Source: Porticoccaceae bacterium
Lineage (GTDB): Bacteria > Pseudomonadota > Gammaproteobacteria > Pseudomonadales > Porticoccaceae
DNA: 64,000 nucleotides
Assembly (NCBI GenBank): GCA_024644585.1
Contig: JAHEHM010000066.1
Span: 16,479 to 80,478, forward strand
Direction of reading: 5' to 3'
In this document: piece after piece, positions 1 through 64,000 of the stretch
How positions within the stretch are numbered: position 1 is the stretch's first letter
Layout: the number at the start of each line of letters is the position of its first letter
The notes under the pieces: model-generated
The model's database searches: none
Told to the model about the DNA's origin: nothing
What the model saw: only the letters and a program-made list of their open reading frames with translations
Position numbers and translations under genes: made by a program

Positions 1-1290
1 ACAGGCAATCAAACCACCCATGGTCAAATTGCCATTAACAATGGAATAAGCACCAGCAGCAACAATACCCACATAACTTAACTGCTGAATAGACTGGGTT
101 GAACTGGTAGAAAATGCTGTTAGCAATTTAGATTTCAAATCAGTGGTAGTAATAGTTTTAGTAAGCTCACGCCAACGATCTTCTAACTTCCATTCCGCAG
201 AGGCCGCTTTAACCGACTCAACACCATCAATAGCCTCAATTAGTAAGCCATTTTTCTTATTTGACTCTTCCATACTTTCAGCTGTGTAGCGTTCAATTGG
301 GCCCTTCATGGCCAAACCAATCAAAAGACCCACCGGAATCATCAACAACGGTACAAAAGCCACCGGACCGGCAATAATGTAAATCACCAGAATAAATATC
401 AAAGCAAACGGCGCATCAGCCAAAATAAACAATGCTGAAGAGGTCATAAAGTTACGTACAGACTCAAAATGCCTAATTTGCGAGGCAAAGGTACCCACAG
501 TTTGCGGGCGGCAATCTGAACGTATCGCAAGAGCTTTAGAAAAGAACACACCAGACAACTCTAAATCGATCGCTTTACTCGCCTTATCGACTAAATGCGA
601 ACGAACCAGCTTCATGATTAGCTCAAAGAAGATCGCAATAAATACACCAATGGTTAGAACCCAAAGCGTGCTAAAGCCCTTGGTAGGTACAACTCTATCG
701 TAAACCTGCATGGTATACAGCGCCGACATGATGCCAAAGGTACTTAATACAAACGTAGCGAAGATCGCTTCAAAAAATACTCCACGTCGCTTTCTTGCAG
801 CGTAAATAAACCAATCCTTTGCAGAGAACCCAGCCATCTCAGCCTGCAAGCTCTGATCCTGATGAACCAATAGCTGTATAACCTGACCCTCAGCCAGATC
901 ATCTTCTGAGACCGAATCTACTTTCCAATCGGAACCCTCAGCTATGTATTCACCATTCTGCTTGCCGCGTAATAACTTAAGTTGCTCGCCATCGGCAGAT
1001 ACCCAAAACACCGGAAAATCAGACTTCACTAATTCCGGAATCGACAACTTAGTTATAGGACCCTCAGGAAAGCGTTCATTCCATATTGCCACCGCCTGAT
1101 CCGCAAGGGACATATCTTCTAAGGCAACGCCAGACTCAGCTTCTTGCTGATAAACAAAGCGATGTGCAGGAACAGCAACGCCCTGCAATGATGCAAGGCG
1201 TGATAACAAAGCGGCGAGCTCTTCTCTAACGCCGTCCTGTTGGTAAGGGGTAGTCGATTCTATAGTCGAATCGTCAACTAAATCACTCAA
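1..1290 (-). CDS. Type I secretion system ABC transporter (permease/ATPase), LssB-like. Only the N-terminal ~430 aa are in the window; the gene continues past position 1
   Basis: My own minus-strand translation from TTG at 1290 (TTGA overlap with the TolC-like stop) stays open to position 1. It shows a cysteine-free ~165-aa N-terminal domain followed by ABC type-1 TM helices (GVFFEAIFATFVLSTFGIMSALYTMQVYDRVVP...). It is absent from the ORF track because it runs off the edge. Confidence 0.8.
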   Translation of the reverse strand, partial: MSDLVDDSTIESTTPYQQDGVREELAALLSRLASLQGVAVPAHRFVYQQEAESGVALEDMSLADQAVAIWNERFPEGPITKLSIPELVKSDFPVFWVSADGEQLKLLRGKQNGEYIAEGSDWKVDSVSEDDLAEGQVIQLLVHQDQSLQAEMAGFSAKDWFIYAARKRRGVFFEAIFATFVLSTFGIMSALYTMQVYDRVVPTKGFSTLWVLTIGVFIAIFFELIMKLVRSHLVDKASKAIDLELSGVFFSKALAIRSDCRPQTVGTFASQIRHFESVRNFMTSSALFILADAPFALIFILVIYIIAGPVAFVPLLMIPVGLLIGLAMKGPIERYTAESMEESNKKNGLLIEAIDGVESVKAASAEWKLEDRWRELTKTITTTDLKSKLLTAFSTSSTQSIQQLSYVGIVAAGAYSIVNGNLTMGGLIAC

Positions 1291-2549
1291 AGCTTAACAC
1301 CTAAAATTGTCGGATTAATTTCATTCATCAAAACCCTTAGTCGATAGATTGAAGTGAGATACTGCACCTCAAAATCAACCAGAGTATTTCTTGCCTGCGT
1401 TGCCTCGCGCTGAGCATTTAAAACATCTAACCAAGACTTCTTGCCCACCGCATACTGACGCAAATAGGATTCAATCACTGAATTTGTTGCATCAACTAAC
1501 ATTTTTGAGGGCTCTAACTGAAATGAAACCGAGGCATATTCATTCCAAGCTGTTTTAATCTGACGGCGTAATTCACGCTTTTCAGCTTCAAGACTGTCGC
1601 GAGCAGATTGCTTTCTTTGTTTAGCGGCAGAAATCGAAGAGGCCACAGCTAGACCAGCACCAGGCTGAAACTGAACAGACACAAAGGTCTCTTCTTGATC
1701 AACACGAGAAGGATCAGGATCGTTATAACGCTTTTCATAAGCCAAGGATACTTGAGGATATAAGGCTGATTTGGCAGATTTTATATTAGCCTCAAAACCC
1801 TTAATCTCAGATTCAATACGCGCAATACGAGGAGAAACCTTAATACCCGTGGCGACTGCCTCATTAAGTCCAATACCAAATGGTTCGGGGTTTTTATTAA
1901 CAAGTACCGCATCGATAACACGACCTACAGTCAACTCAAGGGAAGCTTTAGAAATATCTTTAGCACTGGCTGCCTGGATCTGAGCAGATCTAGCGGACTG
2001 CAAGCGCGCCTGCGCCAACATTGCATCTACATCTGGGCTTGTTGCCGCCTCAACACGACGCTCAATAATTTCATATAAACGCTGATGCTCATCAACATTT
2101 AGGCTAGCAATTTCTAATTTTTTTTCAGATTTAAAGTAATCAAAAAACAAACCAATTGTTTCAAGCATTACCGATTGCTGCGCTTCAGAAATACCTGAAA
2201 GAGCACCGTCTCTATTAGACTTAGCTAAATCAATGTCTGCATTGATACGCCCACCCATCCAAATAGGCATACTCGCAGTAGTCACATCCTGTTTAACATC
2301 AGTAGAAGATTCTTGGGCACTAGCACCTACTGTTGGAAAACGACTCCAGCGAGAAGCAGCAAGCTCACTCTTAGCTGCGCGATACTGCCCCTCAGCACTC
2401 AAAATCAACGGATGGGTTTTAATCGCATACTGTATAGCCTGATCAACAGATAATGCTTTCGCCTCACTGGGGCTTTCAGCCTGCAATGTAATAGAAACCG
2501 ACAGCGACAATAAAGCTAATATTTTTTTAAAATTATTTAAAGATGTCAC
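1287..2549 (-). CDS. TolC-family outer membrane efflux protein (type I secretion OMP)
   Basis: 420-aa ORF with a signal peptide (LSLSVSITLQA|E). It has two TolC-type repeat halves rich in coiled-coil A/Q/R/L segments. It is 4-nt overlapped with the downstream T1SS ABC gene. Confidence 0.85.
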   Translation of the reverse strand: MTSLNNFKKILALLSLSVSITLQAESPSEAKALSVDQAIQYAIKTHPLILSAEGQYRAAKSELAASRWSRFPTVGASAQESSTDVKQDVTTASMPIWMGGRINADIDLAKSNRDGALSGISEAQQSVMLETIGLFFDYFKSEKKLEIASLNVDEHQRLYEIIERRVEAATSPDVDAMLAQARLQSARSAQIQAASAKDISKASLELTVGRVIDAVLVNKNPEPFGIGLNEAVATGIKVSPRIARIESEIKGFEANIKSAKSALYPQVSLAYEKRYNDPDPSRVDQEETFVSVQFQPGAGLAVASSISAAKQRKQSARDSLEAEKRELRRQIKTAWNEYASVSFQLEPSKMLVDATNSVIESYLRQYAVGKKSWLDVLNAQREATQARNTLVDFEVQYLTSIYRLRVLMNEINPTILGVKL

Positions 2550-2846
2550 GTTTTAACCACGCAATATTATTAATATTTGTTGTTTTTAAATTTTCTAATC
2601 ATAGTCTGCAAAATGCAGCGTATGGACCACTAAAAAAAAACTTTTCCCTAATACCGACTTTATGGTTTATAAGACCCAAAGTCAATCTGATAAATGCCCA
2701 AATAGCCTGATATAGAGACAAATTTACCATATAAAAAAACCATCGAAATAAATAAAGAAAAAAAGGAAAAAAACAAAGAAATAAAGAAATAAAGAAATAA
2801 ATCAACAGCAACGTTTATTATCACCATCAACCAAAACAGATAGGCG

Positions 2847-2876
2847 AAAAAAAACGGCCGCAAAAGCGGCCGTTTT
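2847..2876 (-). terminator. Rho-independent terminator (bidirectional hairpin) after the giant CBM protein gene
   Basis: CGGCCGC-AAAA-GCGGCCG perfect stem, flanked by A8 on the plus strand (T8 on the minus strand) and by TTTT. It lies 26 nt downstream of the stop at 2902. Confidence 0.8.
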
Positions 2877-2901
2877 AATTGTTTCTCTAATAGTTTAACT
2901 A

Positions 2902-5900
2902 TTAGGGAGTCATGCTACCGATATAATCTTCAATATCTGCAGCTGTCGTGCGCGTAGCACCGTTACCAACAGCACCTGAAATTACCGCATCGCCTGTCAA
3001 ACCAAACAGCGAGCGAAGTAACATCAGACCATCAGTCAATGCATCAACCACACCATTGCCATCAATATCAGCAAATGAGCTAGATGCAGTCTCTAACGCC
3101 GCCAATACTTCTTCAGAAGACATTGGAGAATCACCGGCAATAGCACCATCTGTTACAGCAGCGCCAGTAAGACCGAATGCATAACGAAGCAACATTAGAC
3201 CATCTGTCAACGCATCAGCAGTACCATTACCATCGAAGTCAAAGCTTCCGCTTAGAATATCCATAGTATATGGCGTTGCATCAAACTGATAACCAGCAGC
3301 ATTACTTGCAGCAGAGAAGTTAATCACTGTGCTTACCAGACTGTCATCGTCAGCAACATTAAATGTTGCAGTCAACAGGTCAGCTGGTAATGAACCAGGC
3401 CAGTTACCAAACAAAGATGCCCAGTTCGCAGTAATGTACTTATCAGTTGAAGCATCACCATCTTCGTTATCAGTATCATTCGCAGGCTGGCCCGATGAAA
3501 TATTATCTGTAGACAATACATCAGCAAACTCAACAAATGTCAGTACTGAACTATCGTAATGAACACGTAAGCCCAAGCCAGTTAACGAAGAATCTGCATC
3601 AGAAACGTCATAACCAACGGTTACAGATACTGGCGAACCAACCATACCCTTAGGCGAACCACTTACAAATACAGACTGCTTAGGACCTTCCTGAACTGCT
3701 GGATCGTTAGGTGCAAAATCAGCATTATCACCTACACCATCGTTGTCGCTATCAGCTGTTTCTGAAGCGTCGTTCGGGAACGCATCTGCATTATCACCAG
3801 TTCCGTCACTGTCAGAGTCAGTCGTTTCAGAAGCATCGTTCGGGAACGCATCTTCATCATCGTTAACACCGTCATTGTCAGAATCAACTGGGCCAGCTGG
3901 CGCAGCGGAGATGGCAATATCAGTTACTACAACACCCACATCCTGAGTATTTAGATACAACAGGAATGAACTGAACGTGTTAGCACCCTGAGCAGCTACA
4001 GCGATTGTATAAGTCGCTGCATCCGCACCACTTACTGTAACTGCTTCAGTGTTGAACGAAGGCTCAGTATCTGGGTGTGGGTTCTTTTCAAAGCGGAAGC
4101 GTACATCAGCATCACCACCTGCAGGTACAGAACCTGTAAAGGTAATTACGCTATCTTCAGCAATTGTCATTGGGTAAAGCGAAGTGTTCATGTTAGCGAA
4201 ACCAGCCCAAGCTTCAGTGCCTGATGGATAGGTATAAACTGAACCTTCTCCAATCGTAGTACCACCAAAGGCTTCAGTAATCACAAAACCGTCAGCAGGT
4301 GTGTACTCTGGATCAGTTCCACCAGTGTCAGTTGATGTACCAGCACATGCATCATATGTGTTAGCAGCATCACCTGAGCCTAGAACAAGTACACGGTTTG
4401 CCCAGCCTGAGTAATCAGTGATCAATGAACCACCATCTATCTCAGCAGCACACTCAGCATTCGCAGCATTATCAATTAAGTTCTCTTGAACACCATCAAC
4501 AACCCACAAGTATTGCATGTTCTCGGTCGGTGCAGGATCTAACGTCACTGTCCAAGTACCATCACCATTATCAGATGCTACTGGACCACCATTTGGATCC
4601 CAGCCCCACGAAGGACCCGTCAAACGTACCGCAGATCCATCAGTCGTCAATACAAGGTCAACAGCTGTTGGCTCTGGATCAGTTCCACCAGTATCACCAC
4701 CAGTATCACCGGCTACTCCAAGGTTAGCTGTGCCGGTGTGACCAGCTGTCAAGCTCACGTTATCAATACTAACAGCACCAGCATCAGCACCCATATCGAA
4801 AATAACACGGCTTGTATCGCCACCGAAGGTGTCACCTGTACCATCCAACGCAGCAGTCAAATGCATAACAATTGTCTGCGTGGTAGCACTAACATTAACT
4901 GTGTCAGTATGACCTAAGTAAGGAGCAACAGACTGACCAATACCTGCAACGATTGTACGGTCAGCACCAGTTACATCAAATGACAACGTGTAGTCTGAAC
5001 CCGCTGTAACATTGACATAGCCACTTAGGTTTACATCCCATGGATTTCCAGCAGCACCAACATCAGCCTGGTTAACACCTTCAACCGGGTTGTAAGCATT
5101 ACCATACCAAGTAGATGATGTAGCTTCGTCAAATGTACCATCAGTTACAAGATTACCAGTTGTTGGAGGTGTACCACCAGTATCTCCACCAGTATCACCA
5201 CCAGTATCACCGGCTACTCCAAGGTTAGCTGTGCCGGTGTGACCAGCTGTCAAGCTCACGTTATCAATACTAACAGCACCAGCATCAGCACCCATATCGA
5301 AAATAACACGGCTTGTATCGCCACCGAAGGTGTCACCTGTACCATCCAACGCAGCAGTCAAATGCATAACAATTGTCTGCGTGGTAGCACTAACATTAAC
5401 TGTGTCAGTATGACCTAAGTAAGGAGCAACAGACTGACCAATACCTGCAACGATTGTACGGTCAGCACCAGTTACATCAAATGACAACGTGTAGTCTGAA
5501 CCCGCTGTAACATTGACATAGCCACTTAGGTTTACATCCCATGGATTTCCAGCAGCACCAACATCAGCCTGGTTAACACCTTCAACCGGGTTGTAAGCAT
5601 TACCATACCAAGTAGATGATGTAGCTTCGTCAAATGTACCATCAGTTACAAGATTACCAGTTGTTGGAAGTGTACCACCAGTATCTCCACCAGTATCTCC
5701 ACCAGTGCCGGCACATGCATCGTATGTATCTGATGCGTTCCCTGAATCTAGAACATGTACACGATTAGCATAGTTAGCATAATCAGTGATTAATGATCCA
5801 CCATCTATCTCAGCTGCACACTCAGCATTCGCAGCATTGTCAATTAGGTTCTCTTGAGCACCATCAACAACCCACAAGTATTCCATGTTCTCAGTCGGTG

Positions 5901-7881
5901 CAGGATCAAGGCCAACAGTCCAAGTGCCATCACCATTATTAACGGCTTCTGGACCGCCAGCAGGATCCCAACTCCACCAAGGGCCTGTCATACGAACTGC
6001 AGTTGCATCAGGTGCAGACACAGTTAGCAATAGACCAGATAAAACAGTACCAGTATCACCAGCACCATCATAATCAGCAGCACAGCCGCCGTAGTAAACA
6101 GTGTCTAGAACTGCATCACCATCAACGGAAACTGTACGGTTGATAAATTCTGGTTGATCACCATTTTCATCTTCTGCACCAAGGCTTACCGAGGCACAAC
6201 TTGCGTCAGCCGCTAGAGGCTCTTGCGCAACATCTAACTTGTAAACATATGTGTGGAAGCCAGGCTCTAGCTCAATAGGAAGCAACCAAACACCGTCACC
6301 ATTGTCATCAGTCATTGGTGCACAGCCACCGCAGTAACCATTAAATGAACCCTCAACAATTGGTACAGCACCAGCTAGATCAACGCCCGTCATATCAACA
6401 GAGAAAGTCACTGTTCCACCAACAGTTGGATCAACACCGCCACCACTATCAGCATCAACATTAGCAACCACATCAGTAATTACCACTGGCACATCAAGTG
6501 TATCTAAATACATAATAAATGAGGCAAAGGTATTAGCACCCTGCGCAGGAACATTTATTGTATAAGACGCTATTTCAGCGCCAGAAACTGTTGCCACCTC
6601 TGTATTAAACGAAGGCTCAGTATCAGGATGTGGGTTCTTTTCAAAACGGAAACGAACATCTACATCGCCACCAGAGGGAACAGAGGCGTTAAAGGTAATT
6701 GTACCCGCTTCTGTTAACTTAATTGGATATAAACTAGCATTAAGATTCGCAAAACCACCCCACGATTGGGCAGATGCAGGACGATTGTAAGCTAAACCTT
6801 CACCAATTTCTGTATCACCAAAGGCCTCGTTAAATGCAGCCGCAGCAACATTAGTAAAGTTAGCATCGTCATCTAATGGCAATGGATCATTGGCATCTTC
6901 GATACCATCATTGTCATCATCATTATCAATTAGATCAGGTGTACCATCACCATCAGTATCAACTGCATTACAGGTGTTAAAGACATCACTATCAATAACA
7001 ACGGCTTCTGTAACACCACCCTCTGGGGCAACCCACTGGCGGTAAGCAACGGAATCAACTAGATTCTCTTGTTCGCAAAGACCACTATCATTTTGACTAA
7101 CGAGATCTTCCCAATCAACTTGCGAAAGACCTGAATCAGAAACCCACTGATAGCTAAATGAACCAGGAACAGAATCTAGCACTACAGTCCAGGTATCATC
7201 ACCATTTGAAGTTGCAGTATATGCATCATTGGGGTTACCAATCGTTTTGCCATCAATATTAGTTGCTAGCAATACCATTGAAGCACCAGGCGCCGTAACG
7301 GTAAGGCTAAAGCCTAAATCATTAGAAGTTTCTGTACCAGTGTGACCAGCTGTCAAGCTCACGTTATCAATACTAACAGCACCAACATCAGCACCCATAT
7401 CGAAAATCACACGAGTTGTATCGCCACCAAAGTCTTCACCTACACCGTCCGCCTTGGCAGTCAAATGCATAACAATTGTCTGTGTGGAAGCACTAACAGT
7501 AATTGTGTCAGTATGACCCAGGTAAGGAGCAACAGACTGACCAAAACCCGCAACTATCGTACGGTCAGCACCAGTTACATCAAATGACAACGTGTAGTCT
7601 GCACCCGCTGTAACATTGACATATCCACTCAGGTTCACATCCCATGGATTTCCAGCAGCACCAATATCAGCCTGGTTAACGCCATCGACTGGATTATAAG
7701 CATTACCATACCAAGTAGTCGATGTGGCTTCGTCAAATGTACCATCAGTGACAAGGTTATTTGCCATTGAAGCCGAACTAAACAAAATCAGCATAGCAGC
7801 AAAAATTGACTTAGCTGTTAATGACTTAAAACAGCTACCCATAGATGTAAAAATTGAAATACAAGATCTTAGATGTCGCAT
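2902..7881 (-). CDS. Secreted 1,659-aa multi-module protein: three CBM4_9-like modules, three CBM20/48-like beta-sandwich modules, two copies of an unknown ~130-aa module, TSP3-type Ca repeats, a cohesin-like module and a C-terminal dockerin-like module
   Basis: Sec-type signal peptide (KSIFAAMLILFSSASMA|NN). Repeated NLVTDGTFDE...VSIDNVSLTAGHTG modules. DxDxDGxxDxxD runs (DSDNDGVNDDEDAFPND...). Cohesin-like SPVSVTVGYDV..LGLRVHYDSSVLTFVEF. Two dockerin EF-hand-like segments DFDGNGTADALTDGLMLLRY and DIDGNGVVDALTDGLMLLRS. The start could be M1 (7881) or M14 (7842). Confidence 0.85.
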   Translation of the reverse strand: MRHLRSCISIFTSMGSCFKSLTAKSIFAAMLILFSSASMANNLVTDGTFDEATSTTWYGNAYNPVDGVNQADIGAAGNPWDVNLSGYVNVTAGADYTLSFDVTGADRTIVAGFGQSVAPYLGHTDTITVSASTQTIVMHLTAKADGVGEDFGGDTTRVIFDMGADVGAVSIDNVSLTAGHTGTETSNDLGFSLTVTAPGASMVLLATNIDGKTIGNPNDAYTATSNGDDTWTVVLDSVPGSFSYQWVSDSGLSQVDWEDLVSQNDSGLCEQENLVDSVAYRQWVAPEGGVTEAVVIDSDVFNTCNAVDTDGDGTPDLIDNDDDNDGIEDANDPLPLDDDANFTNVAAAAFNEAFGDTEIGEGLAYNRPASAQSWGGFANLNASLYPIKLTEAGTITFNASVPSGGDVDVRFRFEKNPHPDTEPSFNTEVATVSGAEIASYTINVPAQGANTFASFIMYLDTLDVPVVITDVVANVDADSGGGVDPTVGGTVTFSVDMTGVDLAGAVPIVEGSFNGYCGGCAPMTDDNGDGVWLLPIELEPGFHTYVYKLDVAQEPLAADASCASVSLGAEDENGDQPEFINRTVSVDGDAVLDTVYYGGCAADYDGAGDTGTVLSGLLLTVSAPDATAVRMTGPWWSWDPAGGPEAVNNGDGTWTVGLDPAPTENMEYLWVVDGAQENLIDNAANAECAAEIDGGSLITDYANYANRVHVLDSGNASDTYDACAGTGGDTGGDTGGTLPTTGNLVTDGTFDEATSSTWYGNAYNPVEGVNQADVGAAGNPWDVNLSGYVNVTAGSDYTLSFDVTGADRTIVAGIGQSVAPYLGHTDTVNVSATTQTIVMHLTAALDGTGDTFGGDTSRVIFDMGADAGAVSIDNVSLTAGHTGTANLGVAGDTGGDTGGDTGGTPPTTGNLVTDGTFDEATSSTWYGNAYNPVEGVNQADVGAAGNPWDVNLSGYVNVTAGSDYTLSFDVTGADRTIVAGIGQSVAPYLGHTDTVNVSATTQTIVMHLTAALDGTGDTFGGDTSRVIFDMGADAGAVSIDNVSLTAGHTGTANLGVAGDTGGDTGGTDPEPTAVDLVLTTDGSAVRLTGPSWGWDPNGGPVASDNGDGTWTVTLDPAPTENMQYLWVVDGVQENLIDNAANAECAAEIDGGSLITDYSGWANRVLVLGSGDAANTYDACAGTSTDTGGTDPEYTPADGFVITEAFGGTTIGEGSVYTYPSGTEAWAGFANMNTSLYPMTIAEDSVITFTGSVPAGGDADVRFRFEKNPHPDTEPSFNTEAVTVSGADAATYTIAVAAQGANTFSSFLLYLNTQDVGVVVTDIAISAAPAGPVDSDNDGVNDDEDAFPNDASETTDSDSDGTGDNADAFPNDASETADSDNDGVGDNADFAPNDPAVQEGPKQSVFVSGSPKGMVGSPVSVTVGYDVSDADSSLTGLGLRVHYDSSVLTFVEFADVLSTDNISSGQPANDTDNEDGDASTDKYITANWASLFGNWPGSLPADLLTATFNVADDDSLVSTVINFSAASNAAGYQFDATPYTMDILSGSFDFDGNGTADALTDGLMLLRYAFGLTGAAVTDGAIAGDSPMSSEEVLAALETASSSFADIDGNGVVDALTDGLMLLRSLFGLTGDAVISGAVGNGATRTTAADIEDYIGSMTP
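4685..5669 (-). repeat. Perfect in-frame tandem duplication, period 501 bp (167 aa), inside the giant gene
   Basis: Compared base by base, 4685-5168 is identical to 5186-5669 (484 bp). The first mismatch is at 5169 versus 5670. A diverged third copy lies at about 7330-7760. Confidence 0.9.
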
Positions 7882-8179
7882 AATTATTTTTATCCAATAT
7901 TATTAAACTTTAGATGCCCCAACAGAAGCAATCACTTCAAACTGATAATCGGCAAACCCTCATGCCAAAAACCAAAAAAAATGGAAAAAGACTCATCTGT
8001 AACTTTAATTACTAGATTAAATACAAAATGGTTTATAGATTAGAAAGCGCCGAACAAAGCTTAAAGCCCAACAAACCCCATACCAAAATAAACAATTTAT
8101 ATTGTCTTATTATTAAAATCACAGGAAGAATCTATATTTTTCCTTACTCTGATTGTCAGGCTCATCGTATCTTTAAACC

Positions 8180-8205
8180 ACCCCTATAAGTTAAGAGGGG
8201 TTTTT
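8180..8205. terminator. Stem-loop with T-run, possibly a terminator or insulator between the tRNA operon and the giant gene promoter region
   Basis: ACCCCT-N10-AGGGGT followed by TTTTT on the plus strand. The minus-strand T-tract is weak, so orientation and function are uncertain. Confidence 0.3.
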
Positions 8206-8290
8206 AATGCGCTGAAATGGAGGAATGTAAAGTTTTATTTACTTTTGCATAGATGCCTATTTTTCATAAAAATAGGGCGGATGCCTTGAA

Positions 8291-8377
8291 TGGTGCCCGG
8301 GGCCGGACTTGAACCGGCACGGTGTTGCCACCGAGGGATTTTAAGTCCCTTGCGTCTACCAATTTCGCCACCCGGGC
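8291..8377 (-). tRNA. leuZ: tRNA-Leu (anticodon TAA), class II with long variable arm
   Basis: The reverse complement is GCCCGGGTGGCGAAATTGGTAGACGCAAGGGACTTAAAATCCCT...GGTTCAAGTCCGGCCCCGGGCACCA. Hand-folded; the anticodon loop is CTTAAAA and the CCA end is encoded. Confidence 0.9.
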
Positions 8378-8380
8378 TTT

Positions 8381-8454
8381 TGGAGGCGCTGGTCGGAATC
8401 GAACCGACGATGGCGGAGTTGCAGTCCACTGCATTACCACTTTGCTACAGCGCC
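8381..8454 (-). tRNA. cysT: tRNA-Cys (anticodon GCA)
   Basis: The reverse complement is GGCGCTGTAGCAAAGTGGTAATGCAGTGGACTGCAACTCCGCC...GGTTCGATTCCGACCAGCGCCTCCA. The anticodon loop is CTGCAAC. Confidence 0.9.
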
Positions 8455-8626
8455 ACAAAAATGTGGACTTTTAAGAACAGGCTTCGACCAGGTAGGTAGT
8501 CAAAAGCAAGGTGCGCTATTCTAAGGTGTGACGACAATAAATCAACTGTTAAAATCGTCTTTTTTGATATGTCGTCGCCAATTATCAAAGAAACCCATGA
8601 AAACAACTCAAAAAGCAGACTGTTTA

Positions 8627-9208
8627 CTAATCCCCAGTAGATTCTGACTCGGAATCTTTATCGCCACGCATTTCAGGCCACGCCTGCTTAAGATAGACCC
8701 ACATAGACCATAATGCCAAGCCCGCAGAAGCATAAAGCCCCAGATAACCAATAACCGCGAAAGCACCAAAGGTTTTACCGGCGAGCAACAAAAATACAAT
8801 AGCCGCCATCTGCACCCAGGTTTTTACCTTACCTATCATAGAAACAGCCACTTCTTCGCGCAGATCTCTTTCAGCCATCCATTCACGCAATGCAGAAATA
8901 ACCACCTCGCGACCAATAATCACCACGGTTGGCAATGCAAACCAAATAGTGGCGTTAGCCTGAAGCAGCATAATTAGTGCCACAATAACAATTAGCTTAT
9001 CCGCCACTGGGTCTAAAAATGCACCAAAGGGGGTTTCAAGACCCATCTTTCGCGCCAAATAGCCATCTACCCAATCAGTTAACGCCGCCAACCCAAAAAT
9101 TGCCGCCGAAGCAACATGACTCCAACCCCAGGGTAAGTAATAAAGAATAACAAACACAGGGATCATACCGATGCGTAGTAAGGTAAGTTGGTTGGGAAGG
9201 TTCCACAT
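8627..9208 (-). CDS. pgsA: CDP-diacylglycerol--glycerol-3-phosphate 3-phosphatidyltransferase
   Basis: N-terminal NLPNQLTLLRI and the CDP-alcohol phosphatidyltransferase motif DWVDGYLAR...GAFLDPVADK. Conserved uvrC-pgsA-tRNA synteny. Confidence 0.9.
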   Translation of the reverse strand: MWNLPNQLTLLRIGMIPVFVILYYLPWGWSHVASAAIFGLAALTDWVDGYLARKMGLETPFGAFLDPVADKLIVIVALIMLLQANATIWFALPTVVIIGREVVISALREWMAERDLREEVAVSMIGKVKTWVQMAAIVFLLLAGKTFGAFAVIGYLGLYASAGLALWSMWVYLKQAWPEMRGDKDSESESTGD

Positions 9209-9256
9209 GGTTAAAAAGTTCTCTTAATTTAGATCAAATATTTATTTTCAACTAAC

Positions 9257-11080
9257 TTACTCATTGTAGAGCGCACTGTAAATAGCTTCAGCCACCTTTT
9301 TACTAATATTAGGTACTTTTGCCAAATCCGCCACACTGGCTTTCTTAACTTCGCCAATACCACCAAAGTGTTTAAGTAGGTCTCGGCGACGTTTAGGCCC
9401 AACCCCCGCAATACCCTCCAGCGGGGAAGTGCGACGCTTTTTATCTCGTCTTTGTTTATGCCCGGTAATAGCAAATCGATGAGCCTCATCACGAATCTGC
9501 TGTAACAGATGCAAAGCTGCGGTTTGAGGCTTGGCAATCACCCGATTATTTTGGTCCGCCAAGATCAAGGTCTCCAAACCCGGCTTGCGCGTAGTGCCCT
9601 TGGCAATACCCAACAACAGCACCCCCACTACACCTAGCTCATTCAGCACATCCTTAACCATACCCAACTGACCCTTACCGCCATCGATCACCAAAATATC
9701 AGGCAACTTAGCCTCACCCTCAAGCAACCGCGTATAGCGACGACGAATCGCCTGCGCCATGGCCGCATAATCATCGCCCTGCGTAATTCCCTCGATATTA
9801 AACTTGCGATAGTCGCTCTTTAAAGGGCCATTACTATCAAATACCACGCAACTAGCAACGGTCGCTTCACCACTACTGTGACTAATATCAAAGCACTCCA
9901 TACGCTGAGGGGCTTCATCTAACTCAAGAGTTTCACGCAAAGACTCAAACCGCTGTTGCTGAGTCTTTTTAGAGGCTAATTTAGCCGATAAATTTTGCTC
10001 CGCCGTTCGTAAAGCCAGCTCTAACCACTTAGATCGCACCCCGCGCACTGAATGACGGATCTCGATACCACGCCCAACCTGTTGGGCGATGGCGTCAGCA
10101 ATAACCTCCACATCGGTAATCTTGTGACTCACCACAATTTCTTTAGGTAAATCTGGGCGCGAGCCACCCTCTAAATACAGCAGTGGTAAAAAATCACCCA
10201 ATAGCTCATCAGGGCTGTTCACTAAGCGTGATTTTGGATAATAACTACGACTCCCCAAAATACGCCCCTGCCTGATATAAAGTATATGCACGCAGACCAT
10301 GCCATCGATCACCGCCGCAGCCACTACATCGATCAAACCCCTACCCTTCTCAATCACCTGCTGTGACTGAATCTGCCGCAAAGCAGAAATTTGATCACGA
10401 TGATCAGCTGCCTTCTCAAAATTAAGCTCAGCCGATGCGTTCTCCATATCAACTTCAAGATGCTTTAAAATCTTATCCGCCTTACCATCTAAATATAGAC
10501 GAGTTTTATTCACATCCTGCGCGTAATCCTCAGCGCTTACCAAATCCACACAGGGCGCCGTACATCGCTTAATTTGATACTGCAAACAGGGCCGCGAACG
10601 GTTTTTAAAAAATACATCCTCACACTGACGAACCTTAAAAACCTTCTGCAAAAAACCCATGCTATCGCGCACCGCCTGCACACTCGGGAAAGGACCAAAA
10701 TAACTGCCCTTGGCCTTTTTGGGACCACGATGAAAAGCCAGCCGCGGCCAGGTATCGCGATCGGATAAAAAGATATAGGGGTAGCTTTTATCATCGCGCA
10801 TCAAAATATTAAACGGCGGACGATATTGTTTAATTAAATTATGCTCAAGAATCAGCGCCTCAATTTCAGTTTCAGTAACCGTCACCTCAATATCAACAAT
10901 GCGCTTCACCAAAGCCTGGGTTTTAAGCGTCAAACCCGACTTGCGAAAATAACTACTTACCCTATTCCTCAGCTTTTTTGCTTTACCCACATACAGCACC
11001 GCACCCTCGGCATCCAGCATTTGATAAATGCCCGGACGCTGGGTAAGCGATTTTAAAAAAGAGTCAGAATCAAAAGCCAT
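9257..11080 (-). CDS. uvrC: Excinuclease ABC subunit C
   Basis: 607 aa with an N-terminal GIY-YIG (PGIYQMLD...VLYVGKAKKLRNRVSSY), a UVR domain, an endonuclease V-like domain and a C-terminal (HhH)2. Confidence 0.95.
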   Translation of the reverse strand: MAFDSDSFLKSLTQRPGIYQMLDAEGAVLYVGKAKKLRNRVSSYFRKSGLTLKTQALVKRIVDIEVTVTETEIEALILEHNLIKQYRPPFNILMRDDKSYPYIFLSDRDTWPRLAFHRGPKKAKGSYFGPFPSVQAVRDSMGFLQKVFKVRQCEDVFFKNRSRPCLQYQIKRCTAPCVDLVSAEDYAQDVNKTRLYLDGKADKILKHLEVDMENASAELNFEKAADHRDQISALRQIQSQQVIEKGRGLIDVVAAAVIDGMVCVHILYIRQGRILGSRSYYPKSRLVNSPDELLGDFLPLLYLEGGSRPDLPKEIVVSHKITDVEVIADAIAQQVGRGIEIRHSVRGVRSKWLELALRTAEQNLSAKLASKKTQQQRFESLRETLELDEAPQRMECFDISHSSGEATVASCVVFDSNGPLKSDYRKFNIEGITQGDDYAAMAQAIRRRYTRLLEGEAKLPDILVIDGGKGQLGMVKDVLNELGVVGVLLLGIAKGTTRKPGLETLILADQNNRVIAKPQTAALHLLQQIRDEAHRFAITGHKQRRDKKRRTSPLEGIAGVGPKRRRDLLKHFGGIGEVKKASVADLAKVPNISKKVAEAIYSALYNE

Positions 11081-11200
11081 GGCCGATTGTACCGATTTTT
11101 TAACCCAAGTGGATCAGAGAAACTAGGTTATACAAATGCTAATCTTTAAATATGCTAGCATCAATTAGTTTCCAATCGTAACCTAGCGGACAGGCAACCC

Positions 11201-11773
11201 ATGAAAAAGCACTATATAAAAGCCCAACAGCTACTAGATGACTCATTCAAGCTAGCGTGGCAAGTCTACGAAAGCGGCTACCGACCCAACTATATTGTTG
11301 GCGTATGGCGTGGCGGCGCACCCATTGGAATTGCTGTACAAGAATTTCTCGATGTACTAGGCGTAGAATCAGACCATATCGCTATCCGCACCTCTTCCTA
11401 TACCGGCATAGGCCAGCGCAGTAAAAAGGTCAAAGTCCATGGTCTTAGCTATATTATTCGCCAACTAGAATCCGAAGATTCATTATTAATCGTCGATGAT
11501 GTTCATGACACCGGCCTATCCATTGAACAGGCCATCGAAGACCTGACCAAAGCCTGCAAGAAAAACACCCCAGAAATTCGCGTGGCCACCCCCTACTTCA
11601 AGCCCAAAAACAATAAGACAGACAGCGTGCCCGATTACTATATCCACGAAACTAATGAATGGCTTGTTTTCCCGCACGAACTGCATGGCTTAAGTGCCGA
11701 TGAAATTAGGCAACATAAACCCGAGCTAGCAGGTTTGATAGAGAAAATGGCGCCGATTATTGAAAACCAATAA
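11201..11773 (+). CDS. Phosphoribosyltransferase family protein (purine PRT-like)
   Basis: PRPP-binding motif SLLIVDDVHDTGLS in a 190-aa protein. Confidence 0.65.
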   Translation: MKKHYIKAQQLLDDSFKLAWQVYESGYRPNYIVGVWRGGAPIGIAVQEFLDVLGVESDHIAIRTSSYTGIGQRSKKVKVHGLSYIIRQLESEDSLLIVDDVHDTGLSIEQAIEDLTKACKKNTPEIRVATPYFKPKNNKTDSVPDYYIHETNEWLVFPHELHGLSADEIRQHKPELAGLIEKMAPIIENQ

Positions 11774-13741
11774 CTAAGCCAATTTTGGAACCGCCAAATC
11801 AGGAAAAGACAGCCTAAAAGCCGTATGCTCACCTAACTCAGACTCACAATAAATATCGCCATCTAGGGCCTGCATGGTGCGCTTGCAGTAAGCCAACCCC
11901 AAGCCTGTGCCGCCGGACTTGCCCGAGGTATAAAAGCTATCAAATAACCTAGAAAGGTTTTCAGGCGCAATCCCTGGGCCCGTGTCGCGCACTTGAATTT
12001 GTCGAGTGGCCAAAAATGTAGAAATCACAATCTCTGCTTTGGGCATATGTTGCACATAATAGAGCGCATTACCAATTAGGTTATAAAGAATATATTTAAC
12101 CAATACTGGGTCGACCAAAATCTGAAAATCACTACCCACAACAGAGACCTTACTCCTGAGCTCAGCATCTTTGTAGGCATAACTAGAAACAGCTTCATGG
12201 CAGATATCTAAGGCAGAAACCAGCTGAAAGTTTAGCTTATCAATGGGCTTTTCATTAATCGCATCCATGGTGATATCGATAATTTGATGACTGCTGTTAA
12301 TCACATCAATAACATCTTCATAATATTCATGAAATTCATCATTGTTTGATTTGTTATGGTTTTTTAGTAGATGAATAGCCCCATGAATTTGCGATAGCGG
12401 GTTACGCATTTCATGAGCGATAGAGCCAGCCAAAGATTTTAAATATTTCAATTTTTCTTCATGTCTAATCGCATTATCTAAAAATATTTTGCTTTGATGA
12501 CATACTGTAGCTAATAGTTTGATATCGTCGCTGTTATATGGCGTTTCGCTCAACCGACTACCTAAAACAATGCCCCCCTCGATACGACTAGATGAACGCA
12601 TAACAAGCACAAGGCTTTTATCATCAAGGCCTACTTCTCTACCATGTAATACATCACTTGAATTCAGAAGTAGATTTTCAACTTTTTTCAACTGATTTTC
12701 TGTAAGTTTTCTATCCTGATCTAATAAGAAAAGATTCTTGTTCTGGAAAGCATAAATTGAAGTATTTTTAATTGACATTGAATCTTTTAAAATCCTAGCC
12801 ACACCCTCAAGAATACTTTGCTTTTCCAATCGGTTTTGAAGGTGCATTAACCTACTCAACACATCCGTTGGGCTATACCAATCAGTGATCCATTTTTTTT
12901 CAGCCGCAGTTTGTAATGCACGACACAATCGTTCGCCATTCATTGCCCAAATAATGCCCATACAAGAATTAGCAATAATAGTTAGCGAACTCAATTGATA
13001 TTCAAATCCATTTATAATCAAAAAACTAAAAATAATCGCACCACAGACAATCAACTGAGATACCGTTCGACTAATCACAGCGCGTATATTAAATAAGTCT
13101 TTTTTAATCATCGCATAGCCAATAATCGTTAGGCTGGAAGCAACAAATAAAATACCCAACGGATAAAACTCAATCCCGTAATTACAGAGATAATCACTGG
13201 CCGCTAAGAAATAAATAAAAACGCTGATTTTGCAGCATTTTAAAATTGCTTTTTTTGGCTCTTGCGCGTTTTTTTCAGCTTGCGAAGCAATAAATAACCC
13301 ACGTAAAACAACAATTATTGTCTGCAGAACATGGATCCAATGTAATGATCCAGCTTTGGGATAATGTCCCCAAAAATACTGATAATAGCCATCGATAAAC
13401 AAGTCCGTGGTTAACAGAAAAATTGTCAAAATCCCACAAAAGACGTATGACAAGTTTATATATCGCCTCTCTTTATAGCTGTCAGATAGCTCTGCTAAAA
13501 GCTGATAGAGACTCGTAGGCAAAAATAAGATTAATAAATAGCCAAAACGAGCCAACGACTCTGAAAGTATTGGCTCTGAAGTTTGAAAAAGGATAGCCCA
13601 GGTTGCCTGCCAGAAAAAAGTAGTTATACAAAGCAATAAAAATGCTTTATGTGGCCGCTTTAAAATATCAGTTTTTTGCCAAAGATAATAAGCAACAACC
13701 AAGAAATAAATCGAAACTAACGCTGGAAGCAATGAATACAT
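11774..13741 (-). CDS. Sensor histidine kinase with a polytopic (about 7-TM) N-terminal domain
   Basis: Multiple N-terminal hydrophobic helices. H-box SIAHEMRNPLSQI. HATPase_c N/G boxes (YNLIGNALYY; DTGPGI; GGTGLGLAYC). Confidence 0.85.
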   Translation of the reverse strand: MYSLLPALVSIYFLVVAYYLWQKTDILKRPHKAFLLLCITTFFWQATWAILFQTSEPILSESLARFGYLLILFLPTSLYQLLAELSDSYKERRYINLSYVFCGILTIFLLTTDLFIDGYYQYFWGHYPKAGSLHWIHVLQTIIVVLRGLFIASQAEKNAQEPKKAILKCCKISVFIYFLAASDYLCNYGIEFYPLGILFVASSLTIIGYAMIKKDLFNIRAVISRTVSQLIVCGAIIFSFLIINGFEYQLSSLTIIANSCMGIIWAMNGERLCRALQTAAEKKWITDWYSPTDVLSRLMHLQNRLEKQSILEGVARILKDSMSIKNTSIYAFQNKNLFLLDQDRKLTENQLKKVENLLLNSSDVLHGREVGLDDKSLVLVMRSSSRIEGGIVLGSRLSETPYNSDDIKLLATVCHQSKIFLDNAIRHEEKLKYLKSLAGSIAHEMRNPLSQIHGAIHLLKNHNKSNNDEFHEYYEDVIDVINSSHQIIDITMDAINEKPIDKLNFQLVSALDICHEAVSSYAYKDAELRSKVSVVGSDFQILVDPVLVKYILYNLIGNALYYVQHMPKAEIVISTFLATRQIQVRDTGPGIAPENLSRLFDSFYTSGKSGGTGLGLAYCKRTMQALDGDIYCESELGEHTAFRLSFPDLAVPKLA

Positions 13742-13805
13742 ATTAAGACTATCCCCTAACTAACGCGGCTATCTAGACTCTCTTTAAGAGAACCCAATTA
13801 TTGCC

Positions 13806-14318
13806 TTACAAAATTTGATAACGCTTAACTTTAGCCGCTACATCTGCAGGCAATTTTTTTATCCTTTTCGTTAAGGAATCAGTATAGACAACCGTTTGAA
13901 AACCTTTTGACACAATTTCACTTTTTTCATTAAAAAACTTAAACATCAAGTCAAAAGATGTATTTTTAAGATTTTCAATATTTAGCTCGCAGTGAATTTT
14001 TTGAAAAGGCAATACCTCTTGTACGTAATCGTTATGCGCAGCTCTGGTTAGGAATGCGCCATCCATTTCAAACATATTGGTGTAGATACACTCCGTAAAC
14101 CACATCTCCCTACAGATACCCTGCCACTCAAAATACCGTGCAAAATAAATATTGCCATAGGCATTTGAATCCTTAAGAAAAGGAGTAAGCTCATAACGAT
14201 AGGTTTGGCGATGCTTAAAAAAATTAGCATCATTCGCCCCAGTCCACATTTCTTTGCTGAGTAAACTGCTAGTGGGTTGGTTTTCAGTTATTTGTTCATG
14301 ATTTAGTACAGTTTTCAT
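13806..14318 (-). CDS. Hotdog-fold acyl-CoA thioesterase-like protein
   Basis: Residues 40-170 resemble 4HBT/YbgC-type thioesterases (DSNAYGNIYFARYFEWQG...). Assigned from motif memory only. Confidence 0.45.
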   Translation of the reverse strand: MKTVLNHEQITENQPTSSLLSKEMWTGANDANFFKHRQTYRYELTPFLKDSNAYGNIYFARYFEWQGICREMWFTECIYTNMFEMDGAFLTRAAHNDYVQEVLPFQKIHCELNIENLKNTSFDLMFKFFNEKSEIVSKGFQTVVYTDSLTKRIKKLPADVAAKVKRYQIL

Positions 14319-14372
14319 ATTCTTCTCCAGATATAGTAAAAATAATTGAGTAAGTCCTTTTTCGACTTAATA

Positions 14373-14388
14373 AGTGGTCAAGACCACT
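14373..14388. promoter_or_regulatory. Palindromic operator-like site AGTGGTC-AA-GACCACT upstream of the thioesterase gene
   Basis: Perfect 7-bp arms with a 2-nt spacer, about 55 nt upstream of the start at 14318. The GT..AC core is typical of GntR/FadR-type operators. Confidence 0.25.
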
Positions 14389-14601
14389 ACTTAAAATATA
14401 GTGAAGTAATACGAAAGTATGTGATGGGGTTTGTTAGCGAACAGTTTATTAATTTAATTGTGAAAATAATGAAATTTAGAATATAAATTTAGTTTGGACA
14501 TGGAAATTGATTAAATTTAAGAAATGCACCTATCAATTAACACCACCAAAACCCCAAAACTAAGATAAAATAGCCACCTAATTACAAACAGCCTTAAAAG
14601 T

Positions 14602-14655
14602 ATGCCAATCAATAGAAAATTCTGCGTTGCCCCAATGATGGATCGGAACGATTAG
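14602..14655 (+). pseudogene. dusA: Orphaned 5' fragment of dusA (17 codons, MPINRKFCVAPMMDRND*)
   Basis: AATAGAAAATTCTG..GCCCC.ATGATGGA is shared with the 5' end of the intact dusA at 25802-25836. The reading frame diverges after MMD and stops. Confidence 0.8.
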
Positions 14656-14682
14656 CAATAAAATCAATGGATTAAAATGGCA

Positions 14683-14710
14683 TGGTGCAAAAATGGTAAC
14701 AGTGCCAGAG
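14683..14710 (+). repeat. 28-bp island-border repeat, copy A (TGGTGCAAAAATGGTAACAGTGCCAGAG)
   Basis: Matches copy B at 25 of 28 positions, and copy C with a 1-nt gap. It sits 28 nt after the dusA relic stop. Confidence 0.8.
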
Positions 14711-14743
14711 GGGGTCTAGAATAGCCCGTTTCAACTTTTTTTC

Positions 14744-15538
14744 TCACCCAACACCACAAATTTTCTCTTTTAAAGAAACTAAAACTGCATCTCTATTAAA
14801 ATCGCCCACATGAATACTGAGCGCGGTATTGGGTTTCTGTTCAAGTAAATACTTAACCAAAAGTCTGTTTTCGGCATAATACAACTGAGGCACCCTAGCA
14901 TTAGTCCTATTATCTCTAGCACAGATATATCTAACCGTATCATCCTTTGAAATTGTCGATTGCCCACGAACATTTTCTGCATAGCCCTCGGCTATCCAAT
15001 CAGGTGTAAAAAGTATTTTGATCAACCCAACGGTATTACGCTGATCGGTATGTGTAGCCTCGTGCGCGATTATTCCTGCGATCTCGCTAGTCTCACCATT
15101 ATTTAACATTGAAAAGAAGACTGAAGGTCTAAAATAGATATTGAATATATTCACCGCAATAGGAGGGTTATCCGTAAAGTTTATTGCCAAAAAAGAAAAG
15201 AAACGATCAGATGGGGGTAAATATATTTTATACCTTGTTTCTGAATTATTAAGCGGGCTTTGTCTTAAAAGTTCACTTGAATGCTCAAGGATTTGACTGA
15301 TCTGTTGAGGAGAAACATCAGACAAGGCATAGAAATCAAACCGATCATTAGAATAAATTTTTTGAAAATATAATGGGGAAAACAACACAATTAACGCGTA
15401 GCTGTATACGATAAACCCGATAGCTAATTCAAATAGCGTATAAATCGATTTTTTCCAAGTTGAAAAAGGCTGATTGCCTTTTCTAAGAGAACGGAATGGA
15501 TGCAGCCAAGATAATATTCGGAATAAGATTGAACGCAT
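14744..15538 (-). CDS. Membrane-anchored hypothetical protein with an HExxH zinc-metallopeptidase motif
   Basis: One N-terminal TM helix (LFELAIGFIVYSYALIVLF) and the motif IIAHEATHTDQ. I recognise no further family. Confidence 0.5.
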   Translation of the reverse strand: MRSILFRILSWLHPFRSLRKGNQPFSTWKKSIYTLFELAIGFIVYSYALIVLFSPLYFQKIYSNDRFDFYALSDVSPQQISQILEHSSELLRQSPLNNSETRYKIYLPPSDRFFSFLAINFTDNPPIAVNIFNIYFRPSVFFSMLNNGETSEIAGIIAHEATHTDQRNTVGLIKILFTPDWIAEGYAENVRGQSTISKDDTVRYICARDNRTNARVPQLYYAENRLLVKYLLEQKPNTALSIHVGDFNRDAVLVSLKEKICGVG

Positions 15539-15811
15539 TTAAAACGCCTAAAAAAATTTAATGTGCTATTGGTGCATAGATTTTTAAAAATAAAGCGTAA
15601 AAAACATAGTTTAACGCCAAATCCTGCCACGGTAACTCAACAAAAGTCAGCCTGATCGAATCAACACTAACAGATACCATTGTTATTAATTTCTAATTAA
15701 TAATAGACCATGCATGATGATTGGTGTGCCATAAGCCCGATGATCCCGCCAATTCTTCGCAACTAGTCTACAATTTCAGTATTGCAAGCAATACAGATTC
15801 AAGGAAGAATA

Positions 15812-16702
15812 ATGGCGAAGCCATTTACCATTAAGCTCTTTATGCCAAGCGGCAATGCCAATGAGCTAAAGCTTATCGAAAAGATGAACTGGACAGGGCT
15901 GGGGATGGAAATATCCCGCACGGCATGGCCGACACACCGCAAGCGTGAAGAACTGCAACAGGCGGGTATCTATATACTAGTGGGCTACGATGATGATGAA
16001 GATTTGCCCTGCCTATATATTGGGCAAGCCGATGGCATTAAAAATCGATTAGAAAGTCATTTTAAAAATAAATCATTTTGGGACAGAGCATTAATCTTTG
16101 TCTCCAGTAACCAAGGCCTAAACAGAGCGCATATCACATGGCTAGAATGGGCACTCATACAAAAAGCCCAAGCCATCGGGCGTTGCAAGCTAGATAACAC
16201 ATCAATACCCAATGAACCGCGACTAACCGAATCAGAGCGAGCCGATACACAGGAATTTTTACACGAAATACTCAGTATTTTGCCATTGGTAGAAGTGACC
16301 GCCTTCGAAAAAGCGCAAAAGATAGAACAGCAAAATACACCACAGCAAAAATCGTCCAATGAAAATACCATTGTCGTACCCGCCAATAAAGGGGGTTTTG
16401 AAAGGGTATTTTTGGGGGAACATTGCTGGTATGCCGTACGGATCGCCGGTGGCAGGCTTGAGCAAATTAAATATATTGCTGCCTATCAAACCGCACCTAT
16501 TTCGGCTATTACCCATATCGCCGAAGTGGCATCTATCGAACCCTATGGGGATGGGAAAAAATACAAACTATACTTCAACGCGCCCGCTAGACCTATTGGG
16601 CCGTTAAAGCTAGGAAATACTCATAAAAACTCGATGCAAGGTCCTAGGTATACCAATAATATTGTTCTGAATAATGCACGGGATATGGGGGATGTTTTTT
16701 AG
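15812..16702 (+). CDS. GIY-YIG nuclease family protein with a DUF4357-like C-terminal region
   Basis: GIYILVG...LYIGQADGIKNRLESH...NRAHITWLEWALI is the GIY-YIG core. The start is moved from the TTG at 15782 to the ATG at 15812, which has an AAGGAAG RBS 5 nt upstream. Confidence 0.7.
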   Translation: MAKPFTIKLFMPSGNANELKLIEKMNWTGLGMEISRTAWPTHRKREELQQAGIYILVGYDDDEDLPCLYIGQADGIKNRLESHFKNKSFWDRALIFVSSNQGLNRAHITWLEWALIQKAQAIGRCKLDNTSIPNEPRLTESERADTQEFLHEILSILPLVEVTAFEKAQKIEQQNTPQQKSSNENTIVVPANKGGFERVFLGEHCWYAVRIAGGRLEQIKYIAAYQTAPISAITHIAEVASIEPYGDGKKYKLYFNAPARPIGPLKLGNTHKNSMQGPRYTNNIVLNNARDMGDVF

Positions 16703-16726
16703 TTAGCAGTTGGAATGATCCTTGGT

Positions 16727-16754
16727 TGGTGCAAAAATGGTTACAGTACGAGAG
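16727..16754 (+). repeat. 28-bp island repeat, copy B (TGGTGCAAAAATGGTTACAGTACGAGAG)
   Basis: Lies between the convergent genes ending at 16702 (+) and 16773 (-). It marks an internal module junction. Confidence 0.8.
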
Positions 16755-16772
16755 ATCGGTTTTTCACTACAA

Positions 16773-17459
16773 TTAAACAAACTTTTCAAGAAAATGAAGA
16801 CCTTGCCCTTCGACACCCCCAGTAAGAATTATCTTAGGAATAGCATTTTCTGAAGCCCAAACGATTGCTAACTGACCAAACTGGCTAGCAAGGCCTATGG
16901 CTTCGCCACAGGTTAAGCCCAAAACACACAAACTAGGTTCTGCTGGCCACTGACTGTCGCGGTCTTTACCTTCGCCATTAAAATACAGGGTTTCTCTGGT
17001 ATCTAAATAACTTATTAGCTGTTGTTGATATTCTTGGTTCGCTTTTTCCGTTACTAACTGACCATCTGGGTTATAAGCAGTAATAAATGTGCAAGTTGCC
17101 AACTTATTAAATCTGTATAACTCCAATAGCGTTTCTGATTTTTTACCTATATTAAGCACAAACTGCTGGCCGCGATCATTCACAATATAATCTGTTTGCA
17201 AGTAATCATTTAGTAACTGTTTAGAAAAACCAGCTAAATCATTCTGAATTGAATTTATAATTAATTGTTTTTCATGGCTAAGACGCATACCAATATTCCT
17301 ACCTAAACCATGTCGAAAGGCATCGAGCTGATCGTCATTCATCAACTCTATATCCTCAACCGAATAACCATATCGATTGAGGACGTCCTTATAAGCAGCT
17401 TTTATTCTTGGGTGTCCGCGCAGGTCTTCGAAAGTGGGTATGTAACAGAAGTCATCCAT
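16773..17459 (-). CDS. Hypothetical protein with a DUF3293-like C-terminal domain; last gene of the five-gene operon
   Basis: The C-terminal half has FITAYNPDG...N...W..EPS...FGQLAIVW, the pattern I associate with DUF3293. The N-terminal ~100 aa are unassigned. Confidence 0.45.
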   Translation of the reverse strand: MDDFCYIPTFEDLRGHPRIKAAYKDVLNRYGYSVEDIELMNDDQLDAFRHGLGRNIGMRLSHEKQLIINSIQNDLAGFSKQLLNDYLQTDYIVNDRGQQFVLNIGKKSETLLELYRFNKLATCTFITAYNPDGQLVTEKANQEYQQQLISYLDTRETLYFNGEGKDRDSQWPAEPSLCVLGLTCGEAIGLASQFGQLAIVWASENAIPKIILTGGVEGQGLHFLEKFV

Positions 17460-17474
17460 AACAATAACTAAAAC

Positions 17475-18446
17475 TTAATAATTCAAACTCTTATCAAGGG
17501 CGCACAATTCCTTAAATTGCTGTTCAGTTTCAATAATTAAACTTAATCCATCACGCCATGCACTAATTTTTATTTCAGTCGAAAATTTGCCCTGTACATA
17601 ATCAAAATCTTGCGCATCACCGCCTAGTAAATAGACATTAACGTACTTATTTCTGAAGAAAAAAGTGATATTGTCAAATTTATCAAAGTTACGTTTAACA
17701 TGAAGAAAACGCTTCCTTGATGGATCACCAGCCTTAATTTTTTGGCACATTGCTATCGCTTTGCCTGCAAAATCATATTCACAACCTGCAATTACATCAT
17801 CCCAGCTAACGTCTACATTGGTGTTTATTTTTTTACGGCTAGATTTTCTTGATTCGTAGGCATCAGAAAGTTCTCGCAAAGGATATCGTTGGTCCACGGT
17901 TAAAAAGCTTTCGTCACCATGACGATGAATATCTAGCGCATAGGCATAAATACTTACAGAAAAACTTGTCAGCCAATCGGCAGTGACTATTACCTCTGGA
18001 TCAAAGCTTTCAGCTATTAAAATTATTTTAATATCAGTATTTAAATCATTAGATTTTACGATACCTAAAAGCTCTTCATAATCATCAAGCTTGTGTTTTT
18101 CTATTTGCTCAATAACTTTTTCTTTGTTCCATTTAGAAACCATCGCCGCATATGAAACAGCTTGTAAAAGTTGTAGTTTATTCTTATCGCGCTTGAGCTC
18201 GATAACTACCAGGGACGAGTCATCGGAATCGTAGGCCAATAAATCTAAACTATTTTGCGTAGAGCTATCTGGCGTGATTTCTTCACCAATTAAAAAGGCC
18301 GAGGGCAACCCCAGTTCATTCTTAAAAAGCTCCCATGAAGAAATAATAGATTTCTGCAAGTTATAACGCTCAAGAATATTGTTCTCTTTGAGAGTGCTTT
18401 TTGCCACTGGTTCAAATATGGAATTAGACTTATTAAATTTTAACAA
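17475..18446 (-). CDS. PD-(D/E)xK nuclease, NucS/DUF91-like N-terminal domain with an unknown C-terminal domain
   Basis: ERYNLQKSI...LGL...IGEE...LDLLAYDSDDSSLVVIELKRDK...LLQAVSYAAM matches the NucS-type D...(D/E)xK core and its surrounding pattern. Confidence 0.6.
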   Translation of the reverse strand: MLKFNKSNSIFEPVAKSTLKENNILERYNLQKSIISSWELFKNELGLPSAFLIGEEITPDSSTQNSLDLLAYDSDDSSLVVIELKRDKNKLQLLQAVSYAAMVSKWNKEKVIEQIEKHKLDDYEELLGIVKSNDLNTDIKIILIAESFDPEVIVTADWLTSFSVSIYAYALDIHRHGDESFLTVDQRYPLRELSDAYESRKSSRKKINTNVDVSWDDVIAGCEYDFAGKAIAMCQKIKAGDPSRKRFLHVKRNFDKFDNITFFFRNKYVNVYLLGGDAQDFDYVQGKFSTEIKISAWRDGLSLIIETEQQFKELCALDKSLNY

Positions 18447-18466
18447 ACCAACCTAACCTCAATTGT

Positions 18467-19657
18467 TTAATTATTAATTTTTTCCAATAATCCAGTTTTA
18501 ATATTAAACCCATAATTTAGAAGAGTTCCATTCCTTAGCTTATCAACGGCTTCTTGAACAGTTTCTACTGGAACACAAAACCATTCTTTTGGATGATAAG
18601 TTTTACCAAATCTATCAGGAATCTCTATTTCCAATCTGGCAGATGCAAATACTTTGTGCAAAAGAGTTTCTAGCTTATGCCGATTTATGTTGTATAACTC
18701 AAAGCTTGCAACCAGATCCGCCTTGGCAAATAAAAAGGTTGGATCATTCTCAGCCCCAGACAAACGTATTGATGGGTCTTTGCTTGTAACTCCAATCTTG
18801 TGGACGTTTTTGGAGTTATCCCGAATCAAAGGGTGGCTTGATTGGCTTCGACAAACATAAATTACTCCACTCGCAATATCATCCTCATGAGGCTGATCAT
18901 CAAACAATGGTCCCATACTAATATCTGTGATTCGTCTGCCACCTTCGTCTTCCCATAATCTCTTTTGAAGTGATCGCATCAACTGATTACTTTCAACACC
19001 ATTATCAAAAATAATACGCAACCGATATTCCTTTCTACCATCAGTCCCTATAAACATTTCACCGATATCAGCCACATAGACCTTTTGCCCGCCAAGAATA
19101 AAAAGATTTTCTTTCTCTATCGTTCCATCCTTTACAAATGGGATTATCTTTCTTATACCACTTTCTATATCAGCTTGAATTTTTTCAAAAAGAGGCTTAA
19201 AAATATGAAAATCTTTGCAAGGTGTTCTGGTGCCAACTTCGTCTGCTGGCTTAATTTCTGAACGTGGCTTGACATGTTTAAGTGAAGTAAGATCATTATC
19301 AGTTTTAGTATTGAAACCAAGCTCTCCCAACAGTGCCTCATCATCTAAATCTTCTTCACTAATTTTTGAAATAAAACTCTCATTAAGAAGATCTTGATAA
19401 TCACTGTCTTTGAGTAACTCAACACAATCAGCTTGTTTACGTATTTGCTCCAGACGCGTGGCATATAAACGCTCAAATATATCTTTTTCATGGTCGAATG
19501 AAGGCACTCTATTTTGCTCGTCTACAAACTTCTGTATCTCTTCAAAACCAGCAATTACACGCTCTTCTTTTGCAGATAAGGCAGGTTTTTTCTTAACCTC
19601 ATATTCAATACCCAGCTCAGCAATAAGCTTGTCATCTTCTTCCGTAAATTTAGCCAT
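18467..19657 (-). CDS. T5orf172 / MUG113 (GIY-YIG-like) domain protein
   Basis: The C-terminal domain reads GVIYVCRS...VHKIGVTSKDPSIRL...LETLLHKVFASARLEI...PKEWFCVP. The N-terminal ~250 aa are unassigned. The start overlaps the helicase stop by 8 nt. Confidence 0.65.
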   Translation of the reverse strand: MAKFTEEDDKLIAELGIEYEVKKKPALSAKEERVIAGFEEIQKFVDEQNRVPSFDHEKDIFERLYATRLEQIRKQADCVELLKDSDYQDLLNESFISKISEEDLDDEALLGELGFNTKTDNDLTSLKHVKPRSEIKPADEVGTRTPCKDFHIFKPLFEKIQADIESGIRKIIPFVKDGTIEKENLFILGGQKVYVADIGEMFIGTDGRKEYRLRIIFDNGVESNQLMRSLQKRLWEDEGGRRITDISMGPLFDDQPHEDDIASGVIYVCRSQSSHPLIRDNSKNVHKIGVTSKDPSIRLSGAENDPTFLFAKADLVASFELYNINRHKLETLLHKVFASARLEIEIPDRFGKTYHPKEWFCVPVETVQEAVDKLRNGTLLNYGFNIKTGLLEKINN

Positions 19658-21734
19658 TTTGTTTCGCCTCAGCTACCATTTGCGCAAAGGCATTCATACC
19701 CTCGGCAATCTTCTTTTCCCATGGATCATTAGAGGTTACTTCCGGCTTTCTACCACGCTCTTTCAAAAATTGTCTTGCCCTTAAAGCATAATCTCTAGCC
19801 TCCTCATGGGTGAACTTTTGCTTCTTGCCAGCAATAATATTTCCGAACTGCCTAAGGCTTTCTTCACTCATAGACTTTGACAGGATGGCATAAGCTTCTC
19901 CAAATGGATTAATTCGATCAATAAAGTCCACATCTAAGCTTGTTACATCCATAACAAATTGCCTAACTCCATCTACAAATGCTGTATTTGACGAAGGCTC
20001 GCCATCACCAACATCAATAGATTCATTTTGACCTTGTTCATTTATTGCCTTTTTAACCTGTTGGGTCATATTTACAGCTGCCACAGCATGCTGACGAATT
20101 GCTTCCTGATCCTCATCGGGCAGATTAGGATACTTAGTGGCAACAATTTTTCCCATAGCCACTTGGGTTATTTCCTCTGGAACTACTTCGGTATCAAATA
20201 GGCCGCGTTCAACTGTTCTAGTATCCTGCGTAAACGCTGCAACCAAGTCATTAAGATCATCTTTAACTATTCTTTGAGCCTCTTCGCTTTTTGGCTCTGC
20301 CAACCCTGTAATCTCAATTTGAATTTGCCCTGTATCTTTGTTTACACCCACATTAGTTTTATCTGGATTATAACCGCCATCGCCATAATCAAACCCATCT
20401 ACAGGACCGCTTGTTGCTGTCTTAGGCGTAAAATCAAATCTTGGCGCTAACACCTGCTCCATAAGCAAACTTGCTGCAATCGCTTTTAGAGTGTCATTAA
20501 CGGCATCTGTAACTGCATCTTTAGCGGCATCGGGTTCAGCGATAAGATTAGTAAATCGCGTGCGCTCTTTACCCGGTGCATCACGAGTTGTGCGGCCAAT
20601 TATTTGCACTATTTCTGTCAGACTTGCGCGGTAGCCAACAGTCAGTGCATGTTCACACCAAATCCAGTCAAACCCTTCCTTAGCCATTCCGAGTGCAATA
20701 ATGATATCCACATAATCTCGATCACTCTCCATTAAAGGAGATCTAAGACCCACTTGAACTTTTGCACGTTTACTTCCATCATCTTCTACTAGGTCCGCTA
20801 CCTTGATAATTTTTTTATCCGATCGCCTTTCAATTAGGTGAAAACCTGTTTCCTCATCAACACCCATCCAAGTACCAAGCTCTTCGAGGATATCTTCTGT
20901 TTCTGTTAACTTTCCTCTTTTAGTGCTTTCCCGAGAGTTTACATTAGGAATATGAATGATCGTTTTCTCGTGAGGATCGAGAACCTTAAGAATATCGTCA
21001 ACATAGGGACCATTGTAAAAGTAATACCCAATATCTAACTCTTTTAAATACTCATATCCATTTAACTGCTCATAATAGGTGTAGGTTACGGTTTCAAATT
21101 TAGCTTCATCATCAGGGGTCATTACCGCATCAGAATCACCACGAAAATATGATCCTGTCATAGCTACAATATGAACTTTATCCCTTGCTAAAAATTCTTC
21201 TAACTGATTGCCCAAAACGTTGTCTGGATTAGCACTTAGATGATGGAATTCATCAATTGCAATTAATCGATTATCAAATACCTCAATACCAAATTTTTCC
21301 ACAGCAAATCTAAAAGTCGCATGGGTACAAACTAGATTGGTGTCATCACTGTCAAGAAAGGCTTTGACTGAATTAACCTTCCCACCGTCCTCACCCGGTG
21401 AATTACAGAGGTTCCATTTGGCTTTAACCTGCCAATCTGACCAAAAACCATATTCACTAAGTGGTGTATTATCAAAGCTTTTACCAATAGATTTTTCAGG
21501 GACCACAATAATCGCTTGCTGGATACTCTGATTAACAGTTTTATCTAATGCAAGAAACATCAAGGCTCGGCTTTTTCCAGATGCAGGTGGTGATTTAATT
21601 AACAAATATTGCTCACCGCGTTTCTCATAAGCACGCTCCTGCATCTCGCGCATACCCAACTCATTAGACTTCTTTGATTTTCCAGTTGAGTCATACTTAA
21701 CAGAGACTGTTGGTATTTCAATTTCCTTATTCAC
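19650..21734 (-). CDS. SF2 DExH-box helicase (ResIII-like) with no recognisable nuclease domain
   Basis: Motif I SPPASGKSR, motif II AIDEFHH, motif III MTGS, motif VI QIIGRTTRD. 4-nt overlap with the upstream methyltransferase gene. Confidence 0.8.
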   Translation of the reverse strand: MNKEIEIPTVSVKYDSTGKSKKSNELGMREMQERAYEKRGEQYLLIKSPPASGKSRALMFLALDKTVNQSIQQAIIVVPEKSIGKSFDNTPLSEYGFWSDWQVKAKWNLCNSPGEDGGKVNSVKAFLDSDDTNLVCTHATFRFAVEKFGIEVFDNRLIAIDEFHHLSANPDNVLGNQLEEFLARDKVHIVAMTGSYFRGDSDAVMTPDDEAKFETVTYTYYEQLNGYEYLKELDIGYYFYNGPYVDDILKVLDPHEKTIIHIPNVNSRESTKRGKLTETEDILEELGTWMGVDEETGFHLIERRSDKKIIKVADLVEDDGSKRAKVQVGLRSPLMESDRDYVDIIIALGMAKEGFDWIWCEHALTVGYRASLTEIVQIIGRTTRDAPGKERTRFTNLIAEPDAAKDAVTDAVNDTLKAIAASLLMEQVLAPRFDFTPKTATSGPVDGFDYGDGGYNPDKTNVGVNKDTGQIQIEITGLAEPKSEEAQRIVKDDLNDLVAAFTQDTRTVERGLFDTEVVPEEITQVAMGKIVATKYPNLPDEDQEAIRQHAVAAVNMTQQVKKAINEQGQNESIDVGDGEPSSNTAFVDGVRQFVMDVTSLDVDFIDRINPFGEAYAILSKSMSEESLRQFGNIIAGKKQKFTHEEARDYALRARQFLKERGRKPEVTSNDPWEKKIAEGMNAFAQMVAEAKQNG

Positions 21735-24511
21735 GATGCGCTCTCCATATTATTACTGATAGTTGATGAAGTCATTTTAGTGTACAGCTCAAAGAGTTTT
21801 TCTAATCGCTCTGTATCATTATTAAAACGACGACCGATATAAATACGCTCTATGGTTTCGTCATTTTTTTCATGAGCCAACCTAAGATCCTCATGCATGG
21901 ACTTGTTATGATCATAAAGCTCTGCAATCGTTTCCGGGAAATGCTTTTCACGTGCTAGAAGAATATCTTCAGCACAGCGTGTTAAATCTAATTTATTTTT
22001 TTTGGTTAGTTTTGGAACGGGAAAAGTATTGTAGCAAGTAGATGAAGTATATCTGAGATCGTCTTTTAACTTTCCAGCTATAGCCCTAACCCACACCATG
22101 TGAATTCTTGAAGATATAATAGAAAAAGTATCTAACTCAGCATTTTGAATAATGCTTGCTGCGTTGCTTATTATAACTTTATCATCCATATAACCCGCAG
22201 TGATAAATGCTCTTTTTTCAGAGAACACAGTTGGAACAAGGATTTGTTTTCCTTTTTGCTTATTTATCCATGCAAATTTATGAGGCCTACCAACAGCAGT
22301 TTTTGCCCTAGTTCCTGCATTAATTCTAAAATCACGAACAGAATCTATTCTATTTTTTATTTCCAAGCACTTCAGAGCACTATTTAAGTCACCATCGTCA
22401 ATCCAGATACACCACCTTAAAAACCCCTTAATAAATTCATTAGAACCATAGTATGGTTTTACAAAACCAGAGTAAGTTCCATTTTGTTGCCTTGAAATAT
22501 TACTTGCTGATGACCTGTCTAAAATAAGGTTTCCCCCATCTAATGCTCCACTCCCATCTGTTATTTTGGCACTTAAAGATAATGGGAATTTAGCTTCGGA
22601 AACTACTATGTTTTTTCCACTCAACAAGTAGGCATTTATATTATTAACCTCTCGAACACTGCATTTGCCCTCTTGATTTAACTCAAAGATTTTTTTTGAT
22701 TTACTATGATTACTTGTTACACCGATCACCACTACAGAAACACCAGCATTGGAACTTGCCAAGTTAGACCACTTAAATGACGTGTGAGCAAAAAATATTC
22801 TTTGTTCTCTCTTAAAAATGAAGGGCCATAACAAGAATGCTTGAACACCCTGACAAATGGAATTGGTCGTTACAAATGCGTAGTCTGCGTGACTATATGT
22901 ACAGTATTCACTCGCTTTAAATAGCCAGCCAGTCACATAGTCCAATGGCTTCCATTTTTTTATTTCTTTGGATAATATTTCACCTAATTCTTGCGTTTGC
23001 TCTTTTGTTCTCCAACTGCTTCCCTTGTAAGGTGGATTTCCACAGATGTAGGTCTCTCCACCCTCATTCTCGAAATCTATTTGAGCCTGATGTTGTGGCT
23101 TATGGAATAAATCATCGGATATATGCTCCACAATTTTTTCAGTCGGTGGACATACACTTAACCAATCAATTCTTAGAGCGTTACCATGAACTATCCAGTT
23201 TTTGGAATCTAAAGGCAGAAAATCTGCTAGTGCATCTTTCTGCCCGCGATACAATTCATCACACTGATATTCAGCAATAATTAGTGCCAAACGTGCTATC
23301 TCAGTAGCAAATTCTCTTAACTCAATCCCTCTAAAATTACTAAGCGGGATTTCTGATTTAAGATGCGTTTCATGCCTTCTTTTATTAATTTCAGATTCAA
23401 TTTGACGCATCTCTTTATAGGCAATAACCAAGAAATTGCCTGAACCACAGGCGGGGTCGAACACCCGAATTTTTGAAATTCTTTTTCTGAGGTTAAGAAG
23501 TTTACGGTGGTTATCGCCCGCTTCTTGGAGGCTTTCTCTTAGATCATCGAGAAATAACGGATTAAGCACCTTAAGAATATTGGGGACACTGGTGTAGTGC
23601 ATACCGATTGAACCCCGCTCTTCATCATCAGCAACCGCTTGGATCATAGAGCCAAATATATCTGGGTTAATCTCCTTCCAGTTTAAATTACCTGCATGGA
23701 TCAAATAAGACCGTGCAATTCGACTAAACTTGGGAACATCTCGATTACCTGCAAATAAGCCACCATTTACATAAGGGAAGTCTCTGGTCCAATTGGGAAG
23801 GTCTTCCATATCTCTATCTTCACGCTTAACATCCATTGCATGAAATATTTTAGAAATAACAAAATCAGCATTCTCAGAGCGACTATCACTCATCTGCTCT
23901 ATAGCGTGTGTAAACATATCTTCTTTTGGGAAAATACCTGTGTCTTCAGCAAAGTAGCAAAAGATTAAACGTGACATAAACTGATTAAGGTCATGCCTGC
24001 GCTCTGCCGTATCCCAGTCTTTATTTTCTTTTAGCAGCTCTACATAAAGCCTATTTAGACGCCCTGTTGCCTGAATATCAACAGCATTATTGCGGATTTC
24101 TTTGGTGGTAGTAATGCCAGCTAACGTAAGAAAGAAGCCAAAGTGGTTAGCAAAGTCACTGTATGCACAGGCCACAGTCTCGCCTGAATTTAAATCCTCA
24201 GCTACAAATTCAACACCATCAGTGGCAAGAATAATCTTCACCTTGCCTTTTATGGTTGCGGGGCTTTGTTTTAGCTCGATTAGAGTGTTATTTGCATCAC
24301 CTTCAGCACAAACAGCAATATGAATATTATCACGCTGAAGGACGCCGCCACTAATATCTGAACTGTTAGAAGAATTTTTTGCACTTCGAAGTTTTTTTAT
24401 TGTAGTTTCTTTATTTCCAAGGGCTTTCAGAAATGCGAATGGAAACTCAGTCACATCAAAATCTTGCATTGCTAGATGTGATACCGCTTCTTCAATTTCT
24501 ACAGCATTCAA
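21731..24511 (-). CDS. MmeI-family (type IIL/IIG-like) N6-adenine DNA methyltransferase with an N-terminal PD-ExK-like region and a C-terminal TRD
   Basis: 926 aa. RLIFCYFAEDTGIF spacer-domain signature, SIGMHYTS, motif I VFDPACGSGNFLV, motif IV GNPPYKG, and N-terminal D..(x)..IELK. TTG start with an AGGAAA RBS. Confidence 0.8.
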   Translation of the reverse strand: MNAVEIEEAVSHLAMQDFDVTEFPFAFLKALGNKETTIKKLRSAKNSSNSSDISGGVLQRDNIHIAVCAEGDANNTLIELKQSPATIKGKVKIILATDGVEFVAEDLNSGETVACAYSDFANHFGFFLTLAGITTTKEIRNNAVDIQATGRLNRLYVELLKENKDWDTAERRHDLNQFMSRLIFCYFAEDTGIFPKEDMFTHAIEQMSDSRSENADFVISKIFHAMDVKREDRDMEDLPNWTRDFPYVNGGLFAGNRDVPKFSRIARSYLIHAGNLNWKEINPDIFGSMIQAVADDEERGSIGMHYTSVPNILKVLNPLFLDDLRESLQEAGDNHRKLLNLRKRISKIRVFDPACGSGNFLVIAYKEMRQIESEINKRRHETHLKSEIPLSNFRGIELREFATEIARLALIIAEYQCDELYRGQKDALADFLPLDSKNWIVHGNALRIDWLSVCPPTEKIVEHISDDLFHKPQHQAQIDFENEGGETYICGNPPYKGSSWRTKEQTQELGEILSKEIKKWKPLDYVTGWLFKASEYCTYSHADYAFVTTNSICQGVQAFLLWPFIFKREQRIFFAHTSFKWSNLASSNAGVSVVVIGVTSNHSKSKKIFELNQEGKCSVREVNNINAYLLSGKNIVVSEAKFPLSLSAKITDGSGALDGGNLILDRSSASNISRQQNGTYSGFVKPYYGSNEFIKGFLRWCIWIDDGDLNSALKCLEIKNRIDSVRDFRINAGTRAKTAVGRPHKFAWINKQKGKQILVPTVFSEKRAFITAGYMDDKVIISNAASIIQNAELDTFSIISSRIHMVWVRAIAGKLKDDLRYTSSTCYNTFPVPKLTKKNKLDLTRCAEDILLAREKHFPETIAELYDHNKSMHEDLRLAHEKNDETIERIYIGRRFNNDTERLEKLFELYTKMTSSTISNNMESAS

Positions 24512-24532
24512 CTTGAGATTTTCCTGTTTTGG

Positions 24533-24549
24533 AGAATTTTATAAATTCT
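24533..24549. promoter_or_regulatory. Inverted repeat AGAATTT-TAT-AAATTCT overlapping a TATAAA -10-like box just upstream of the methyltransferase start
   Basis: 7-bp arms with a 3-nt spacer, 22-38 nt upstream of the TTG at 24511, in the 58-nt gap after the Sel1 gene. Confidence 0.3.
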
Positions 24550-24569
24550 AGAAATTATTGACTAAAACT

Positions 24570-25436
24570 TTACAATTTTCGTCTTTTCTTATTACGCCTG
24601 TAGATAAAGTAGGGCAACCAAATAAGAATAACAAGCTTGGGAATTGCCCCGCCAATATTAAAAGCAACACTTCTACTAGGATCCTGAATCCAGAACAATA
24701 ACCAACTATCTAGCCATTCATGATCAAATAAAAGATATTTACTTACTATCTCTCGAGCATTCAAATCACCTTGTTTTGAAGCCTCACGAAGCCAATCAAT
24801 TGCTTTATGCTTGTTTTTATCAACACCCCAGCCATATAGGAACGCGAGTCCAAGATTTAAATCTGCCTCGACTAGCCCATGCCCGGCAGATTCCTTAAAA
24901 AGCTGGAATGCCTTTGCATCATCCCTTTCAACGCCAGTTCCATTTAAAAAGAGTTGACCTAAATTAACCTTGGCTTCAATCAAACCTTGTTCAGAAGCTT
25001 TTTTAAACCATTTAGCGGCCTTAACCTCACTTTTATCTATACGAGAGCCATACAGGTACTCTACACCAAGATTGTACTGAGCTCTATCAAGCCCCTGATT
25101 CGCAGCAGCTTTAAGCCAATTTATTCCATCAGAGTCGTTTCTTTCAACACCGATGCCTTGCATCAGCATAATAGCTACACTGTATTTCCCAATTACGTTA
25201 CCCTTTTCGGCAGCTTTCAAATACCAATAAAAAGCCTCTTTTTCGCTCTTGGATACATCATCTCCATAAAAATATTTTCGACCCAAAGCCGCTTGAGCTT
25301 CAACATCACCGCCATAGGCTTTACGTTGTAGGTCATCTATTTGCATTGAAAAACAATTATTTACGAAAAACCCCATAGACAAAATTATGTAAGTTATGAA
25401 CTTTTTCAAGTAAAGGTGAGAGAATAAATCATTCAT
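24570..25436 (-). CDS. Sel1-repeat (SLR/TPR-like) protein with an N-terminal signal/anchor and a C-terminal TM helix
   Basis: At least five repeats of the A..W..KAA.QG...A...LG type. Hydrophobic N-terminus. C-terminal IPKLVILIWLPYFIY followed by RRNKKRRKL. Confidence 0.75.
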   Translation of the reverse strand: MNDLFSHLYLKKFITYIILSMGFFVNNCFSMQIDDLQRKAYGGDVEAQAALGRKYFYGDDVSKSEKEAFYWYLKAAEKGNVIGKYSVAIMLMQGIGVERNDSDGINWLKAAANQGLDRAQYNLGVEYLYGSRIDKSEVKAAKWFKKASEQGLIEAKVNLGQLFLNGTGVERDDAKAFQLFKESAGHGLVEADLNLGLAFLYGWGVDKNKHKAIDWLREASKQGDLNAREIVSKYLLFDHEWLDSWLLFWIQDPSRSVAFNIGGAIPKLVILIWLPYFIYRRNKKRRKL

Positions 25437-25673
25437 AATAAAATTGTTTTCATGTTTAAATACCAGCGCAAAGATTACATGTAAAATTTTTAAATCTCTA
25501 TATAACTATGAATAAAAATTCTAAGTAATAGTTTTAAATAGTATTTAATTAAAACATGGAAATAATATTCATGGCCTTGAAATATTTTTTAAACAACCCA
25601 CAATTTTAATCTATCTAATATAAAATAGCCTAAAAACTAAATTCCCACCTACGTCCTGCCAAAAAAAATGGTA

Positions 25674-25695
25674 ACAAAAATGGTACAGTGCCAAA
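25674..25695 (+). repeat. Island-border repeat, copy C (ACAAAAATGGT-ACAGTGCCAAAA), preceded by a partial extra AAAAATGGTAACA
   Basis: Same orientation as copies A and B, about 105 nt upstream of the dusA ATG. Confidence 0.7.
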
Positions 25696-25706
25696 ATGAG
25701 TTAAAA

Positions 25707-25765
25707 TTATAAAAGATTATAAATCGTTATAAATCAATGATTTAAAACGTTATAAAAGATTATAA
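25707..25765 (+). repeat. Two copies of the 16-bp direct repeat TTATAAAAGATTATAA (43-bp spacing) plus additional (C/G)(G/A)TTATAAA units; candidate recombinase arm-type sites
   Basis: Exact copies at 25707-25722 and 25750-25765. CGTTATAAATCAATGATTTAAAACG lies between them, and a related AAATCAATGGATTAAAA occurs at 14661-14677 near the left junction. Confidence 0.5.
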
Positions 25766-25798
25766 GAAATTATGTAAAGTTAGGCTAAGTTATTGAAA

Positions 25799-26761
25799 AT
25801 GAATAGAAAATTCTGTATCGCCCCGATGATGGACTGGACTGACCGCCACTGTCGCTATTTCTTGCGCCTGATTAGTCAGCATACGGTGCTGTACACCGAG
25901 ATGGTGACTACCGGTGCGATTATCTATGGCGATGCCCATCGTCATTTGCAGATGCATGAAGCAGAGCAACCGGTGGCTTTACAACTGGGGGGCAGTAACC
26001 CCGCCGATCTGGCGAAGGCGTGCAAGATTGCTAGCGACTATCACTACAATGAAATTAATCTTAACTGCGGTTGCCCCAGCGATCGGGTGCAGAATGGTAT
26101 GTTTGGCGCGATTATGATGAAGCATGCGCAGACTACGGCAGACTGTGTGAAAGCGATGGTGGATGCGGTGGATGTGCCGGTGACGGTTAAGCATCGTATT
26201 GGCGTGGATGATTTTGATTCTTATGAGTTTTTGACGGACTTTGTGGGCACTGTGGCTGATACAGGGTGCGAGACTTTTATTGTGCATGCGCGCAAGGCAT
26301 GGCTTAAGGGCTTAAGCCCAAAACAAAATCGTGAAATTCCTGAGCTTGATTATGGGCGGGTGTATCAGTTGAAACAGGATTTCCCTGAGCTTGAGATTAT
26401 TATTAATGGCGGCATCACTGACTTGGAGCAATCTAAACAGCATTTGACGAAGATTGATGGGGTAATGATTGGTCGAGAGGCTTATACTAACCCGTATTTG
26501 CTAGCGGACGTTGATCAGCAAATCTACGGCAGTAAAAATTCTATGCAAAGTCGTAAAAAAGTTGCTGAAGAGTTCATCCAATATGTGGATAATGAACTCT
26601 CTCAGAATATTAAACTCCAATCTATGACGCGACATATTTTGGGACTTTTTCATGGCATGCCTGGCGCAAGACAGTTTAGACGACATATTAGTGAAAATGC
26701 CCACCAACCTAACGCCACTATTGATGTGTTAATAGAGGCTTTGGCTAAGACAACAGGATAG
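25799..26761 (+). CDS. dusA: tRNA-dihydrouridine(20/20a) synthase DusA (intact)
   Basis: [23 protein letters not shown] plus an FMN-binding TIM-barrel. The ATG at 25799 is preferred over the TTG at 25793. Confidence 0.9.
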
Positions 26762-26769
26762 ACAGATTT

Positions 26770-27732
26770 ATGAGTAACAAAAGCAAACTAGACCAACTAA
26801 AAGAAATAACCACTGTGGTTGCCGATACCGGTGATTTTGATGCGATTGCGCAGTATTCCCCTGAAGATGCAACCACTAACCCTTCCCTGTTGCTTAAGGC
26901 GGCGCAGATGCCGGCTTATCGTGGCCTAGTTGAGGATGTGATCAAATCAGTGACTACTGGCAAGCTATCATCTAAAGAACAGCTTGATGATTGCATGGAT
27001 AAATTAGCAGTGGGTTTTGGTGAGAAAATTCTTGAGACTATTCCGGGTCGAGTTTCTACTGAGGTGGATGCTCATTTGTCTTTTGACACCGAGGCATCGA
27101 TTGCTAAGGCGCGTCGTTTGATTGCGCTGTACGAACAGGCCGGTATTGATAAGAGCCGTGTACTGATCAAGATGGCGTCGACGTGGGAAGGAATTCGTGC
27201 CGCTGAACAGCTCGAAAAAGAAGGTATTAACTGTAACCTTACGCTTTTGTTTAGCTTTTCGCAGGCGGCCGCGGCAGCTGATGCCGGTGCTTTTTTAATC
27301 TCGCCTTTTGTGGGTCGTATTTTGGATTGGTACAAAGCTAATACCGGTCTTAATGATTATCCGCCAGAAGATGATCCCGGTGTTCAGTCGGTGACTCGCA
27401 TCTATAACTACTACAAGCAAACTGGCTATAACACCATTGTTATGGGCGCGAGCTTTAGAAACATTGAAGAAATCACTGAATTAGCTGGCTGTGACCGCTT
27501 AACCATTAGCCCGCAATTATTGTCTGCGCTGGGCGAAGACTATGGCACCCTAACCCGCAAGCTTGACCCTAGTAATACTGGTAAGCGCATTAATTATACT
27601 CAGGGTAATGAGAGTAAATTTAGATTTGAAATGAACGAGGATGCGATGGCCACTGAAAAGTTGGCTGAGGGTATTCGCGGCTTTGTGAAGGATCAAAATA
27701 AATTAGAAACTTGGCTGCGAGATATCGCTTAA
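26770..27732 (+). CDS. tal: Transaldolase
   Basis: [17 protein letters not shown]...ATTNPSLLL, and the active-site region KMASTWEGI with Lys. Confidence 0.95.
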
Positions 27733-28172
27733 TGCTGAGTAAGATCAAACAGCTGTTTGCTAAAAAAGAGCAACAGTCGGATCAAGAGAAGGTCGCTGAA
27801 GAGCATTTGGCTACAGCGGCCTTGCTAATCGAGGTGATGGTGATTGATGGTCATATGGATGATCAAGAGCTGCAATCGATTTGCGCTACCCTTTGCTCTA
27901 TTCTCGAGCTGGATAAAGGTCAGGTAGACGAGCTTATTACCCTGTCTAAAGCTGAGGTTGAAGATGCTACATCGCTGTATCAGTTTACTAAGCAGATTAA
28001 CGATCACTACGACCTAGAGGGCAAGCTTCAGTTGCTGACGTCTATGTGGAAAGTGGCTTACGCTGATGGTGAACTCGATAAACACGAAGAGAATATTATT
28101 CGACGGGTTGCTGACCTTCTGCATATCCGCCACAGCGAGTATATTCGCTGTAAGCTAGAGGCTAAAAGTTAG
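27732..28172 (+). CDS. TerB-family (tellurite-resistance-like / DjlA N-domain-like) protein
   Basis: Paired DGxxDxxE motifs (VIDGHMDDQELQ; YADGELDKHEE). The start is placed at the ATG in a TAATG overlap with the tal stop, rather than at the upstream alternative start at 27711. Confidence 0.65.
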   Translation: MLSKIKQLFAKKEQQSDQEKVAEEHLATAALLIEVMVIDGHMDDQELQSICATLCSILELDKGQVDELITLSKAEVEDATSLYQFTKQINDHYDLEGKLQLLTSMWKVAYADGELDKHEENIIRRVADLLHIRHSEYIRCKLEAKS

Positions 28173-28206
28173 ACGCTAAGATTTAGAGGCCAAAAGAACA
28201 ACAGGC

Positions 28207-29292
28207 TTAGACGGGGTCTAAGCCGGATTCTACATCTGCATTTTGCGCACGATGACGCAGGTAATGATCCATTAATGTAATGGCGAGCATAGCCTCTGCG
28301 ATCGGCACAGCACGAATACCCACACAGGGATCATGCCGGCCTTTGGTCACTACTTCAGCCGCATTACCATGTTTATCAATGGATTGACCCGGCAGACGAA
28401 TACTTGAGGTTGGCTTAATCGCTAAATGAGCAACAATATCTTGGCCCGATGAAATTCCACCTAAAACACCGCCTGAATTATTGGATAAAAAGCCTTCTGG
28501 GGTAATTTCATCGCGGTGTTCAGTACCCTTTTGCGCGACAACTTCAAAACCTGCACCCATTTCTACGCCCTTTACGGCGTTAATACCCATCAGCGCATAG
28601 GCTATGTCGGCATCAAGGCGATCAAATACCGGCTCGCCTAAACCCACAGGCATATTGCGCGCTTCGACAGTAACTTTTGCGCCCACTGAATTACCTTCTT
28701 TGCCCAGTGCCTGCATATAGGTTTCTAAATCAGCGACCTTGTCGGCATCAGGAAAAAAGAATGGGTTGGTTTCGATCACGTCGCGATCGAAATTTTCAGG
28801 AATCACAGGACCCAACTGAGAAACATAACCAAAGATATCAATGCCCAGCTGTTGCTTGAGGTATTTTTTGGCAATCGCACCGGCGGCAACACGCATCGCT
28901 GTTTCGCGCGCGGAACTACGTCCACCCCCACGGTAATCACGCTCACCGTATTTTTGGTGATAGGTGTAATCGGCATGGGCCGGACGGAATAGGTCTTTAA
29001 TATTGCCGTAGTCTTTGGATTTTTGATCTTTATTATTAATGATCATGCCAATGGCGGTACCGGTGGTTTTACCCTCAAAAATACCCGAGAGAATTTGCAC
29101 CTCGTCGTCTTCTTTGCGTTGGGTGGTATATCTAGACTGGCCAGGTTTGCGGCGATCGAGATCCGGCTGTAGGTCAGCGGCACTGATTTCTAGCCCTGGA
29201 GGGCAACCATCAACAATACACCCGATAGCAGGCCCATGGCTTTCGCCAAAGCTAGTGACGGTAAATAATTTTCCAATGGTATTGCCGGCCAT
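28207..29292 (-). CDS. aroC: Chorismate synthase
   Basis: [33 protein letters not shown]; 361 aa. Confidence 0.95.
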
Positions 29293-29396
29293 AAGATTCT
29301 CAGTGCTTTAAGTTAAATTAAAAAATTGATTATACGCAAATTAGCTGTGCTTTTGCATAGCCTATCTATGATTCATATCTATGATTCATAGCTTTG

Positions 29397-30302
29397 TTAG
29401 TTAAAACTCGCGGCATAGGCCTGTAACTGGTCGTAGGTTAGGACAAATACACCGCTATCGCCTTCACTGAATTCTAGCCAGGTAAAGGGCACTTCGGGGA
29501 ATGCGCGATCCAGTGCTACCGAGGAGTTTCCTACCTCAACCACCAGCACTCCCCGCTGAGTAAGATATTCTGCGGCCTGTTTTAATAGCCGACGGGTAAA
29601 ATCTAGCCCATCATCACCCGAGGCTAGGGCTAATTCGGGTTCATGGGAAAATTCATCGGGCATCTGTGCCAAATCGTTGGCATCTACATAGGGCGGGTTG
29701 CTAACAATTAGATCAAAGCTGTTTTTAGCACGACTATCAAAACCCGAGAATAAATCCGATTCAATTGCCGTTACACGGTGACTTAAATCGTGCTTTTGAA
29801 TATTGATATCGGTGACTTCAAGGGCTTCTTGAGAGATATCACTGAGTACTACCTGTGCCTGTTCAAAGGCATAGGCGCAGGCAATGCCAATACAGCCACT
29901 GCCGGTACAAAGATCTAAAACCTTGCGTGGCTCATTGCCACACCAGGGCTGAAACTGGTTGTAAACTAGCTCGGCGATTGGTGAGCGCGGCACGATAACC
30001 CGCTCATCCACATAAAAAGGTAAGGAGCAAAACCATGCCTGTTTGGTTATGTAGGGCGCGGGAACTCGCTCATTGATGCGTCGCTGAAACAGCGCTTCAA
30101 TTTTATTTTGCTCGGCTACAGGAACGCTGTTGTCGAGCAATGAACGATCTGCATTTGGCGGCAAATCAAGCACATGGGATAAGAGATACACCGCTTCATC
30201 CCATGCATTATCTGTTCCATGACCAAAATAAACATCGCTTTGTTCAAATAGAATTTGACCATATTCGAGCATTTCGCCAATGGTTTTTGTTGGTGTCGAC
30301 AC
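29397..30302 (-). CDS. prmB: 50S ribosomal protein L3 N5-glutamine methyltransferase
   Basis: HemK/PrmB family with DLCTGSGCIG and NPPY. Conserved prmB-aroC adjacency. Confidence 0.85.
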   Translation of the reverse strand: MSTPTKTIGEMLEYGQILFEQSDVYFGHGTDNAWDEAVYLLSHVLDLPPNADRSLLDNSVPVAEQNKIEALFQRRINERVPAPYITKQAWFCSLPFYVDERVIVPRSPIAELVYNQFQPWCGNEPRKVLDLCTGSGCIGIACAYAFEQAQVVLSDISQEALEVTDINIQKHDLSHRVTAIESDLFSGFDSRAKNSFDLIVSNPPYVDANDLAQMPDEFSHEPELALASGDDGLDFTRRLLKQAAEYLTQRGVLVVEVGNSSVALDRAFPEVPFTWLEFSEGDSGVFVLTYDQLQAYAASFN

Positions 30303-30437
30303 TGTTTTGCCTCGTTGGCTTACTTATATTGCACTATTATTGCATTTTTATTGGACTATTTTACCCTTCTCGCTAGCAATGGTCTGTAGTTTATTGGAAA
30401 ATGGTCTTGCAGTATCCAATAAAAAAGAGGGTAAGAC

Positions 30438-30983
30438 ATGAGAGACGAATATCTAAAAATAATACAAAGCACTGGCGAAGACGTTACACGCCCTGGCCTT
30501 TTAGATACTCCAGATCGTGCTGCTAAGGCGTTTGAATATCTAACTAGCGGTTACCACATGGATCTTAAGGAAGTGATTAATGACGCACTCTTCCCTTCTG
30601 ATTCTGAAGAAATGGTGATTGTTAAAGATATCGAATTGTTTTCTCTCTGTGAACATCACCTCTTACCCTTTATCGGCAAATGTCATGTTGCCTATATCCC
30701 CAGCGGTAAGGTTATCGGTTTATCTAAGGTAGCCCGCATTGTGGATATGTTTGCTCGTCGTCTGCAAATTCAAGAGGCCTTAGCTCAGCAAATCGCTTCG
30801 ACTATTCAGGAGGCCACTAGTGCACTTGGCGTGGGTGTTATTGTTGAAGCCAAGCATATGTGTATGATGATGCGCGGTGTTGAGAAGCAAAACTCTTCGA
30901 TGAAAACATCGGCTATGTTGGGTTCTTTCCGCACTGATCAGGCAACCCGTACTGAGTTTTTGACGCTTTTAGGCAATCAGTAA
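30438..30983 (+). CDS. folE: GTP cyclohydrolase I (FolE type 1)
   Basis: [21 protein letters not shown] and HMCMMMRGV motifs. Confidence 0.95.
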
Positions 30984-31018
30984 ACAATCAATAAACTCGC
31001 TAATTTGCAGGCGTAACT

Positions 31019-31873
31019 TTATCCGAAAAATTGTTGCGCCTTATGAGCCACCTGTTCGGCCTGATCTTCGAGATGCAGATGGTGTGAACCTGCCATAGAA
31101 ACCACTTCAATATGCGGCACCCAGTCCAATAGTTGCGGCTGTATAGGGCCGGACAACAGACCACTTTCGGCCTTTATCAGCATAATCGGACATTTAATAG
31201 CGGTAAAAAAGCTTTCGCATTGATCTTTAGTAAAGGTCACCATCGACGATGCCTTGAGTCGCTGATCATTGCGCCATGAAAACTTGCCATCTACCTCAAC
31301 CACACCGCGCTCGGCTAGAATCACTGCGGCGGCTTCTTGAAGCGGCACAAATCCATTAACTCGGGCATTGACTGCATCGGCCATAGTATTAAAAGATGAG
31401 GGTGAAAAGGCTCTAAACTTTTGACTATCAGTAATGGCCTTAGCTAACTGTGCCGCAGCATTAGCGGGCTTGTTAGGAATCGGGAAATAGCTATCAATTA
31501 ATAGGCTATGGGTAACTAACTCAGGGAAGGTGCCGGCCACCAGCGCAGATACAATAGCGCCTCGTGAATGACCCAATAATGCAAAGCGATCCCAGTTCAT
31601 CTGCTGAGAAATAGCCACCACATCGGCTATATCTTGCCAAATATCGTAACCGGAATCGGCTGAGCGAAAGCCACTTTGACTATGGCCCGCCATGTCCACA
31701 GCAATCACATGCATGCCCTCTAAAAAGGGCAGCATCTTATCGAAGCTATTGGCATTATCTAGCCAGCCATGCAGAGCAATAATGGGCTTACCCTCGGGGG
31801 TACCCCATTCTTTGGCGGCGAGCTGAACCCCATTGGACTCAAAGGTGCGATGCTGTACAAATTCAATTGGCAT
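31019..31873 (-). CDS. Alpha/beta-fold hydrolase
   Basis: HGWLDN oxyanion region and the GHSRG nucleophile elbow. Confidence 0.75.
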   Translation of the reverse strand: MPIEFVQHRTFESNGVQLAAKEWGTPEGKPIIALHGWLDNANSFDKMLPFLEGMHVIAVDMAGHSQSGFRSADSGYDIWQDIADVVAISQQMNWDRFALLGHSRGAIVSALVAGTFPELVTHSLLIDSYFPIPNKPANAAAQLAKAITDSQKFRAFSPSSFNTMADAVNARVNGFVPLQEAAAVILAERGVVEVDGKFSWRNDQRLKASSMVTFTKDQCESFFTAIKCPIMLIKAESGLLSGPIQPQLLDWVPHIEVVSMAGSHHLHLEDQAEQVAHKAQQFFG

Positions 31874-32315
31874 GATGTATCCAGTTTAATGTAGCGAGAT
31901 CTCTATACGCATGGTTCATCGATAACGATGCCAAGCTTGCGGTTGCCATTCGAGCAACGCTGTCTCCAACAAAATAATTTATGAGTTGATCTAACAGTGG
32001 CAAATGACCCACTAGCAGTATTCTCTGGCTGTTATTTTTTTCTAGTAATTGCTCAACCTCTGCAACCCGAGCATTGGGCAATAGGCAGTCCGTTATCTGT
32101 GGCGGGCAATGAATAGATGCCTGCGACATAACAAGCTCAGCGGTTTGGCGTGCGCGAACAAGTGGGCTGGTTATGACAGATTCTATGGCCGCCAAGCTCT
32201 GACTATGCTGCTTGGCCTGTGTGATCACCTGCTGTCGACCCTGATCCGATAACTGTCTTTGGCTATCTGGAAAGCTATTTTCTGCATCGCCATGACGCAG
32301 GATATAAAGCTCCAT
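31863..32315 (-). CDS. sixA: Phosphohistidine phosphatase SixA
   Basis: LYILRHGDA with the catalytic RHG motif; 150 aa. Confidence 0.8.
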   Translation of the reverse strand: MELYILRHGDAENSFPDSQRQLSDQGRQQVITQAKQHSQSLAAIESVITSPLVRARQTAELVMSQASIHCPPQITDCLLPNARVAEVEQLLEKNNSQRILLVGHLPLLDQLINYFVGDSVARMATASLASLSMNHAYRDLATLNWIHHAN

Positions 32316-32338
32316 TCAGATCTTTAAGGGTAGATGAA

Positions 32339-32740
32339 TTATTTGCTATTGTCTTTTTCTGCCGCTGAATCACCCGCAGTAAAAGATGGGATATCGTCAT
32401 CTTCCGCTTCGACAAATTCAACGTCCTCAACCTCTTCTGGCGAAGCCACTGAGTAGCCCTCTGTAGCATCTAGCACCGGCCATTCATCAAAGGGGAATGG
32501 CTTGTCATTGCTATTAAAGGTTAAAAACATAATGGCTTGATAAACCCACTTACCCAAGCCCTGCCCTAAGTTGCGTAAATTTTCGTTATCCTTACCAAAG
32601 ACCAGTACCAGTGCAAACTGTACAACCACCACTATGCTTACCACTAGGCGAGCGGCCATTACCAATACTGCAAATAGCACCATATAGGCGAGTCTTATCC
32701 ATGTATCTACATTTGTTAGGGACATATTTCCATTAATCAT
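32339..32740 (-). CDS. DUF4389-like small membrane protein with an acidic C-terminal tail
   Basis: Two TM helices followed by FLTFNSNDKPFPFDEWP. 8-nt overlap with gpsA. Confidence 0.5.
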   Translation of the reverse strand: MINGNMSLTNVDTWIRLAYMVLFAVLVMAARLVVSIVVVVQFALVLVFGKDNENLRNLGQGLGKWVYQAIMFLTFNSNDKPFPFDEWPVLDATEGYSVASPEEVEDVEFVEAEDDDIPSFTAGDSAAEKDNSK

Positions 32741-33806
32741 TTGCTTTCACCGTAAATTCAACATCTGTGTTTTGTTCTGCCAACATCATTGTTTTCAATG
32801 ATTCTACAATCGAGAGACCCTCGAACATTGTCGAGTATAAGCCTGAAGCTAGGGGCATGTATATGCCAAGTTCTTCAGACTTTTGTTTTACTAATTTTGT
32901 GGTATTTATACCCTCGGCAATTTGTCCTACAGAGGCAATAGCCTGCTCTAATGTCTCACCGCGACCTAGGGCTGTGCCAATTCGAAAATTGCGACTTAGA
33001 GGTGAGGTACAGGTTACATACAAATCACCTACGCCACTTAAACCTAAAAAGGTTAGGGGGTTTGCGCCTAATTTAGCGGCAAACCGACTCATTTCCGCTA
33101 GGCTTCGGGTTAACACCACACTCTTGGTGTTCTGTCCTGCGTTCATCGACTCGGCTATACCCGAAACAATGGCATAAATATTTTTAAGGGCTCCACCTAA
33201 CTCTACACCATAGCGATCATGGTTGGCGTAAACTCGAAAATAGTTAGACGCCAGTAGCTCTTGAACTCTTGCACAGAGCACCTCTGATTCACTGGCAATC
33301 ACTGTGGCAGTAATTTGGAACTGGGCAATTTCTGCGGCCAAATTAGGACCACTGATAACCCCCACTTCACACTGGGGTATTTCCTGTTCGAGAATTTGGC
33401 TCGGTAGCATAAAGCTATCAGCCTCAATACCTTTGGCGGTACTAATCAAAAGGGTATCCGCAGACAACAGTGGCTGAGCTTTGCGCGCCAACTGCCGAAA
33501 GGAACTACTGGGCACGGCAAAAAACACCACATCGACCTGTTCCAAGGCTTGATTTAAGTCGGTGGTTAAATTGAGCGATTTGTTTAGCTGGTACCCGGGC
33601 AGGTAATTTGAATTTTCACCGGTTTCCTGTATCTGCTTCAGACTGTCTTCACTGCGCATCCACAGGGTCACTGAATAGTTATTCACTGCCACCATATTGG
33701 CAATTGCAGTACCAAAACTACCACCACCCAACACTGCTATTTTTAGCTTATTCGTATTTTCCAATTGAGTCTTCTCCAACAAGGCCCTTGGCTTTATGCA
33801 TTGCAT
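32733..33806 (-). CDS. gpsA: NAD(P)H-dependent glycerol-3-phosphate dehydrogenase
   Basis: KIAVLGGGSFGTAIA Rossmann motif and the GALKNIYAI region. Confidence 0.9.
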   Translation of the reverse strand: MQCIKPRALLEKTQLENTNKLKIAVLGGGSFGTAIANMVAVNNYSVTLWMRSEDSLKQIQETGENSNYLPGYQLNKSLNLTTDLNQALEQVDVVFFAVPSSSFRQLARKAQPLLSADTLLISTAKGIEADSFMLPSQILEQEIPQCEVGVISGPNLAAEIAQFQITATVIASESEVLCARVQELLASNYFRVYANHDRYGVELGGALKNIYAIVSGIAESMNAGQNTKSVVLTRSLAEMSRFAAKLGANPLTFLGLSGVGDLYVTCTSPLSRNFRIGTALGRGETLEQAIASVGQIAEGINTTKLVKQKSEELGIYMPLASGLYSTMFEGLSIVESLKTMMLAEQNTDVEFTVKAND

Positions 33807-33842
33807 TATAGGTAGTGCAACAGTGGATGTCAGCCTTGATAT

Positions 33843-33875
33843 AAAAAAAGCGCCCTATCTAGAGCGCTTTTTTTG
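33843..33875 (-). terminator. Rho-independent terminator downstream of htpG
   Basis: AAAGCGC-N10-GCGCTTT hairpin with T-runs on both strands, 12 nt after the htpG stop. Confidence 0.65.
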
Positions 33876-33886
33876 GTTTAGATATC

Positions 33887-35830
33887 TTATTGAAACATCA
33901 GTTTATTGAGTTCCTGCACAAACTGCGCGGGGTTCTCTAACTGCCTGCCGGCTGACAATGCGGCTTGGTCGAATAACACCGAGGCCAAACGCCCTGCATT
34001 TTCATCATCTTTTTCGTCCACTAGCTTAGCCACTAAGGGGTGTTCCATGTTGAGCTCTAGTATAGGTTTGGTTTCTGGCACTGCCTGACCTGCCGCCTGC
34101 ATGATTTTTCGCATCTGCTCACCCATATCATCCTGACCCACCACTAAACAGGCCGGTGAAGTAGTTAGGCGATTGGTGCTTTTAACCGCTTCAACCTTAG
34201 TTTCCAATAGGCCTTTAACACGCTCTAGCAAGGCATCTTCAGCTGTTTGATCTTTCTTTTCGGCCTTAGACTTGCTGTCTTTATCAGTCTTGTCATCTTC
34301 ACCAATAATAGCGCTTAGGTCGAGATCACCACGAGCGACATCTTGGAAGGATTTGCCATCAAACTCTGTCAAATAGCCCATCATCCACTCATCAATACGA
34401 TCAGACATGAGTATCACTTCAATGCCATGCTTGCGGAACACTTCTAAATAGGGGCTGTTAGCAACCACTGAATGACTGTCGCCGGTCACATAATAAATCT
34501 TGTCCTGACCCTCTTTCATACGCTCAATATAATCAGTTAGGCTAACTGATGGATCAGTTCCCTCGCTGGTTGAGCTGGCAAATCTGAATAATTTGGCAAT
34601 TTTTTCGCGATTGCCATTATCTTCACTGGGGCCTTCTTTAAGAACTGCACCAAACTGATTCCAGAATGTCGCATACTTTTCGGGTTCGCTTTTTGCCATT
34701 TTAGCCAGCATATCTAGGATACGCTTGGTCAAGGCCGAGCGAATACTATCAACCATCGGTGTGCTCTGTAGTATTTCACGAGACACATTCAACGGAAGGT
34801 CGGCACTGTCCAATACGCCTTTTACAAAACGCAGGTACATGGGTAAGAACTGCTCAGCGTCATCCATAATAAATGTGCGCTTGATATACAGTTTTAAACC
34901 CCTTGCCGCTTCACGCTGGTAGAGGTCCATTGGTGCCATACCGGGGATATACAGCAAGCTGGTGTATTCGTGCTTGCCTTCTACGCGGTTGTGGCTCCAA
35001 CTTAATGGCTCGGCAAAATCATGGGAAATATGTCGGTAGAATTCATTGTACTCATCATCACTGACTTCGCTGCGTGATTTTGTCCACAACGCTTTGGCAT
35101 CATTAATGGCTTCCCATTCAGGGGCTTGATCTGCTTTGGGCTCTTCGCCCTCTTGCGCTGGCGGCTGAATTTTTTCCATCTGCACGGGAATAGCAATATG
35201 ATCAGAGTATTTTTTGATAATGCTTCGCAGGCGCCAGTTATTGGCAAACTCTTGCTCATCATCTTTTAGAATCAATGTGATACTGGTTCCGCGATCGGCT
35301 TTTTCAATAGACTCAACCTTAAAGTCAGCTTCACCCTCTGAGGTCCAGCGTACCGCTTCGTTGGCTGCTTCACCCGCACGTCGAGTCTCTACTACAACCT
35401 GCTTGGCTACGATAAAAGAAGAATAGAAACCCACACCAAACTGACCGATTAATTGGGAATCTTTCTTTTGATCACCGGTAAGGTTTTTAAGAAATTCAGA
35501 AGTACCCGATTTAGCAATGGTACCTAGGTTAGCAATAACCTCATCTTTTGACATACCAATACCATTGTCAGAAATCTCAATGGTTTTAGCCTCTTCATTG
35601 ACCGCAATTCTAATTCTAAGCTCGCCATCACTTTCGTATAGCGCGCTGTTTTCCAAGGCTTCAACACGCAACTTATCAGTTGCATCGGATGCATTAGAAA
35701 TTAATTCGCGTAAGAATATTTCTTTGTTGGAATATAAAGAATGAATCATTAACTGAAGCAATTGTTTTGCTTCAGTTTGGAAACCCATGGTTTCTGCTTT
35801 GCTTTTGGACTTTGCTGTCATTTCTGCCAT
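33887..35830 (-). CDS. htpG: Molecular chaperone HtpG (Hsp90)
   Basis: [27 protein letters not shown] and the GQFGVGFYS motif; 647 aa. AGGAGA RBS. Confidence 0.95.
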
Positions 35831-35878
35831 CTCTCCTAGTTAAACCTAATCTTCGGCAATTTTTTTGCCTCTGTTATC

Positions 35879-35907
35879 TAGGTGAGGGCAAAAAACCAAA
35901 TTTCAAG
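35879..35907 (-). promoter_or_regulatory. Sigma-32-like heat-shock promoter for htpG
   Basis: The minus strand reads CTTGAAA-N12-CCCTCACCTA, compared with the consensus CTTGAAA-N13-15-CCCCATNT. It is about 50 nt upstream of the ATG. Confidence 0.4.
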
Positions 35908-35943
35908 TCGCCACTAGTACAGAAATGGCAGTTTTTTTAACAA

Positions 35944-37509
35944 TTATGCCAGACTGTCGTCTGCCACAAAGTATTTAGGATCTTCGATTACGTTAACTTC
36001 AACCAGATTACCGGCTTTGGTCAACAGTCTGCGACATTCTTCACTCAGATGAACTAGATGAAGGTTTTTTCCAGCCTTCAAATATCGCTCAGCCAAAGTA
36101 TCTATGGCCTCGAGACCCGAGTGATCAGCAACCCGCGAACGTGCAAAATCAATTACCACATCGTCATTATCAGCCTTGGGATCAAAGCGCTCTAAAAATG
36201 AGGTAACCGAGCCAAAGAATAATGGGCCTGTTACTGCATAGACTGTTGAACCCTTATGATCTTCTCTGGCTTCAATGCGAATATACTTGGCATGTTGCCA
36301 AGCGAAAACTAGGGCAGAAACTATCACACCTACAACCACTGCTACCGCTAAATCTGTAGCTACCGTAACACCAGAAACCAAGACTAAAATTAGCGCATCA
36401 GTTTTGGGTACCTTGCCGATAATTCTGAAGCTCGACCATTCAAAGGTACCAATCACTACAATAAACATCACACCGATGAGTGCTGCCAATGGGATCTGTT
36501 CGATCAATGGCGATGCAACTAATATAAATAACAATAAAAACAGTGCTGCACTGATACCCGAGAGACGTCCACGACCACCAGAATTCACATTAATCATGCT
36601 TTGCCCGATCATGGCACAACCACCCATGCCACCAAAGAAACCTGTCACCGTATTAGCCACACCCTGACCAATACATTCTTTGTTACCACGACCACGGGTT
36701 TCAGTAATTTCATCAATAAGGCGTAATGTCAGTAATGACTCAATCAATCCAATGGCCGCCAAAATAATCGCATAAGGCAAAATAATCATTAGTGTTTCAA
36801 AGGTAAATGGCACCATTGGAATGTGGAAAGAGGGTAAGCCGCCGCTGATTGAGGCCACATCACCCACCACCTTAGTGTCTAGATCAAAACCTAATACCAA
36901 GCCTGTGACCACTAAAATAGCCGCCAGTGAGGACGGAATTGCTCTAGTGATTTTAGGTAAGAAATAAATAATCAACATAGTCAGGAAGACCAGCCCAAGT
37001 AGCATAGTCATGGCACTGCCCTGCAACCATGCCACATCAACAATTGTGCCCTGCATGAAGGTGCCGTCTAACCAACCCGGTTGACCGGCCTCGCCAAACT
37101 GACCCAGTTGCGCGAGAAAAATAACAATCGCTAAACCGTTAACAAAGCCCAGCATTACGGGGTGGGGAACCATTCGAATAAACTTACCCAGTTTAAATAT
37201 TCCTGCAGCAATTTGCAGGATACCCATGAGTACCACAGTGATAAACAGGTATTCAACACCATGCTGAGCCACCAAAGAAACCATGACTACGGCTAAGGCA
37301 CCGGTAGCACCACTAATCATACCCGGGCGACCGCCAATCACTGCTGTGATAAGACCCACCATAAAGGCGGCATACAGGCCTACTAGCGGCTCTACACCAG
37401 CTACAAAGGCAAAAGCCACAGCTTCGGGCACCAACGCTAGGGCTACGGTGAGACCAGATAGTAGGTCGTTTTTAAAGGTTGCTACTTTGCTTAGCTGAAA
37501 TTCAAACAT
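35944..37509 (-). CDS. SulP-family anion (sulfate) permease with a C-terminal STAS domain
   Basis: [23 protein letters not shown] signature, a polytopic core and a STAS tail. The ATG at 37509 is preferred over the TTG at 37554. Confidence 0.85.
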
Positions 37510-37578
37510 TAATTTATCTTCTCTAAATAAGGGTTTCAAACAGAGCTCAGTCAAAAACGATGAGCCGAGTAAAAGTGA

Positions 37579-39087
37579 TTATCGATTGCCGCGTCTGTCT
37601 GAGCCAGAACGATTGCCACCAAAACTATTTCCGCCACTGCGTTTACCGCCACCAGAACCATAGGGTGATTTACCTGATCCTGATGCTGGCTTGCCTTTGC
37701 TGGACGATTTGCGTTGCGAATGTGATGGCTTACCTGAGTCGCTACTACCGCCCTCTTTGGCTTTGGCAGTCTGATTGCGTCCACCGCTTTTGCGCTTGGT
37801 TCCCGGCTTGGGACCCTGACCATAGCCTGAGCGATTATCACCACCCGACTTTTTACCATGTCTGCTTTTGTTGCCTGCACCGGTTTCACGATTGAGCGCC
37901 TTTCTTGGCTTTTTGGGCTTTACTGGGGCTCTTAGCGTGGTTTCTGGAACAGCATGCTTGGGCTCATAGCCTTCGACTTCTTCGCGCGGAAGTAACTGCT
38001 GTATCAAACGTTCAATATCGGATAACAGATCCACTTCATCGGCACTGACTAAAGAAATTGCTTTACCGGTTTGTCCAGCACGACCGGTGCGGCCAATACG
38101 ATGCACATAATCCTCTGATACATTGGGTAGATCAAAATTAACCACCTGAGGTAGCTGTTCAATATCTAAACCACGAGCAGCAATATCTGTTGCCACTAAA
38201 ATGCGAATTTCACCGGCTTTAAACCCTGCTAATGCTTTAGTTCGTGCACCCTGGCTTTTGTTGCCATGAATAGCTGCGGCCACAATGCCTTCAGATTCCA
38301 AATGCTTAGTTAGCTTATTGGCACCATGTTTGGTTTTGGTGAATACCAGTGCCTGATCCCACTTACCATCATGAATCAAGCGCGTCAGTAACTGGGCTTT
38401 CTTTTTCTTATCCACGGGATGGATATGCTGAGTAACCGAAGTTGCTGTAGTGTTACGCGGACTCACTGAAATTTCGATAGGCTTGCGCAATAGGCCTCGA
38501 GCAAGATTGCGAATATCATCGGAAAAAGTCGCTGAAAATAGTAAATTTTGGCGGCGACGAGGAAGAAGATCAATAATACGTTTGATATCGCGGATAAAGC
38601 CCATATCGAGCATACGATCCGCTTCATCTAAAACTAACACCTGTAGATGATCAAACCTTACGGCATTTTGACTGTGTAAATCCATTAGTCGACCCGGCGT
38701 TGCCACTAGAATATCAACACCCTTTCTCAGTTTCATCATTTGCGGATTGATCTTAACCCCACCAAATACTACGGCTGAAGTTAATGAAAGATGCTTGGAA
38801 TAAGTAGCGACACTTTCACCTACCTGTGCGGCTAATTCTCGCGTGGGTGTCAGTATTAAGCATCGCGCTTGATTGGCGCCTGCGCGGCGTCCACCACTTA
38901 AGCGCTCTAAAATAGGCAGAGTAAAGCCTGCCGTTTTACCGGTACCGGTTTGAGCGGCCGCCATTAGATCATGACCTTCGAGCACAGCAGGTATTGCTTT
39001 GGCTTGAATAGGTGATGGTTCACTGTAACCTTGAGCGGTTACAGCTTTTAAAATTGGCGCGGATAATCCGAGTTCTTTAAAGGACAT
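37579..39087 (-). CDS. rhlE: ATP-dependent DEAD-box RNA helicase (RhlE-like) with a basic G/S/R/K-rich tail
   Basis: Q-motif, [15 protein letters not shown] and [10 protein letters not shown] motifs, plus a low-complexity C-terminus of about 130 aa. Confidence 0.9.
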
Positions 39088-39278
39088 AAATTTTTTACTT
39101 TAGAGTTATTGTCAAGCTTCGACAGTATGGGCAAGTTGAGTAGCGTTTTGTTGCACTTTCACAGGGCGCGAAGCTTACAGGTTTCGCCATATAATTGCAC
39201 TCTCAAACAGCGGTATAACCAGTAAAATCCCCCTTAAAATGCTTAAATTTGCTTAGAAAACCCGAGAAACTTCATTTA

Positions 39279-39315
39279 AAAACAAAAAAGCAGGTAGTTC
39301 GCTAAAACTACCTGC
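39279..39315 (-). terminator. Rho-independent terminator downstream of sat
   Basis: GCAGGTAGTT-N7-(A)ACTACCTGC stem followed by TTTTTTGTTTTT on the minus strand. Confidence 0.7.
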
Positions 39316-39365
39316 CTTATGATTAATCCCTATGCAACCACTGAGTCGTTGTGGATTGTATATCC

Positions 39366-40553
39366 TTAGTCACTCTGAATTTGATAGTAATCCATAAGAA
39401 TCTGAGCCACTTCGGGTCTTGAAAATTCAGGCGGTGGCGCGATGCCCTCACCCAACATCTGACGCACCTTGGTGCCCGATAGCAAAATAAAATCCTCTTT
39501 ACTGTGATCTTCGGCTTCGTTCATCATCACTACGCGACCGAGTTTTTTCGAGAATGCAGTGTGATCAGCGTTAAATATCTCAATTTCAAGGGCACCCTCA
39601 GGTACCTTATCATCAAAGATCGTCTGTGCATCAAAGGCACCGTAATAGTCGCCTACGCCAGCGTGATCACGGCCAACAATTAGGTGGGTTGCACCCATAT
39701 TTTGGCGGAACACCGCGTGCAATACTGCTTCTCTTGGGCCCGCATAAAGCATATCAAAGCCATAGCCGGTAACCATGACTGAATTTTCTGGGAAATAAAG
39801 TTCAACCATTTTACGAATGCAGTTATCGCGAACATCGGCGGGAATATCTCCTGATTTTAACTTACCAAGCAACATATGAATCACAACCCCATCGGCATCC
39901 AAACGTTCCATCGCCATACGGCATAGCTCTTCATGGGCACGGTGCATGGGGTTACGGGTTTGGAAAGCCACGACTTTGTTCCAGCCGCGCTCAGCAATTT
40001 CATTGCGAATTTCTGTGGCTGTTCTAAAGGTATCGGGGAAGTCGGCTTGGAAGTAGCTCAAACTAAGCACTTCAATATCGCCTGAGACCACATAGCGGCC
40101 TAGGTTGGTAAAGGTAGCTACTCCTGGGTGCTCTGGATCTGTGGTACCAAAAATAGCCTCAGCCATGCTAGCTATCTGGGCATCAGACACAGCTTCAATG
40201 GCATCAACTGTCATAACTGCCATCACTGGATTGCCTTCAGTATTAGGATCGCGTAGCGCTATTTTCTGAGCGCCTTCAATGCCCTGAATATCTTCTACAA
40301 GGTTTAATACAGGAACAGGCCAGAACAGACCTTCTTTCGTGTGTAAGCTTTCAGAAACACTGATGGCATCAGCAAGGTTCATATAGCCGGCTAAGGGATT
40401 AAAATAACCTGCACCTAACATAACCGCATTTGCCGCAGCGGCTGAATTTAAAACCAAGTTGGGTAGTGATTCTGCTTCGCTTAGCAACTGTTGCGCACGC
40501 TCGGCACTTACAAGACGAGGATTAAGGCTGTCTGAGCCATGAGGCTTAATCAA
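39366..40553 (-). CDS. sat: Sulfate adenylyltransferase (homomeric Sat-type ATP sulfurylase)
   Basis: QTRNPMHRAHEEL and GRDHAGVG motifs. The start is reassigned to the TTG at 40553 (AGGAG RBS 7 nt upstream; product begins LIKPHGS), because the longer ORF would overlap tRNA-Ala. Confidence 0.85.
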   Translation of the reverse strand: MIKPHGSDSLNPRLVSAERAQQLLSEAESLPNLVLNSAAAANAVMLGAGYFNPLAGYMNLADAISVSESLHTKEGLFWPVPVLNLVEDIQGIEGAQKIALRDPNTEGNPVMAVMTVDAIEAVSDAQIASMAEAIFGTTDPEHPGVATFTNLGRYVVSGDIEVLSLSYFQADFPDTFRTATEIRNEIAERGWNKVVAFQTRNPMHRAHEELCRMAMERLDADGVVIHMLLGKLKSGDIPADVRDNCIRKMVELYFPENSVMVTGYGFDMLYAGPREAVLHAVFRQNMGATHLIVGRDHAGVGDYYGAFDAQTIFDDKVPEGALEIEIFNADHTAFSKKLGRVVMMNEAEDHSKEDFILLSGTKVRQMLGEGIAPPPEFSRPEVAQILMDYYQIQSD

Positions 40554-40635
40554 TGAACTTCTCCTATGATGCTGTATTAACGACAGTTGAATCTGCTTGC
40601 TGGAAGCTAAGCTCTCATCAACAATGATCCTAAAC

Positions 40636-40662
40636 CAAAAACCCCCGCACTGGGTGCAGGGG
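40636..40662 (-). terminator. Rho-independent terminator after tRNA-Ala
   Basis: The minus strand reads CCCCTGCAC-CCA-GTGCGGGGG followed by TTTTT. Confidence 0.75.
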
Positions 40663-40670
40663 ATAAAAAA

Positions 40671-40746
40671 TGGTGGAGCTAAGCGGGATCGAACCGCTGA
40701 CCTCAACACTGCCAGTGTTGCGCTCTCCCAGCTGAGCTATAGCCCC
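40671..40746 (-). tRNA. tRNA-Ala (anticodon GGC)
   Basis: The reverse complement is GGGGCTATAGCTCAGCTGGGAGAGCGCAACACTGGCAGTGTTGAGGTCAGCGGTTCGATCCCGCTTAGCTCCACCA. G3:U70 identity pair and anticodon loop CTGGCAG. Confidence 0.9.
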
Positions 40747-40822
40747 AAAATTGGATGGCGAATAATAGGGATCAGGTGCGATCAAGTCAAGCTTAATCAG
40801 TAATCGAATCCCTAAGACTTAA

Positions 40823-42304
40823 TTAATTTAACTGCTGATAAGCCTTTTCCATTTTCTTGAGTTTCTTCTTGCCAATACCGCCCAGTAAATCAATGGCAAA
40901 GCGCAGCCTAGCTCTGGACATATCTGCGCCTAAAAGCGCCATAGAATCCATAACGGATATAGAAGAGCTACTGCCCGCGATAGCGATAAACAACGGCGCT
41001 AAGAAAGGTTTAAGCTTAATATCCATCGCATCTGCAGTACCCTTAAGTGCCTCGAATATATTATCTCTCTGCCATTGCTGTATAGCTTCAAGTCGCCACA
41101 GGGCAAACTGCAAGACTTCGAGTAGCTGGTCATCTTCCATTCCTGCAGACTGAAGATCCTCAGCGGTTATAGGTAACATACCAGACACCAAATAACTGCC
41201 CAACGGCGCTATATCTGAAAAGGTTTCCATACGCTGTTTGGCGAAAGGTAAAAACTGTAACAATGTATCGCGATTAAGCGCCCATTGATGCAGTCGATCC
41301 GCTAGCTGTTCATCGGTTAATTCTTCGCGAATCCATAGACCATTTAGCCAACTCAATTTTTCAACATCGAAAACCGGTCCGCCCAGCGAAACTCTCTGAA
41401 TATCAAACTCTGCCATCATTTCATCAAGGGTGAATTTTTCACGCTCATCGGGCATGGACCAACCCATTCGACCTAGATAATTTAGCAATGCTTCGGCCAA
41501 ATAACCCATGCGTTGGTAGTAAAGAATACTGGTGGGATTCTTGCGTTTGGAAAGTTTACTTTTATCCACATTGCGCAGTAGGGGCAAATGACAGAATACC
41601 GGTAACTCCCAACCAAAATATTGATAAAGCAAAATATGCTTGGGTGCTGAGTTAATCCACTCTTCACCGCGAATCACATGGCTAATCTCCATGAGATGGT
41701 CGTCCACCACATTGGCTAGGTGATAGGTAGGCATGCCATCGGCTTTTAGCAGTATTTGCATATCAACCTGCGCCCAATCAATACTGATCTCACCGCGCAA
41801 CATATCATTAAAGGTGCACTGCCCTTCTCGAGGAACCTTCATTCTCACTACATAGGGCTCATTATTGGCAAGACGCTCGGCAATCTCATCTTCAGACAGG
41901 TTCTCACAGTGGCCGTCATAGCCTAGGGGCTTTTTTTCCTGCATCTGGGTTGCTCGGAGTTCATCTAGCCTTTTTGGTGTACAGAAACAACGAAAAGCAT
42001 AGCCCTTTTCAATAAGCTCATTAGCATATTTGGCATAGATGTCTGAGCGTTCACTTTGACGATAGGGACCCTTATCACCACCGACATCGGGGCCCTCATC
42101 CCAGTTGAGGCCCAACCATGAAAGCGCATCTAAAATAGCCTGCTCAGACTCTGGCGTCGATCTGGTCTGATCGGTGTCCTCAATACGCAGTAAAAATTGA
42201 CCACCCTGACTGCGGGCAAACACCATATTAAACAGCGCCACATAGGCTGTACCCACATGAGGATCACCGGTTGGCGATGGGGCAATTCTGGTTCTAATCG
42301 TCAT
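40823..42304 (-). CDS. gltX: Glutamate--tRNA ligase
   Basis: HIGH-type motif [11 protein letters not shown] and KMSKS-type KLSKRK. Confidence 0.95.
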
Positions 42305-42542
42305 TTTTTATCCAAGGGTTATTTTGAGTAATTCAAGCAGATTAAACCTGCTTAAAAAGCGCAATTATACGTTTTATGTGGTTGTTCTGTTACTACAAAT
42401 TTAAATTTTAAATCCACAACCATGATTAACAGGGGTAATAACTAAAATGGTATAGAGGTTATCAATAAAAACCATAACCAAAAATGACCATTTTTAGTGC
42501 AATTTCTCGTAATATGCGCACAATTCATAATATCGGCTTCAA

Positions 42543-42561
42543 CTATGCATTATATGCATAG
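42543..42561. promoter_or_regulatory. Perfect palindrome CTATGCAT-TAT-ATGCATAG upstream of the universal stress protein gene
   Basis: 8-bp arms with a 3-nt spacer, 43 nt upstream of the ATG at 42604. Confidence 0.3.
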
Positions 42562-42603
42562 CTAGCACAGTGGTTTAACGCATTTTATAAGCGAGGCTAA
42601 AAA

Positions 42604-43425
42604 ATGTCATCTCAAGAAAAAGTATTTGTTGTTGTCAACCCAACCCTAGATAAGCAGGTTGCCCTTGATCGCGCTCTAATCACATCGCAACTCATGTCTC
42701 CTCGTCCAGAAATCTGTGTCTTTGTTGCGGTAGACAGCAATACCGTTAACCTAGATGCAAGAAACCCTAGCATTTATCGCGATACCGATTGGTTTGAACA
42801 GCAAATCCACAAGCCCTTAAGAGATGCAGGCCTGAAATATAGAATTGAAGTCTCATGGTCCAATGATTGGCAGGGCTCAATTATGGCTTCAGCCAAGCAT
42901 TTTGGAGCCACTAGAATTATGATCCGCGCAGGTAAACCTGTTAAAAGCAGCCGTTTCATTTTTGCAGAATCTAAGTGGGAACTGCTTAAAGAAGCCAACT
43001 GCCCAGTTGTTTTGGTGCGCGACGAAGCCAAGCCGCGTCGAAAAGTCGTATTGGCGGCAGTTAACTTCCAGGCCTCGAGAATTAATCAGGAAATTTTAAA
43101 TAAAAATATTTTGGAGCGAGGCATGAAACTAGCCGAGAGCTATGATGCTGACTTTCATGTGGTCAATGCCTACATCGATTCTCTTCTTTATCCAGACCGC
43201 GGGCGACTTGCCAAGCACACAGGTCTAGAACAGAGTAAAACCCATGTCGTAAAAGGCTATACCGATGAGGTGATTTCTAAGGTATCCAAACAAATTGATG
43301 CCGATGTGGTCATTATAGGAACTCTGGGTCAAACCGGCTTAACTAAAACCCGACGCGGCAATACTGCTGAACGCGTGATATCAGCATTAAATGTTGATGT
43401 GGTAGTGGTTAACTCAGAATACTAA
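42604..43425 (+). CDS. uspE: Tandem-domain universal stress protein (UspE-like)
   Basis: Two USP domains; the second ends with VIIGTLGQTGL...GNTAERV. Confidence 0.65.
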   Translation: MSSQEKVFVVVNPTLDKQVALDRALITSQLMSPRPEICVFVAVDSNTVNLDARNPSIYRDTDWFEQQIHKPLRDAGLKYRIEVSWSNDWQGSIMASAKHFGATRIMIRAGKPVKSSRFIFAESKWELLKEANCPVVLVRDEAKPRRKVVLAAVNFQASRINQEILNKNILERGMKLAESYDADFHVVNAYIDSLLYPDRGRLAKHTGLEQSKTHVVKGYTDEVISKVSKQIDADVVIIGTLGQTGLTKTRRGNTAERVISALNVDVVVVNSEY

Positions 43426-43475
43426 AATGATGAACAAGGCGCGGGCTGTTAATTAAGCACAGCCTGCGCTCACAC

Positions 43476-44345
43476 TTATTGCTCAAACACCACGGTCTTA
43501 TGACCATGAACAATGACTCTATTCTCAAGATGATTGCGCAGTGCTCTAGCCAAAACCAAAGTTTCAACATCTCGTCCTAATCGAACCAAGTCATCTTCAC
43601 TATGACTGTGGCCTACTCGCACTACATCCTGATCAATAATGGGTCCTTCATCTAGGTCTTCAGTTACATAGTGGCTGGTTGCACCCACTAGCTTTACACC
43701 GCGTTCATAGGCTTTTGCATAGGGATTGGCACCAATAAATGACGGCAAGAAACTATGGTGAATATTAATCATACGACCTTTGTATTTGGCACACATTTGC
43801 CGTGGGATAATTTGCATATAACGGGCTAAAACCACGGTATCCGCATTATAGGAATCAATAATAGATTCCATTTCGGCAAAAGCTGGCGCCTTATCATTGC
43901 GATCTACCGGCACATATTTAAAGGGAATATTGTGCCACTCGACCATTGACCGTAAATTTTCGTGATTTGAAATCACGCAGCTAATCTCGCAATCAAGCTC
44001 ACCACTGTGCCAGCGATGAAGCAAGTCGGCCAAACAGTGCGAAGCATGACTGGCCAAAAGGACTACTTTTTGCGGCTGTTTAGAATCATAAATCGCCCAA
44101 CGCATATCGTAGCTTGCCGCTAACTCTGAAAACTTTTCTCGAAAGTCGTCCAAACTAATGGATAATGAACTGGCTTTTAATTCATTGCGCATAAAAAACC
44201 AATCACTGTCGGGATCGGCATGGTAATTTGATTCCAACAACCAACCATTATGATCAGCAATAAACTGGCTCACTGCCGCCACAATGCCCACCTTATCGGG
44301 GCAATGAATAATTAGTCTGTAGGTGTGGTTATCAAGTTTACTCAT
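43476..44345 (-). CDS. purU: Formyltetrahydrofolate deformylase
   Basis: N-terminal ACT domain (LIIHCPDKVGIVAAVS) plus a formyltransferase core (NIHHSFLPSF, ATSHYVT.DLDEGPII). Confidence 0.9.
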   Translation of the reverse strand: MSKLDNHTYRLIIHCPDKVGIVAAVSQFIADHNGWLLESNYHADPDSDWFFMRNELKASSLSISLDDFREKFSELAASYDMRWAIYDSKQPQKVVLLASHASHCLADLLHRWHSGELDCEISCVISNHENLRSMVEWHNIPFKYVPVDRNDKAPAFAEMESIIDSYNADTVVLARYMQIIPRQMCAKYKGRMINIHHSFLPSFIGANPYAKAYERGVKLVGATSHYVTEDLDEGPIIDQDVVRVGHSHSEDDLVRLGRDVETLVLARALRNHLENRVIVHGHKTVVFEQ

Positions 44346-44577
44346 AGTATTTATGCTCTAAGCAATGACCAAGTCCATGATTAATTGGTGTATCTTTAAT
44401 AATCGAACCATTATCCAACAACTGAACCACTACTGCAAAGCAATGAAAGCCATAGCGTTAAGGAATTAATCTCAATAAAAGGTAAAAATGACTAGGGAGC
44501 AGTGCAAAAAAAAGCGTAAAGACTTTTGTAGGGACTTAAAAATATATGATTTATTAGGAAGAAGCTTTTGAGGAAAA

Positions 44578-44653
44578 TGGTGGGCCGTCCGCGACTCGAA
44601 CGCGGGACCAATTGGTTAAAAGCCAACTGCTCTACCAACTGAGCTAACGGCCC
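44578..44653 (-). tRNA. tRNA-Lys (anticodon TTT)
   Basis: The reverse complement is GGGCCGTTAGCTCAGTTGGTAGAGCAGTTGGCTTTTAACCAATTGGTCCCGCGTTCGAGTCGCGGACGGCCCACCA. Confidence 0.9.
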
Positions 44654-44692
44654 TCAAAAGAGGTGCGTATAATACTCACCAGCAGGATAAAT

Positions 44693-45373
44693 TCAAGCAC
44701 TATTTTTATATCTTGTAGGATCTTTTAGCCCTGCGTCGATAAATCCCTGTTTTCTAAGTCTACAGCTATCACAAACACCACAGGCAGCACCCTGTTCATC
44801 AGCCTGATAGCAGGAAACAGTGACACTGTAATCAACTCCAATTTTTATTCCTGCTTGGATAATCTGACCCTTGGTCATATCAATCAATGGGGCATGCACA
44901 GTGAGTTTATTACCTTCGACGCCAGCTTTGGTGGCCAAGTTTGCCATCTGCTCAAAGGCATTAATATAATCTGGGCGACAATCTGGATAACCCGAGTAAT
45001 CCACCGCATTAACACCCACAAAAATATCATTGGCACCCAGCACCTCTGCCCAGCCCAATGCAATAGAGAGAAATACCGTATTTCTTGCGGGCACATAGGT
45101 TACCGGAATGCCGGATGTCTCGTACTCTGGCACATCGATATTAGTATCGGTCAAAGCCGAACCGCCAATTGTTCCTAGATCTAAACTGACAACCTTGTGC
45201 GCCTCAACCTGCATTGCCTCTGACACTTTGGCTGCAGCAAACAGTTCTGATCTATGCCGCTGCCCATAGTCGAAGCTAAGGGTATAGCAATCAAAACCCT
45301 GCTGTTTAGCCATGGCTAGCACGGTAGAGGAATCAAGACCGCCTGAAACTAAAATAACTGCTTTTTTTGTCAT
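44693..45373 (-). CDS. queC: 7-cyano-7-deazaguanine synthase
   Basis: [17 protein letters not shown]-loop and a C-terminal Cys cluster (CGVCDSC). Confidence 0.9.
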
Positions 45374-45375
45374 CT

Positions 45376-46026
45376 CTAACGCCCCGGCTCATCGCCCCAA
45401 ATAATTTTATGGGTCTGTAGCTGCATTCGAACATTGAGCCTGTCCTCCAGTATCCACCCAGCCAACTCTTTGGGTGATAACTGCCCCTGACTTGGAGAGA
45501 AAAGGATATCTGTTCCTGTTTCACGGAGCTTTAGGTGGTCAATTTGCAAGCAACACCAGTCATAGTCTTGGCGATCACAGATAACAAATTTGACCTCATC
45601 CTGAGAGTTAAGGTAATTAACATTTTCATAATGATTACGGCTCATTTCGCCGGATGCTGGGGTTTTAAAATCAACAATTTTTACCACCCGAGAATCCACT
45701 TCTGCAGTAGACAGCGCACCACTGGTTTCTAATGACACCCGATAACCTTGATCACATAACTGCTTTAGCAATGGAATACATTGAGGCTGGGCTAATGGCT
45801 CGCCGCCCGTCACAGTGACAAACTTGGCTTGATGCTGGCTTACCGATGCAAAAATATCATCGAAAGACATTTTATGACCGCCCTCAAAAGCATAGGCCGT
45901 ATCACAGTAAACACAGCGCAACGGACAACCAGTTAGACGAACAAATACCGTGGGGAAACCCGTAGTGGATGTTTCACCTTGCAGAGAATGAAATATTTCG
46001 GTGATACGCAGAGAATCGTTATTCAT
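45376..46026 (-). CDS. queE: 7-carboxy-7-deazaguanine synthase (radical SAM)
   Basis: FHSLQGE...[16 protein letters not shown] motif. Confidence 0.9.
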
Positions 46027-46056
46027 GGGAGTACACTTAAATAGCTATAGAGGTCT

Positions 46057-46848
46057 TTAAAGACCCTTAGCCTTTATATATGCCTTGGCTTTAGCGCCAG
46101 CACCACCATCAGTGCTTGCAGCCTGTTGAAGGAATACAAGGGCTTTATCCTTGTCACCCTGCTTAAAATATAGCTTACCTAACTTATAACGCGCATCCAT
46201 AGCCTTGTTGTGGCTAGCATAGTTATCAACCACGGCATGAAAAGAATTCAGCGCTAAATCTTGATTGCCCTGAAACTCATAGACCTCACCCAACCAATAA
46301 TGCGCGTTGGCCGAATAAGGGCTTTCAGGAAACTGCAGAATATGACGCTTAAAGGCTTCAATAGCACCCTCAAAATCTCTTTCTTTTAACAGCAGACTGG
46401 CCGCTAAATAATCCGCCTCCATATTTTCTGCGGTTGCCAGAATAACGGGTGCTTCCTCAACAGGTAATTGAGTATTCGGAGTAACTTGCAATAATTGCTG
46501 ACTGTCGACAGGCTGTGCACTTTGCTGAGCCGTCAAACCAGAATTTGGCGTTGATTGACTCAGAGTAATCAAGCGACGATCTAGATCTAAGTAATCATCC
46601 ATTTGCAGCTGCTTGATTTGCTGAAGCTGATAGCTGAGCTCCTCAACTGTGCCACGCAGTGTTCTGACTTCGTCTTTTAAAACCTGTATCTGATAGAACT
46701 GCTCCGCGCGCTGAAGACTTTCCGCACTGGGTTTGGGTCGATCATTAGAGTTCGACGAGCTGTTAAGGTCAACTACCGGAGAAAGCGGCTGGGCCATCAA
46801 GCTAGACGACAATAGTGCAGCGGTCAAAGTCACTAAAATTTGCTTCAT
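46057..46848 (-). CDS. cpoB: Tol-Pal system protein CpoB/YbgF
   Basis: Signal peptide, coiled coil and C-terminal TPR repeats, immediately downstream of pal. Confidence 0.85.
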   Translation of the reverse strand: MKQILVTLTAALLSSSLMAQPLSPVVDLNSSSNSNDRPKPSAESLQRAEQFYQIQVLKDEVRTLRGTVEELSYQLQQIKQLQMDDYLDLDRRLITLSQSTPNSGLTAQQSAQPVDSQQLLQVTPNTQLPVEEAPVILATAENMEADYLAASLLLKERDFEGAIEAFKRHILQFPESPYSANAHYWLGEVYEFQGNQDLALNSFHAVVDNYASHNKAMDARYKLGKLYFKQGDKDKALVFLQQAASTDGGAGAKAKAYIKAKGL

Positions 46849-46921
46849 AGGTTTTTTACACTCAGGCTAAAAGTAGGTAGCGGATAATTTCCGCCACCTA
46901 TTGTATAGCATTTTGCAGTAA

Positions 46922-47407
46922 CTACTTAAGCTCAACGCGACGATTGAGGCGCCATGCTTCGTCATCACTTCCAAAGGCTGCTGCACGTTCTTCACCAAAG
47001 CTAATCACTTCGATTCTGTCACCGGCAACACCCTGTAGAACTAAAAACTCTTTAGCTGCTGCTGCACGTCGCTCACCCAAAGCAATATTGTACTCACGAG
47101 TACCACGCTCATCAGCATGACCTTCTAGTCTTACTGCGCGTGAATTTCCCTTGAGAATTGCTGCATGCTCAAGCAGTGCCCCACGAGATTCAGCGTTCAA
47201 AACCGCCTTATCAAAGTCGAAATAAAAGACAGTTGCCAAATCACTAATCACTGGAACAATTTCAACATCCGCTGACCCAACCTGTGCAGTTTTAACTGCC
47301 GCGTTGTCAATCTCAGTGGTATCGTTATCGTAAACAGGTGCTGAACTACAGCCCGTTAAAATGGCAAGTGAAAGTAAAGATGCATATAGGTTTATGCGGG
47401 TTTTCAT
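46922..47407 (-). CDS. pal: Peptidoglycan-associated lipoprotein
   Basis: Lipobox LTGC and an OmpA-like domain (GHADERGTREYNIALGERRA). Confidence 0.95.
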   Translation of the reverse strand: MKTRINLYASLLSLAILTGCSSAPVYDNDTTEIDNAAVKTAQVGSADVEIVPVISDLATVFYFDFDKAVLNAESRGALLEHAAILKGNSRAVRLEGHADERGTREYNIALGERRAAAAKEFLVLQGVAGDRIEVISFGEERAAAFGSDDEAWRLNRRVELK

Positions 47408-47454
47408 GATTGTTAACTCCTTTGAGTAACGCTATAGGTTAAAAAATTATTGTT

Positions 47455-48747
47455 TTATCGCAAATAAGGGGACCAAGCAGGCTCTCTTACATCACCTCGT
47501 TTAGCTGGGAGGTTGTATTTTACACCAGCATCAATAGAAACCGCAGCAAGTATACCCTTATTATCATACTTTGTTGCGTACATTAGCATGGCCCCGTTTG
47601 GTGCAAGAGAGGGGGATTCATCTAATGTAGTTTCAGTTAATTCAAGTAATCGACCGGTTTTAAGATCCAGTGCGGCAATATGGAACACATCAGACGAACG
47701 ATGAACCATAGCCACTGTACGGCCGTCTGGGGCAATATTAGGTCGTGCATTATAATTGCCCTTGAATGTCACACGTTTGACCGATTTGTCAGATAATTTC
47801 AGCTTGTATATCTGTGGCGAACCACCCCGATCAGAGGTAAATAGAATATGCTTCCCATCCGGCATCCAGGTGGGTTCAGTGTCAATCGCAAAATGACGAG
47901 TTAGGCGAACTAATTTATTAGTATTCAGATCGAGGGTATAAATCTCTGGGTTACCGTCTTTGGACAGCACAATGGCCAGTTTAGTTCCATCGGGCGACCA
48001 GGAGGGCGCTCCATTAAGTCCTTTAAAACTGGTTAGCTGTTGACGCTCTGCGGTCAATAAATTCTGCCTAAAGATAGCGGGTCGTCCTGTTTCAAAGGAC
48101 ACATAGGCCAACTCGTTTCCGCTTGGCGCCCAGGTGGGCGACATAATAGGCTGTTTTGATTCAAGCATGAGGCTTTCTCTGGCACCATCGGCATCAGCAA
48201 CCTGAAGTCTGTAGGTGAAATCATCGCCTTCACGTATCACCGAAACATAGGCTAAACGTGTAGCAAAGGCCCCTCTTATACCGGTGATTGCTTGATAGAT
48301 TTTATCACTCACCGCATGAGCGAGATCACGCATCTCCGATGCAGGTGAGCGCACCTTATGGGTAAATTGTATCCGTTGAGAGTTAACACTCAGCAAACTA
48401 AATTCAAGTTCGTAGCGCCGATCGGGCATAACCGAAAGCGAACCTACCACAAGATATTCTGCTCCCAGTAATCGCCAATCTCTGAAGTAGACATCTGCGG
48501 GCTGAGAGGGAAATGCCAACATATCTCGCTGGGGCGTCAACCTAAACAGCCCACTGCGACGCAAGTCAGCCGCCACAATGTCAGAGATATTTTCATTGAT
48601 TTTAATCCCATTGAGATTAAACGGCGATAAGGCAATCACAGTTGGCTGATCATTGCCCTCTGTTACCTTTATAACCAGTTCCGCAGCGGCACTGCTAGCA
48701 AAAAATATTGCTAACATTAGAATAAAACACTGCCTAAAATATCTCAC
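47455..48747 (-). CDS. tolB: Tol-Pal system beta-propeller protein TolB
   Basis: 430 aa with a signal peptide and repeated P.WSPDG propeller blades. Confidence 0.95.
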   Translation of the reverse strand: MRYFRQCFILMLAIFFASSAAAELVIKVTEGNDQPTVIALSPFNLNGIKINENISDIVAADLRRSGLFRLTPQRDMLAFPSQPADVYFRDWRLLGAEYLVVGSLSVMPDRRYELEFSLLSVNSQRIQFTHKVRSPASEMRDLAHAVSDKIYQAITGIRGAFATRLAYVSVIREGDDFTYRLQVADADGARESLMLESKQPIMSPTWAPSGNELAYVSFETGRPAIFRQNLLTAERQQLTSFKGLNGAPSWSPDGTKLAIVLSKDGNPEIYTLDLNTNKLVRLTRHFAIDTEPTWMPDGKHILFTSDRGGSPQIYKLKLSDKSVKRVTFKGNYNARPNIAPDGRTVAMVHRSSDVFHIAALDLKTGRLLELTETTLDESPSLAPNGAMLMYATKYDNKGILAAVSIDAGVKYNLPAKRGDVREPAWSPYLR

Positions 48748-48771
48748 TTCACTAGTCTCCGCTGTGGCTGT

Positions 48772-49512
48772 TTAAAGCCGTAAATCTTCTGGATTAAATA
48801 ACACTTTTACTGATCTAAAGTACTGCTCAAAAATTCGTGGCTCCATCGACTGCAACTCAGAGAAAGGCGCTGCCTTGAAAGCCGCCTGCTCTACTGAGCG
48901 ATCAAATGCAACATCACCACTGGATTGCAAAATCTTTACTCCTACTATTCGACCCGTAGGCACCAGCCTTAGTTCAATTAATGTTTGCATGCCCAGTCTA
49001 GCACTTGGAGGTCGACTCCAACTTTGGCTTAAGCGACCCTGTATTATCTGCAAATAACTACTGGCAGACTGCTTTTCTTGCTCGGCGATTTCAGCTTCTT
49101 GCTCTTGTCGCAATTTTTCATCTAATGCTGCCTGTTTTCGCGCACGCTCTTGCTCTAATTCCCGCTGCCTCTGCTCACGCTTTTGGCGGAGTGCTTCTTG
49201 CTGACGGAGCTTTTCAAGGCGCTTAGCTTCTCGCTCAGAAATACGCTGTTGCTCAAGACGCTTCTGAGCAGCTTTTTTCCTGTCGGCTTCGCGACGCTTT
49301 GCCGCTAGCTCTTTAGCCTTGGAATTACTGGCCTTCTTCTTAGGCTTTTCCTTGGGCTTAAGCTGAATTAATTCAGCCTGAATAAATTGCGGCTGAACCA
49401 CAACATCTTTACTTTGTGATGGCCAATCAATCAAAAAAGCTGTCACCACTAAAAGATGCAGCCCTATACTGAATATAACCGCCGTTATATAACCCGAACG
49501 CCAGCCAATCAT
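48772..49512 (-). CDS. tolA: Tol-Pal system protein TolA
   Basis: N-terminal TM, a K/E/A/R/Q-rich helical domain II and a TonB_C-like C-terminus. Confidence 0.85.
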   Translation of the reverse strand: MIGWRSGYITAVIFSIGLHLLVVTAFLIDWPSQSKDVVVQPQFIQAELIQLKPKEKPKKKASNSKAKELAAKRREADRKKAAQKRLEQQRISEREAKRLEKLRQQEALRQKREQRQRELEQERARKQAALDEKLRQEQEAEIAEQEKQSASSYLQIIQGRLSQSWSRPPSARLGMQTLIELRLVPTGRIVGVKILQSSGDVAFDRSVEQAAFKAAPFSELQSMEPRIFEQYFRSVKVLFNPEDLRL

Positions 49513-49934
49513 TGTGATGCTGAGGGCTCTGTAACTAATCCAACCGAGGGTGCGCCGGCTATTTGAAGCTGGCTCATCAAATCGACAACTGAGCCATAAT
49601 CAACCGCGGTATCTCCCCACACTAGCACCGGTGTATTGGGTTTTTGACGCAGTACTTTTGCAACTCTATCTTTAATAAATGATAGGCTATTGGCAATATT
49701 AGTGCCGTTTTCGTCAATCCAATAGGTACCATCAGACTTGATGGAAATAATTAATGGATCCTGCTTTTGCTTGTCTAGAGGTGCTGAATTTGCCGCTGGC
49801 AATTCAACTTTCACGCCCTGCATTAACAGTGGCGCGGTAATCATAAACACAACCAACAAAACCAGCATGACATCAATGTAGGGAACCACATTGATTTCGG
49901 CGACTAGCTTGCGTTTTGTTCGTTTATTTTTCAC
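49509..49934 (-). CDS. tolR: Tol-Pal system protein TolR (ExbD family)
   Basis: INVVPYIDVMLVLLVVFM motif. Confidence 0.9.
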   Translation of the reverse strand: MKNKRTKRKLVAEINVVPYIDVMLVLLVVFMITAPLLMQGVKVELPAANSAPLDKQKQDPLIISIKSDGTYWIDENGTNIANSLSFIKDRVAKVLRQKPNTPVLVWGDTAVDYGSVVDLMSQLQIAGAPSVGLVTEPSASQ

Positions 49935-49957
49935 TCTAGGGATTCTCTCAATTTGCC

Positions 49958-50647
49958 TTATTTAGAATGAACCTGACGATGCAAAATACTTGAAAACTCT
50001 TCAGCAAATGTTTCATAACTTGCATTCATGGTTTCAACTTGCGCCGCATATCGGTTATAAGCCAGTACCGCTGGAATGGCCGCAAACAGACCCATAGCGG
50101 TTGCGATTAATGCTTCTGATATCCCAGGCGCCACAGTAGCCAGAGTTGCCTGCTGAACCATAGCCAACCCTCTAAACGAATTCATAATTCCCCATACCGT
50201 GCCAAATAGACCTATGTAGGGGCTGACTGAGGCTACGCTAGCAAGAAAAGGTAAATGAGTACTCAGCGCTTCTTCTTCTCTTGAGAGTGCCACTCGCATG
50301 GCGCGATCTGTTCCTTCCATAACCGCCTCTGGGTCTGCACTCTGGCCATCAGTTAAGCGCGTAAACTCTCTAAATCCGGCTCGGAATACATTCTCTATAC
50401 CCTGATTACCACCATTTTCTTGAGCCTCTTGGGATAACTCATCATAAAGGTTGTTTAGGTCGACGCCTGACCAGAAGGTATCTTCAAAATGCTTAAAACT
50501 GTTCTCAGCATTGCGCAGGTATATGCCGCGCTGAACAATCATAATCCATGAGATAACCGAGGCAACAAATAGCAGCAACATCACCAACTGAACTAACACG
50601 CTGGCATTGAGAATTAGCGATAATATTGATAGATTTTCTTCACTCAC
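49958..50647 (-). CDS. tolQ: Tol-Pal system protein TolQ (MotA/ExbB family)
   Basis: Three TM helices and the conserved SPYIGLFGTVWGIM. Confidence 0.9.
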   Translation of the reverse strand: MSEENLSILSLILNASVLVQLVMLLLFVASVISWIMIVQRGIYLRNAENSFKHFEDTFWSGVDLNNLYDELSQEAQENGGNQGIENVFRAGFREFTRLTDGQSADPEAVMEGTDRAMRVALSREEEALSTHLPFLASVASVSPYIGLFGTVWGIMNSFRGLAMVQQATLATVAPGISEALIATAMGLFAAIPAVLAYNRYAAQVETMNASYETFAEEFSSILHRQVHSK

Positions 50648-50663
50648 AATAGCGGCTCCAACC

Positions 50664-51074
50664 TTAATTATAGTTACTTAATGTGGCATATATTTCTTTT
50701 GGCATTGCCAATGGGCGTTTCGTTTCACTATTTATACAGGCAACTTTGACCTTGCCTTCGACCAAAATATCCCCATCGCGGGAAACATTTTGATGCATTT
50801 CAAAACTTGCCTTTGATAGTTTGCTTAAACCTGCAGAGACATCGAGCAGGTCATCTAAGACCGCTGGCTTTTGATAAACCAACTCAACACTGCGAACAAC
50901 AAACTGTAGGCTATCAAACAGAGCCGGTTTGTTATAACCCAAGCTCCTTAAAAACTCTGTGCGCGCTCTTTCCATATATTTAAGATAGTTGGCATAGAAC
51001 ACAATACCACCGGCATCGGTATCCTCAACATAGACTCTGACCTGATGATTAAACACCGACGACATCTTATTCAC
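50664..51074 (-). CDS. ybgC: Tol-Pal-associated acyl-CoA thioesterase YbgC
   Basis: [28 protein letters not shown] hotdog motif. Overlaps the ruvB stop by 8 nt. Confidence 0.9.
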
Positions 51075-52104
51075 TCAATCCATCGAGCTGTTCTTGCAAG
51101 CGCTTGGGACTGGGTAGGCCAAAATGCTCATAGGCCATGCGTGTAGCGATTCGACCTCTTGAGGTTCTCATTAAAAAGCCCTGTTGAATTAAATAGGGTT
51201 CAAGAACATCTTCAATGGTTCCGCGCTCTTCGCTAATAGCCGCGGCAAGACTGTCTACTCCTGCTGGGCCACCATCAAATTTTTCCATTAAGGTCAGTAA
51301 CAGCCTTCTATCTAAATGATCAAAACCATTTTTATCTACATTGAGCATATTGAGGGCTGCATCGGCAACTTCAGAGGTCACCTTGCCATCCGCTTTTACC
51401 TCAGCATAGTCTCTGACTCGCCTAAGCAGGCGATTGGCAATTCTTGGGGTACCTCTTGATCGGCAGGCAATTTCCTTTGCGCCTGCGGCATCTATGGGCA
51501 CATTGAGTATATCGCCGGCACGGGAAACTATTTTTGCCAGATCTTCGATCGAATAAAATTCAAGACGCTGAACAATTCCGAATCTATCGCGTAGCGGCGA
51601 AGTCAACAGTCCCGCTCTAGTGGTAGCACCCACCAGAGTAAACGGCGGTAAATCTAGTTTGATTGAGCGCGCAGCCGGGCCCTCACCAATCACAATATCA
51701 AGCTGATAATCTTCAAGTGCTGGATAGAGTATTTCTTCAACCACGGGGCTTAAGCGATGTATCTCGTCGATAAATAACACATCACCTTCTTCAAGGTTAG
51801 TGAGTAGCGCAGCTAGGTCGCCGGCTTTTTCTAACACAGGGCCAGAGGTGGTTTTAAGATCAACTTCCATCTCGTTGGCAATAATATGTGCAAGGGTGGT
51901 TTTACCAAGGCCTGGAGGCCCAAAAACCAAACAGTGGTCCAGTGGTTCGTTGCGCTTGCGAGCAGCCTCAATAAAGATATTTAACTGCTCTTTAACCACC
52001 GGCTGACCCACATAGTCAGCCAGTGTTATTGGCCGCAGGGCGCGGTCAAAACGCTCCTCAGTGGAGGTTGGGACTGCTGAAATAAGTCGATCGGGTTCAA
52101 TCAT
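51067..52104 (-). CDS. ruvB: Holliday junction branch migration ATPase RuvB
   Basis: [11 protein letters not shown] Walker A and LFIDEIHRL Walker B. Confidence 0.95.
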
Positions 52105-52186
52105 TAGTCACTGCCTAAAGTATTAGTACAAGGATACAGGTCTGTGGGTAAATTTACACTAGTGAAATGACTAATAGGCACCCTAT

Positions 52187-52777
52187 TTACACCATAGATT
52201 TTAATGCTGCACGGATCAATTGCTCAGCATTGGTAATATGTTCACCGGCAACACGATTAACCATTTTTGCCGCATCCTGAGGTCGATATCCCAGCGCAGT
52301 AAGAGCGCTTTCTGCCTCTAAACTAATATCTTCTGCCACGGGCTCTGAGGTATCAACAGAGATATCACCGATAATTTGGGTGATTTTATCGCGCATTTCA
52401 ATCAATAGCCGTTCAGCAGTCTTTTTACCCACCCCTGGAATTTTCACCAAGGTGGCGACTTCGTCTTTTTGCACACAGCGCGCGAATTCTGCAACCGACA
52501 TGCCCGACAATATGGCTAAGGCCATTTTCGGCCCTACACCATTAACTTTAATAAGCTGTCTAAATAATGTTCTTTCTTCAATTTGAGCGAAACCATATAG
52601 TTGCTGTGCATCTTCACGCACCACAAAATGGGTATGCAGGGTTACCACCTGCCCAACATCGGGTATATCAAAAAACGTATTCAATGGAACTAGCAATTCA
52701 TAGCCCACGCCCTGTACATCCAGCAATAAATCCGGCGCTTGCTTGCTTAGAACCTGTCCCTTAAGTCGTCCGATCAT
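52187..52777 (-). CDS. ruvA: Holliday junction DNA helicase subunit RuvA
   Basis: MIGRLKG...GVGYEL... plus HhH motifs (VNGVGPKMAL; IPGVGKKTAERL). Confidence 0.95.
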   Translation of the reverse strand: MIGRLKGQVLSKQAPDLLLDVQGVGYELLVPLNTFFDIPDVGQVVTLHTHFVVREDAQQLYGFAQIEERTLFRQLIKVNGVGPKMALAILSGMSVAEFARCVQKDEVATLVKIPGVGKKTAERLLIEMRDKITQIIGDISVDTSEPVAEDISLEAESALTALGYRPQDAAKMVNRVAGEHITNAEQLIRAALKSMV

Positions 52778-52809
52778 AGTCGATCTACCCTTTTAAGTGT
52801 TTTATTAGT

Positions 52810-53334
52810 TTATTTTAGCCTACCGCGAGAATAGCCTTTTACGCCAGCTCCCGCCATGATGTTTTGCGTGCGCATACTATGCCCATGACAAATTGCCACC
52901 GCCAGGGCATCTGCGGCGTCCTCAGAGGGCTCACCTGGCAACTTAAGCAAGGAGGTCACCATCATCTGCACCTGCTTCTTATCGGCGGCACCGGTGCCCA
53001 CAACGGCTAACTTTATACTTCGAGGAGAATATTCTGAAACCGGCAATTGAGCATTTGTGCCCGATAAAATTGCTGCACCTCTCGCCTGCCCCAGTTTAAG
53101 TGCCGAGCCGGGATTACGAGCAAGAAAGACATCCTCAATTCCCATAACCTGTGGCTTATATTCTTCAATTAACTGACTGAGGCCATCAAAAATAAGCTGT
53201 AACCTTTCGGGCAATGTGCCTTTTGGCATGCGAATAATCCCACTGGTCACGTAATTCATCTTGGCACCCGTCATATCAACAATTCCATAGCCGGTTCGCC
53301 GTGATCCTGGATCTATTCCTATAATTCTTATCAT
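52810..53334 (-). CDS. ruvC: Crossover junction endodeoxyribonuclease RuvC
   Basis: IIGIDPGSRRTGYG and DAADALAVAICH motifs. Confidence 0.95.
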   Translation of the reverse strand: MIRIIGIDPGSRRTGYGIVDMTGAKMNYVTSGIIRMPKGTLPERLQLIFDGLSQLIEEYKPQVMGIEDVFLARNPGSALKLGQARGAAILSGTNAQLPVSEYSPRSIKLAVVGTGAADKKQVQMMVTSLLKLPGEPSEDAADALAVAICHGHSMRTQNIMAGAGVKGYSRGRLK

Positions 53335-53394
53335 TTGCAGTTTTATCAGTAATTATTGCTTTAGTGTTGCAATCTACGCTGTTTGAGTCAACCA

Positions 53395-53422
53395 CAAAAA
53401 AGCCCCCAGTGTGAGTGGAGGC
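53395..53422 (-). terminator. Rho-independent terminator after the repeat-protein gene
   Basis: The minus strand reads GCCTCCA-CTCACAC-TGGGGGC followed by TTTTTT. Confidence 0.6.
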
Positions 53423-53452
53423 TTTTTACTCAAAAGAGCGCTTAACCTAAGG

Positions 53453-54067
53453 TTAATCTTTCTTAGGAGCGGCTTTTGCCTTGGCTTTAGCTTTTGGAGC
53501 AGCCTTAGCTTTAGCTTTTGCCTTAGGAGCAGCCTTAGCTTTTGCTTTAGGTGCAGCTTTAGCTTTCGCCTTTGGAGCTGCCTTGGCCTTTGCTTTTGCC
53601 TTCGCTTTTGGCTTTGGTGCTTCCTCTGCAGGAGCCTCTTCAGCAGGCGCTTCTTCAGCAGGAGCCTCTTCGGCAGGTGCTTCTGCTACTGGTGCTTCCT
53701 CTGCAGGAGCCTCTTCAGCAGGTGCTTCTGCTACTGGTGCTTCCTCTGCAGGAGCCTCTTCAGCAGGTGCTTCTGCTACTGGTGCTTCCTCTGCAGGAGC
53801 CTCTTCAACAGGAGCCTCTTCAACAGGAGCCTCTTCAACAGGAGCCTCTACTACTGGCGCTTCTTCTACTGGCGCTGCAACCGCTTCTGGCTCCGGCTCT
53901 TGTGGAGCTGGCGCAGGCGGAACAAATGCCTTAATTAGTTTTTCTGCTAATAAAATTTTAACTTTTTCATCAGCGTTTACCCAATTTTTATCAGCACCCT
54001 TAACCGCGTATCGGCCTGAGGATTTTTGATAAACTACGTAGTCTTTGGTTTTTTTAATAACTTTCAT
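53453..54067 (-). CDS. Repetitive charge-block protein: ~50-aa globular N-terminus, acidic (E/A/P/V) repeats, then a basic K/A/P histone-H1/AlgP-like tail
   Basis: 204 aa containing (EAPAEEAPAEEAPVA)n and (KAKAKAAP)n. It is the only frame with a non-repetitive N-terminus (MKVIKKTKDYVVYQKSSGRYAVKG...) and it has a downstream terminator. Confidence 0.7.
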   Translation of the reverse strand: MKVIKKTKDYVVYQKSSGRYAVKGADKNWVNADEKVKILLAEKLIKAFVPPAPAPQEPEPEAVAAPVEEAPVVEAPVEEAPVEEAPVEEAPAEEAPVAEAPAEEAPAEEAPVAEAPAEEAPAEEAPVAEAPAEEAPAEEAPAEEAPAEEAPKPKAKAKAKAKAAPKAKAKAAPKAKAKAAPKAKAKAKAAPKAKAKAKAAPKKD

Positions 54068-54123
54068 CTGTTGTTGCCCCTTTGTGATTACTCGTTTAAG
54101 TTTATTGTTGTATTAAAATGCAG

Positions 54124-54870
54124 CTATACAAGCTGCTCCATTATTTCGCCAGAAATATCAGCATTGGTGTATACGTTTTGTACATCATCCAAATCTTCTA
54201 AGCTATCAATCATTGCTAGTAATTTCTCAGCGGCATCCTTATCCATTGGCACTTCGATGTCTGCAATCATAGTAACCTCAGCATGCGCCGGAGTAAATCC
54301 AGCACCAACCAGAGCATCTTTAACCTGCAGAAAATCTTCAAATGATGTCTCTACATCTAAAGATCCATCATCATGTGACTTAATATCTTCAGCGCCTGAC
54401 TCGAGCGCCACATCCATCAGCGCGTCTTCATCAACCCCTGGGCCATAGCTAATCTGACCAATTCTGTTAAACAGATAGGCAACTGAACCGTCAGTCCCTA
54501 GATTACCGCCACGTTTGGCAAATGCATGACGAACCTCACCTACTGTTCTGTTGCGATTATCAGTCATACATTCGACCAAAACGGCAACGCCACCCGGCGC
54601 ATAGCCTTCATAGGTGATTTCGTCATAATTCTCACCCTCACCTGCGCCAGCACCCCGAGCAATCGCCTTATCAATTGTGTCGCGCTTCATATTAGCGCCA
54701 AGGGCCTTATCCACCCCTGCTCTCAGCCGAGGATTGTCCTCAGGGTTTGGACCGCCGGCTTTTGCCGCAACAACCAACTCACGAATTAACTTGGTAAATA
54801 CTTTGCCACGCTTTGCATCCTGAGCTGCTTTGCGGTGCTTAATATTGGCCCATTTACTATGACCTGCCAT
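54124..54870 (-). CDS. yebC: YebC/PmpR-family DNA-binding transcriptional regulator
   Basis: [24 protein letters not shown]-terminus. Confidence 0.95.
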
Positions 54871-54894
54871 ATCCTATCTCCAAACTACTAGCTT

Positions 54895-56673
54895 TTAGCT
54901 AGCTTGATTCTCTTTATTTCTTAGCTTTATATTGAGATCTCGTAATTGCGCTGCCTCAACGGTGCCTGGTGCGTCTGTCATTAAACAGGCTGCCGACTGT
55001 GTTTTAGGGAAGGCAATCACGTCGCGAATCGAATCAGCGCCTACCATCAACATAATTAATCGATCTAAACCAAACGCAAGACCACCATGGGGTGGAGCGC
55101 CATATTGAAGCGCATCCAATAGGAAGCCAAATTTCTCTTGTTGCTCAGCTTCGCCTATGCCTAACACATCAAACACAACTTCTTGCATTTTTTGATCATG
55201 GATACGAATAGACCCACCCCCTAACTCTACGCCGTTTAGTACCATATCATAGGCACGAGACAAAGCGTCTTTTGGGTTGTCCTTAAGCGCTTGCGCATCA
55301 CATGATGGCGCAGTGAACGGGTGATGCAATGGTGTGAGCGCACCGCTGTCGGTAGTTTCAAACATCGGGAAGTCGACAACCCACATTGGCGCCCAGTCAC
55401 AGGTATAAAGATTGAGATCTTCACCAATCTTGCAACGTAACGCACCCAAGGCCTCAGAAACCACATTTGATTTATCAGCGCCAAAGAATACGATATCACC
55501 ATTTTTAGCACCCAAACGCTGCATAATATTCATGGTAACTTCATCGCCCAAAAATTTAATAATCGGCGACTGTAGACCTTCAATACCAGTCTCTATGGCA
55601 TTAACTTTGATCCATGCCAAGCCTTTGGCACCATAGATACTGACAAATTTAGTGTAATCATCAATCTTCTTACGCGAAATTTCTGAACCACCGGGAACTT
55701 TTAGCGCGGTGACACGACATGCGGGGTCATTGGCTGGCCCAGCGAATACTTTAAATTCGATATCTTTTAGAAGATCTTTAATCTCAACCAGCTCCAGTGG
55801 GATTCTAAGATCTGGTTTATCTGAACCATAGCGATGCATTGCATCGGCATAGGTCATGCGAGGAAAAGTATCAAACTTAACCCCTTTATGCTCAGCAAAT
55901 ATGTTGCTAATCATGGTTTCAGTGACTGACATAATTTCCTCTTCATCAATAAAAGAGGCCTCAATATCAATCTGAGTAAATTCTGGCTGACGATCCGCTC
56001 TCAGATCTTCGTCTCTAAAACATTTGGCAATCTGATAGTAGCGATCAAATCCAGCAACCATGAGTAGCTGCTTAAACAGCTGAGGAGACTGAGGCATAGC
56101 GAAGAATTGCCCAGGATGAGTTCGCGATGGAATTAAATAATCGCGCGCACCCTCTGGAGTAGCTCGAGTCATAATCGGTGTTTCAATATCCAAGAAACCT
56201 AATTCGTCGAGGTAGTTGCGAATCGAATTGGTGATTTTTGAACGAAAACGCAGACTGTTTTGCATTTCGGTTCGACGCAAATCCATGTAGCGATACTTAA
56301 GGCGAACATCTTCACCGACGGTAATATGTTCATCCATTTGGAATGGCGGTGTAGTGGCACTATTAAGAATTTCTAACTGCGTACCATAGACCTCGATTTC
56401 ACCGGTGGCCATGTTTGGGTTGACTGTAGCTTCACTACGCGCTCTTACTTTACCGGTCACTTGCAGTACATATTCCGAACGCACACGGTCAGCTTGCTCA
56501 AAGAAATCACCCGCATCTGGATCAAACACTACCTGAACGATTCCCTCACGATCTCGCAAGTCCAAGAAAATGACTCCACCATGATCGCGACGGCGATCTA
56601 CCCATCCGTAGAGGGTAACCTCTTGATCAAGATTTGCCGTGGTGACCAGGCCGCAGTAGGTTGTTCTTTGCAT
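54895..56673 (-). CDS. aspS: Aspartate--tRNA ligase
   Basis: 592 aa with class II motifs ([18 protein letters not shown]; GGLAFGLDR). Confidence 0.95.
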
Positions 56674-56732
56674 TAGTTTTTAATCCTTTTAATAATTTAC
56701 TACTTCGCTTTTGCTATAACTGGTTAACAACT

Positions 56733-56957
56733 CTAGCTATCGCTATTTGAGTCGCTGCTTAAATTCTTCTTTTTTGAACCCTTAAAATCGGTTTCATACC
56801 ATCCGCTACCACTGAGTCTAAACCCAGATGCGGAAATTATTTTTTTTAATGTTGGTTGCTGGCAAGCTGAGCATTCTGTGAGTGGCTCATCACTTATCTT
56901 TTGCAAAGCTTCCTGTTTATGCCCGCAGGCTTCGCAGTGATATTCATATATAGGCAT
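56733..56957 (-). CDS. FmdB-family zinc-ribbon protein
   Basis: MPIYEYHCEACGH...CSACQ (CxxC...CxxC). The start is moved to the internal ATG at 56957, because the ORF-track N-terminal extension lacks family features. Confidence 0.75.
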   Translation of the reverse strand: MPIYEYHCEACGHKQEALQKISDEPLTECSACQQPTLKKIISASGFRLSGSGWYETDFKGSKKKNLSSDSNSDS

Positions 56958-57131
56958 ATTTCTGACCCTTGCTTTGCCCCATTCCCATAAATAAAACCAC
57001 GCATTATACATCAGCACAGCGCTATGGCGAGCATCGAAGGGACATGGTTTCAACTAAATAATTAGCCTAATTACAGAATTAGTCAATTTGACCCGAAAAA
57101 AACACTTTTTTTATACTTAACCCAAGGTTTG

Positions 57132-57548
57132 TTACCTGAATCCTCGATTTTTCAAGCGCTGACGAAGGTTCTCACAGCGGGCACTCAGCATATCGGGATC
57201 ATAGGCATCAGGGCTCGCCGCACCCCATATTGGATTTGGCCAAGCGGGATCAGAATGGTAGCGTGCTATATGGTGAATATGTAGCTGGGGTACAACATTG
57301 CCCAGGGCGGCAATATTGAGTTTATCGGGCGCGAAAAGCTCGGTCATCGCCTGAGACAAAACACAGGATTCGTGCAGTAGTTGCTGCCTATCCTCAGGTT
57401 CAAGCTCAAAGACTTCAGTGATGTTTTCCCGCTTTGGAACCAAAATCAACCAAGGGTAATTTGCATCATGACTTATCAGTAAGAGACTCAGGTCGAACTG
57501 ACCTACCAGCAAACAATCATTATCTAGCCTTTCATGTAATTTAAACAT
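57132..57548 (-). CDS. HIT-family protein
   Basis: Histidine-triad-like VPQLHIHHIARY near the C-terminal third. Confidence 0.7.
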   Translation of the reverse strand: MFKLHERLDNDCLLVGQFDLSLLLISHDANYPWLILVPKRENITEVFELEPEDRQQLLHESCVLSQAMTELFAPDKLNIAALGNVVPQLHIHHIARYHSDPAWPNPIWGAASPDAYDPDMLSARCENLRQRLKNRGFR

Positions 57549-57653
57549 TTTTAACTCATTGCCCCTTATATGGATCTTAGCTCTGTACCACAGCAGCTCA
57601 TCACCGTAGAATAACCCACTGAAAATTTAATTCCATCAAAGTGTAAAAAAATT

Positions 57654-59387
57654 ATGCGTGCTAGCCAATATTTGATTGCCACACAAAAAGAATCTCCTGC
57701 AGATGCAGAAGTTATAAGCCATCAACTGATGTTGCGTGCGGGCATGATCCGCAAGGTTGCCTCTGGCCTGTATTCTTGGCTACCTCTTGGCTTGCGAGTT
57801 TTTCGCAAGGTTGAAAATATTGTGCGCCAAGAAATGGATAAAGCTGGCGCTATGGAACTGTTAATGCCGGTTGTTCAGCCCGCCGATCTTTGGGAGGAAT
57901 CTGGACGCTGGGGGCAATTTGGCCCGGAACTTCTTAGAATTCGTGATAGACATGATCGTGAGTTTTGTCTGGGGCCCACCCATGAGGAAGTGATCACTCA
58001 TTTGGTGCGCAATGAAATCAGTAGTTACAAGCAGCTACCGGCTAATTTCTATCAAATACAAACTAAGTTTCGCGATGAGCGCCGCCCACGCTTTGGGGTC
58101 ATGCGTACCCGCGAGTTTTGCATGAAAGATGCCTATTCTTTTCATAGTAGCAGTGAATCACTGCAAGAAACCTATGACCTGATGTATCAAACCTACAGTA
58201 ATATTTTTGAACGCACTGGCTTGGTATTTCGTGCCGTATTAGCTGACACGGGAAGCATCGGTGGTAGTCATTCCCATGAATTCCATGTTTTAGCCGATTC
58301 CGGTGAAGACGCTATCGTATTCTCTACTGAAAGTGAATTTGCCGCCAATATTGAAAAAGCTGAAGCATTGCCATCAGGCCAATCAGATAATCAAGGCAGT
58401 CAACAGAAGCAGGAAGTAGCAACGCCCAACAGTCGCAGTATTGAGGAGATTTGTTCGCAACTGTCAGTTGACCCGTCGCAAACCGTCAAAACCCTGATTG
58501 TTAGTGTCAAGGATGAAGAGAGTGAAGAAAATCAGAAAAAACTCTACGCACTGGTTGTGCGCGGTGACCATGAGCTAAATGAGGTTAAGGCACAAAAGAT
58601 TCTGGGTGTGGATACAGAATTAACCTTTGCCAGCGAGCAACAAATTAAAGATCAACTTAACTGTTCAGTGGGTTCGCTAGGTCCAGTAAACATAGGTATT
58701 CCTTTGATTGTTGATCATAGCGCGGCGGCTTTAACTGACTTTGTTTGTGGTGCTAACCGAGAGGGTTTCCATCTAACCGGCGTAAACTGGCGATCAGACT
58801 GCAGTATTGAAACTCAAGCAGATATCCGCAATGTCGTGGCCGGCGACCCTAGCCCTGATGGCCAAGGTGTTTTAGAAATCAAACGTGGCATTGAAGTGGG
58901 CCATATCTTCCAGCTGGGCACCAAATACAGTGAAGCAATGAAAGCCACTATCCTTAATGAACAGGGTAAAGAACAGGCAATGACTATGGGCTGTTATGGT
59001 ATTGGCGTCAGCCGAATTGTAGCCGCTGCGATTGAACAGAATCATGATGACAATGGCATTATCTGGCCTGCCGCTATCGCGCCTTTTCAGATTGCATTGG
59101 TACCTATCAACATGCATAAATCAGATAGAGTTAAACAAACCTGTGAGTCTTTGTACTCGGAGCTGACTGAAGCCGGCTTTGATGTGTTATTTATGGATGA
59201 GCAAAAAGCGCGACTGGGCTCTATGCTGGCAGATATTGAACTGATAGGTATTCCCCATCGTTTGGTGATTGGCGAACGCGGTCTTGATGAAGGTAAGGTT
59301 GAGTACCGAGACCGAACTGAAAGCGATAACCAACATATTGATGCCGAAAATTTAATGGCATTTATTACTGGAAAATTAGGCGACTAA
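57654..59387 (+). CDS. proS: Proline--tRNA ligase (bacterial type with INS editing domain)
   Basis: [13 protein letters not shown]...; 577 aa; class II motifs. Confidence 0.95.
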
Positions 59388-59411
59388 ACCCTAAAACTGG
59401 GCATAACTACC

Positions 59412-60143
59412 ATGGATCTATTACTAAATTGTGATCTTGGAGAGGCCGCAGGTGGCGATCAATTAGCCACTGAAGCTCAGGTGATGCCCTATATTGACCA
59501 AGCCAACATTGCCTGCGGGTTTCATGCAGGTAATTCACAGACAATGGATCAGACATTAGCACTGGCCAAACAGCATCAGGTGGCAGTGGGCGCCCACCCC
59601 AGCTATCCCGATAAATTTAATTTTGGTCGTCAATCAATGACCATGACATCTCCTGACCTGATTGCCTGTTTAAACTATCAAATAGCTAGCTTAGAAAAGA
59701 ATGCCAAGCGACATGCTATTGATCTGGACTATGTTAAACCTCATGGCGCGCTGTATAACGATATGATGGTGAACGGCCATTTAAGAAGTGCCGTTATGGC
59801 CTCTGTTGCCGATTCGTCTTGCGCGAGCCTAATGCTACAGGCAACCGTTGATCAACAAATCCATCGTCAAGAAGCTGAGATGTTTGGCATTCAGTTGATA
59901 TTTGAGGTGTTTGCAGATCGCGCTTACCAAGATTGCGGGGCTCTGGTTCCTCGCAACCAACCGGGGGCTATTTTAGATAAAGAAAAAATGTTCGCCCAGG
60001 TGTCGCAGTTAATTCATCAGGGCTCGCTGACAACCCTTAGTGGCAACCGGTTAAAACTGGACGCTAACAGTCTTTGCGTTCATGGCGACAATCCACAGGC
60101 AGTCTCGGAAATCAGCCAAATACGCGCTATTATTAAAGCATGA
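59412..60143 (+). CDS. pxpA: 5-oxoprolinase subunit A (LamB/YcsF family)
   Basis: LNCDLGE N-terminus and YVKPHGALYN. Confidence 0.85.
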   Translation: MDLLLNCDLGEAAGGDQLATEAQVMPYIDQANIACGFHAGNSQTMDQTLALAKQHQVAVGAHPSYPDKFNFGRQSMTMTSPDLIACLNYQIASLEKNAKRHAIDLDYVKPHGALYNDMMVNGHLRSAVMASVADSSCASLMLQATVDQQIHRQEAEMFGIQLIFEVFADRAYQDCGALVPRNQPGAILDKEKMFAQVSQLIHQGSLTTLSGNRLKLDANSLCVHGDNPQAVSEISQIRAIIKA

Positions 60144-60859
60144 GTATTGGGTATCCCAAGGTTGTTATCGCCAGTGAAAATAGCACTATAGTTTATTTTT
60201 CAGAGCGACCCTGCAGCCAAACATCAGACCAAATTGCCTATACGGCCAATGTACTTAAGATCAGATTGGGTGAGGAGTTGATTGATCTAATCCCCTCCTA
60301 TCATTCACTTTTGGTTATCTACGATCCGCTAAAGATTGGCTTTCAGAAAATTGAACAAGAAATTCGCGACACAATTAACGGATGGAAAGCCAACAATCAG
60401 CCTCAACAGAGTCGAACAGTCGAACTTCCGGTTTATTACAGCCCTGAATCAGGTCCTGACTTACAACGAATAGCCGATCATTCTGGCCTGAGCATTGATC
60501 AGGTCATTGAACTTCACCAACAAACTAAATACACAGTCTATGCCATGGGTTTTGCTCCGGGGTTTGCCTACTTAGGAGAGGTAGATGAACGTATTGCTAT
60601 GCCGAGACTGGCTACCCCGCGACATAATGTGCCTCAGGGCGCTGTCGCTATTGCTGATCGCCAAACAGCTATTTATCCCTCTCAGTCACCAGGCGGTTGG
60701 AATATAGTAGGTCTTTGCCCAATACGCTTATTTAATGCCGAAAAACAGCCCCATACTCCAATGCAAGTGGGGGATAAAATACGCTTCATAAGTATTGATC
60801 GCGATGAATTTATTCAGCTGGGTGGATCTGATAAAAAGCTAACCGGTGCAATCACATGA
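60140..60859 (+). CDS. pxpB: 5-oxoprolinase subunit B (KipI / allophanate hydrolase subunit 1 family)
   Basis: GFAPGFAYLG and the IYP..SPGGW motif. 4-nt overlaps with both neighbours. Confidence 0.85.
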   Translation: MSIGYPKVVIASENSTIVYFSERPCSQTSDQIAYTANVLKIRLGEELIDLIPSYHSLLVIYDPLKIGFQKIEQEIRDTINGWKANNQPQQSRTVELPVYYSPESGPDLQRIADHSGLSIDQVIELHQQTKYTVYAMGFAPGFAYLGEVDERIAMPRLATPRHNVPQGAVAIADRQTAIYPSQSPGGWNIVGLCPIRLFNAEKQPHTPMQVGDKIRFISIDRDEFIQLGGSDKKLTGAIT

Positions 60860-61773
60860 CGGGCTTTAAAGTGATTAATCCGGGGATGCACAGCCTGCTT
60901 CAAGATAAGGGCCGAATGGGCTTCCACAGCCTTGGTGTCACCTCAGGCGGCGCCTTCGATCAGTACTCCTTTGGCTGGGCAAACCGACTATGCCTTAATC
61001 CTGAGAATGCAGGCTGTATTGAAATATTAGTCGGTGGTCTTATTTTAGAAGCACAGCTGTCCACCCAAATTGCCATCACTGGTGCTGATATGCCGATCAA
61101 AATCAATGATTCGATCGTTGAGAATTGGTGCACCCATAATATTCAAGCGGGCGATAAAATCGCCTTTGGTTATGCCACCGCAGGCTGTCGAGCCTACCTA
61201 GCGGTCGCTGGTGGTATTCAGGCACCGGTAATATTCAATAGCCTCTCAACGGTAGTCAGGGAGAGTCTTGGTGGTTTAACTAAACTGGGTAAGCCCCTTG
61301 AAAAAGGTGATATTGTTGCCTGCTCATCGAGCTCACACAGTACAGAGCGTTCAGTTCCCGCGAAATATCACTGTGAGTTTGATACTGATATCGCTGAAAT
61401 TCGTATGGTTACTGGCTATCAATACGAGCAGTTTAGCCAACAGCAAATAAGCCAATTCTTTGCTACGGACTATGTTATCTCGCCAAATAGTGATCGCATG
61501 GGTTATCGTCTTCAAGGGCCCGCAATTGATATAACTGGCTGCGAGATGCTATCCGAGGGTATTAGTCTTGGTGCGGTGCAACTTCCCGCTGATGGTATGC
61601 CGATCATTCTGTTGTGCGACCGTCAGACCATTGGTGGCTACCCAAAGCTTGGCTCAGTATTTTCACAGGATATTGCTAAACTGGCGCAGATGATGCCGGG
61701 TAAGAAATTACGCTTTAAGCCGTTCAGTATCGAGCAGGCTCAACAGCTATTACAAGAAAGTGCACCTAAGTAG
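60856..61773 (+). CDS. pxpC: 5-oxoprolinase subunit C (KipA / allophanate hydrolase subunit 2 family)
   Basis: LQD.GR.G....GV..GGA.D and TIGGYPK motifs. Confidence 0.85.
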   Translation: MTGFKVINPGMHSLLQDKGRMGFHSLGVTSGGAFDQYSFGWANRLCLNPENAGCIEILVGGLILEAQLSTQIAITGADMPIKINDSIVENWCTHNIQAGDKIAFGYATAGCRAYLAVAGGIQAPVIFNSLSTVVRESLGGLTKLGKPLEKGDIVACSSSSHSTERSVPAKYHCEFDTDIAEIRMVTGYQYEQFSQQQISQFFATDYVISPNSDRMGYRLQGPAIDITGCEMLSEGISLGAVQLPADGMPIILLCDRQTIGGYPKLGSVFSQDIAKLAQMMPGKKLRFKPFSIEQAQQLLQESAPK

Positions 61774-61838
61774 TGATTTAGCTTTGCTTAAGGGGCAACT
61801 CACTGATAACATTTTAGCTATACATTAAGAGTAGATGA

Positions 61839-62696
61839 ATGAATATTGCATACCTCAATGGCAAATACTTGCCAATTGAACAGGCTAAAATTTCACCCTT
61901 GGATCGGGGGTTTTTATTTGGCGACGGCGTGTATGAGGTAGTTCCCTCTTACAGCGGTAAGCTTGTAGGCTTTAAACCCCATCTGCAACGAATGAACGAA
62001 GGTCTTGAAGCCATTGGTATTAAAACCGGCTGGTCTGAAAAACAGTGGCTCGACCTCTGTTTAAAGCTCATTCAAGACAATGGTGCAGGCAATTTAGGTA
62101 TCTATATTCAAATTAGTCGCGGCACCTATGAATCTAGAGCTCATCGCTTTCCTGAAGTGGTAACACCGACCATTTTTGCTTTCTGCTTTGAAATTGCTTC
62201 ACCCCCTGTTGCTGATAAGTCGCGAGTAAAAACCTATACGGTTTCAACCGCCCGCGACATCCGTTGGGATCGAAGAGATATCAAATCAACCTCGTTATTA
62301 GGTAATGTCTTGCATTACCAACAGGGCGTTGAGCAGGGCAACCAAGAAACCTTGCTTTACAACGACCGCAATGAGCTTACTGAGGCAAGCTCATGTAATG
62401 CCTTTATCGTTAAAAATGGCACTGTGATTACCCCGCCCTTAGATCATCAAAAACTGCCGGGTATTACGCGCCAAATATTACTGGATATATTGCTAAACGA
62501 TGGTCAGATTCCGGTTGAGGAACGCGCTGTTAGCATGCAAGAAGTTGCTGAAGCCGATGAGGTTTGGATTACCAGCTCATCCCGCGAGATAGCGCCTGTA
62601 GTCGCCATTGATTCGGTGCCGGTTGGCAATGGTCAGGTTGGCGATGTATGGCTAGCCGCGCAAACGCTTTTCTGCGCCAACCGTTTTAACTACTAA
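61839..62696 (+). CDS. dat: Class IV (D-amino-acid / branched-chain) aminotransferase, probably D-alanine aminotransferase
   Basis: PLDRGFLFGDGVYEV and GITR motifs; 285 aa. Confidence 0.65.
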   Translation: MNIAYLNGKYLPIEQAKISPLDRGFLFGDGVYEVVPSYSGKLVGFKPHLQRMNEGLEAIGIKTGWSEKQWLDLCLKLIQDNGAGNLGIYIQISRGTYESRAHRFPEVVTPTIFAFCFEIASPPVADKSRVKTYTVSTARDIRWDRRDIKSTSLLGNVLHYQQGVEQGNQETLLYNDRNELTEASSCNAFIVKNGTVITPPLDHQKLPGITRQILLDILLNDGQIPVEERAVSMQEVAEADEVWITSSSREIAPVVAIDSVPVGNGQVGDVWLAAQTLFCANRFNY

Positions 62697-62708
62697 GGGT
62701 CATCTACC

Positions 62709-63809
62709 ATGTCTAGACCCACCTCAGCTATTATCGACCTCAGGGCACTGCGCGAGAATTTTATTCTCGCTCAAAAACTAGCGCCCAACGCTAAAAGCAT
62801 GCCAATGGTTAAAGCCAATGCCTATGGGCATGGCATGATTGAGGTAGCCCATGCGCTAGCTGACTGCGCACCTGCCTTTGGTGTCGCCTGTATTGAAGAA
62901 GCACTTGCATTGCGTAAGGCCAATATTACACAGCCCATTCTGTTATTAGAGGGCCCCCATAGTGCGGATGAAGTGGGTATAGCTGAACAGCATGGGTTTT
63001 GGCTAATGCTTGAAAACCACAACCAGCTTCAGGCTGTTTTAAGTGCTCAGTTAAGCACTGCTATCACTGTCTGGATTAAACTGGATACCGGCATGCATCG
63101 CCTTGGCTTTCAGCCTGAGGATGCGACCTATATTTATCAGCAATTATCCAGCAGCCCAAATGTCGCAGAGGATATTGTTTTAGCCACTCACTTTGCCTGT
63201 GCGGATGACCTTAAGAGTAATTTCACTGATAAACAATTACGCTGTTTTAAATCTGCAGTCGATAACCTCGATGGTTCAGAGCATAGCATCAGTCTTGCAA
63301 ACTCAGCCGCCATATTGGGTTGGCCAAGTATTCAAGATGATTGGCAGCGCCCCGGGTATATGCTTTACGGTGCTTCGCCCTTCTCTGAGCCTCACGAAAA
63401 TGCTGAGCAGTTACAACAGGTAATGCATTTCCAATCAGCGATTATTTCAACGCGATCCATCAAGACCGGTGAATCAGTGGGTTATACCGCTAACTGGACA
63501 GCACAACGTCATTCGACCATTGCTACGGTTGCCGTGGGCTATGGTGATGGCTATCCTCGCCATGCCCCCAATGGCACACCGGTACTAATCAATGGTGTTA
63601 AATGCCCGTTGGTGGGTAGAGTGTCAATGGATATGATTACAGTGGATATTACTGATCTAAATAGCGATATTGAAATTGGCACGGATGTTACTTTGTGGGG
63701 GCCGGGACTATCGGTGACTGAAGTGGCTGTTCACTGCGGTACTATTGGCTATGAACTACTCACTCGAATGCCTGCCAGAGTACCTAGAATCTATATCAAT
63801 GCCAAATAG
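62709..63809 (+). CDS. alr: Alanine racemase
   Basis: PLP-lysine motif VKANAYGHG; 366 aa. Confidence 0.9.
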   Translation: MSRPTSAIIDLRALRENFILAQKLAPNAKSMPMVKANAYGHGMIEVAHALADCAPAFGVACIEEALALRKANITQPILLLEGPHSADEVGIAEQHGFWLMLENHNQLQAVLSAQLSTAITVWIKLDTGMHRLGFQPEDATYIYQQLSSSPNVAEDIVLATHFACADDLKSNFTDKQLRCFKSAVDNLDGSEHSISLANSAAILGWPSIQDDWQRPGYMLYGASPFSEPHENAEQLQQVMHFQSAIISTRSIKTGESVGYTANWTAQRHSTIATVAVGYGDGYPRHAPNGTPVLINGVKCPLVGRVSMDMITVDITDLNSDIEIGTDVTLWGPGLSVTEVAVHCGTIGYELLTRMPARVPRIYINAK

Positions 63810-64000
63810 CTAATCAAAGTTCCATTCTTTTTTACTGGCAAACTGATCTGAGTTATCTGTTACCCGAAGAAAACGCGGTGTGAATCTATATTTTCCACTT
63901 TTCTCAAAGGCTTTAGCTATGTTTTGCTCTTTTTCCGATGCTGGCGATTGAATCATATTGGCCACCTCGGGAAAGCGCGCAAAATACGTGGTTCGCCAGA
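63810..64000 (-). CDS. C-terminal end of an unidentified protein (partial; continues past the window end)
   Basis: My own translation is open from the window edge to the TAG at 63812-63810: ...FARFPEVANMIQSPASEKEQNIAKAFEKSGKYRFTPRFLRVTDNSDQFASKKEWNFD*. No family recognised. Confidence 0.35.
   Translation of the reverse strand, partial: WRTTYFARFPEVANMIQSPASEKEQNIAKAFEKSGKYRFTPRFLRVTDNSDQFASKKEWNFD

Follow-up and report, generated by a model that had tools for sequence, protein, structure and literature searches.

A probable CIME-like derivative of phage-type dusA elements, without an integrase, in the 5' end of a SAR92-clade dusA gene

In a marine SAR92-clade (Porticoccaceae) bacterium an 11.2-kb island is inserted in the start of dusA, a gene for tRNA modification. 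We analysed this island within a 64-kb stretch of genome, referred to here as the window, and conclude with a probability of roughly 85% that these 11,191 bp in the 5' end of the SAR92 dusA gene derive from phage-type dusA elements and form a CIME-like island without an integrase.

Results

The initial annotation had proposed that a dusA relic and an intact dusA share DNA in the same orientation. A repeat search recovered this as a single imperfect direct repeat of 41 nt (14607-14647 and 25798-25838, 83% identity, spacing 11,191 nt). The 64 kb hold exactly two copies of the degenerate 32-mer AATAGAAAATTCTGYRTYGCCCCRATGATGGA, where 100 shuffles predict 0.00; this answers the concern that the relic might match no better than shuffled sequence. 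The relic (14602-14655, plus strand) is translated as MPINRKFCVAPMMDRND followed by a stop; 14 of its 17 codons are native (MPINRKFCVAPMMD), and RND and the stop come from element DNA. By alignment to relatives it is still joined to the native dusA upstream region with promoter and 5' UTR (14537-14601, plus strand), and positions 14543-14601 are 84-90% identical to the sequence directly 5' of dusA in L003, L004, L006, L019, L166, L167 and L168. The live dusA (25793-26761, plus strand) encodes a full-length Dus protein (Pfam PF01207, 3.9e-95) and starts either at TTG 25793, which is conserved in phage attPs, or at ATG 25799. It aligns with relatives from 25798 onward (80-98%); its start and the codons up to PMMD are element-derived and the remainder is native. 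As had been suggested, the element thus supplied a replacement 5' end, consisting of a new start codon and the first 11-13 codons, and the native 5' end is now the relic.

The empty site, which the initial annotation expected to appear on alignment to related genomes, was found. Window positions 14543-14652 and 25798 onward form one continuous native dusA in the sister species L003, L004, L006 and L019, and the same is true of the same-species contigs L167 and L168, whose nucleotide identity over dusA-tal is 96-98%. In both groups the relic promoter and MPINRKFCVAPMMD are fused straight to WTDRHCRY, and the N-terminus of these empty-site relatives, MPINRKFC(V/I)APMMDWTD, matches the relic. In another same-species contig, L166, the relic is frameshifted and a stump of 650 bp separates it from dusA, evidence that decay occurs at the dusA site. 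The relic junction of L166 matches another phage type, and its insert is likewise att-flanked and integrase-less.

Islands and prophages specific for dusA and carrying dusA-associated integrases (DAIs) have been described (Farrugia et al. 2015, PMC4482086), as have dusA IMEs of Vibrio (Durand et al. 2021, PMC8409611). We found by alignment that the left repeat copy (14607-14647, plus strand) corresponds to an attL core, matching native dusA on its left and phage attP from TCGGAAC onward. The right copy (25798-25838, plus strand) corresponds to an attR core inside the element-supplied dusA start, and its TGTATCGC is of element type, as in phage attPs. The window attL reads TCTGCGTTGCCCCAATGATGGATCGGAAC and the window attR TCTGTATCGCCCCGATGATGGACTGGAC; the attL and attR of Acinetobacter baumannii D1279779 read TCAGTAGCCCCTATGATGGATTGGAC and TCAGTGTAGCTCCAATGATGGACTGGAC (supplement, PMC4482086). 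Crossover probably took place within ATGATGGA (14635-14642), at dusA codons 9-12. A Vibrio islet (L055), which keeps PrtN/RdfN and a restriction-modification system without an integrase, has its crossover at the same dusA codon as the window. Judged from these sequences, the repeat coincides with the published attL and attR of dusA-specific islands, and so the original interpretation, insertion into the dusA 5' end at the published DAI target, holds.

The flanks bear on a different origin, in which the dusA 5' end was duplicated locally or a hotspot between uvrC and dusA was filled by illegitimate recombination. The uvrC-dusA interval is indeed variable within the clade, and a 2.5-kb segment on the left side of the relic (11774-14318), encoding a histidine kinase and a thioesterase, differs between strains as a separate indel without att sites. 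However, the published DAI crossover is exactly where the duplication stops, the sequence downstream of the relic and that upstream of the new dusA are both phage attP arms, and the empty sites are precise. We consider such an origin the least credible of those weighed here. The left-hand segment also qualifies the claim that the island is AT-richer than its flanks: this is true relative to the core (37.9% GC versus 44-45%) but not relative to the histidine kinase/thioesterase segment, which at 37.1% GC is equally AT-rich. A replacement promoter had been proposed as well, and this part of the proposal found no support: promoter-like matches are no commoner than in shuffled sequence. In the native upstream region beside the relic, the TTAACA-18-TAAGAT match at 14537-14566 likewise does not exceed chance.

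Scanning with the sub-terminal repeat led to the viral contigs L172-174. In each of them a P arm, a dusA-like core and a P' arm follow one another without interruption next to an integrase gene. The encoded integrase is 33.5% identical over 355 aa to a canonical dusA-adjacent integrase, and the contigs also encode an exonuclease, SSB, PolA, an SNF2 helicase, Prim-Pol, a CI-like repressor, and ejection and structural proteins. The phage family recurs as 37-39-kb contigs and is abundant in metagenomes. The ends of the island match the two halves of such attachment sites. On the left, the attP of L192-194 shares 80% identity with 14607-14736 over 130 nt, and L178 shares 77% with 14661-14738 over 79 nt. 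On the right, 25663-25827 matches the attP of L178 and L173 at 87.9% identity over 165 nt (E 1e-54 to 1e-57), that of L193 at 82% and that of L195 at 76%. By this homology the island is bounded by the two arms, P and P', of an attP of the kind carried by ~38-kb uncultured temperate phages.

The arm-type repeats follow the same layout. The P' arm (14648-14738, plus strand) carries ATGGTGCAA at 14682 and AATGGTAACA at 14692, +51 and +62 from the core, and the P arm (25663-25797, plus strand) carries AATGGTAACA at 25667 and AATGGTACAG at 25679, -154 and -142 from the core, together with a conserved TTATAAATCGTTATAAATCA block. These four offsets are identical in the island and the phages, and within each phage type the repeat sequence covaries between P and P'. 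The phage attPs all have a further, distal P-arm site at -230, which the island lacks. Where this site and the phage integrase gene would fall there is a non-coding spacer (25437-25662; 22% GC, stop-free segments of at most 44 aa) with no phage similarity, the attP likeness beginning only at 25663.

The exact parent is not among the known phages, to which the island arms are 77-88% identical. The arms are mosaic, with a junction like that of the P0004 type and repeats like those of the P0001 and P0002 types. Phage attPs read TTGAAAATTAACAGGAAATTTTGTATTGCACCGATGATGGA at the dusA-like start. The canonical core CCGATGATGGATCGG is present in sister phage types, along with the junction GGATCGGAACGATTA(T/G)CAATAAAATCAATG of the window relic; the most abundant type, P0001, has an altered core with ATATGCC instead of ATGATGG. 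At dusA in SAR92 genomes we encountered no full-length prophage of this family in integrated form; the phage contigs recovered all have the attP configuration. In Spartinivicinus ruber a 39%-identical integrase gene lies divergent to dusA, accompanied by PrtN and prophage genes.

Repeat search and phage attP likeness revealed the P'-arm repeat once more inside the island, as a third copy (TGGTGCAAAAATGGTTACAGTACGAGAGATCG; 16727-16758, plus strand). It is 89% identical to 14683-14710 and 90.6% identical over 32 nt to phage attP, and its score was reached in none of 1000 shuffles. Because of this copy the interior looks like two joined modules, which suggests that it is the left arm of a second element and that the island is a composite. 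No dusA-like att core is detectable beside it, so this two-element history would be read from 32 nt.

We found no integrase, PrtN/RdfN or phage gene among the eight ORFs of the island by Pfam, and tblastn and phmmer --max searches with a canonical dusA-adjacent integrase and PrtN, both from L074, gave nothing beyond noise at E<=10. The ~820 nt of intergenic DNA leave no coding room. In phages and canonical islands the integrase gene is divergent from dusA, a place taken in this island by a Sel1 gene; in L051 the dusA-adjacent integrase is truncated. This absence refers to the island, and with 64 kb of the genome visible a cognate integrase may sit elsewhere.

The island carries accessory genes only, as had been noted from the sequence (Pfam, PADLOC and PHROG), and its PHROG matches are to generic helicase or unknown families. 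Six genes form a minus-strand operon. The first encodes a Sel1-repeat protein (24570-25436; Pfam Sel1 2e-45). It is followed by an MmeI-family type IIL/IIG methyltransferase-type enzyme, DnmA/YeeA-like, with five MmeI Pfam domains (21731-24511; PADLOC REase_MTase_IIG 7.6e-273; PDB 5HR4 MmeI 1e-126, aligned from residue 93), a YeeB-like SF2 helicase with ResIII and DEAD matches in Pfam (19650-21734), and a YeeC-like T5orf172-domain protein (18467-19657; Pfam T5orf172 1.9e-14). The last two genes encode a PDC-S11-like, PD-(D/E)XK nuclease-like protein (17475-18446; PADLOC PDC-S11 1.3e-26; YhcG_C 9e-5, under the Pfam cut-off) and a DUF3293 protein (16773-17459; Pfam PF11697 2.6e-18). Outside the operon are a PDC-S14-like defence candidate with a weak GIY-YIG signature (15782-16702, plus strand; PADLOC PDC-S14 1e-59, phrog_12629 8e-37, Pfam GIY-YIG 0.003) and a 264-aa putative membrane metalloprotease (14744-15538, minus strand). 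The latter has a hydrophobic N-terminal segment, a HEATH (HExxH) motif, only sub-threshold hints of Peptidase_M48 and DUF1570 and no PADLOC or PHROG match; we do not take it for a recombinase.

Homologues of the helicase, 67-89% identical, occur in more than 590 metagenome stretches; the T5orf172 gene adjoins the helicase in all 80 of 80 metagenome loci, and the MmeI/helicase/T5orf172 trio is kept in 69-80 of the 80. The same three proteins, in one operon and in the same order, make up the DnmA-YeeB-YeeC cluster of Bacillus subtilis and its Vibrio crassostreae homologue, to which the island, differing in this respect, adds Sel1 upstream and the PD-(D/E)XK and DUF3293 genes downstream. The cluster gave no phage protection in B. 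subtilis, and its deletion in V. crassostreae raised phage sensitivity (PMC9973331). These matches suggest that the interior is defence-type cargo with a probable defence function.

Several of these proteins are uncharacterised and nuclease-like, and one of them (the HExxH, PDC-S14-like GIY-YIG, T5orf172, PD-(D/E)XK or DUF3293 protein) might be an unrecognised recombinase that makes the island self-mobile. We know of no nuclease of these families that carries out conservative site-specific recombination. Moreover, the att sites are those of the tyrosine integrase family, with arm repeats shared by integrase-encoding phages, and the helicase, T5orf172 and MmeI genes occur in 80 loci unlinked to dusA. 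We therefore regard self-mobility as very improbable.

Discussion

Much of the published behaviour of dusA islands is reproduced here, namely the target, the rebuilt dusA 5' end, the native relic and the empty sites; the integrase and PrtN/RdfN are missing. Like those islands, the window island lies in the GCNCCNATGATGGA region within the first dozen dusA codons, is bounded by imperfect attL/attR repeats, carries restriction-modification or defence cargo and has arms homologous to DAI-integrase elements. The 94 dusA islands surveyed were all found through the integrase, their only universal gene, and average 42.6 kb (PMC4482086). At 11.2 kb the window island is well under that mean, and the attP arms are its only tie to the family. 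Without an integrase it can be seen as a known kind of island in a stranded or hitch-hiking form.

It also resembles the CIMEs of ICE/IME biology (defined in ICEberg 2.0, PMC6323972), in that integration and transfer genes are missing, attL and attR are kept, the internal arm copy speaks for accretion, and any mobilisation would rely on a related element reaching the same site. Unlike in CIMEs, the cognate elements are temperate phages rather than conjugative, and one distal arm site is gone. Cryptic or defective prophage remnants share with it a phage attachment site, attL/attR bounds and the loss of lysogeny and lytic functions, but this island has no phage gene at all, and the defence-type operon in its interior is intact and tightly packed instead of decaying.

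We propose that a DAI-family tyrosine integrase recombined the site at dusA codons 9-12 with an attP of the ~38-kb phage kind. Since that attP holds a mimic of the dusA start (TTG, then K-(M/I)), integration would have rebuilt dusA with an element-borne start and upstream region, stranding the native promoter and 14 codons 11.2 kb away. Thereafter the element would have lost its integrase, every phage gene and any directionality factor, with defence-type cargo in their place; what survives is only the attP halves, each with its arm-repeat pair.

Within this explanation the likelier course, in our view the probable one by a modest measure, is that the island is an immobile fossil. One or two integrated phage-type dusA elements would have lost their integrase and other genes by deletion and replacement, the arms surviving because little time has elapsed, with exchange in SAR92 only by recombination in the uvrC and dusA-tal flanks. 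The missing integrase and RDF, the loss of the -230 site, the divergence of the arms from every phage found, the L166 stump and the truncated L051 integrase all agree with this. The flanks, 96-98% identical between island-bearing and empty strains, make such exchange possible. What fits less well is that the phage-attP likeness begins and ends near the outer arm repeats, everything else having been replaced, and that the four proximal repeats are intact at their exact offsets; there is no obvious reason for neutral decay to leave just the arm sites untouched.

That same retention of core and paired repeats in both arms would be expected of a cis-acting, phage-dependent cassette, whose attL and attR are complete enough for a phage of the same family, by supplying integrase and directionality factor, to excise it and perhaps reintegrate or co-transfer it. 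The third P' copy suggests accretion at one site, the CIME mode (PMC6323972), integrase-less att-flanked inserts recur in L166 and L055, and related phages are plentiful in metagenomes. Against this, the distal P site is missing, the island encodes no packaging or transfer function, and an incoming phage would have to match in integrase type although the arms are mosaic. We hold this to be a real but rather unlikely possibility.

On the preferred reading, that of an integrase-less derivative of phage-type dusA elements, the island would be unable to excise or integrate by itself and would persist in the chromosome as a defence island, which is polymorphic within the population. It would spread by homologous recombination through its conserved flanks; less likely, it might be moved in trans by an integrase borrowed from a related incoming phage.

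Results

A dusA relic and an intact dusA bound an 11.2-kb insertion

The plus strand at 14602-14655 encodes MPINRKFCVAPMMDRND followed by a stop, and the intact dusA, which starts at ATG 25799 or TTG 25793, encodes a complete dihydrouridine synthase. The initial annotation had read these as a dusA relic and the live gene at the two ends of an insertion, and its coordinates and sequence strings were borne out by translation and by a repeat search. The search returned one 41-nt direct repeat (14607-14647 and 25798-25838) with 83% identity and a spacing of 11,191 nt. A degenerate 32-mer spanning this repeat occurs exactly twice in the window when none was expected over 100 shuffles, so the relic is not a chance match. 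The rebuilt dusA is a full-length Dus ORF that begins within element DNA, and its start codon and first codons are the same as those of the dusA mimic in the phage attPs described below. From its sequence the element appears to provide a new 5' end, with dusA kept intact. Promoter prediction for the rebuilt dusA gave matches no commoner than in shuffles.

A scan with the DusA protein, using one genome per species, placed the window in the SAR92 clade of the Porticoccaceae, with best matches 89-98% identical. In four sister species (L003, L004, L006 and L019) window 14543-14652 and 25798 onward form one unbroken stretch, and the DusA N-terminus is the relic sequence running on into the gene body. 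Same-species contigs, obtained by exact look-up of the neighbouring transaldolase, share 96-98% nucleotide identity over dusA-tal, and two of them, L167 and L168, carry an empty site. The join of about 14600 to about 25840 that had been predicted for an uninterrupted gene was therefore seen in the four sister species and in both same-species contigs, and among the relatives none turned up that has the 11 kb while lacking the dusA duplication. Exact-protein look-ups recovered only same-strain fragments (L001 and L162-165), and DusA itself gave no record. We rejected the uvrC-dusA interval as a general island hotspot because in more distant relatives it contains ordinary metabolic genes and no relics.

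The nearest genome contig, L002 (SAR92 MAG JABBBH010000069.1, DusA 98% identical), starts at dusA residue 10, exactly in the att core, which suggests an assembly break from variable or repeated sequence at the same site. The same-strain short-read contigs (SRR12825405/7) all break in or near the att arms, with Logan contig ends at window 14572 (L001), 14635 (L165), 14676 (L164) and 25690 (L162 and L163); these last two come from two samples and share the same end base inside a P-arm repeat. Such breaks would be in keeping with the presence of these arms in other sequences of the samples.

The insertion uses the site of dusA-integrase islands

Published dusA islands replace the dusA 5' end (PMC4482086). 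[quoted passage not shown] In Acinetobacter baumannii D1279779 attL is TCAGTAGCCCCTATGATGGATTGGAC and attR is TCAGTGTAGCTCCAATGATGGACTGGAC (Farrugia et al. supplement, PMC4482086), and the cores of the window attL, TCTGCGTTGCCCCAATGATGGATCGGAAC, and attR, TCTGTATCGCCCCGATGATGGACTGGAC, align with them base for base. The crossover codon is the same in the window, in a Vibrio islet (L055) and in the phage attPs with the core CCGATGATGGA. We found that TGTATCGC in attR and TCGGAAC in attL both match phage attPs, while (G/A)ATGATGGA, between these two blocks, is shared with native dusA. Because the flanks are phage-type and the middle is common with native dusA, we infer that strand exchange took place within ATGATGGA. 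The TGTATC polymorphism (FCIAP) is also present in the empty-site contig L168 and so is not decisive for the crossover by itself.

The island lacks an integrase and phage genes

The integrase is the sole gene common to all 94 dusA islands surveyed and adjoins the rebuilt dusA 5' end (PMC4482086). It lies adjacent to and divergent from the rebuilt gene in canonical islands, whereas in the window island a Sel1-repeat protein is encoded there instead. A PrtN/RdfN-type directionality factor, which is found in about 64% of dusA-integrase islands and is not universal, is likewise absent. The eight ORFs of the island are packed closely, their intergenic DNA adding up to about 820 nt, and in none of them did Pfam give a recombinase domain, a Phage_integrase match or a PyocinActivator match. 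A crude tyrosine-recombinase regular expression found nothing in all six frames of the window. As positive controls we used L074 (Halioglobus) and L032 (Haliea), in which an integrase is divergent from dusA; L074 also encodes a PrtN homologue. The L074 integrase and PrtN queries gave only noise against the window by tblastn and phmmer --max, and the same PrtN query did detect the PrtN of the Vibrio islet. No integrase remnant was found in the intergenic DNA of the island, and the 226 nt from the Sel1 gene to the arm are 22% GC and without a long open frame. The only ORF without a family, 14744-15538 (264 aa), has a hydrophobic N-terminus and a HEATH motif, and by these features looks like a membrane metalloprotease of the HExxH kind, not a recombinase. 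We therefore rejected a hidden integrase; the regular expression, a high-E-value Pfam search of unknown ORFs such as the HExxH protein, and the tblastn and phmmer searches are all against it.

A defective prophage would be expected to retain residual structural, replication or lysis genes, and none were found in the island. PHROG gave only a generic helicase and two families of unknown function, and tblastn of the island proteins against the phage loci found nothing. Phage satellites of the PICI or P4-like type carry their own integrase, a replication initiator and genes for hijacking capsids or packaging, and the island has none of these families.

The island ends match the attP of an uncultured phage family

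Beyond the dusA core, both island ends carry a second direct repeat, ATGGTGCAAAAATGGTAACAGTGCCA on the left and ATGGTAACAAAAATGGTACAGTGCCA on the right, whose score was reached in 0 of 1000 shuffles. A scan of viral contigs with this motif returned three contigs (L172-174). Their integrase shares 33.5% identity with the L074 enzyme over 355 aa, and about 120 nt upstream of its start a 165-nt stretch is 88% identical to window 25663-25827; a dusA-like core comes next, and then a match to window 14661-14738. By gene content these contigs are phage: besides ejection and structural genes and a CI-like repressor, they have a DUF2800 exonuclease, an Enc34-type SSB, a family A polymerase, an SNF2 helicase and a Prim-Pol. 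Such contigs, 37-39 kb long, recur across many metagenomes, always in the attP configuration. A further viral scan with the pattern AAAAATGGTACAGTGCC returned L175-177, which have no integrase, dusA or arm context; we rejected them as apparent chance matches.

Integrase homologues led to sister phage types, whose attPs have the canonical core TTGAAAATTAACAGGAAATTTTGTATTGCACCGATGATGGATCGG, which reads as a TTG start followed by a mimic of the first dusA codons. One of these reads on as GGAACGATTATCAATAAAATCAATG, almost identical to the window relic junction, GGAACGATTAGCAATAAAATCAATG. Spartinivicinus ruber encodes a 39%-identical integrase that is divergent from dusA-tal and has PrtN and prophage genes as neighbours, and the phage integrases therefore belong to a genuine dusA-associated clade. 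GenBank phages are at most 40% identical in integrase and polymerase, and members of the phage cluster carry no useful names (one is in an 'Alphaproteobacteria' bin). A podovirus from a SAR92 single cell has been described (PMC4611503).

The most abundant phage type, defined by integrase P0001, is represented by contigs of about 38.3 kb in many metagenomes (L172, L173, L174 and L178-185). Its attP core (L173 2780-2830) has CCCATATGCCATGGG in place of CCGATGATGGATCGG, and ATA, not ATG or ATT, after the TTG. Judging from this core, the P0001 type may in reality have a target other than dusA, or may carry a degenerate site.

Arm repeats lie at conserved offsets from the core

We rebuilt the island attP by joining the left side of attR to the right side of attL, which brings together a P arm (25663-25797) and a P' arm (14648-14738). 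Relative to the core, the repeats lie at -154 and -142 in the P arm and at +51 and +62 in the P' arm. All four phage types have the P-arm repeats, at -155/-143 to -153/-141, and three of the four have the P'-arm repeats, at +50/+61 to +52/+64. The repeat sequence is type-specific (AATGGTAACA, GTGGTAACAC, GGGGTACAC and TTTGTACA) and alike in both arms within a type. This pattern is as expected for integrase arm-binding sites, which the repeats probably are. An extra phage site at about -230 is absent from the window; phage similarity starts only at 25663, so of the sequence around the core roughly -155 to +95 is retained in the island, an extent similar to that of a functional lambda-type attP. 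In the A. baumannii element the corresponding place is taken by TGGTGTAAT repeats (PMC4482086 supplement).

Between the arm repeats and the core, at window 25700-25775, is a block of TTATAAA-type repeats (GATTATAAATCGTTATAAATCA...CGTTATAAAAGATTATAA) that is conserved across all phage types (e.g. L192 and L195). These may be accessory-factor (IHF-like) or promoter sites.

An internal arm copy and other integrase-less inserts

The P' repeat occurs a third time at 16727-16758, where the PDC-S14-like and DUF3293 genes converge; over 32 nt this copy shares 90.6% identity with the phage P' arm, the following GAGNGATCG included. This suggests that 14648-16726 and 16727-25797 may once have been two tandem elements. 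A degenerate dusA core beside 16727 was rejected, as neither the window attL nor the attL of L166, a same-species contig, aligned locally any better than shuffles did (180/500 and 282/1000). With no core detectable beside the internal copy, the two-element history is one that we infer. An RNA structure or a terminator was rejected for the repeat, since folds of both strands gave z-scores between -1.2 and +0.2 and no terminator-like site was found.

Two other integrase-less inserts were found at dusA. In L166 (JGI 3300048106, Ga0494402_000672), positions 8210-9073, a frameshifted relic lies about 650 bp from an intact dusA, with a single 89-aa hydrophobic ORF between them. The relic junction, GGATCGGGGG, matches that of the P0002-type phage and is followed by the P'-like AATGGCGCAC...AATGGTACAGT. 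In the Vibrio sp. MAG islet (L055 5210-9983, NZ_JBLWZK010000002.1) relic and dusA are 4.7 kb apart and enclose PrtN/RdfN, an HTH regulator and a BpuJI-type restriction-modification system with two C5 methyltransferases, and no integrase. The islet puts an integrase-less dusA insert in a second lineage, and together with L166 it means that the window is not alone in carrying one.

Unusually, L166 has native-like sequence in the roughly 60 nt before its intact dusA, so that about 105 nt are duplicated there. L166 8851-8872 is a 22-nt match to window 15749-15770. In a Methylococcaceae MAG (L051 9449-9850) a dusA-associated integrase next to dusA could be traced through residues 33-171 only; this is possibly another decaying element.

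Cargo and composition

The minus strand carries a tight operon from 25436 down to 16773 that encodes, in order, the Sel1 protein, an MmeI-family enzyme, an SF2 helicase, a T5orf172 protein, a PD-(D/E)XK nuclease-like (PDC-S11-like) protein and a DUF3293 protein. Stop and start codons overlap at 21731-21734 and 19650-19657. The MmeI-family enzyme has all five MmeI domains (PDB 5HR4, 1e-126, alignment from residue 93). The middle three genes (18467-24511), MmeI-family, SF2 helicase and T5orf172, are adjacent and co-oriented, as in the DnmA-YeeB-YeeC cluster of B. subtilis and Vibrio crassostreae (PMC9973331). In the left module the HExxH protein is accompanied by a PDC-S14-like protein, whose GIY-YIG signature is weak. 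Family membership gives this cargo a putative defence function.

We looked for sibling islands through the cargo, in a metagenome scan with the helicase as query. Helicase and T5orf172 were adjacent in 80/80 loci (L082-L161) and accompanied by MmeI in 69/80; since none of the 80 adjoins dusA, this route to siblings was rejected. The cargo module is promiscuous and uninformative on the island backbone. Over 590 metagenome stretches, drawn from widely differing environments, share 67-70% identity in the helicase, which always has a T5orf172 gene next to it; for a defence-type module this is unusually strong conservation.

The island has a GC content of 37.9% vs 44-45% in the core, and GC3 is 0.27-0.33 in most island genes vs 0.43-0.49 in core genes. 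The initial annotation had called the island AT-richer than its flanks, which holds against the core but not on the left, where 11774-14318 is equally AT-rich (37% GC). This segment encodes a 655-aa histidine kinase and a 4HBT_2 thioesterase directly left of the native dusA promoter, and so low GC does not mark the left border of the island; the att site does. The segment is itself variable: it is missing from L004, replaced by a 411-aa kinase and KAS III in L166 and by KAS III in L167, reduced to a 225-nt kinase remnant in L003, and absent or different in L168 too. It is a second variable segment, att-less, adjoining the island.

Discussion

Our data agree with the initial annotation on how this DNA arrived, by insertion at the dusA site. 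They part from it on membership among the dusA-integrase islands, because the island has no integrase, which is the gene that defines that family. It is best described as a CIME-like (cis-mobilizable element), phage-derived defence island that consists of att arms and cargo. CIMEs (ICEberg 2.0, PMC6323972) are without integration and transfer genes, and so is the island. Of the att sites, it has the core and four proximal arm repeats at phage offsets and lacks the distal P site at -230. The internal P' copy is consistent with CIME accretion. For excision as a circle that restores native dusA, as in the dusA islands, the evidence is indirect and consists of the empty sites in the population.

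We favor, at somewhat better than even odds (about 0.55), the reading that the island is by now a fossil, itself immobile and spread through homologous recombination; the missing integrase and the lost distal site are in keeping with this. With the core and proximal arm sites retained, the island could instead still be movable by a cognate phage integrase, which we regard as the less probable of the two, and any other reading as highly improbable. If it is movable in trans, the island would offer a simple case from nature in which a phage integrase drives the shuffling of defence cassettes. A bolder and rather doubtful extension is that integrase-less dusA cassettes of this kind are not debris but recurrent phage-dependent hitch-hikers, which keep just the core and the arm sites that the integrases of a temperate marine phage family recognize, and would be excised, tandem-shuffled and moved among SAR92 genomes when such a phage arrives. 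If so, the L166 stump and the Vibrio islet would be further members, and surveys starting from the integrase would miss the whole class.

The dusA islands have so far been catalogued via their integrase. The island in the window and the inserts at the two other loci are att-bounded, recombinase-less islands at the same site, and from such islands with intact defence operons it follows that integrase-based surveys undercount what dusA contains. Two by-products of this work are the most useful: it links the phage family to the SAR92-type dusA, and it predicts the integrase arm sites cleanly. The match of the island ends to the phage attP defines these probable sites by fixed offsets and by covariation with integrase type. 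It also ties, at the sequence level, an uncultured temperate phage family of about 38 kb to a SAR92-type dusA target, which provides a lead for host prediction in an abundant and hard-to-culture marine clade.

What the first reader, a model, noticed from the sequence alone, without database searches (positions are those of the whole stretch)
16773..24511. Five-gene operon: methyltransferase, helicase, T5orf172, NucS-like nuclease and DUF3293 protein. Candidate undescribed defence / restriction-like system
Five minus-strand genes are packed with 4-nt and 8-nt overlaps and 20- and 15-nt gaps, which suggests translational coupling. They are: (1) a 926-aa MmeI-family N6-adenine methyltransferase with TRD (DPACGSGNF, NPPY, RLIFCYFAEDTGIF); (2) a 694-aa SF2 DExH helicase with no nuclease domain; (3) a 396-aa protein with a C-terminal T5orf172/GIY-YIG-like domain; (4) a 323-aa protein with a NucS/DUF91-type PD-(D/E)xK core (DLLAYD...VVIELKRD); and (5) a 228-aa protein whose C-terminal half looks like DUF3293, a domain of unknown function. 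The operon sits in an AT-rich island inserted in dusA, a typical context for defence cargo. The gene set lacks the hallmarks of BREX (no PglZ or BrxC), DISARM (no DrmA, DrmB or PLD), type I (no HsdS or HsdR) and type III (the Mod class and a fused Res nuclease are absent). My inference is an epigenetically discriminating system assembled in trans: the methyltransferase/TRD marks self DNA, the helicase translocates, and up to three distinct nuclease folds provide cleavage.
Basis: partly seen in the sequence, partly recalled or inferred. Interest (0 to 1): 0.85.

Follow-up and report, generated by a model that had tools for sequence, protein, structure and literature searches.

The report
Known YeeABC restriction-like system plus neighbours
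The five tightly packed genes are real, but they are three separate modules: the already described YeeA/YeeB/YeeC (DnmA-type) methyltransferase-helicase-nuclease defence cluster, a hitch-hiking single-gene nuclease of the PDC-S11/'Madara' kind, and a flanking DUF3293 gene that belongs to the chromosome rather than to the system.

Summary
All five minus-strand ORFs, their overlaps and gaps, and their domain calls are confirmed. The reading as a new five-gene system is not.

Genes 1-3 (18467-24511) are the YeeA(DnmA)/YeeB/YeeC cluster, described in 2009:
- YeeA is an MmeI-like m6A methyltransferase/TRD whose N-terminus lacks the MmeI nuclease segment.
- YeeB is a very strongly conserved SF2 helicase.
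- YeeC is a T5orf172/GIY-YIG protein.

In 80 genome loci found through the helicase, gene 3 follows it in 78 and gene 1 is present in 72. Gene 4 is present in 1 and gene 5 in 0. Close relatives (88-94% helicase identity) carry only the three genes.

Gene 4 is a PD-(D/E)xK nuclease of the PADLOC PDC-S11 family, recently named Madara, a modification-dependent single-gene defence. About 90% of its informative loci lack YeeABC. Where the two are linked, gene 4 sits upstream, inside or downstream of the triad.

Gene 5 (DUF3293) belongs to the conserved flank. Sister contigs keep dusA, gene 5 and the PDC-S14 gene but carry a type I RM cassette in place of Sel1+YeeABC+gene 4.

Side lead: the DUF3293 domain model most resembles phage SAM lyases, and the invariant Glu and Gln align. 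The evidence is marginal.

Verdict: a new member of a known kind; low to moderate interest.

The parts
21731..24511 (-). g1: YeeA/DnmA-type MmeI-family gamma-class N6-adenine methyltransferase with a fused TRD. The N-terminal domain is the YeeA type.
   Evidence: All five Pfam MmeI domains are present, and PADLOC REase_MTase_IIG scores 905 bits. PDB MmeI 5hr4 matches at E 1e-126, but only from residue 93. A 25-sequence family profile also aligns only from residue 85, so the MmeI D70/E80/K82 segment is not matched. In 66 homologues position 79 is Ala in 42 and Glu in 4. The motifs DPACGSGNF and NPPY are intact. g1 was detected in 72 of 80 helicase loci.
19650..21734 (-). g2: YeeB, an SF2 DExH helicase and putative translocase, with a conserved C-terminal half of about 300 aa of unknown function.
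   Evidence: ResIII/DEAD hits. More than 8000 homologues were found, one of them named 'DNA helicase, restriction/modification system component YeeB'. Identity is 66-70% across many phyla. All helicase motifs are conserved. It occurs on 266 plasmids, 120 of them conjugative.
18467..19657 (-). g3: YeeC, with a conserved N-terminal helical region and a C-terminal T5orf172 (GIY-YIG superfamily) domain. It is the putative nuclease.
   Evidence: Pfam T5orf172 and MUG113. It follows the helicase in 78 of 80 loci. The motifs G-x-IYV, HK-x-GVT, R, DRFG and P-x-EWF are conserved and present here. PGAP names homologues 'GIY-YIG nuclease family protein'.
17475..18446 (-). g4: a separate module. It is a PDC-S11 ('Madara')-like single-gene PD-(D/E)xK nuclease with a linker and a C-terminal putative DNA- or modification-reading domain.
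   Evidence: Five PADLOC PDC-S11 models hit at E 1e-26 to 5e-17. D68, E83 and K85 are invariant. The AF2 model has pLDDT 84. The nuclease half matches SfsA, YaeQ, BsmI, BspD6I and RecE, and the C-terminal half matches the T4 MotA C-terminal domain. It is absent from the nearest YeeABC relatives. About 90% of informative g4 loci lack YeeABC.
16773..17459 (-). g5: not part of the system. It is a flanking gene with an N-terminal extension of about 80 aa and a DUF3293 domain at about residues 82-215. The domain model resembles phage SAM lyases.
   Evidence: Pfam DUF3293. Homologues at 93% identity sit after a type I RM + YgjP cassette in sister contigs, and nucleotide homology begins 6 nt before the ATG. 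DUF3293 is absent from 82 YeeB loci. Foldseek hits are, and hhalign results.
17466..25660 (.). Variable cassette (Sel1 gene + YeeABC + g4). Sister contigs carry HsdM-HsdS-HsdR-YgjP here instead.
   Evidence: blastn of L083-L086 against the window: homology covers 25661-26223 and 15778-17465 only.
18506..24534 (-). The mobile YeeABC module, as delimited by nucleotide homology to near relatives.
   Evidence: L081 (78-79% nt) and L082 (84-89% nt) match the window only between 24534 and 18506/18535.
24570..25436 (-). Sel1-repeat protein with a hydrophobic N-terminus and a hydrophobic C-terminal stretch. It lies inside the variable cassette but is not linked to YeeABC elsewhere.
   Evidence: Pfam Sel1 x5. 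It is absent from all 80 helicase loci and from L081 and L082.
15782..16702 (+). PDC-S14 candidate single-gene defence protein with an N-terminal GIY-YIG-like motif. It is convergent with g5 and is part of the conserved flank.
   Evidence: PADLOC PDC-S14 at E 1e-59, and weak GIY-YIG hits. It is 93% conserved next to g5 in L083-L086 and L096.
24536..24564 (-). Sigma-70-like promoter match just upstream of g1 (weak evidence).
   Evidence: Consensus scan, 9 of 12 matches. Such matches are fewer than in shuffled sequence, so this is only suggestive.

Best explanation
The locus is a mosaic of three modules that happen to be packed on one strand.

(1) Genes 1-3 are a YeeA(DnmA)/YeeB/YeeC system.
- YeeA recognises a short asymmetric site through its TRD and deposits m6A on it. 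This is shown for the B. subtilis homologue and inferred here from intact motifs I and IV.
- Its N-terminal domain has replaced the MmeI PD-ExK segment. It presumably docks or activates the partner proteins (inferred).
- On unmethylated incoming DNA, the YeeB SF2 ATPase translocates (inferred).
- The YeeC T5orf172/GIY-YIG domain cuts or otherwise disables the DNA (inferred).
- In effect this would be a split, type I / type ISP-like restriction-modification machine.
- Phage defence by yeeAB is shown in Vibrio crassostreae. It was not seen in B. subtilis.

(2) Gene 4 is an autonomous PDC-S11/Madara-like nuclease. The E. coli family member restricts hypermodified phage DNA. Here it most likely rides along as a complementary type IV-like backstop for phages that escape methylation-based discrimination (inferred).

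(3) Gene 5 (DUF3293) and the convergent PDC-S14 gene are the resident flank of a chromosomal slot next to dusA. In this Porticoccaceae population that slot holds interchangeable RM cassettes. All five genes may well be co-transcribed, but co-transcription does not make them one system.
For: Literature:
- Morgan 2009 defined the YeeA set: no PD-ExK, 'invariably' flanked by a DEAD helicase and a GIY-YIG protein, with no endonuclease activity in YeeA alone.
- DnmA methylates GACGAG.
- Synteny is conserved.
- Inactivating yeeAB sensitises V. crassostreae to a phage clade.

Found here:
- Triad synteny holds in 72-78 of 80 loci across many phyla.
- Near relatives have exactly three genes, and nucleotide homology is confined to 18506-24534.
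- The YeeA N-terminus cannot be aligned to the MmeI catalytic segment, and the ExK acid is not conserved in the family.
- Helicase and T5orf172 motifs are intact.
- g4 hits PDC-S11 models and has a PD-(D/E)xK fold with an invariant D...ExK.
- Madara has the same layout of nuclease, linker and C-terminal domain, and is modification-dependent.
- g4 is found alone in most loci and in three different positions relative to YeeABC.
- g5 is shared with type I RM alleles of the same slot. L084 and L096 come from the same metagenome.
- DUF3293 is absent from the other YeeB and g4 loci.
- Short DUF3293 proteins lie in non-defence contexts.
Against: - No biochemical mechanism for YeeABC has been published. 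Translocation and cleavage are inferred.
- In B. subtilis the cluster gave no restriction or phage phenotype.
- The 15-20-nt spacing means g4 and g5 are probably on the same transcript as YeeABC, so functional cross-talk cannot be excluded.
- g4 homologues of about 56% identity sit directly upstream of yeeA in 5 of the 6 informative loci of one Porticoccaceae-like clade. That is more linkage than pure chance would give.
- This clade's YeeA carries E70...(E/D)79-L-K81 where the family consensus is A-L-K. Residual nuclease activity in g1 itself is therefore not ruled out.
- g4's assignment to PDC-S11 rests on HMM hits without curated cut-offs. Its C-terminal domain may differ from that of Madara.
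Confidence: 0.8

Rival explanations
1. One reading: all five proteins form one obligate, epigenetically discriminating system in which GIY-YIG, PD-(D/E)xK and DUF3293 components cooperate in cleavage.
For: The genes are tightly packed on one strand with 4- and 8-nt overlaps and 15- and 20-nt gaps, and no terminator-like site falls in the gaps. A sister contig, L096, has the same gene order.
Against: g4 is in 1 of 80 and g5 in 0 of 80 YeeB loci. HMM searches confirm this. The nearest relatives have three genes only. g5 is retained when the cassette is a type I RM. L096 has an extra 134-aa ORF and an 880-nt gap between yeeC and g4. g5 shows no nuclease fold.
Confidence: 0.04
2. In this marine clade g4 is a genuine fourth subunit or effector of YeeABC (a four-gene system), not an independent gene.
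For: g4-family genes abut YeeABC in the window, in L096, in L090, L091, L099, L100 and L143 (upstream of yeeA), and in L057 (between yeeA and yeeB).
Against: The position varies (upstream, inside, downstream). About 90% of informative g4 loci have no YeeABC. 79 of 80 YeeB loci have no g4. The yeeA-yeeB junction also hosts RhuM, Schlafen-like and GmrSD genes in other loci, which is typical of hitch-hiking cargo. The PDC-S11 gene of E. coli defends on its own when cloned.
Confidence: 0.1
3. The YeeABC genes here are a non-defensive relic. YeeA acts as an orphan epigenetic methyltransferase, as proposed for B. subtilis DnmA.
For: B. subtilis shows no restriction of plasmid DNA or of three phages, and shows m6A-dependent promoter effects.
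Against: All catalytic motifs of the three proteins are intact here and under strong conservation. The module is mobile: it is on plasmids, in integrase islands and next to Zorya. It alternates with a type I RM at the same slot. yeeAB defends in Vibrio. The B. subtilis YeeB and YeeC are reported to lack C-terminal stretches.
Confidence: 0.08
4. g1 is an autonomous MmeI-type (type IIL/IIG) restriction-modification enzyme, as PADLOC labels it. The helicase and T5orf172 genes are unrelated neighbours.
For: There is a full-length PADLOC REase_MTase_IIG match and a Pfam MmeI_N hit. The clade-specific E70...(E/D)79-L-K81 could mimic D-X9-ExK.
Against: The first ~85 aa do not align to the MmeI catalytic segment, even with a family profile. 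The acid at position 79 is Ala in 42 of 66 family members. Two YeeA-type proteins showed no endonuclease activity. Linkage to YeeB and YeeC is near-invariant.
Confidence: 0.03

Closest known systems
YeeA(DnmA)/YeeB/YeeC cluster (Bacillus subtilis; yeeAB of Vibrio crassostreae 7F1_18)
   Same: The three-gene order and architecture are the same. YeeA is an MmeI-like methyltransferase/TRD without the PD-ExK segment, followed by a DEAD/DExH helicase and then a T5orf172/GIY-YIG protein. The cluster is found in low-GC, mobile or defence contexts. The window helicase is 66-70% identical to homologues annotated as YeeB.
   Different: Here the cluster is in a marine Porticoccaceae chromosome next to dusA. 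It is followed directly by a PDC-S11-like gene. This clade's YeeA has an acidic residue restoring an ExK-like triplet. The recognition motif is unknown. A direct sequence comparison with the B. subtilis proteins could not be run.
MmeI family type IIL/IIG restriction-modification enzymes
   Same: The helical spacer, gamma-class methyltransferase, TRD and C-terminal domains are homologous (E 1e-126 to PDB 5hr4). By analogy, modification is likely on a single strand of an asymmetric site.
   Different: The N-terminal catalytic segment of MmeI (D70/E80/K82) has no alignable counterpart. Cleavage is presumably delegated to separate proteins.
Type ISP (LlaGI/LlaBIII) and type I restriction-modification systems (comparison from my own knowledge of these families)
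   Same: They combine a methyltransferase/TRD with an SF2 ATPase translocase and a nuclease. Morgan et al. explicitly called the YeeABC set type I-like. The operon also tolerates embedded cargo genes, as seen in 40 of 70 loci.
   Different: The subunits are split differently. There is no HsdS or HsdR and no Mrr or PD-(D/E)xK nuclease on the motor. The nuclease is a T5orf172/GIY-YIG protein. Translocation and cleavage are undemonstrated.
PDC-S11 / 'Madara' (E. coli ECOR34; bioRxiv 10.64898/2026.09.05.749240)
   Same: g4 matches five PDC-S11 HMMs. It has an N-terminal NucS-like PD-(D/E)xK domain with an invariant D...ExK, a disordered linker and a C-terminal beta-rich domain. It sits beside a methylation-based system, as Madara sits beside BREX.
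   Different: The C-terminal domain of g4 best resembles the T4 MotA C-terminal domain rather than an EVE fold. Modification dependence is untested. Similarity to the E. coli protein was assessed only through the PADLOC models.
Phage SAM lyases (T3 SAMase, Svi3-3) and CRISPR-associated SAM-AMP lyase. For g5 only.
   Same: The AF2 model of the DUF3293 domain gives SAM lyases as its top six PDB hits, and annotated SAM hydrolases among the BFVD hits. The invariant Glu and Gln of DUF3293 align with catalytic E68 and with Q94 of T3 SAMase.
   Different: Sequence-level support is marginal (hhalign probability 5-15%). The model is of moderate confidence. There is an extra 80-aa N-terminal extension. 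DUF3293 is a large, mostly stand-alone cellular family found in non-defence contexts. No activity is known.

Membership tests
YeeABC / DnmA-type cluster (Morgan 2009 'second set' of MmeI homologues) | An MmeI-like protein that is highly similar to MmeI except in the first ~100 aa, which lack the PD-ExK motif. | tested here: met
   Both phmmer and a 25-sequence profile align to MmeI only from residue 85-93 onward. The family consensus at the would-be ExK is A-L-K. Caveat: the window and its clade have E/D at position 79.
YeeABC / DnmA-type cluster (Morgan 2009 'second set' of MmeI homologues) | A DEAD/DExH helicase (YeeB) immediately downstream. | tested here: met
   g2 overlaps g1 by 4 nt. It has ResIII/DEAD hits. 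A homologue is named YeeB by its source. g1 was detected in 72 of 80 helicase loci.
YeeABC / DnmA-type cluster (Morgan 2009 'second set' of MmeI homologues) | A GIY-YIG/T5orf172 protein (YeeC) downstream of the helicase. | tested here: met
   g3 overlaps g2 by 8 nt and has a T5orf172 hit at E 2e-14. It follows the helicase in 78 of 80 loci.
YeeABC / DnmA-type cluster (Morgan 2009 'second set' of MmeI homologues) | m6A methylation of an asymmetric site, and restriction that depends on YeeB and YeeC. | not testable with these tools
   Only the motifs are visible (DPACGSGNF, NPPY). This needs a methylome and genetics.
Autonomous MmeI-type type IIL enzyme | An N-terminal PD-ExK catalytic segment (D70-X9-E80-X-K82 in MmeI; numbering from memory of the MmeI literature, not checked here). 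| tested here: not met
   There is no alignment to MmeI residues 1-103. The acid is not conserved in the family.
Type I RM | HsdS specificity and HsdR motor-nuclease subunits. | tested here: not met
   No HsdS or HsdR hits in Pfam, NCBIfam or PADLOC for any of the five proteins.
BREX | PglZ and BrxC alongside a PglX methyltransferase. | tested here: not met
   There are only weak PglX-like hits, to the methyltransferase motif of g1 (E 1e-7 to 1e-8, far below cut-offs). No PglZ or BrxC was found.
DISARM | DrmA, DrmB and DrmC (PLD) with DrmMI or DrmMII. | tested here: not met
   g1 has partial DrmMI-like hits over the TRD only. No DrmA, DrmB or DrmC was found.
PDC-S11 / Madara (g4) | An N-terminal NucS-like PD-(D/E)xK nuclease with a catalytic Asp, a linker and a C-terminal sensing domain, in a single gene. 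| tested here: met
   Five PDC-S11 HMMs hit at E 1e-26 to 5e-17. D68, E83 and K85 are invariant. The model shows a nuclease fold, a disordered 192-209 segment and a C-terminal domain. Most loci are stand-alone.
PDC-S11 / Madara (g4) | Restriction that depends on phage DNA hypermodification. | not testable with these tools
   This is known only for the ECOR34 protein.
SAM lyase / PII-like superfamily (g5 DUF3293 domain) | A ferredoxin-like PII fold with a catalytic Glu at the end of the T-loop and a conserved B-loop Gln. | tested here: inconclusive
   Foldseek against PDB gives SAM lyases as the top six hits (probability 0.97-0.99, TM 0.41-0.46, E 5e-3 to 9e-2). BFVD gives annotated SAM hydrolases. 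hhalign gives P 0.002-0.008, above all 30 shuffled controls, with E174~E68 and Q196~Q94 aligned. But hhalign probability is only 5-15%, the model pLDDT is 62 overall, and there is no phmmer or PHROGs hit.
dusA-integrating genomic island | A DusA-specific integrase, with insertion into the 5' end of dusA and a duplicated att site. | tested here: not met
   dusA is intact. No integrase appears among the ORFs of 150 aa or more between 11.5 and 26 kb. Homology with sister contigs ends about 130 nt upstream of dusA, with no repeat at the junctions.

The most novel reading that the evidence does not exclude
DUF3293 is a large, unrecognised cellular branch of the phage SAM-lyase (PII-like) superfamily. 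Gene 5 is permanently stationed at the 3' border of a slot that exchanges SAM-dependent restriction cassettes (YeeABC here, type I RM in sister strains). In this reading it works with whichever cassette is present, for example by lowering SAM or degrading a SAM-derived molecule to tune or back up restriction, or to ease acquisition of a new cassette.
Probability: 0.1. Interest if true: 0.7.

Novelty: new member of a known kind. Interest (0 to 1): 0.3.

Why it matters
The practical lesson is that tight packing on one strand does not define a system. Comparative context splits this 'operon' into a known triad, a hitch-hiker and a resident flank gene.

The YeeABC triad is still worth attention:
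- It is very widespread. There are more than 8000 helicase clusters at 90% identity, 266 plasmids carry it, and it occurs in many phyla.
- Its helicase is unusually conserved.
- Annotation tools reduce it to 'type IIG RM'.
- Its mechanism has never been shown biochemically, and the two genetic tests disagree (Vibrio yes, Bacillus no).

This intact marine copy alternates with a type I RM at one chromosomal slot within a single metagenome. That is a good natural example of cassette exchange and a candidate for mechanistic work.

The observations made along the way could each seed a focused follow-up:
- a cargo slot between yeeA and yeeB;
- recurrent pairing with type IV-like genes;
- a possible link between DUF3293 and SAM lyases.

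Tried and rejected
- PDB sequence searches for g2 and for the g5 profile found nothing useful.
- PHROGs found nothing for g3, g4 or g5. NCBIfam found nothing for g3-g5.
- hhalign of the shallow g5 alignment against the single T3 SAMase sequence found nothing.
- tblastn of the DUF3293 domain against 50,697 phage genomes gave no match.
- A Pfam scan of ten DUF3293 fusion proteins gave no informative partner, apart from one FGase fusion.
- The promoter and terminator scan was uninformative, with hits at or below shuffled expectation.
- Looking up the hpt neighbour to size the island returned only short contigs.
- No tRNA or Rfam feature lies near the locus.
- Junction sequences show no att-like repeats.
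- I considered that D61/E79/K81 in g1 form a live PD-ExK site. I rejected this as the main reading because D61 and E79 are not conserved in the family. I kept the clade-level E70/(E/D)79/K81 as a caveat.
- I considered that gene 5 is a universal RM accessory. I rejected this because DUF3293 is absent from all other YeeB and g4 loci, and its short relatives sit in unrelated contexts.

Full report
OBSERVATION. They are 21731-24511 (926 aa), 19650-21734 (694 aa), 18467-19657 (396 aa), 17475-18446 (323 aa) and 16773-17459 (228 aa). The spacings are 4- and 8-nt overlaps and 20- and 15-nt gaps. GC falls to 0.34-0.40 between about 12 and 26 kb, against about 0.45 elsewhere.

Domain calls hold. g1 carries all five Pfam MmeI domains. 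g2 hits ResIII/DEAD. g3 has a C-terminal T5orf172 domain. g4 hits five PADLOC PDC-S11 models (best E 1e-26) and YhcG_C weakly. g5 has DUF3293. None of the five proteins hits PglZ, BrxC, DrmA, DrmB, HsdS or HsdR. The contig comes from a marine Porticoccaceae MAG.

GENES 1-3 ARE THE YeeA/YeeB/YeeC CLUSTER. A search with the helicase returned more than 8000 clusters. One is annotated 'DNA helicase, restriction/modification system component YeeB'. The literature then settles the identity.
- Morgan et al. 2009 split MmeI homologues into two sets. One has the N-terminal PD-ExK motif. The other, typified by B. subtilis YeeA, lacks it, differs in the first ~100 residues, and is 'invariably' flanked by a DEAD helicase (YeeB) and a GIY-YIG protein (YeeC).
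- They proposed that the MmeI-like subunit gives specificity and protective modification, while the helicase and nuclease act as separate subunits, in a type I-like arrangement. YeeA alone showed no endonuclease activity.
- Nye et al. 2020 showed that YeeA (DnmA) makes m6A at GACGAG and does not restrict plasmid uptake.
- Fernandez et al. 2023 confirmed the synteny and found no phage phenotype in B. subtilis.
- Piel et al. 2021 found that inactivating yeeAB makes Vibrio crassostreae 7F1_18 sensitive to one phage clade.

I tested the defining features here.
- In 80 genome loci recovered with the helicase, helicase identity is 66-70%. The loci span Proteobacteria, Firmicutes, Cyanobacteria, Bacteroidota, Terriglobia, Nitrospirales and others. 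g3 follows the helicase in 78 of them, and g1 was detected in 72.
- MmeI (PDB 5hr4) aligns to g1 at E 1e-126, but only from residue 93. A 25-sequence family profile aligns only from residue 85. The MmeI segment that holds D70/E80/K82 (numbering from memory of the MmeI literature) therefore has no counterpart.
- In 66 YeeA-type sequences the would-be ExK acid is Ala in 42 and Glu in 4.
- The methyltransferase motifs (DPACGSGNF, NPPY), all helicase motifs and the T5orf172 signature residues are intact in the window and conserved in the family.
- The system occurs on 266 plasmids, 120 of them conjugative. PGAP names the three genes generically.
- PADLOC models give g1 only the label 'type IIG REase-MTase' and give g2 and g3 nothing.

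GENES 4 AND 5 ARE NOT PART OF IT. In the same 80 loci g4 has one relative and g5 has none. That one relative is in L057, where it lies between yeeA and yeeB. Family HMMs give the same answer.

The closest relatives of the window module have helicase identities of 88% (L081) and 94% (L082). Both carry exactly three genes, followed by gcvP or by a Zorya-like cluster. Their nucleotide homology to the window runs only from 24534 to 18506/18535.

g5 has almost no close relatives. Its 93%-identical copies lie in sister contigs L083-L086. These contigs share with the window the dusA 5' flank (25661-26223) and the block of g5 plus the convergent PDC-S14 gene (17465-15778). Between those two blocks they carry HsdM-HsdS-HsdR-YgjP instead of the Sel1 gene + YeeABC + g4. 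Homology resumes 6 nt before the g5 ATG.

L096 has the window's arrangement and L084 has the type I allele. Both come from the same metagenome. g5 is therefore resident flank next to an exchangeable cassette. Short DUF3293 proteins elsewhere sit in unrelated contexts.

dusA is intact. No integrase appears among the ORFs of 150 aa or more between 11.5 and 26 kb. No repeats were seen at the junctions.

WHAT GENE 4 IS. Its family has 334 members in the search, mostly marine. D68, E83 and K85 are invariant.

The AF2 model (pLDDT 84) has three parts:
- a PD-(D/E)xK half whose best matches are SfsA, YaeQ, BsmI, BspD6I, RecE and MGME1;
- a disordered linker at residues 192-209;
- a C-terminal domain that most resembles the T4 MotA C-terminal DNA-binding domain.

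A September 2026 preprint renames PDC-S11 'Madara'. It describes a single-gene, modification-dependent defence with an N-terminal NucS-like nuclease, a linker and a C-terminal sensing domain. It restricts T4(ghmC) but not T4(C), and complements the neighbouring BREX system.

Of 85 g4-family loci, 52 have at least 1.5 kb of flank. Only the sister L096 and a Porticoccaceae-like group (L090, L091, L099, L100 and the decayed L143) adjoin YeeABC. In that group g4 lies upstream of yeeA. Elsewhere g4 stands alone, among TIR, integrase or housekeeping genes.

L096 even has an extra 134-aa ORF between yeeC and g4. The pairing is therefore recurrent but facultative, and its position varies. That is the behaviour of a hitch-hiking type IV-like partner rather than of a subunit.

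MECHANISM. Shown elsewhere:
- site-specific m6A deposition by DnmA;
- no nuclease activity of YeeA alone;
- yeeAB-dependent phage resistance in Vibrio.

Shown here:
- membership of the YeeABC cluster;
- intact motifs in all three proteins;
- mobility of the module;
- independence of g4 and g5.

Inferred: YeeA senses unmethylated sites. Its special N-terminal domain couples to YeeB. YeeB translocates, and YeeC's T5orf172/GIY-YIG domain cleaves, much like a split type I or type ISP enzyme (the type ISP comparison is from my own knowledge). g4 would add cover against hypermodified phages.

Caveat: the Porticoccaceae clade of YeeA has E70...(E/D)79-L-K81 where the family consensus is A-L-K. A residual active site in g1 cannot be excluded.

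SIDE OBSERVATIONS.
(i) 40 of 70 YeeABC loci carry 0.4-7 kb of same-strand cargo between yeeA and yeeB. The cargo includes RhuM/PDC-S05 (8 loci), Schlafen AlbA_2 + HATPase_c_4 + wHTH (5), GmrSD (1), PDC-S11 (1) and several recurrent unknown families. This resembles the embedded genes of type I RM operons.

(ii) The DUF3293 domain of g5 may be related to SAM lyases.
- The model comes from a 5-sequence MSA. pLDDT is 62 overall and 70-87 in most of the domain.
- Phage SAM lyases are the top six PDB hits (probability 0.97-0.99, TM 0.41-0.46).
- Annotated SAM hydrolases appear among the BFVD hits, after a phage DUF3293 protein at TM 0.84.
- hhalign of a 101-sequence DUF3293 profile against T3-type SAMases gives P 0.002-0.008, which is above all 30 shuffled controls, but probability is only 5-15%.
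- It aligns invariant E174 with the catalytic E68 and invariant Q196 with Q94. It also aligns A128, N141 and S176 with invariant A17, N27 and T70.
- DUF3293 has 2711 clusters in the 50%-identity library.
This is a lead, not a result.

VERDICT. The locus is a new member of a known kind, set in an instructive mosaic context.

Noticed in passing
window 17466-25660; loci L083-L086, L096: One chromosomal slot between dusA and the DUF3293 gene holds alternative cassettes in closely related Porticoccaceae. The window and L096 carry Sel1+YeeABC+g4. L083-L086 carry HsdM-HsdS-HsdR-YgjP. L084 and L096 come from the same metagenome (JGI20154J14316). No repeats were seen at the junctions.
   Followed up: yes
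L002-L080 (between the yeeA and yeeB homologues): 40 of 70 YeeABC loci have 0.4-7 kb of same-strand genes inserted between yeeA and yeeB. These include RhuM/PDC-S05 (8 loci), Schlafen AlbA_2+HATPase_c_4+wHTH (5), GmrSD_N (1) and PDC-S11 (1). There are also recurrent families with no Pfam or PADLOC hit (about 277 aa x4, 260 aa x4, 365 aa x4, 137 aa x4, 448 aa x2). This looks like a cargo slot, as in type I RM operons.
   Followed up: partly
window 16773-17459 (g5, residues ~82-215): The AF2 model of the DUF3293 domain most resembles phage SAM lyases (PDB 6znb, 8bb1, 7ock; BFVD SAM hydrolases). DUF3293's invariant E174 and Q196 align with the catalytic E68 and with Q94 of T3 SAMase. Sequence-level support is marginal. 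DUF3293 is a large cellular family (2711 clusters) with no literature in the library searched.
   Followed up: partly
window 23732-24511 (g1 N-terminus); L081, L082, L090, L099, L100: The Porticoccaceae clade of YeeA conserves E70 and (E/D)79-L-K81, where the wider YeeA family has A-L-K. This might be a retained or regained ExK-like site in a domain otherwise regarded as nuclease-dead.
   Followed up: partly
window 17475-18446 (g4, residues ~215-323): The C-terminal domain of the PDC-S11-like nuclease best matches the T4 MotA C-terminal 'double-wing' DNA-binding domain (TM to target 0.50-0.54). The Madara preprint instead describes an EVE-like domain. The sensing domain of this subfamily may therefore differ.
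   Followed up: no
window 15782-16702 (+): A PADLOC PDC-S14 candidate single-gene defence protein (E 1e-59; weak N-terminal GIY-YIG; PHROG 12629) lies convergent with g5. It is conserved with g5 in all sister contigs.
   Followed up: partly
L082 7596-14876: In the closest relative of the window module (helicase 94% identical), YeeABC lies tail-to-tail with a Zorya-like cluster (a ZorA-like protein, an OmpA-like protein, an EH_Signature protein and an SNF2 helicase).
   Followed up: no
window 19650-21734 (g2) and L001-L080: The YeeB helicase is 66-70% identical between distant phyla along its whole length. This includes a C-terminal half of about 300 aa with no known domain. That is unusually strong conservation for a defence gene.
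   Followed up: no
window 11774-13741; L197-L200: The AT-rich LuxN-like histidine kinase next to hpt is 655 aa here and in L199, but 411 aa in other contigs that encode an identical hpt. There is a further small swap at window 14709-15777, where L083 and L085 carry a MamF_MmsF-family gene instead.
   Followed up: no
L096 754-1155: The sister contig with the same gene order has an extra 134-aa ORF, and about 880 nt, between yeeC and the g4 homologue. The window has only a 20-nt gap there.
   Followed up: no
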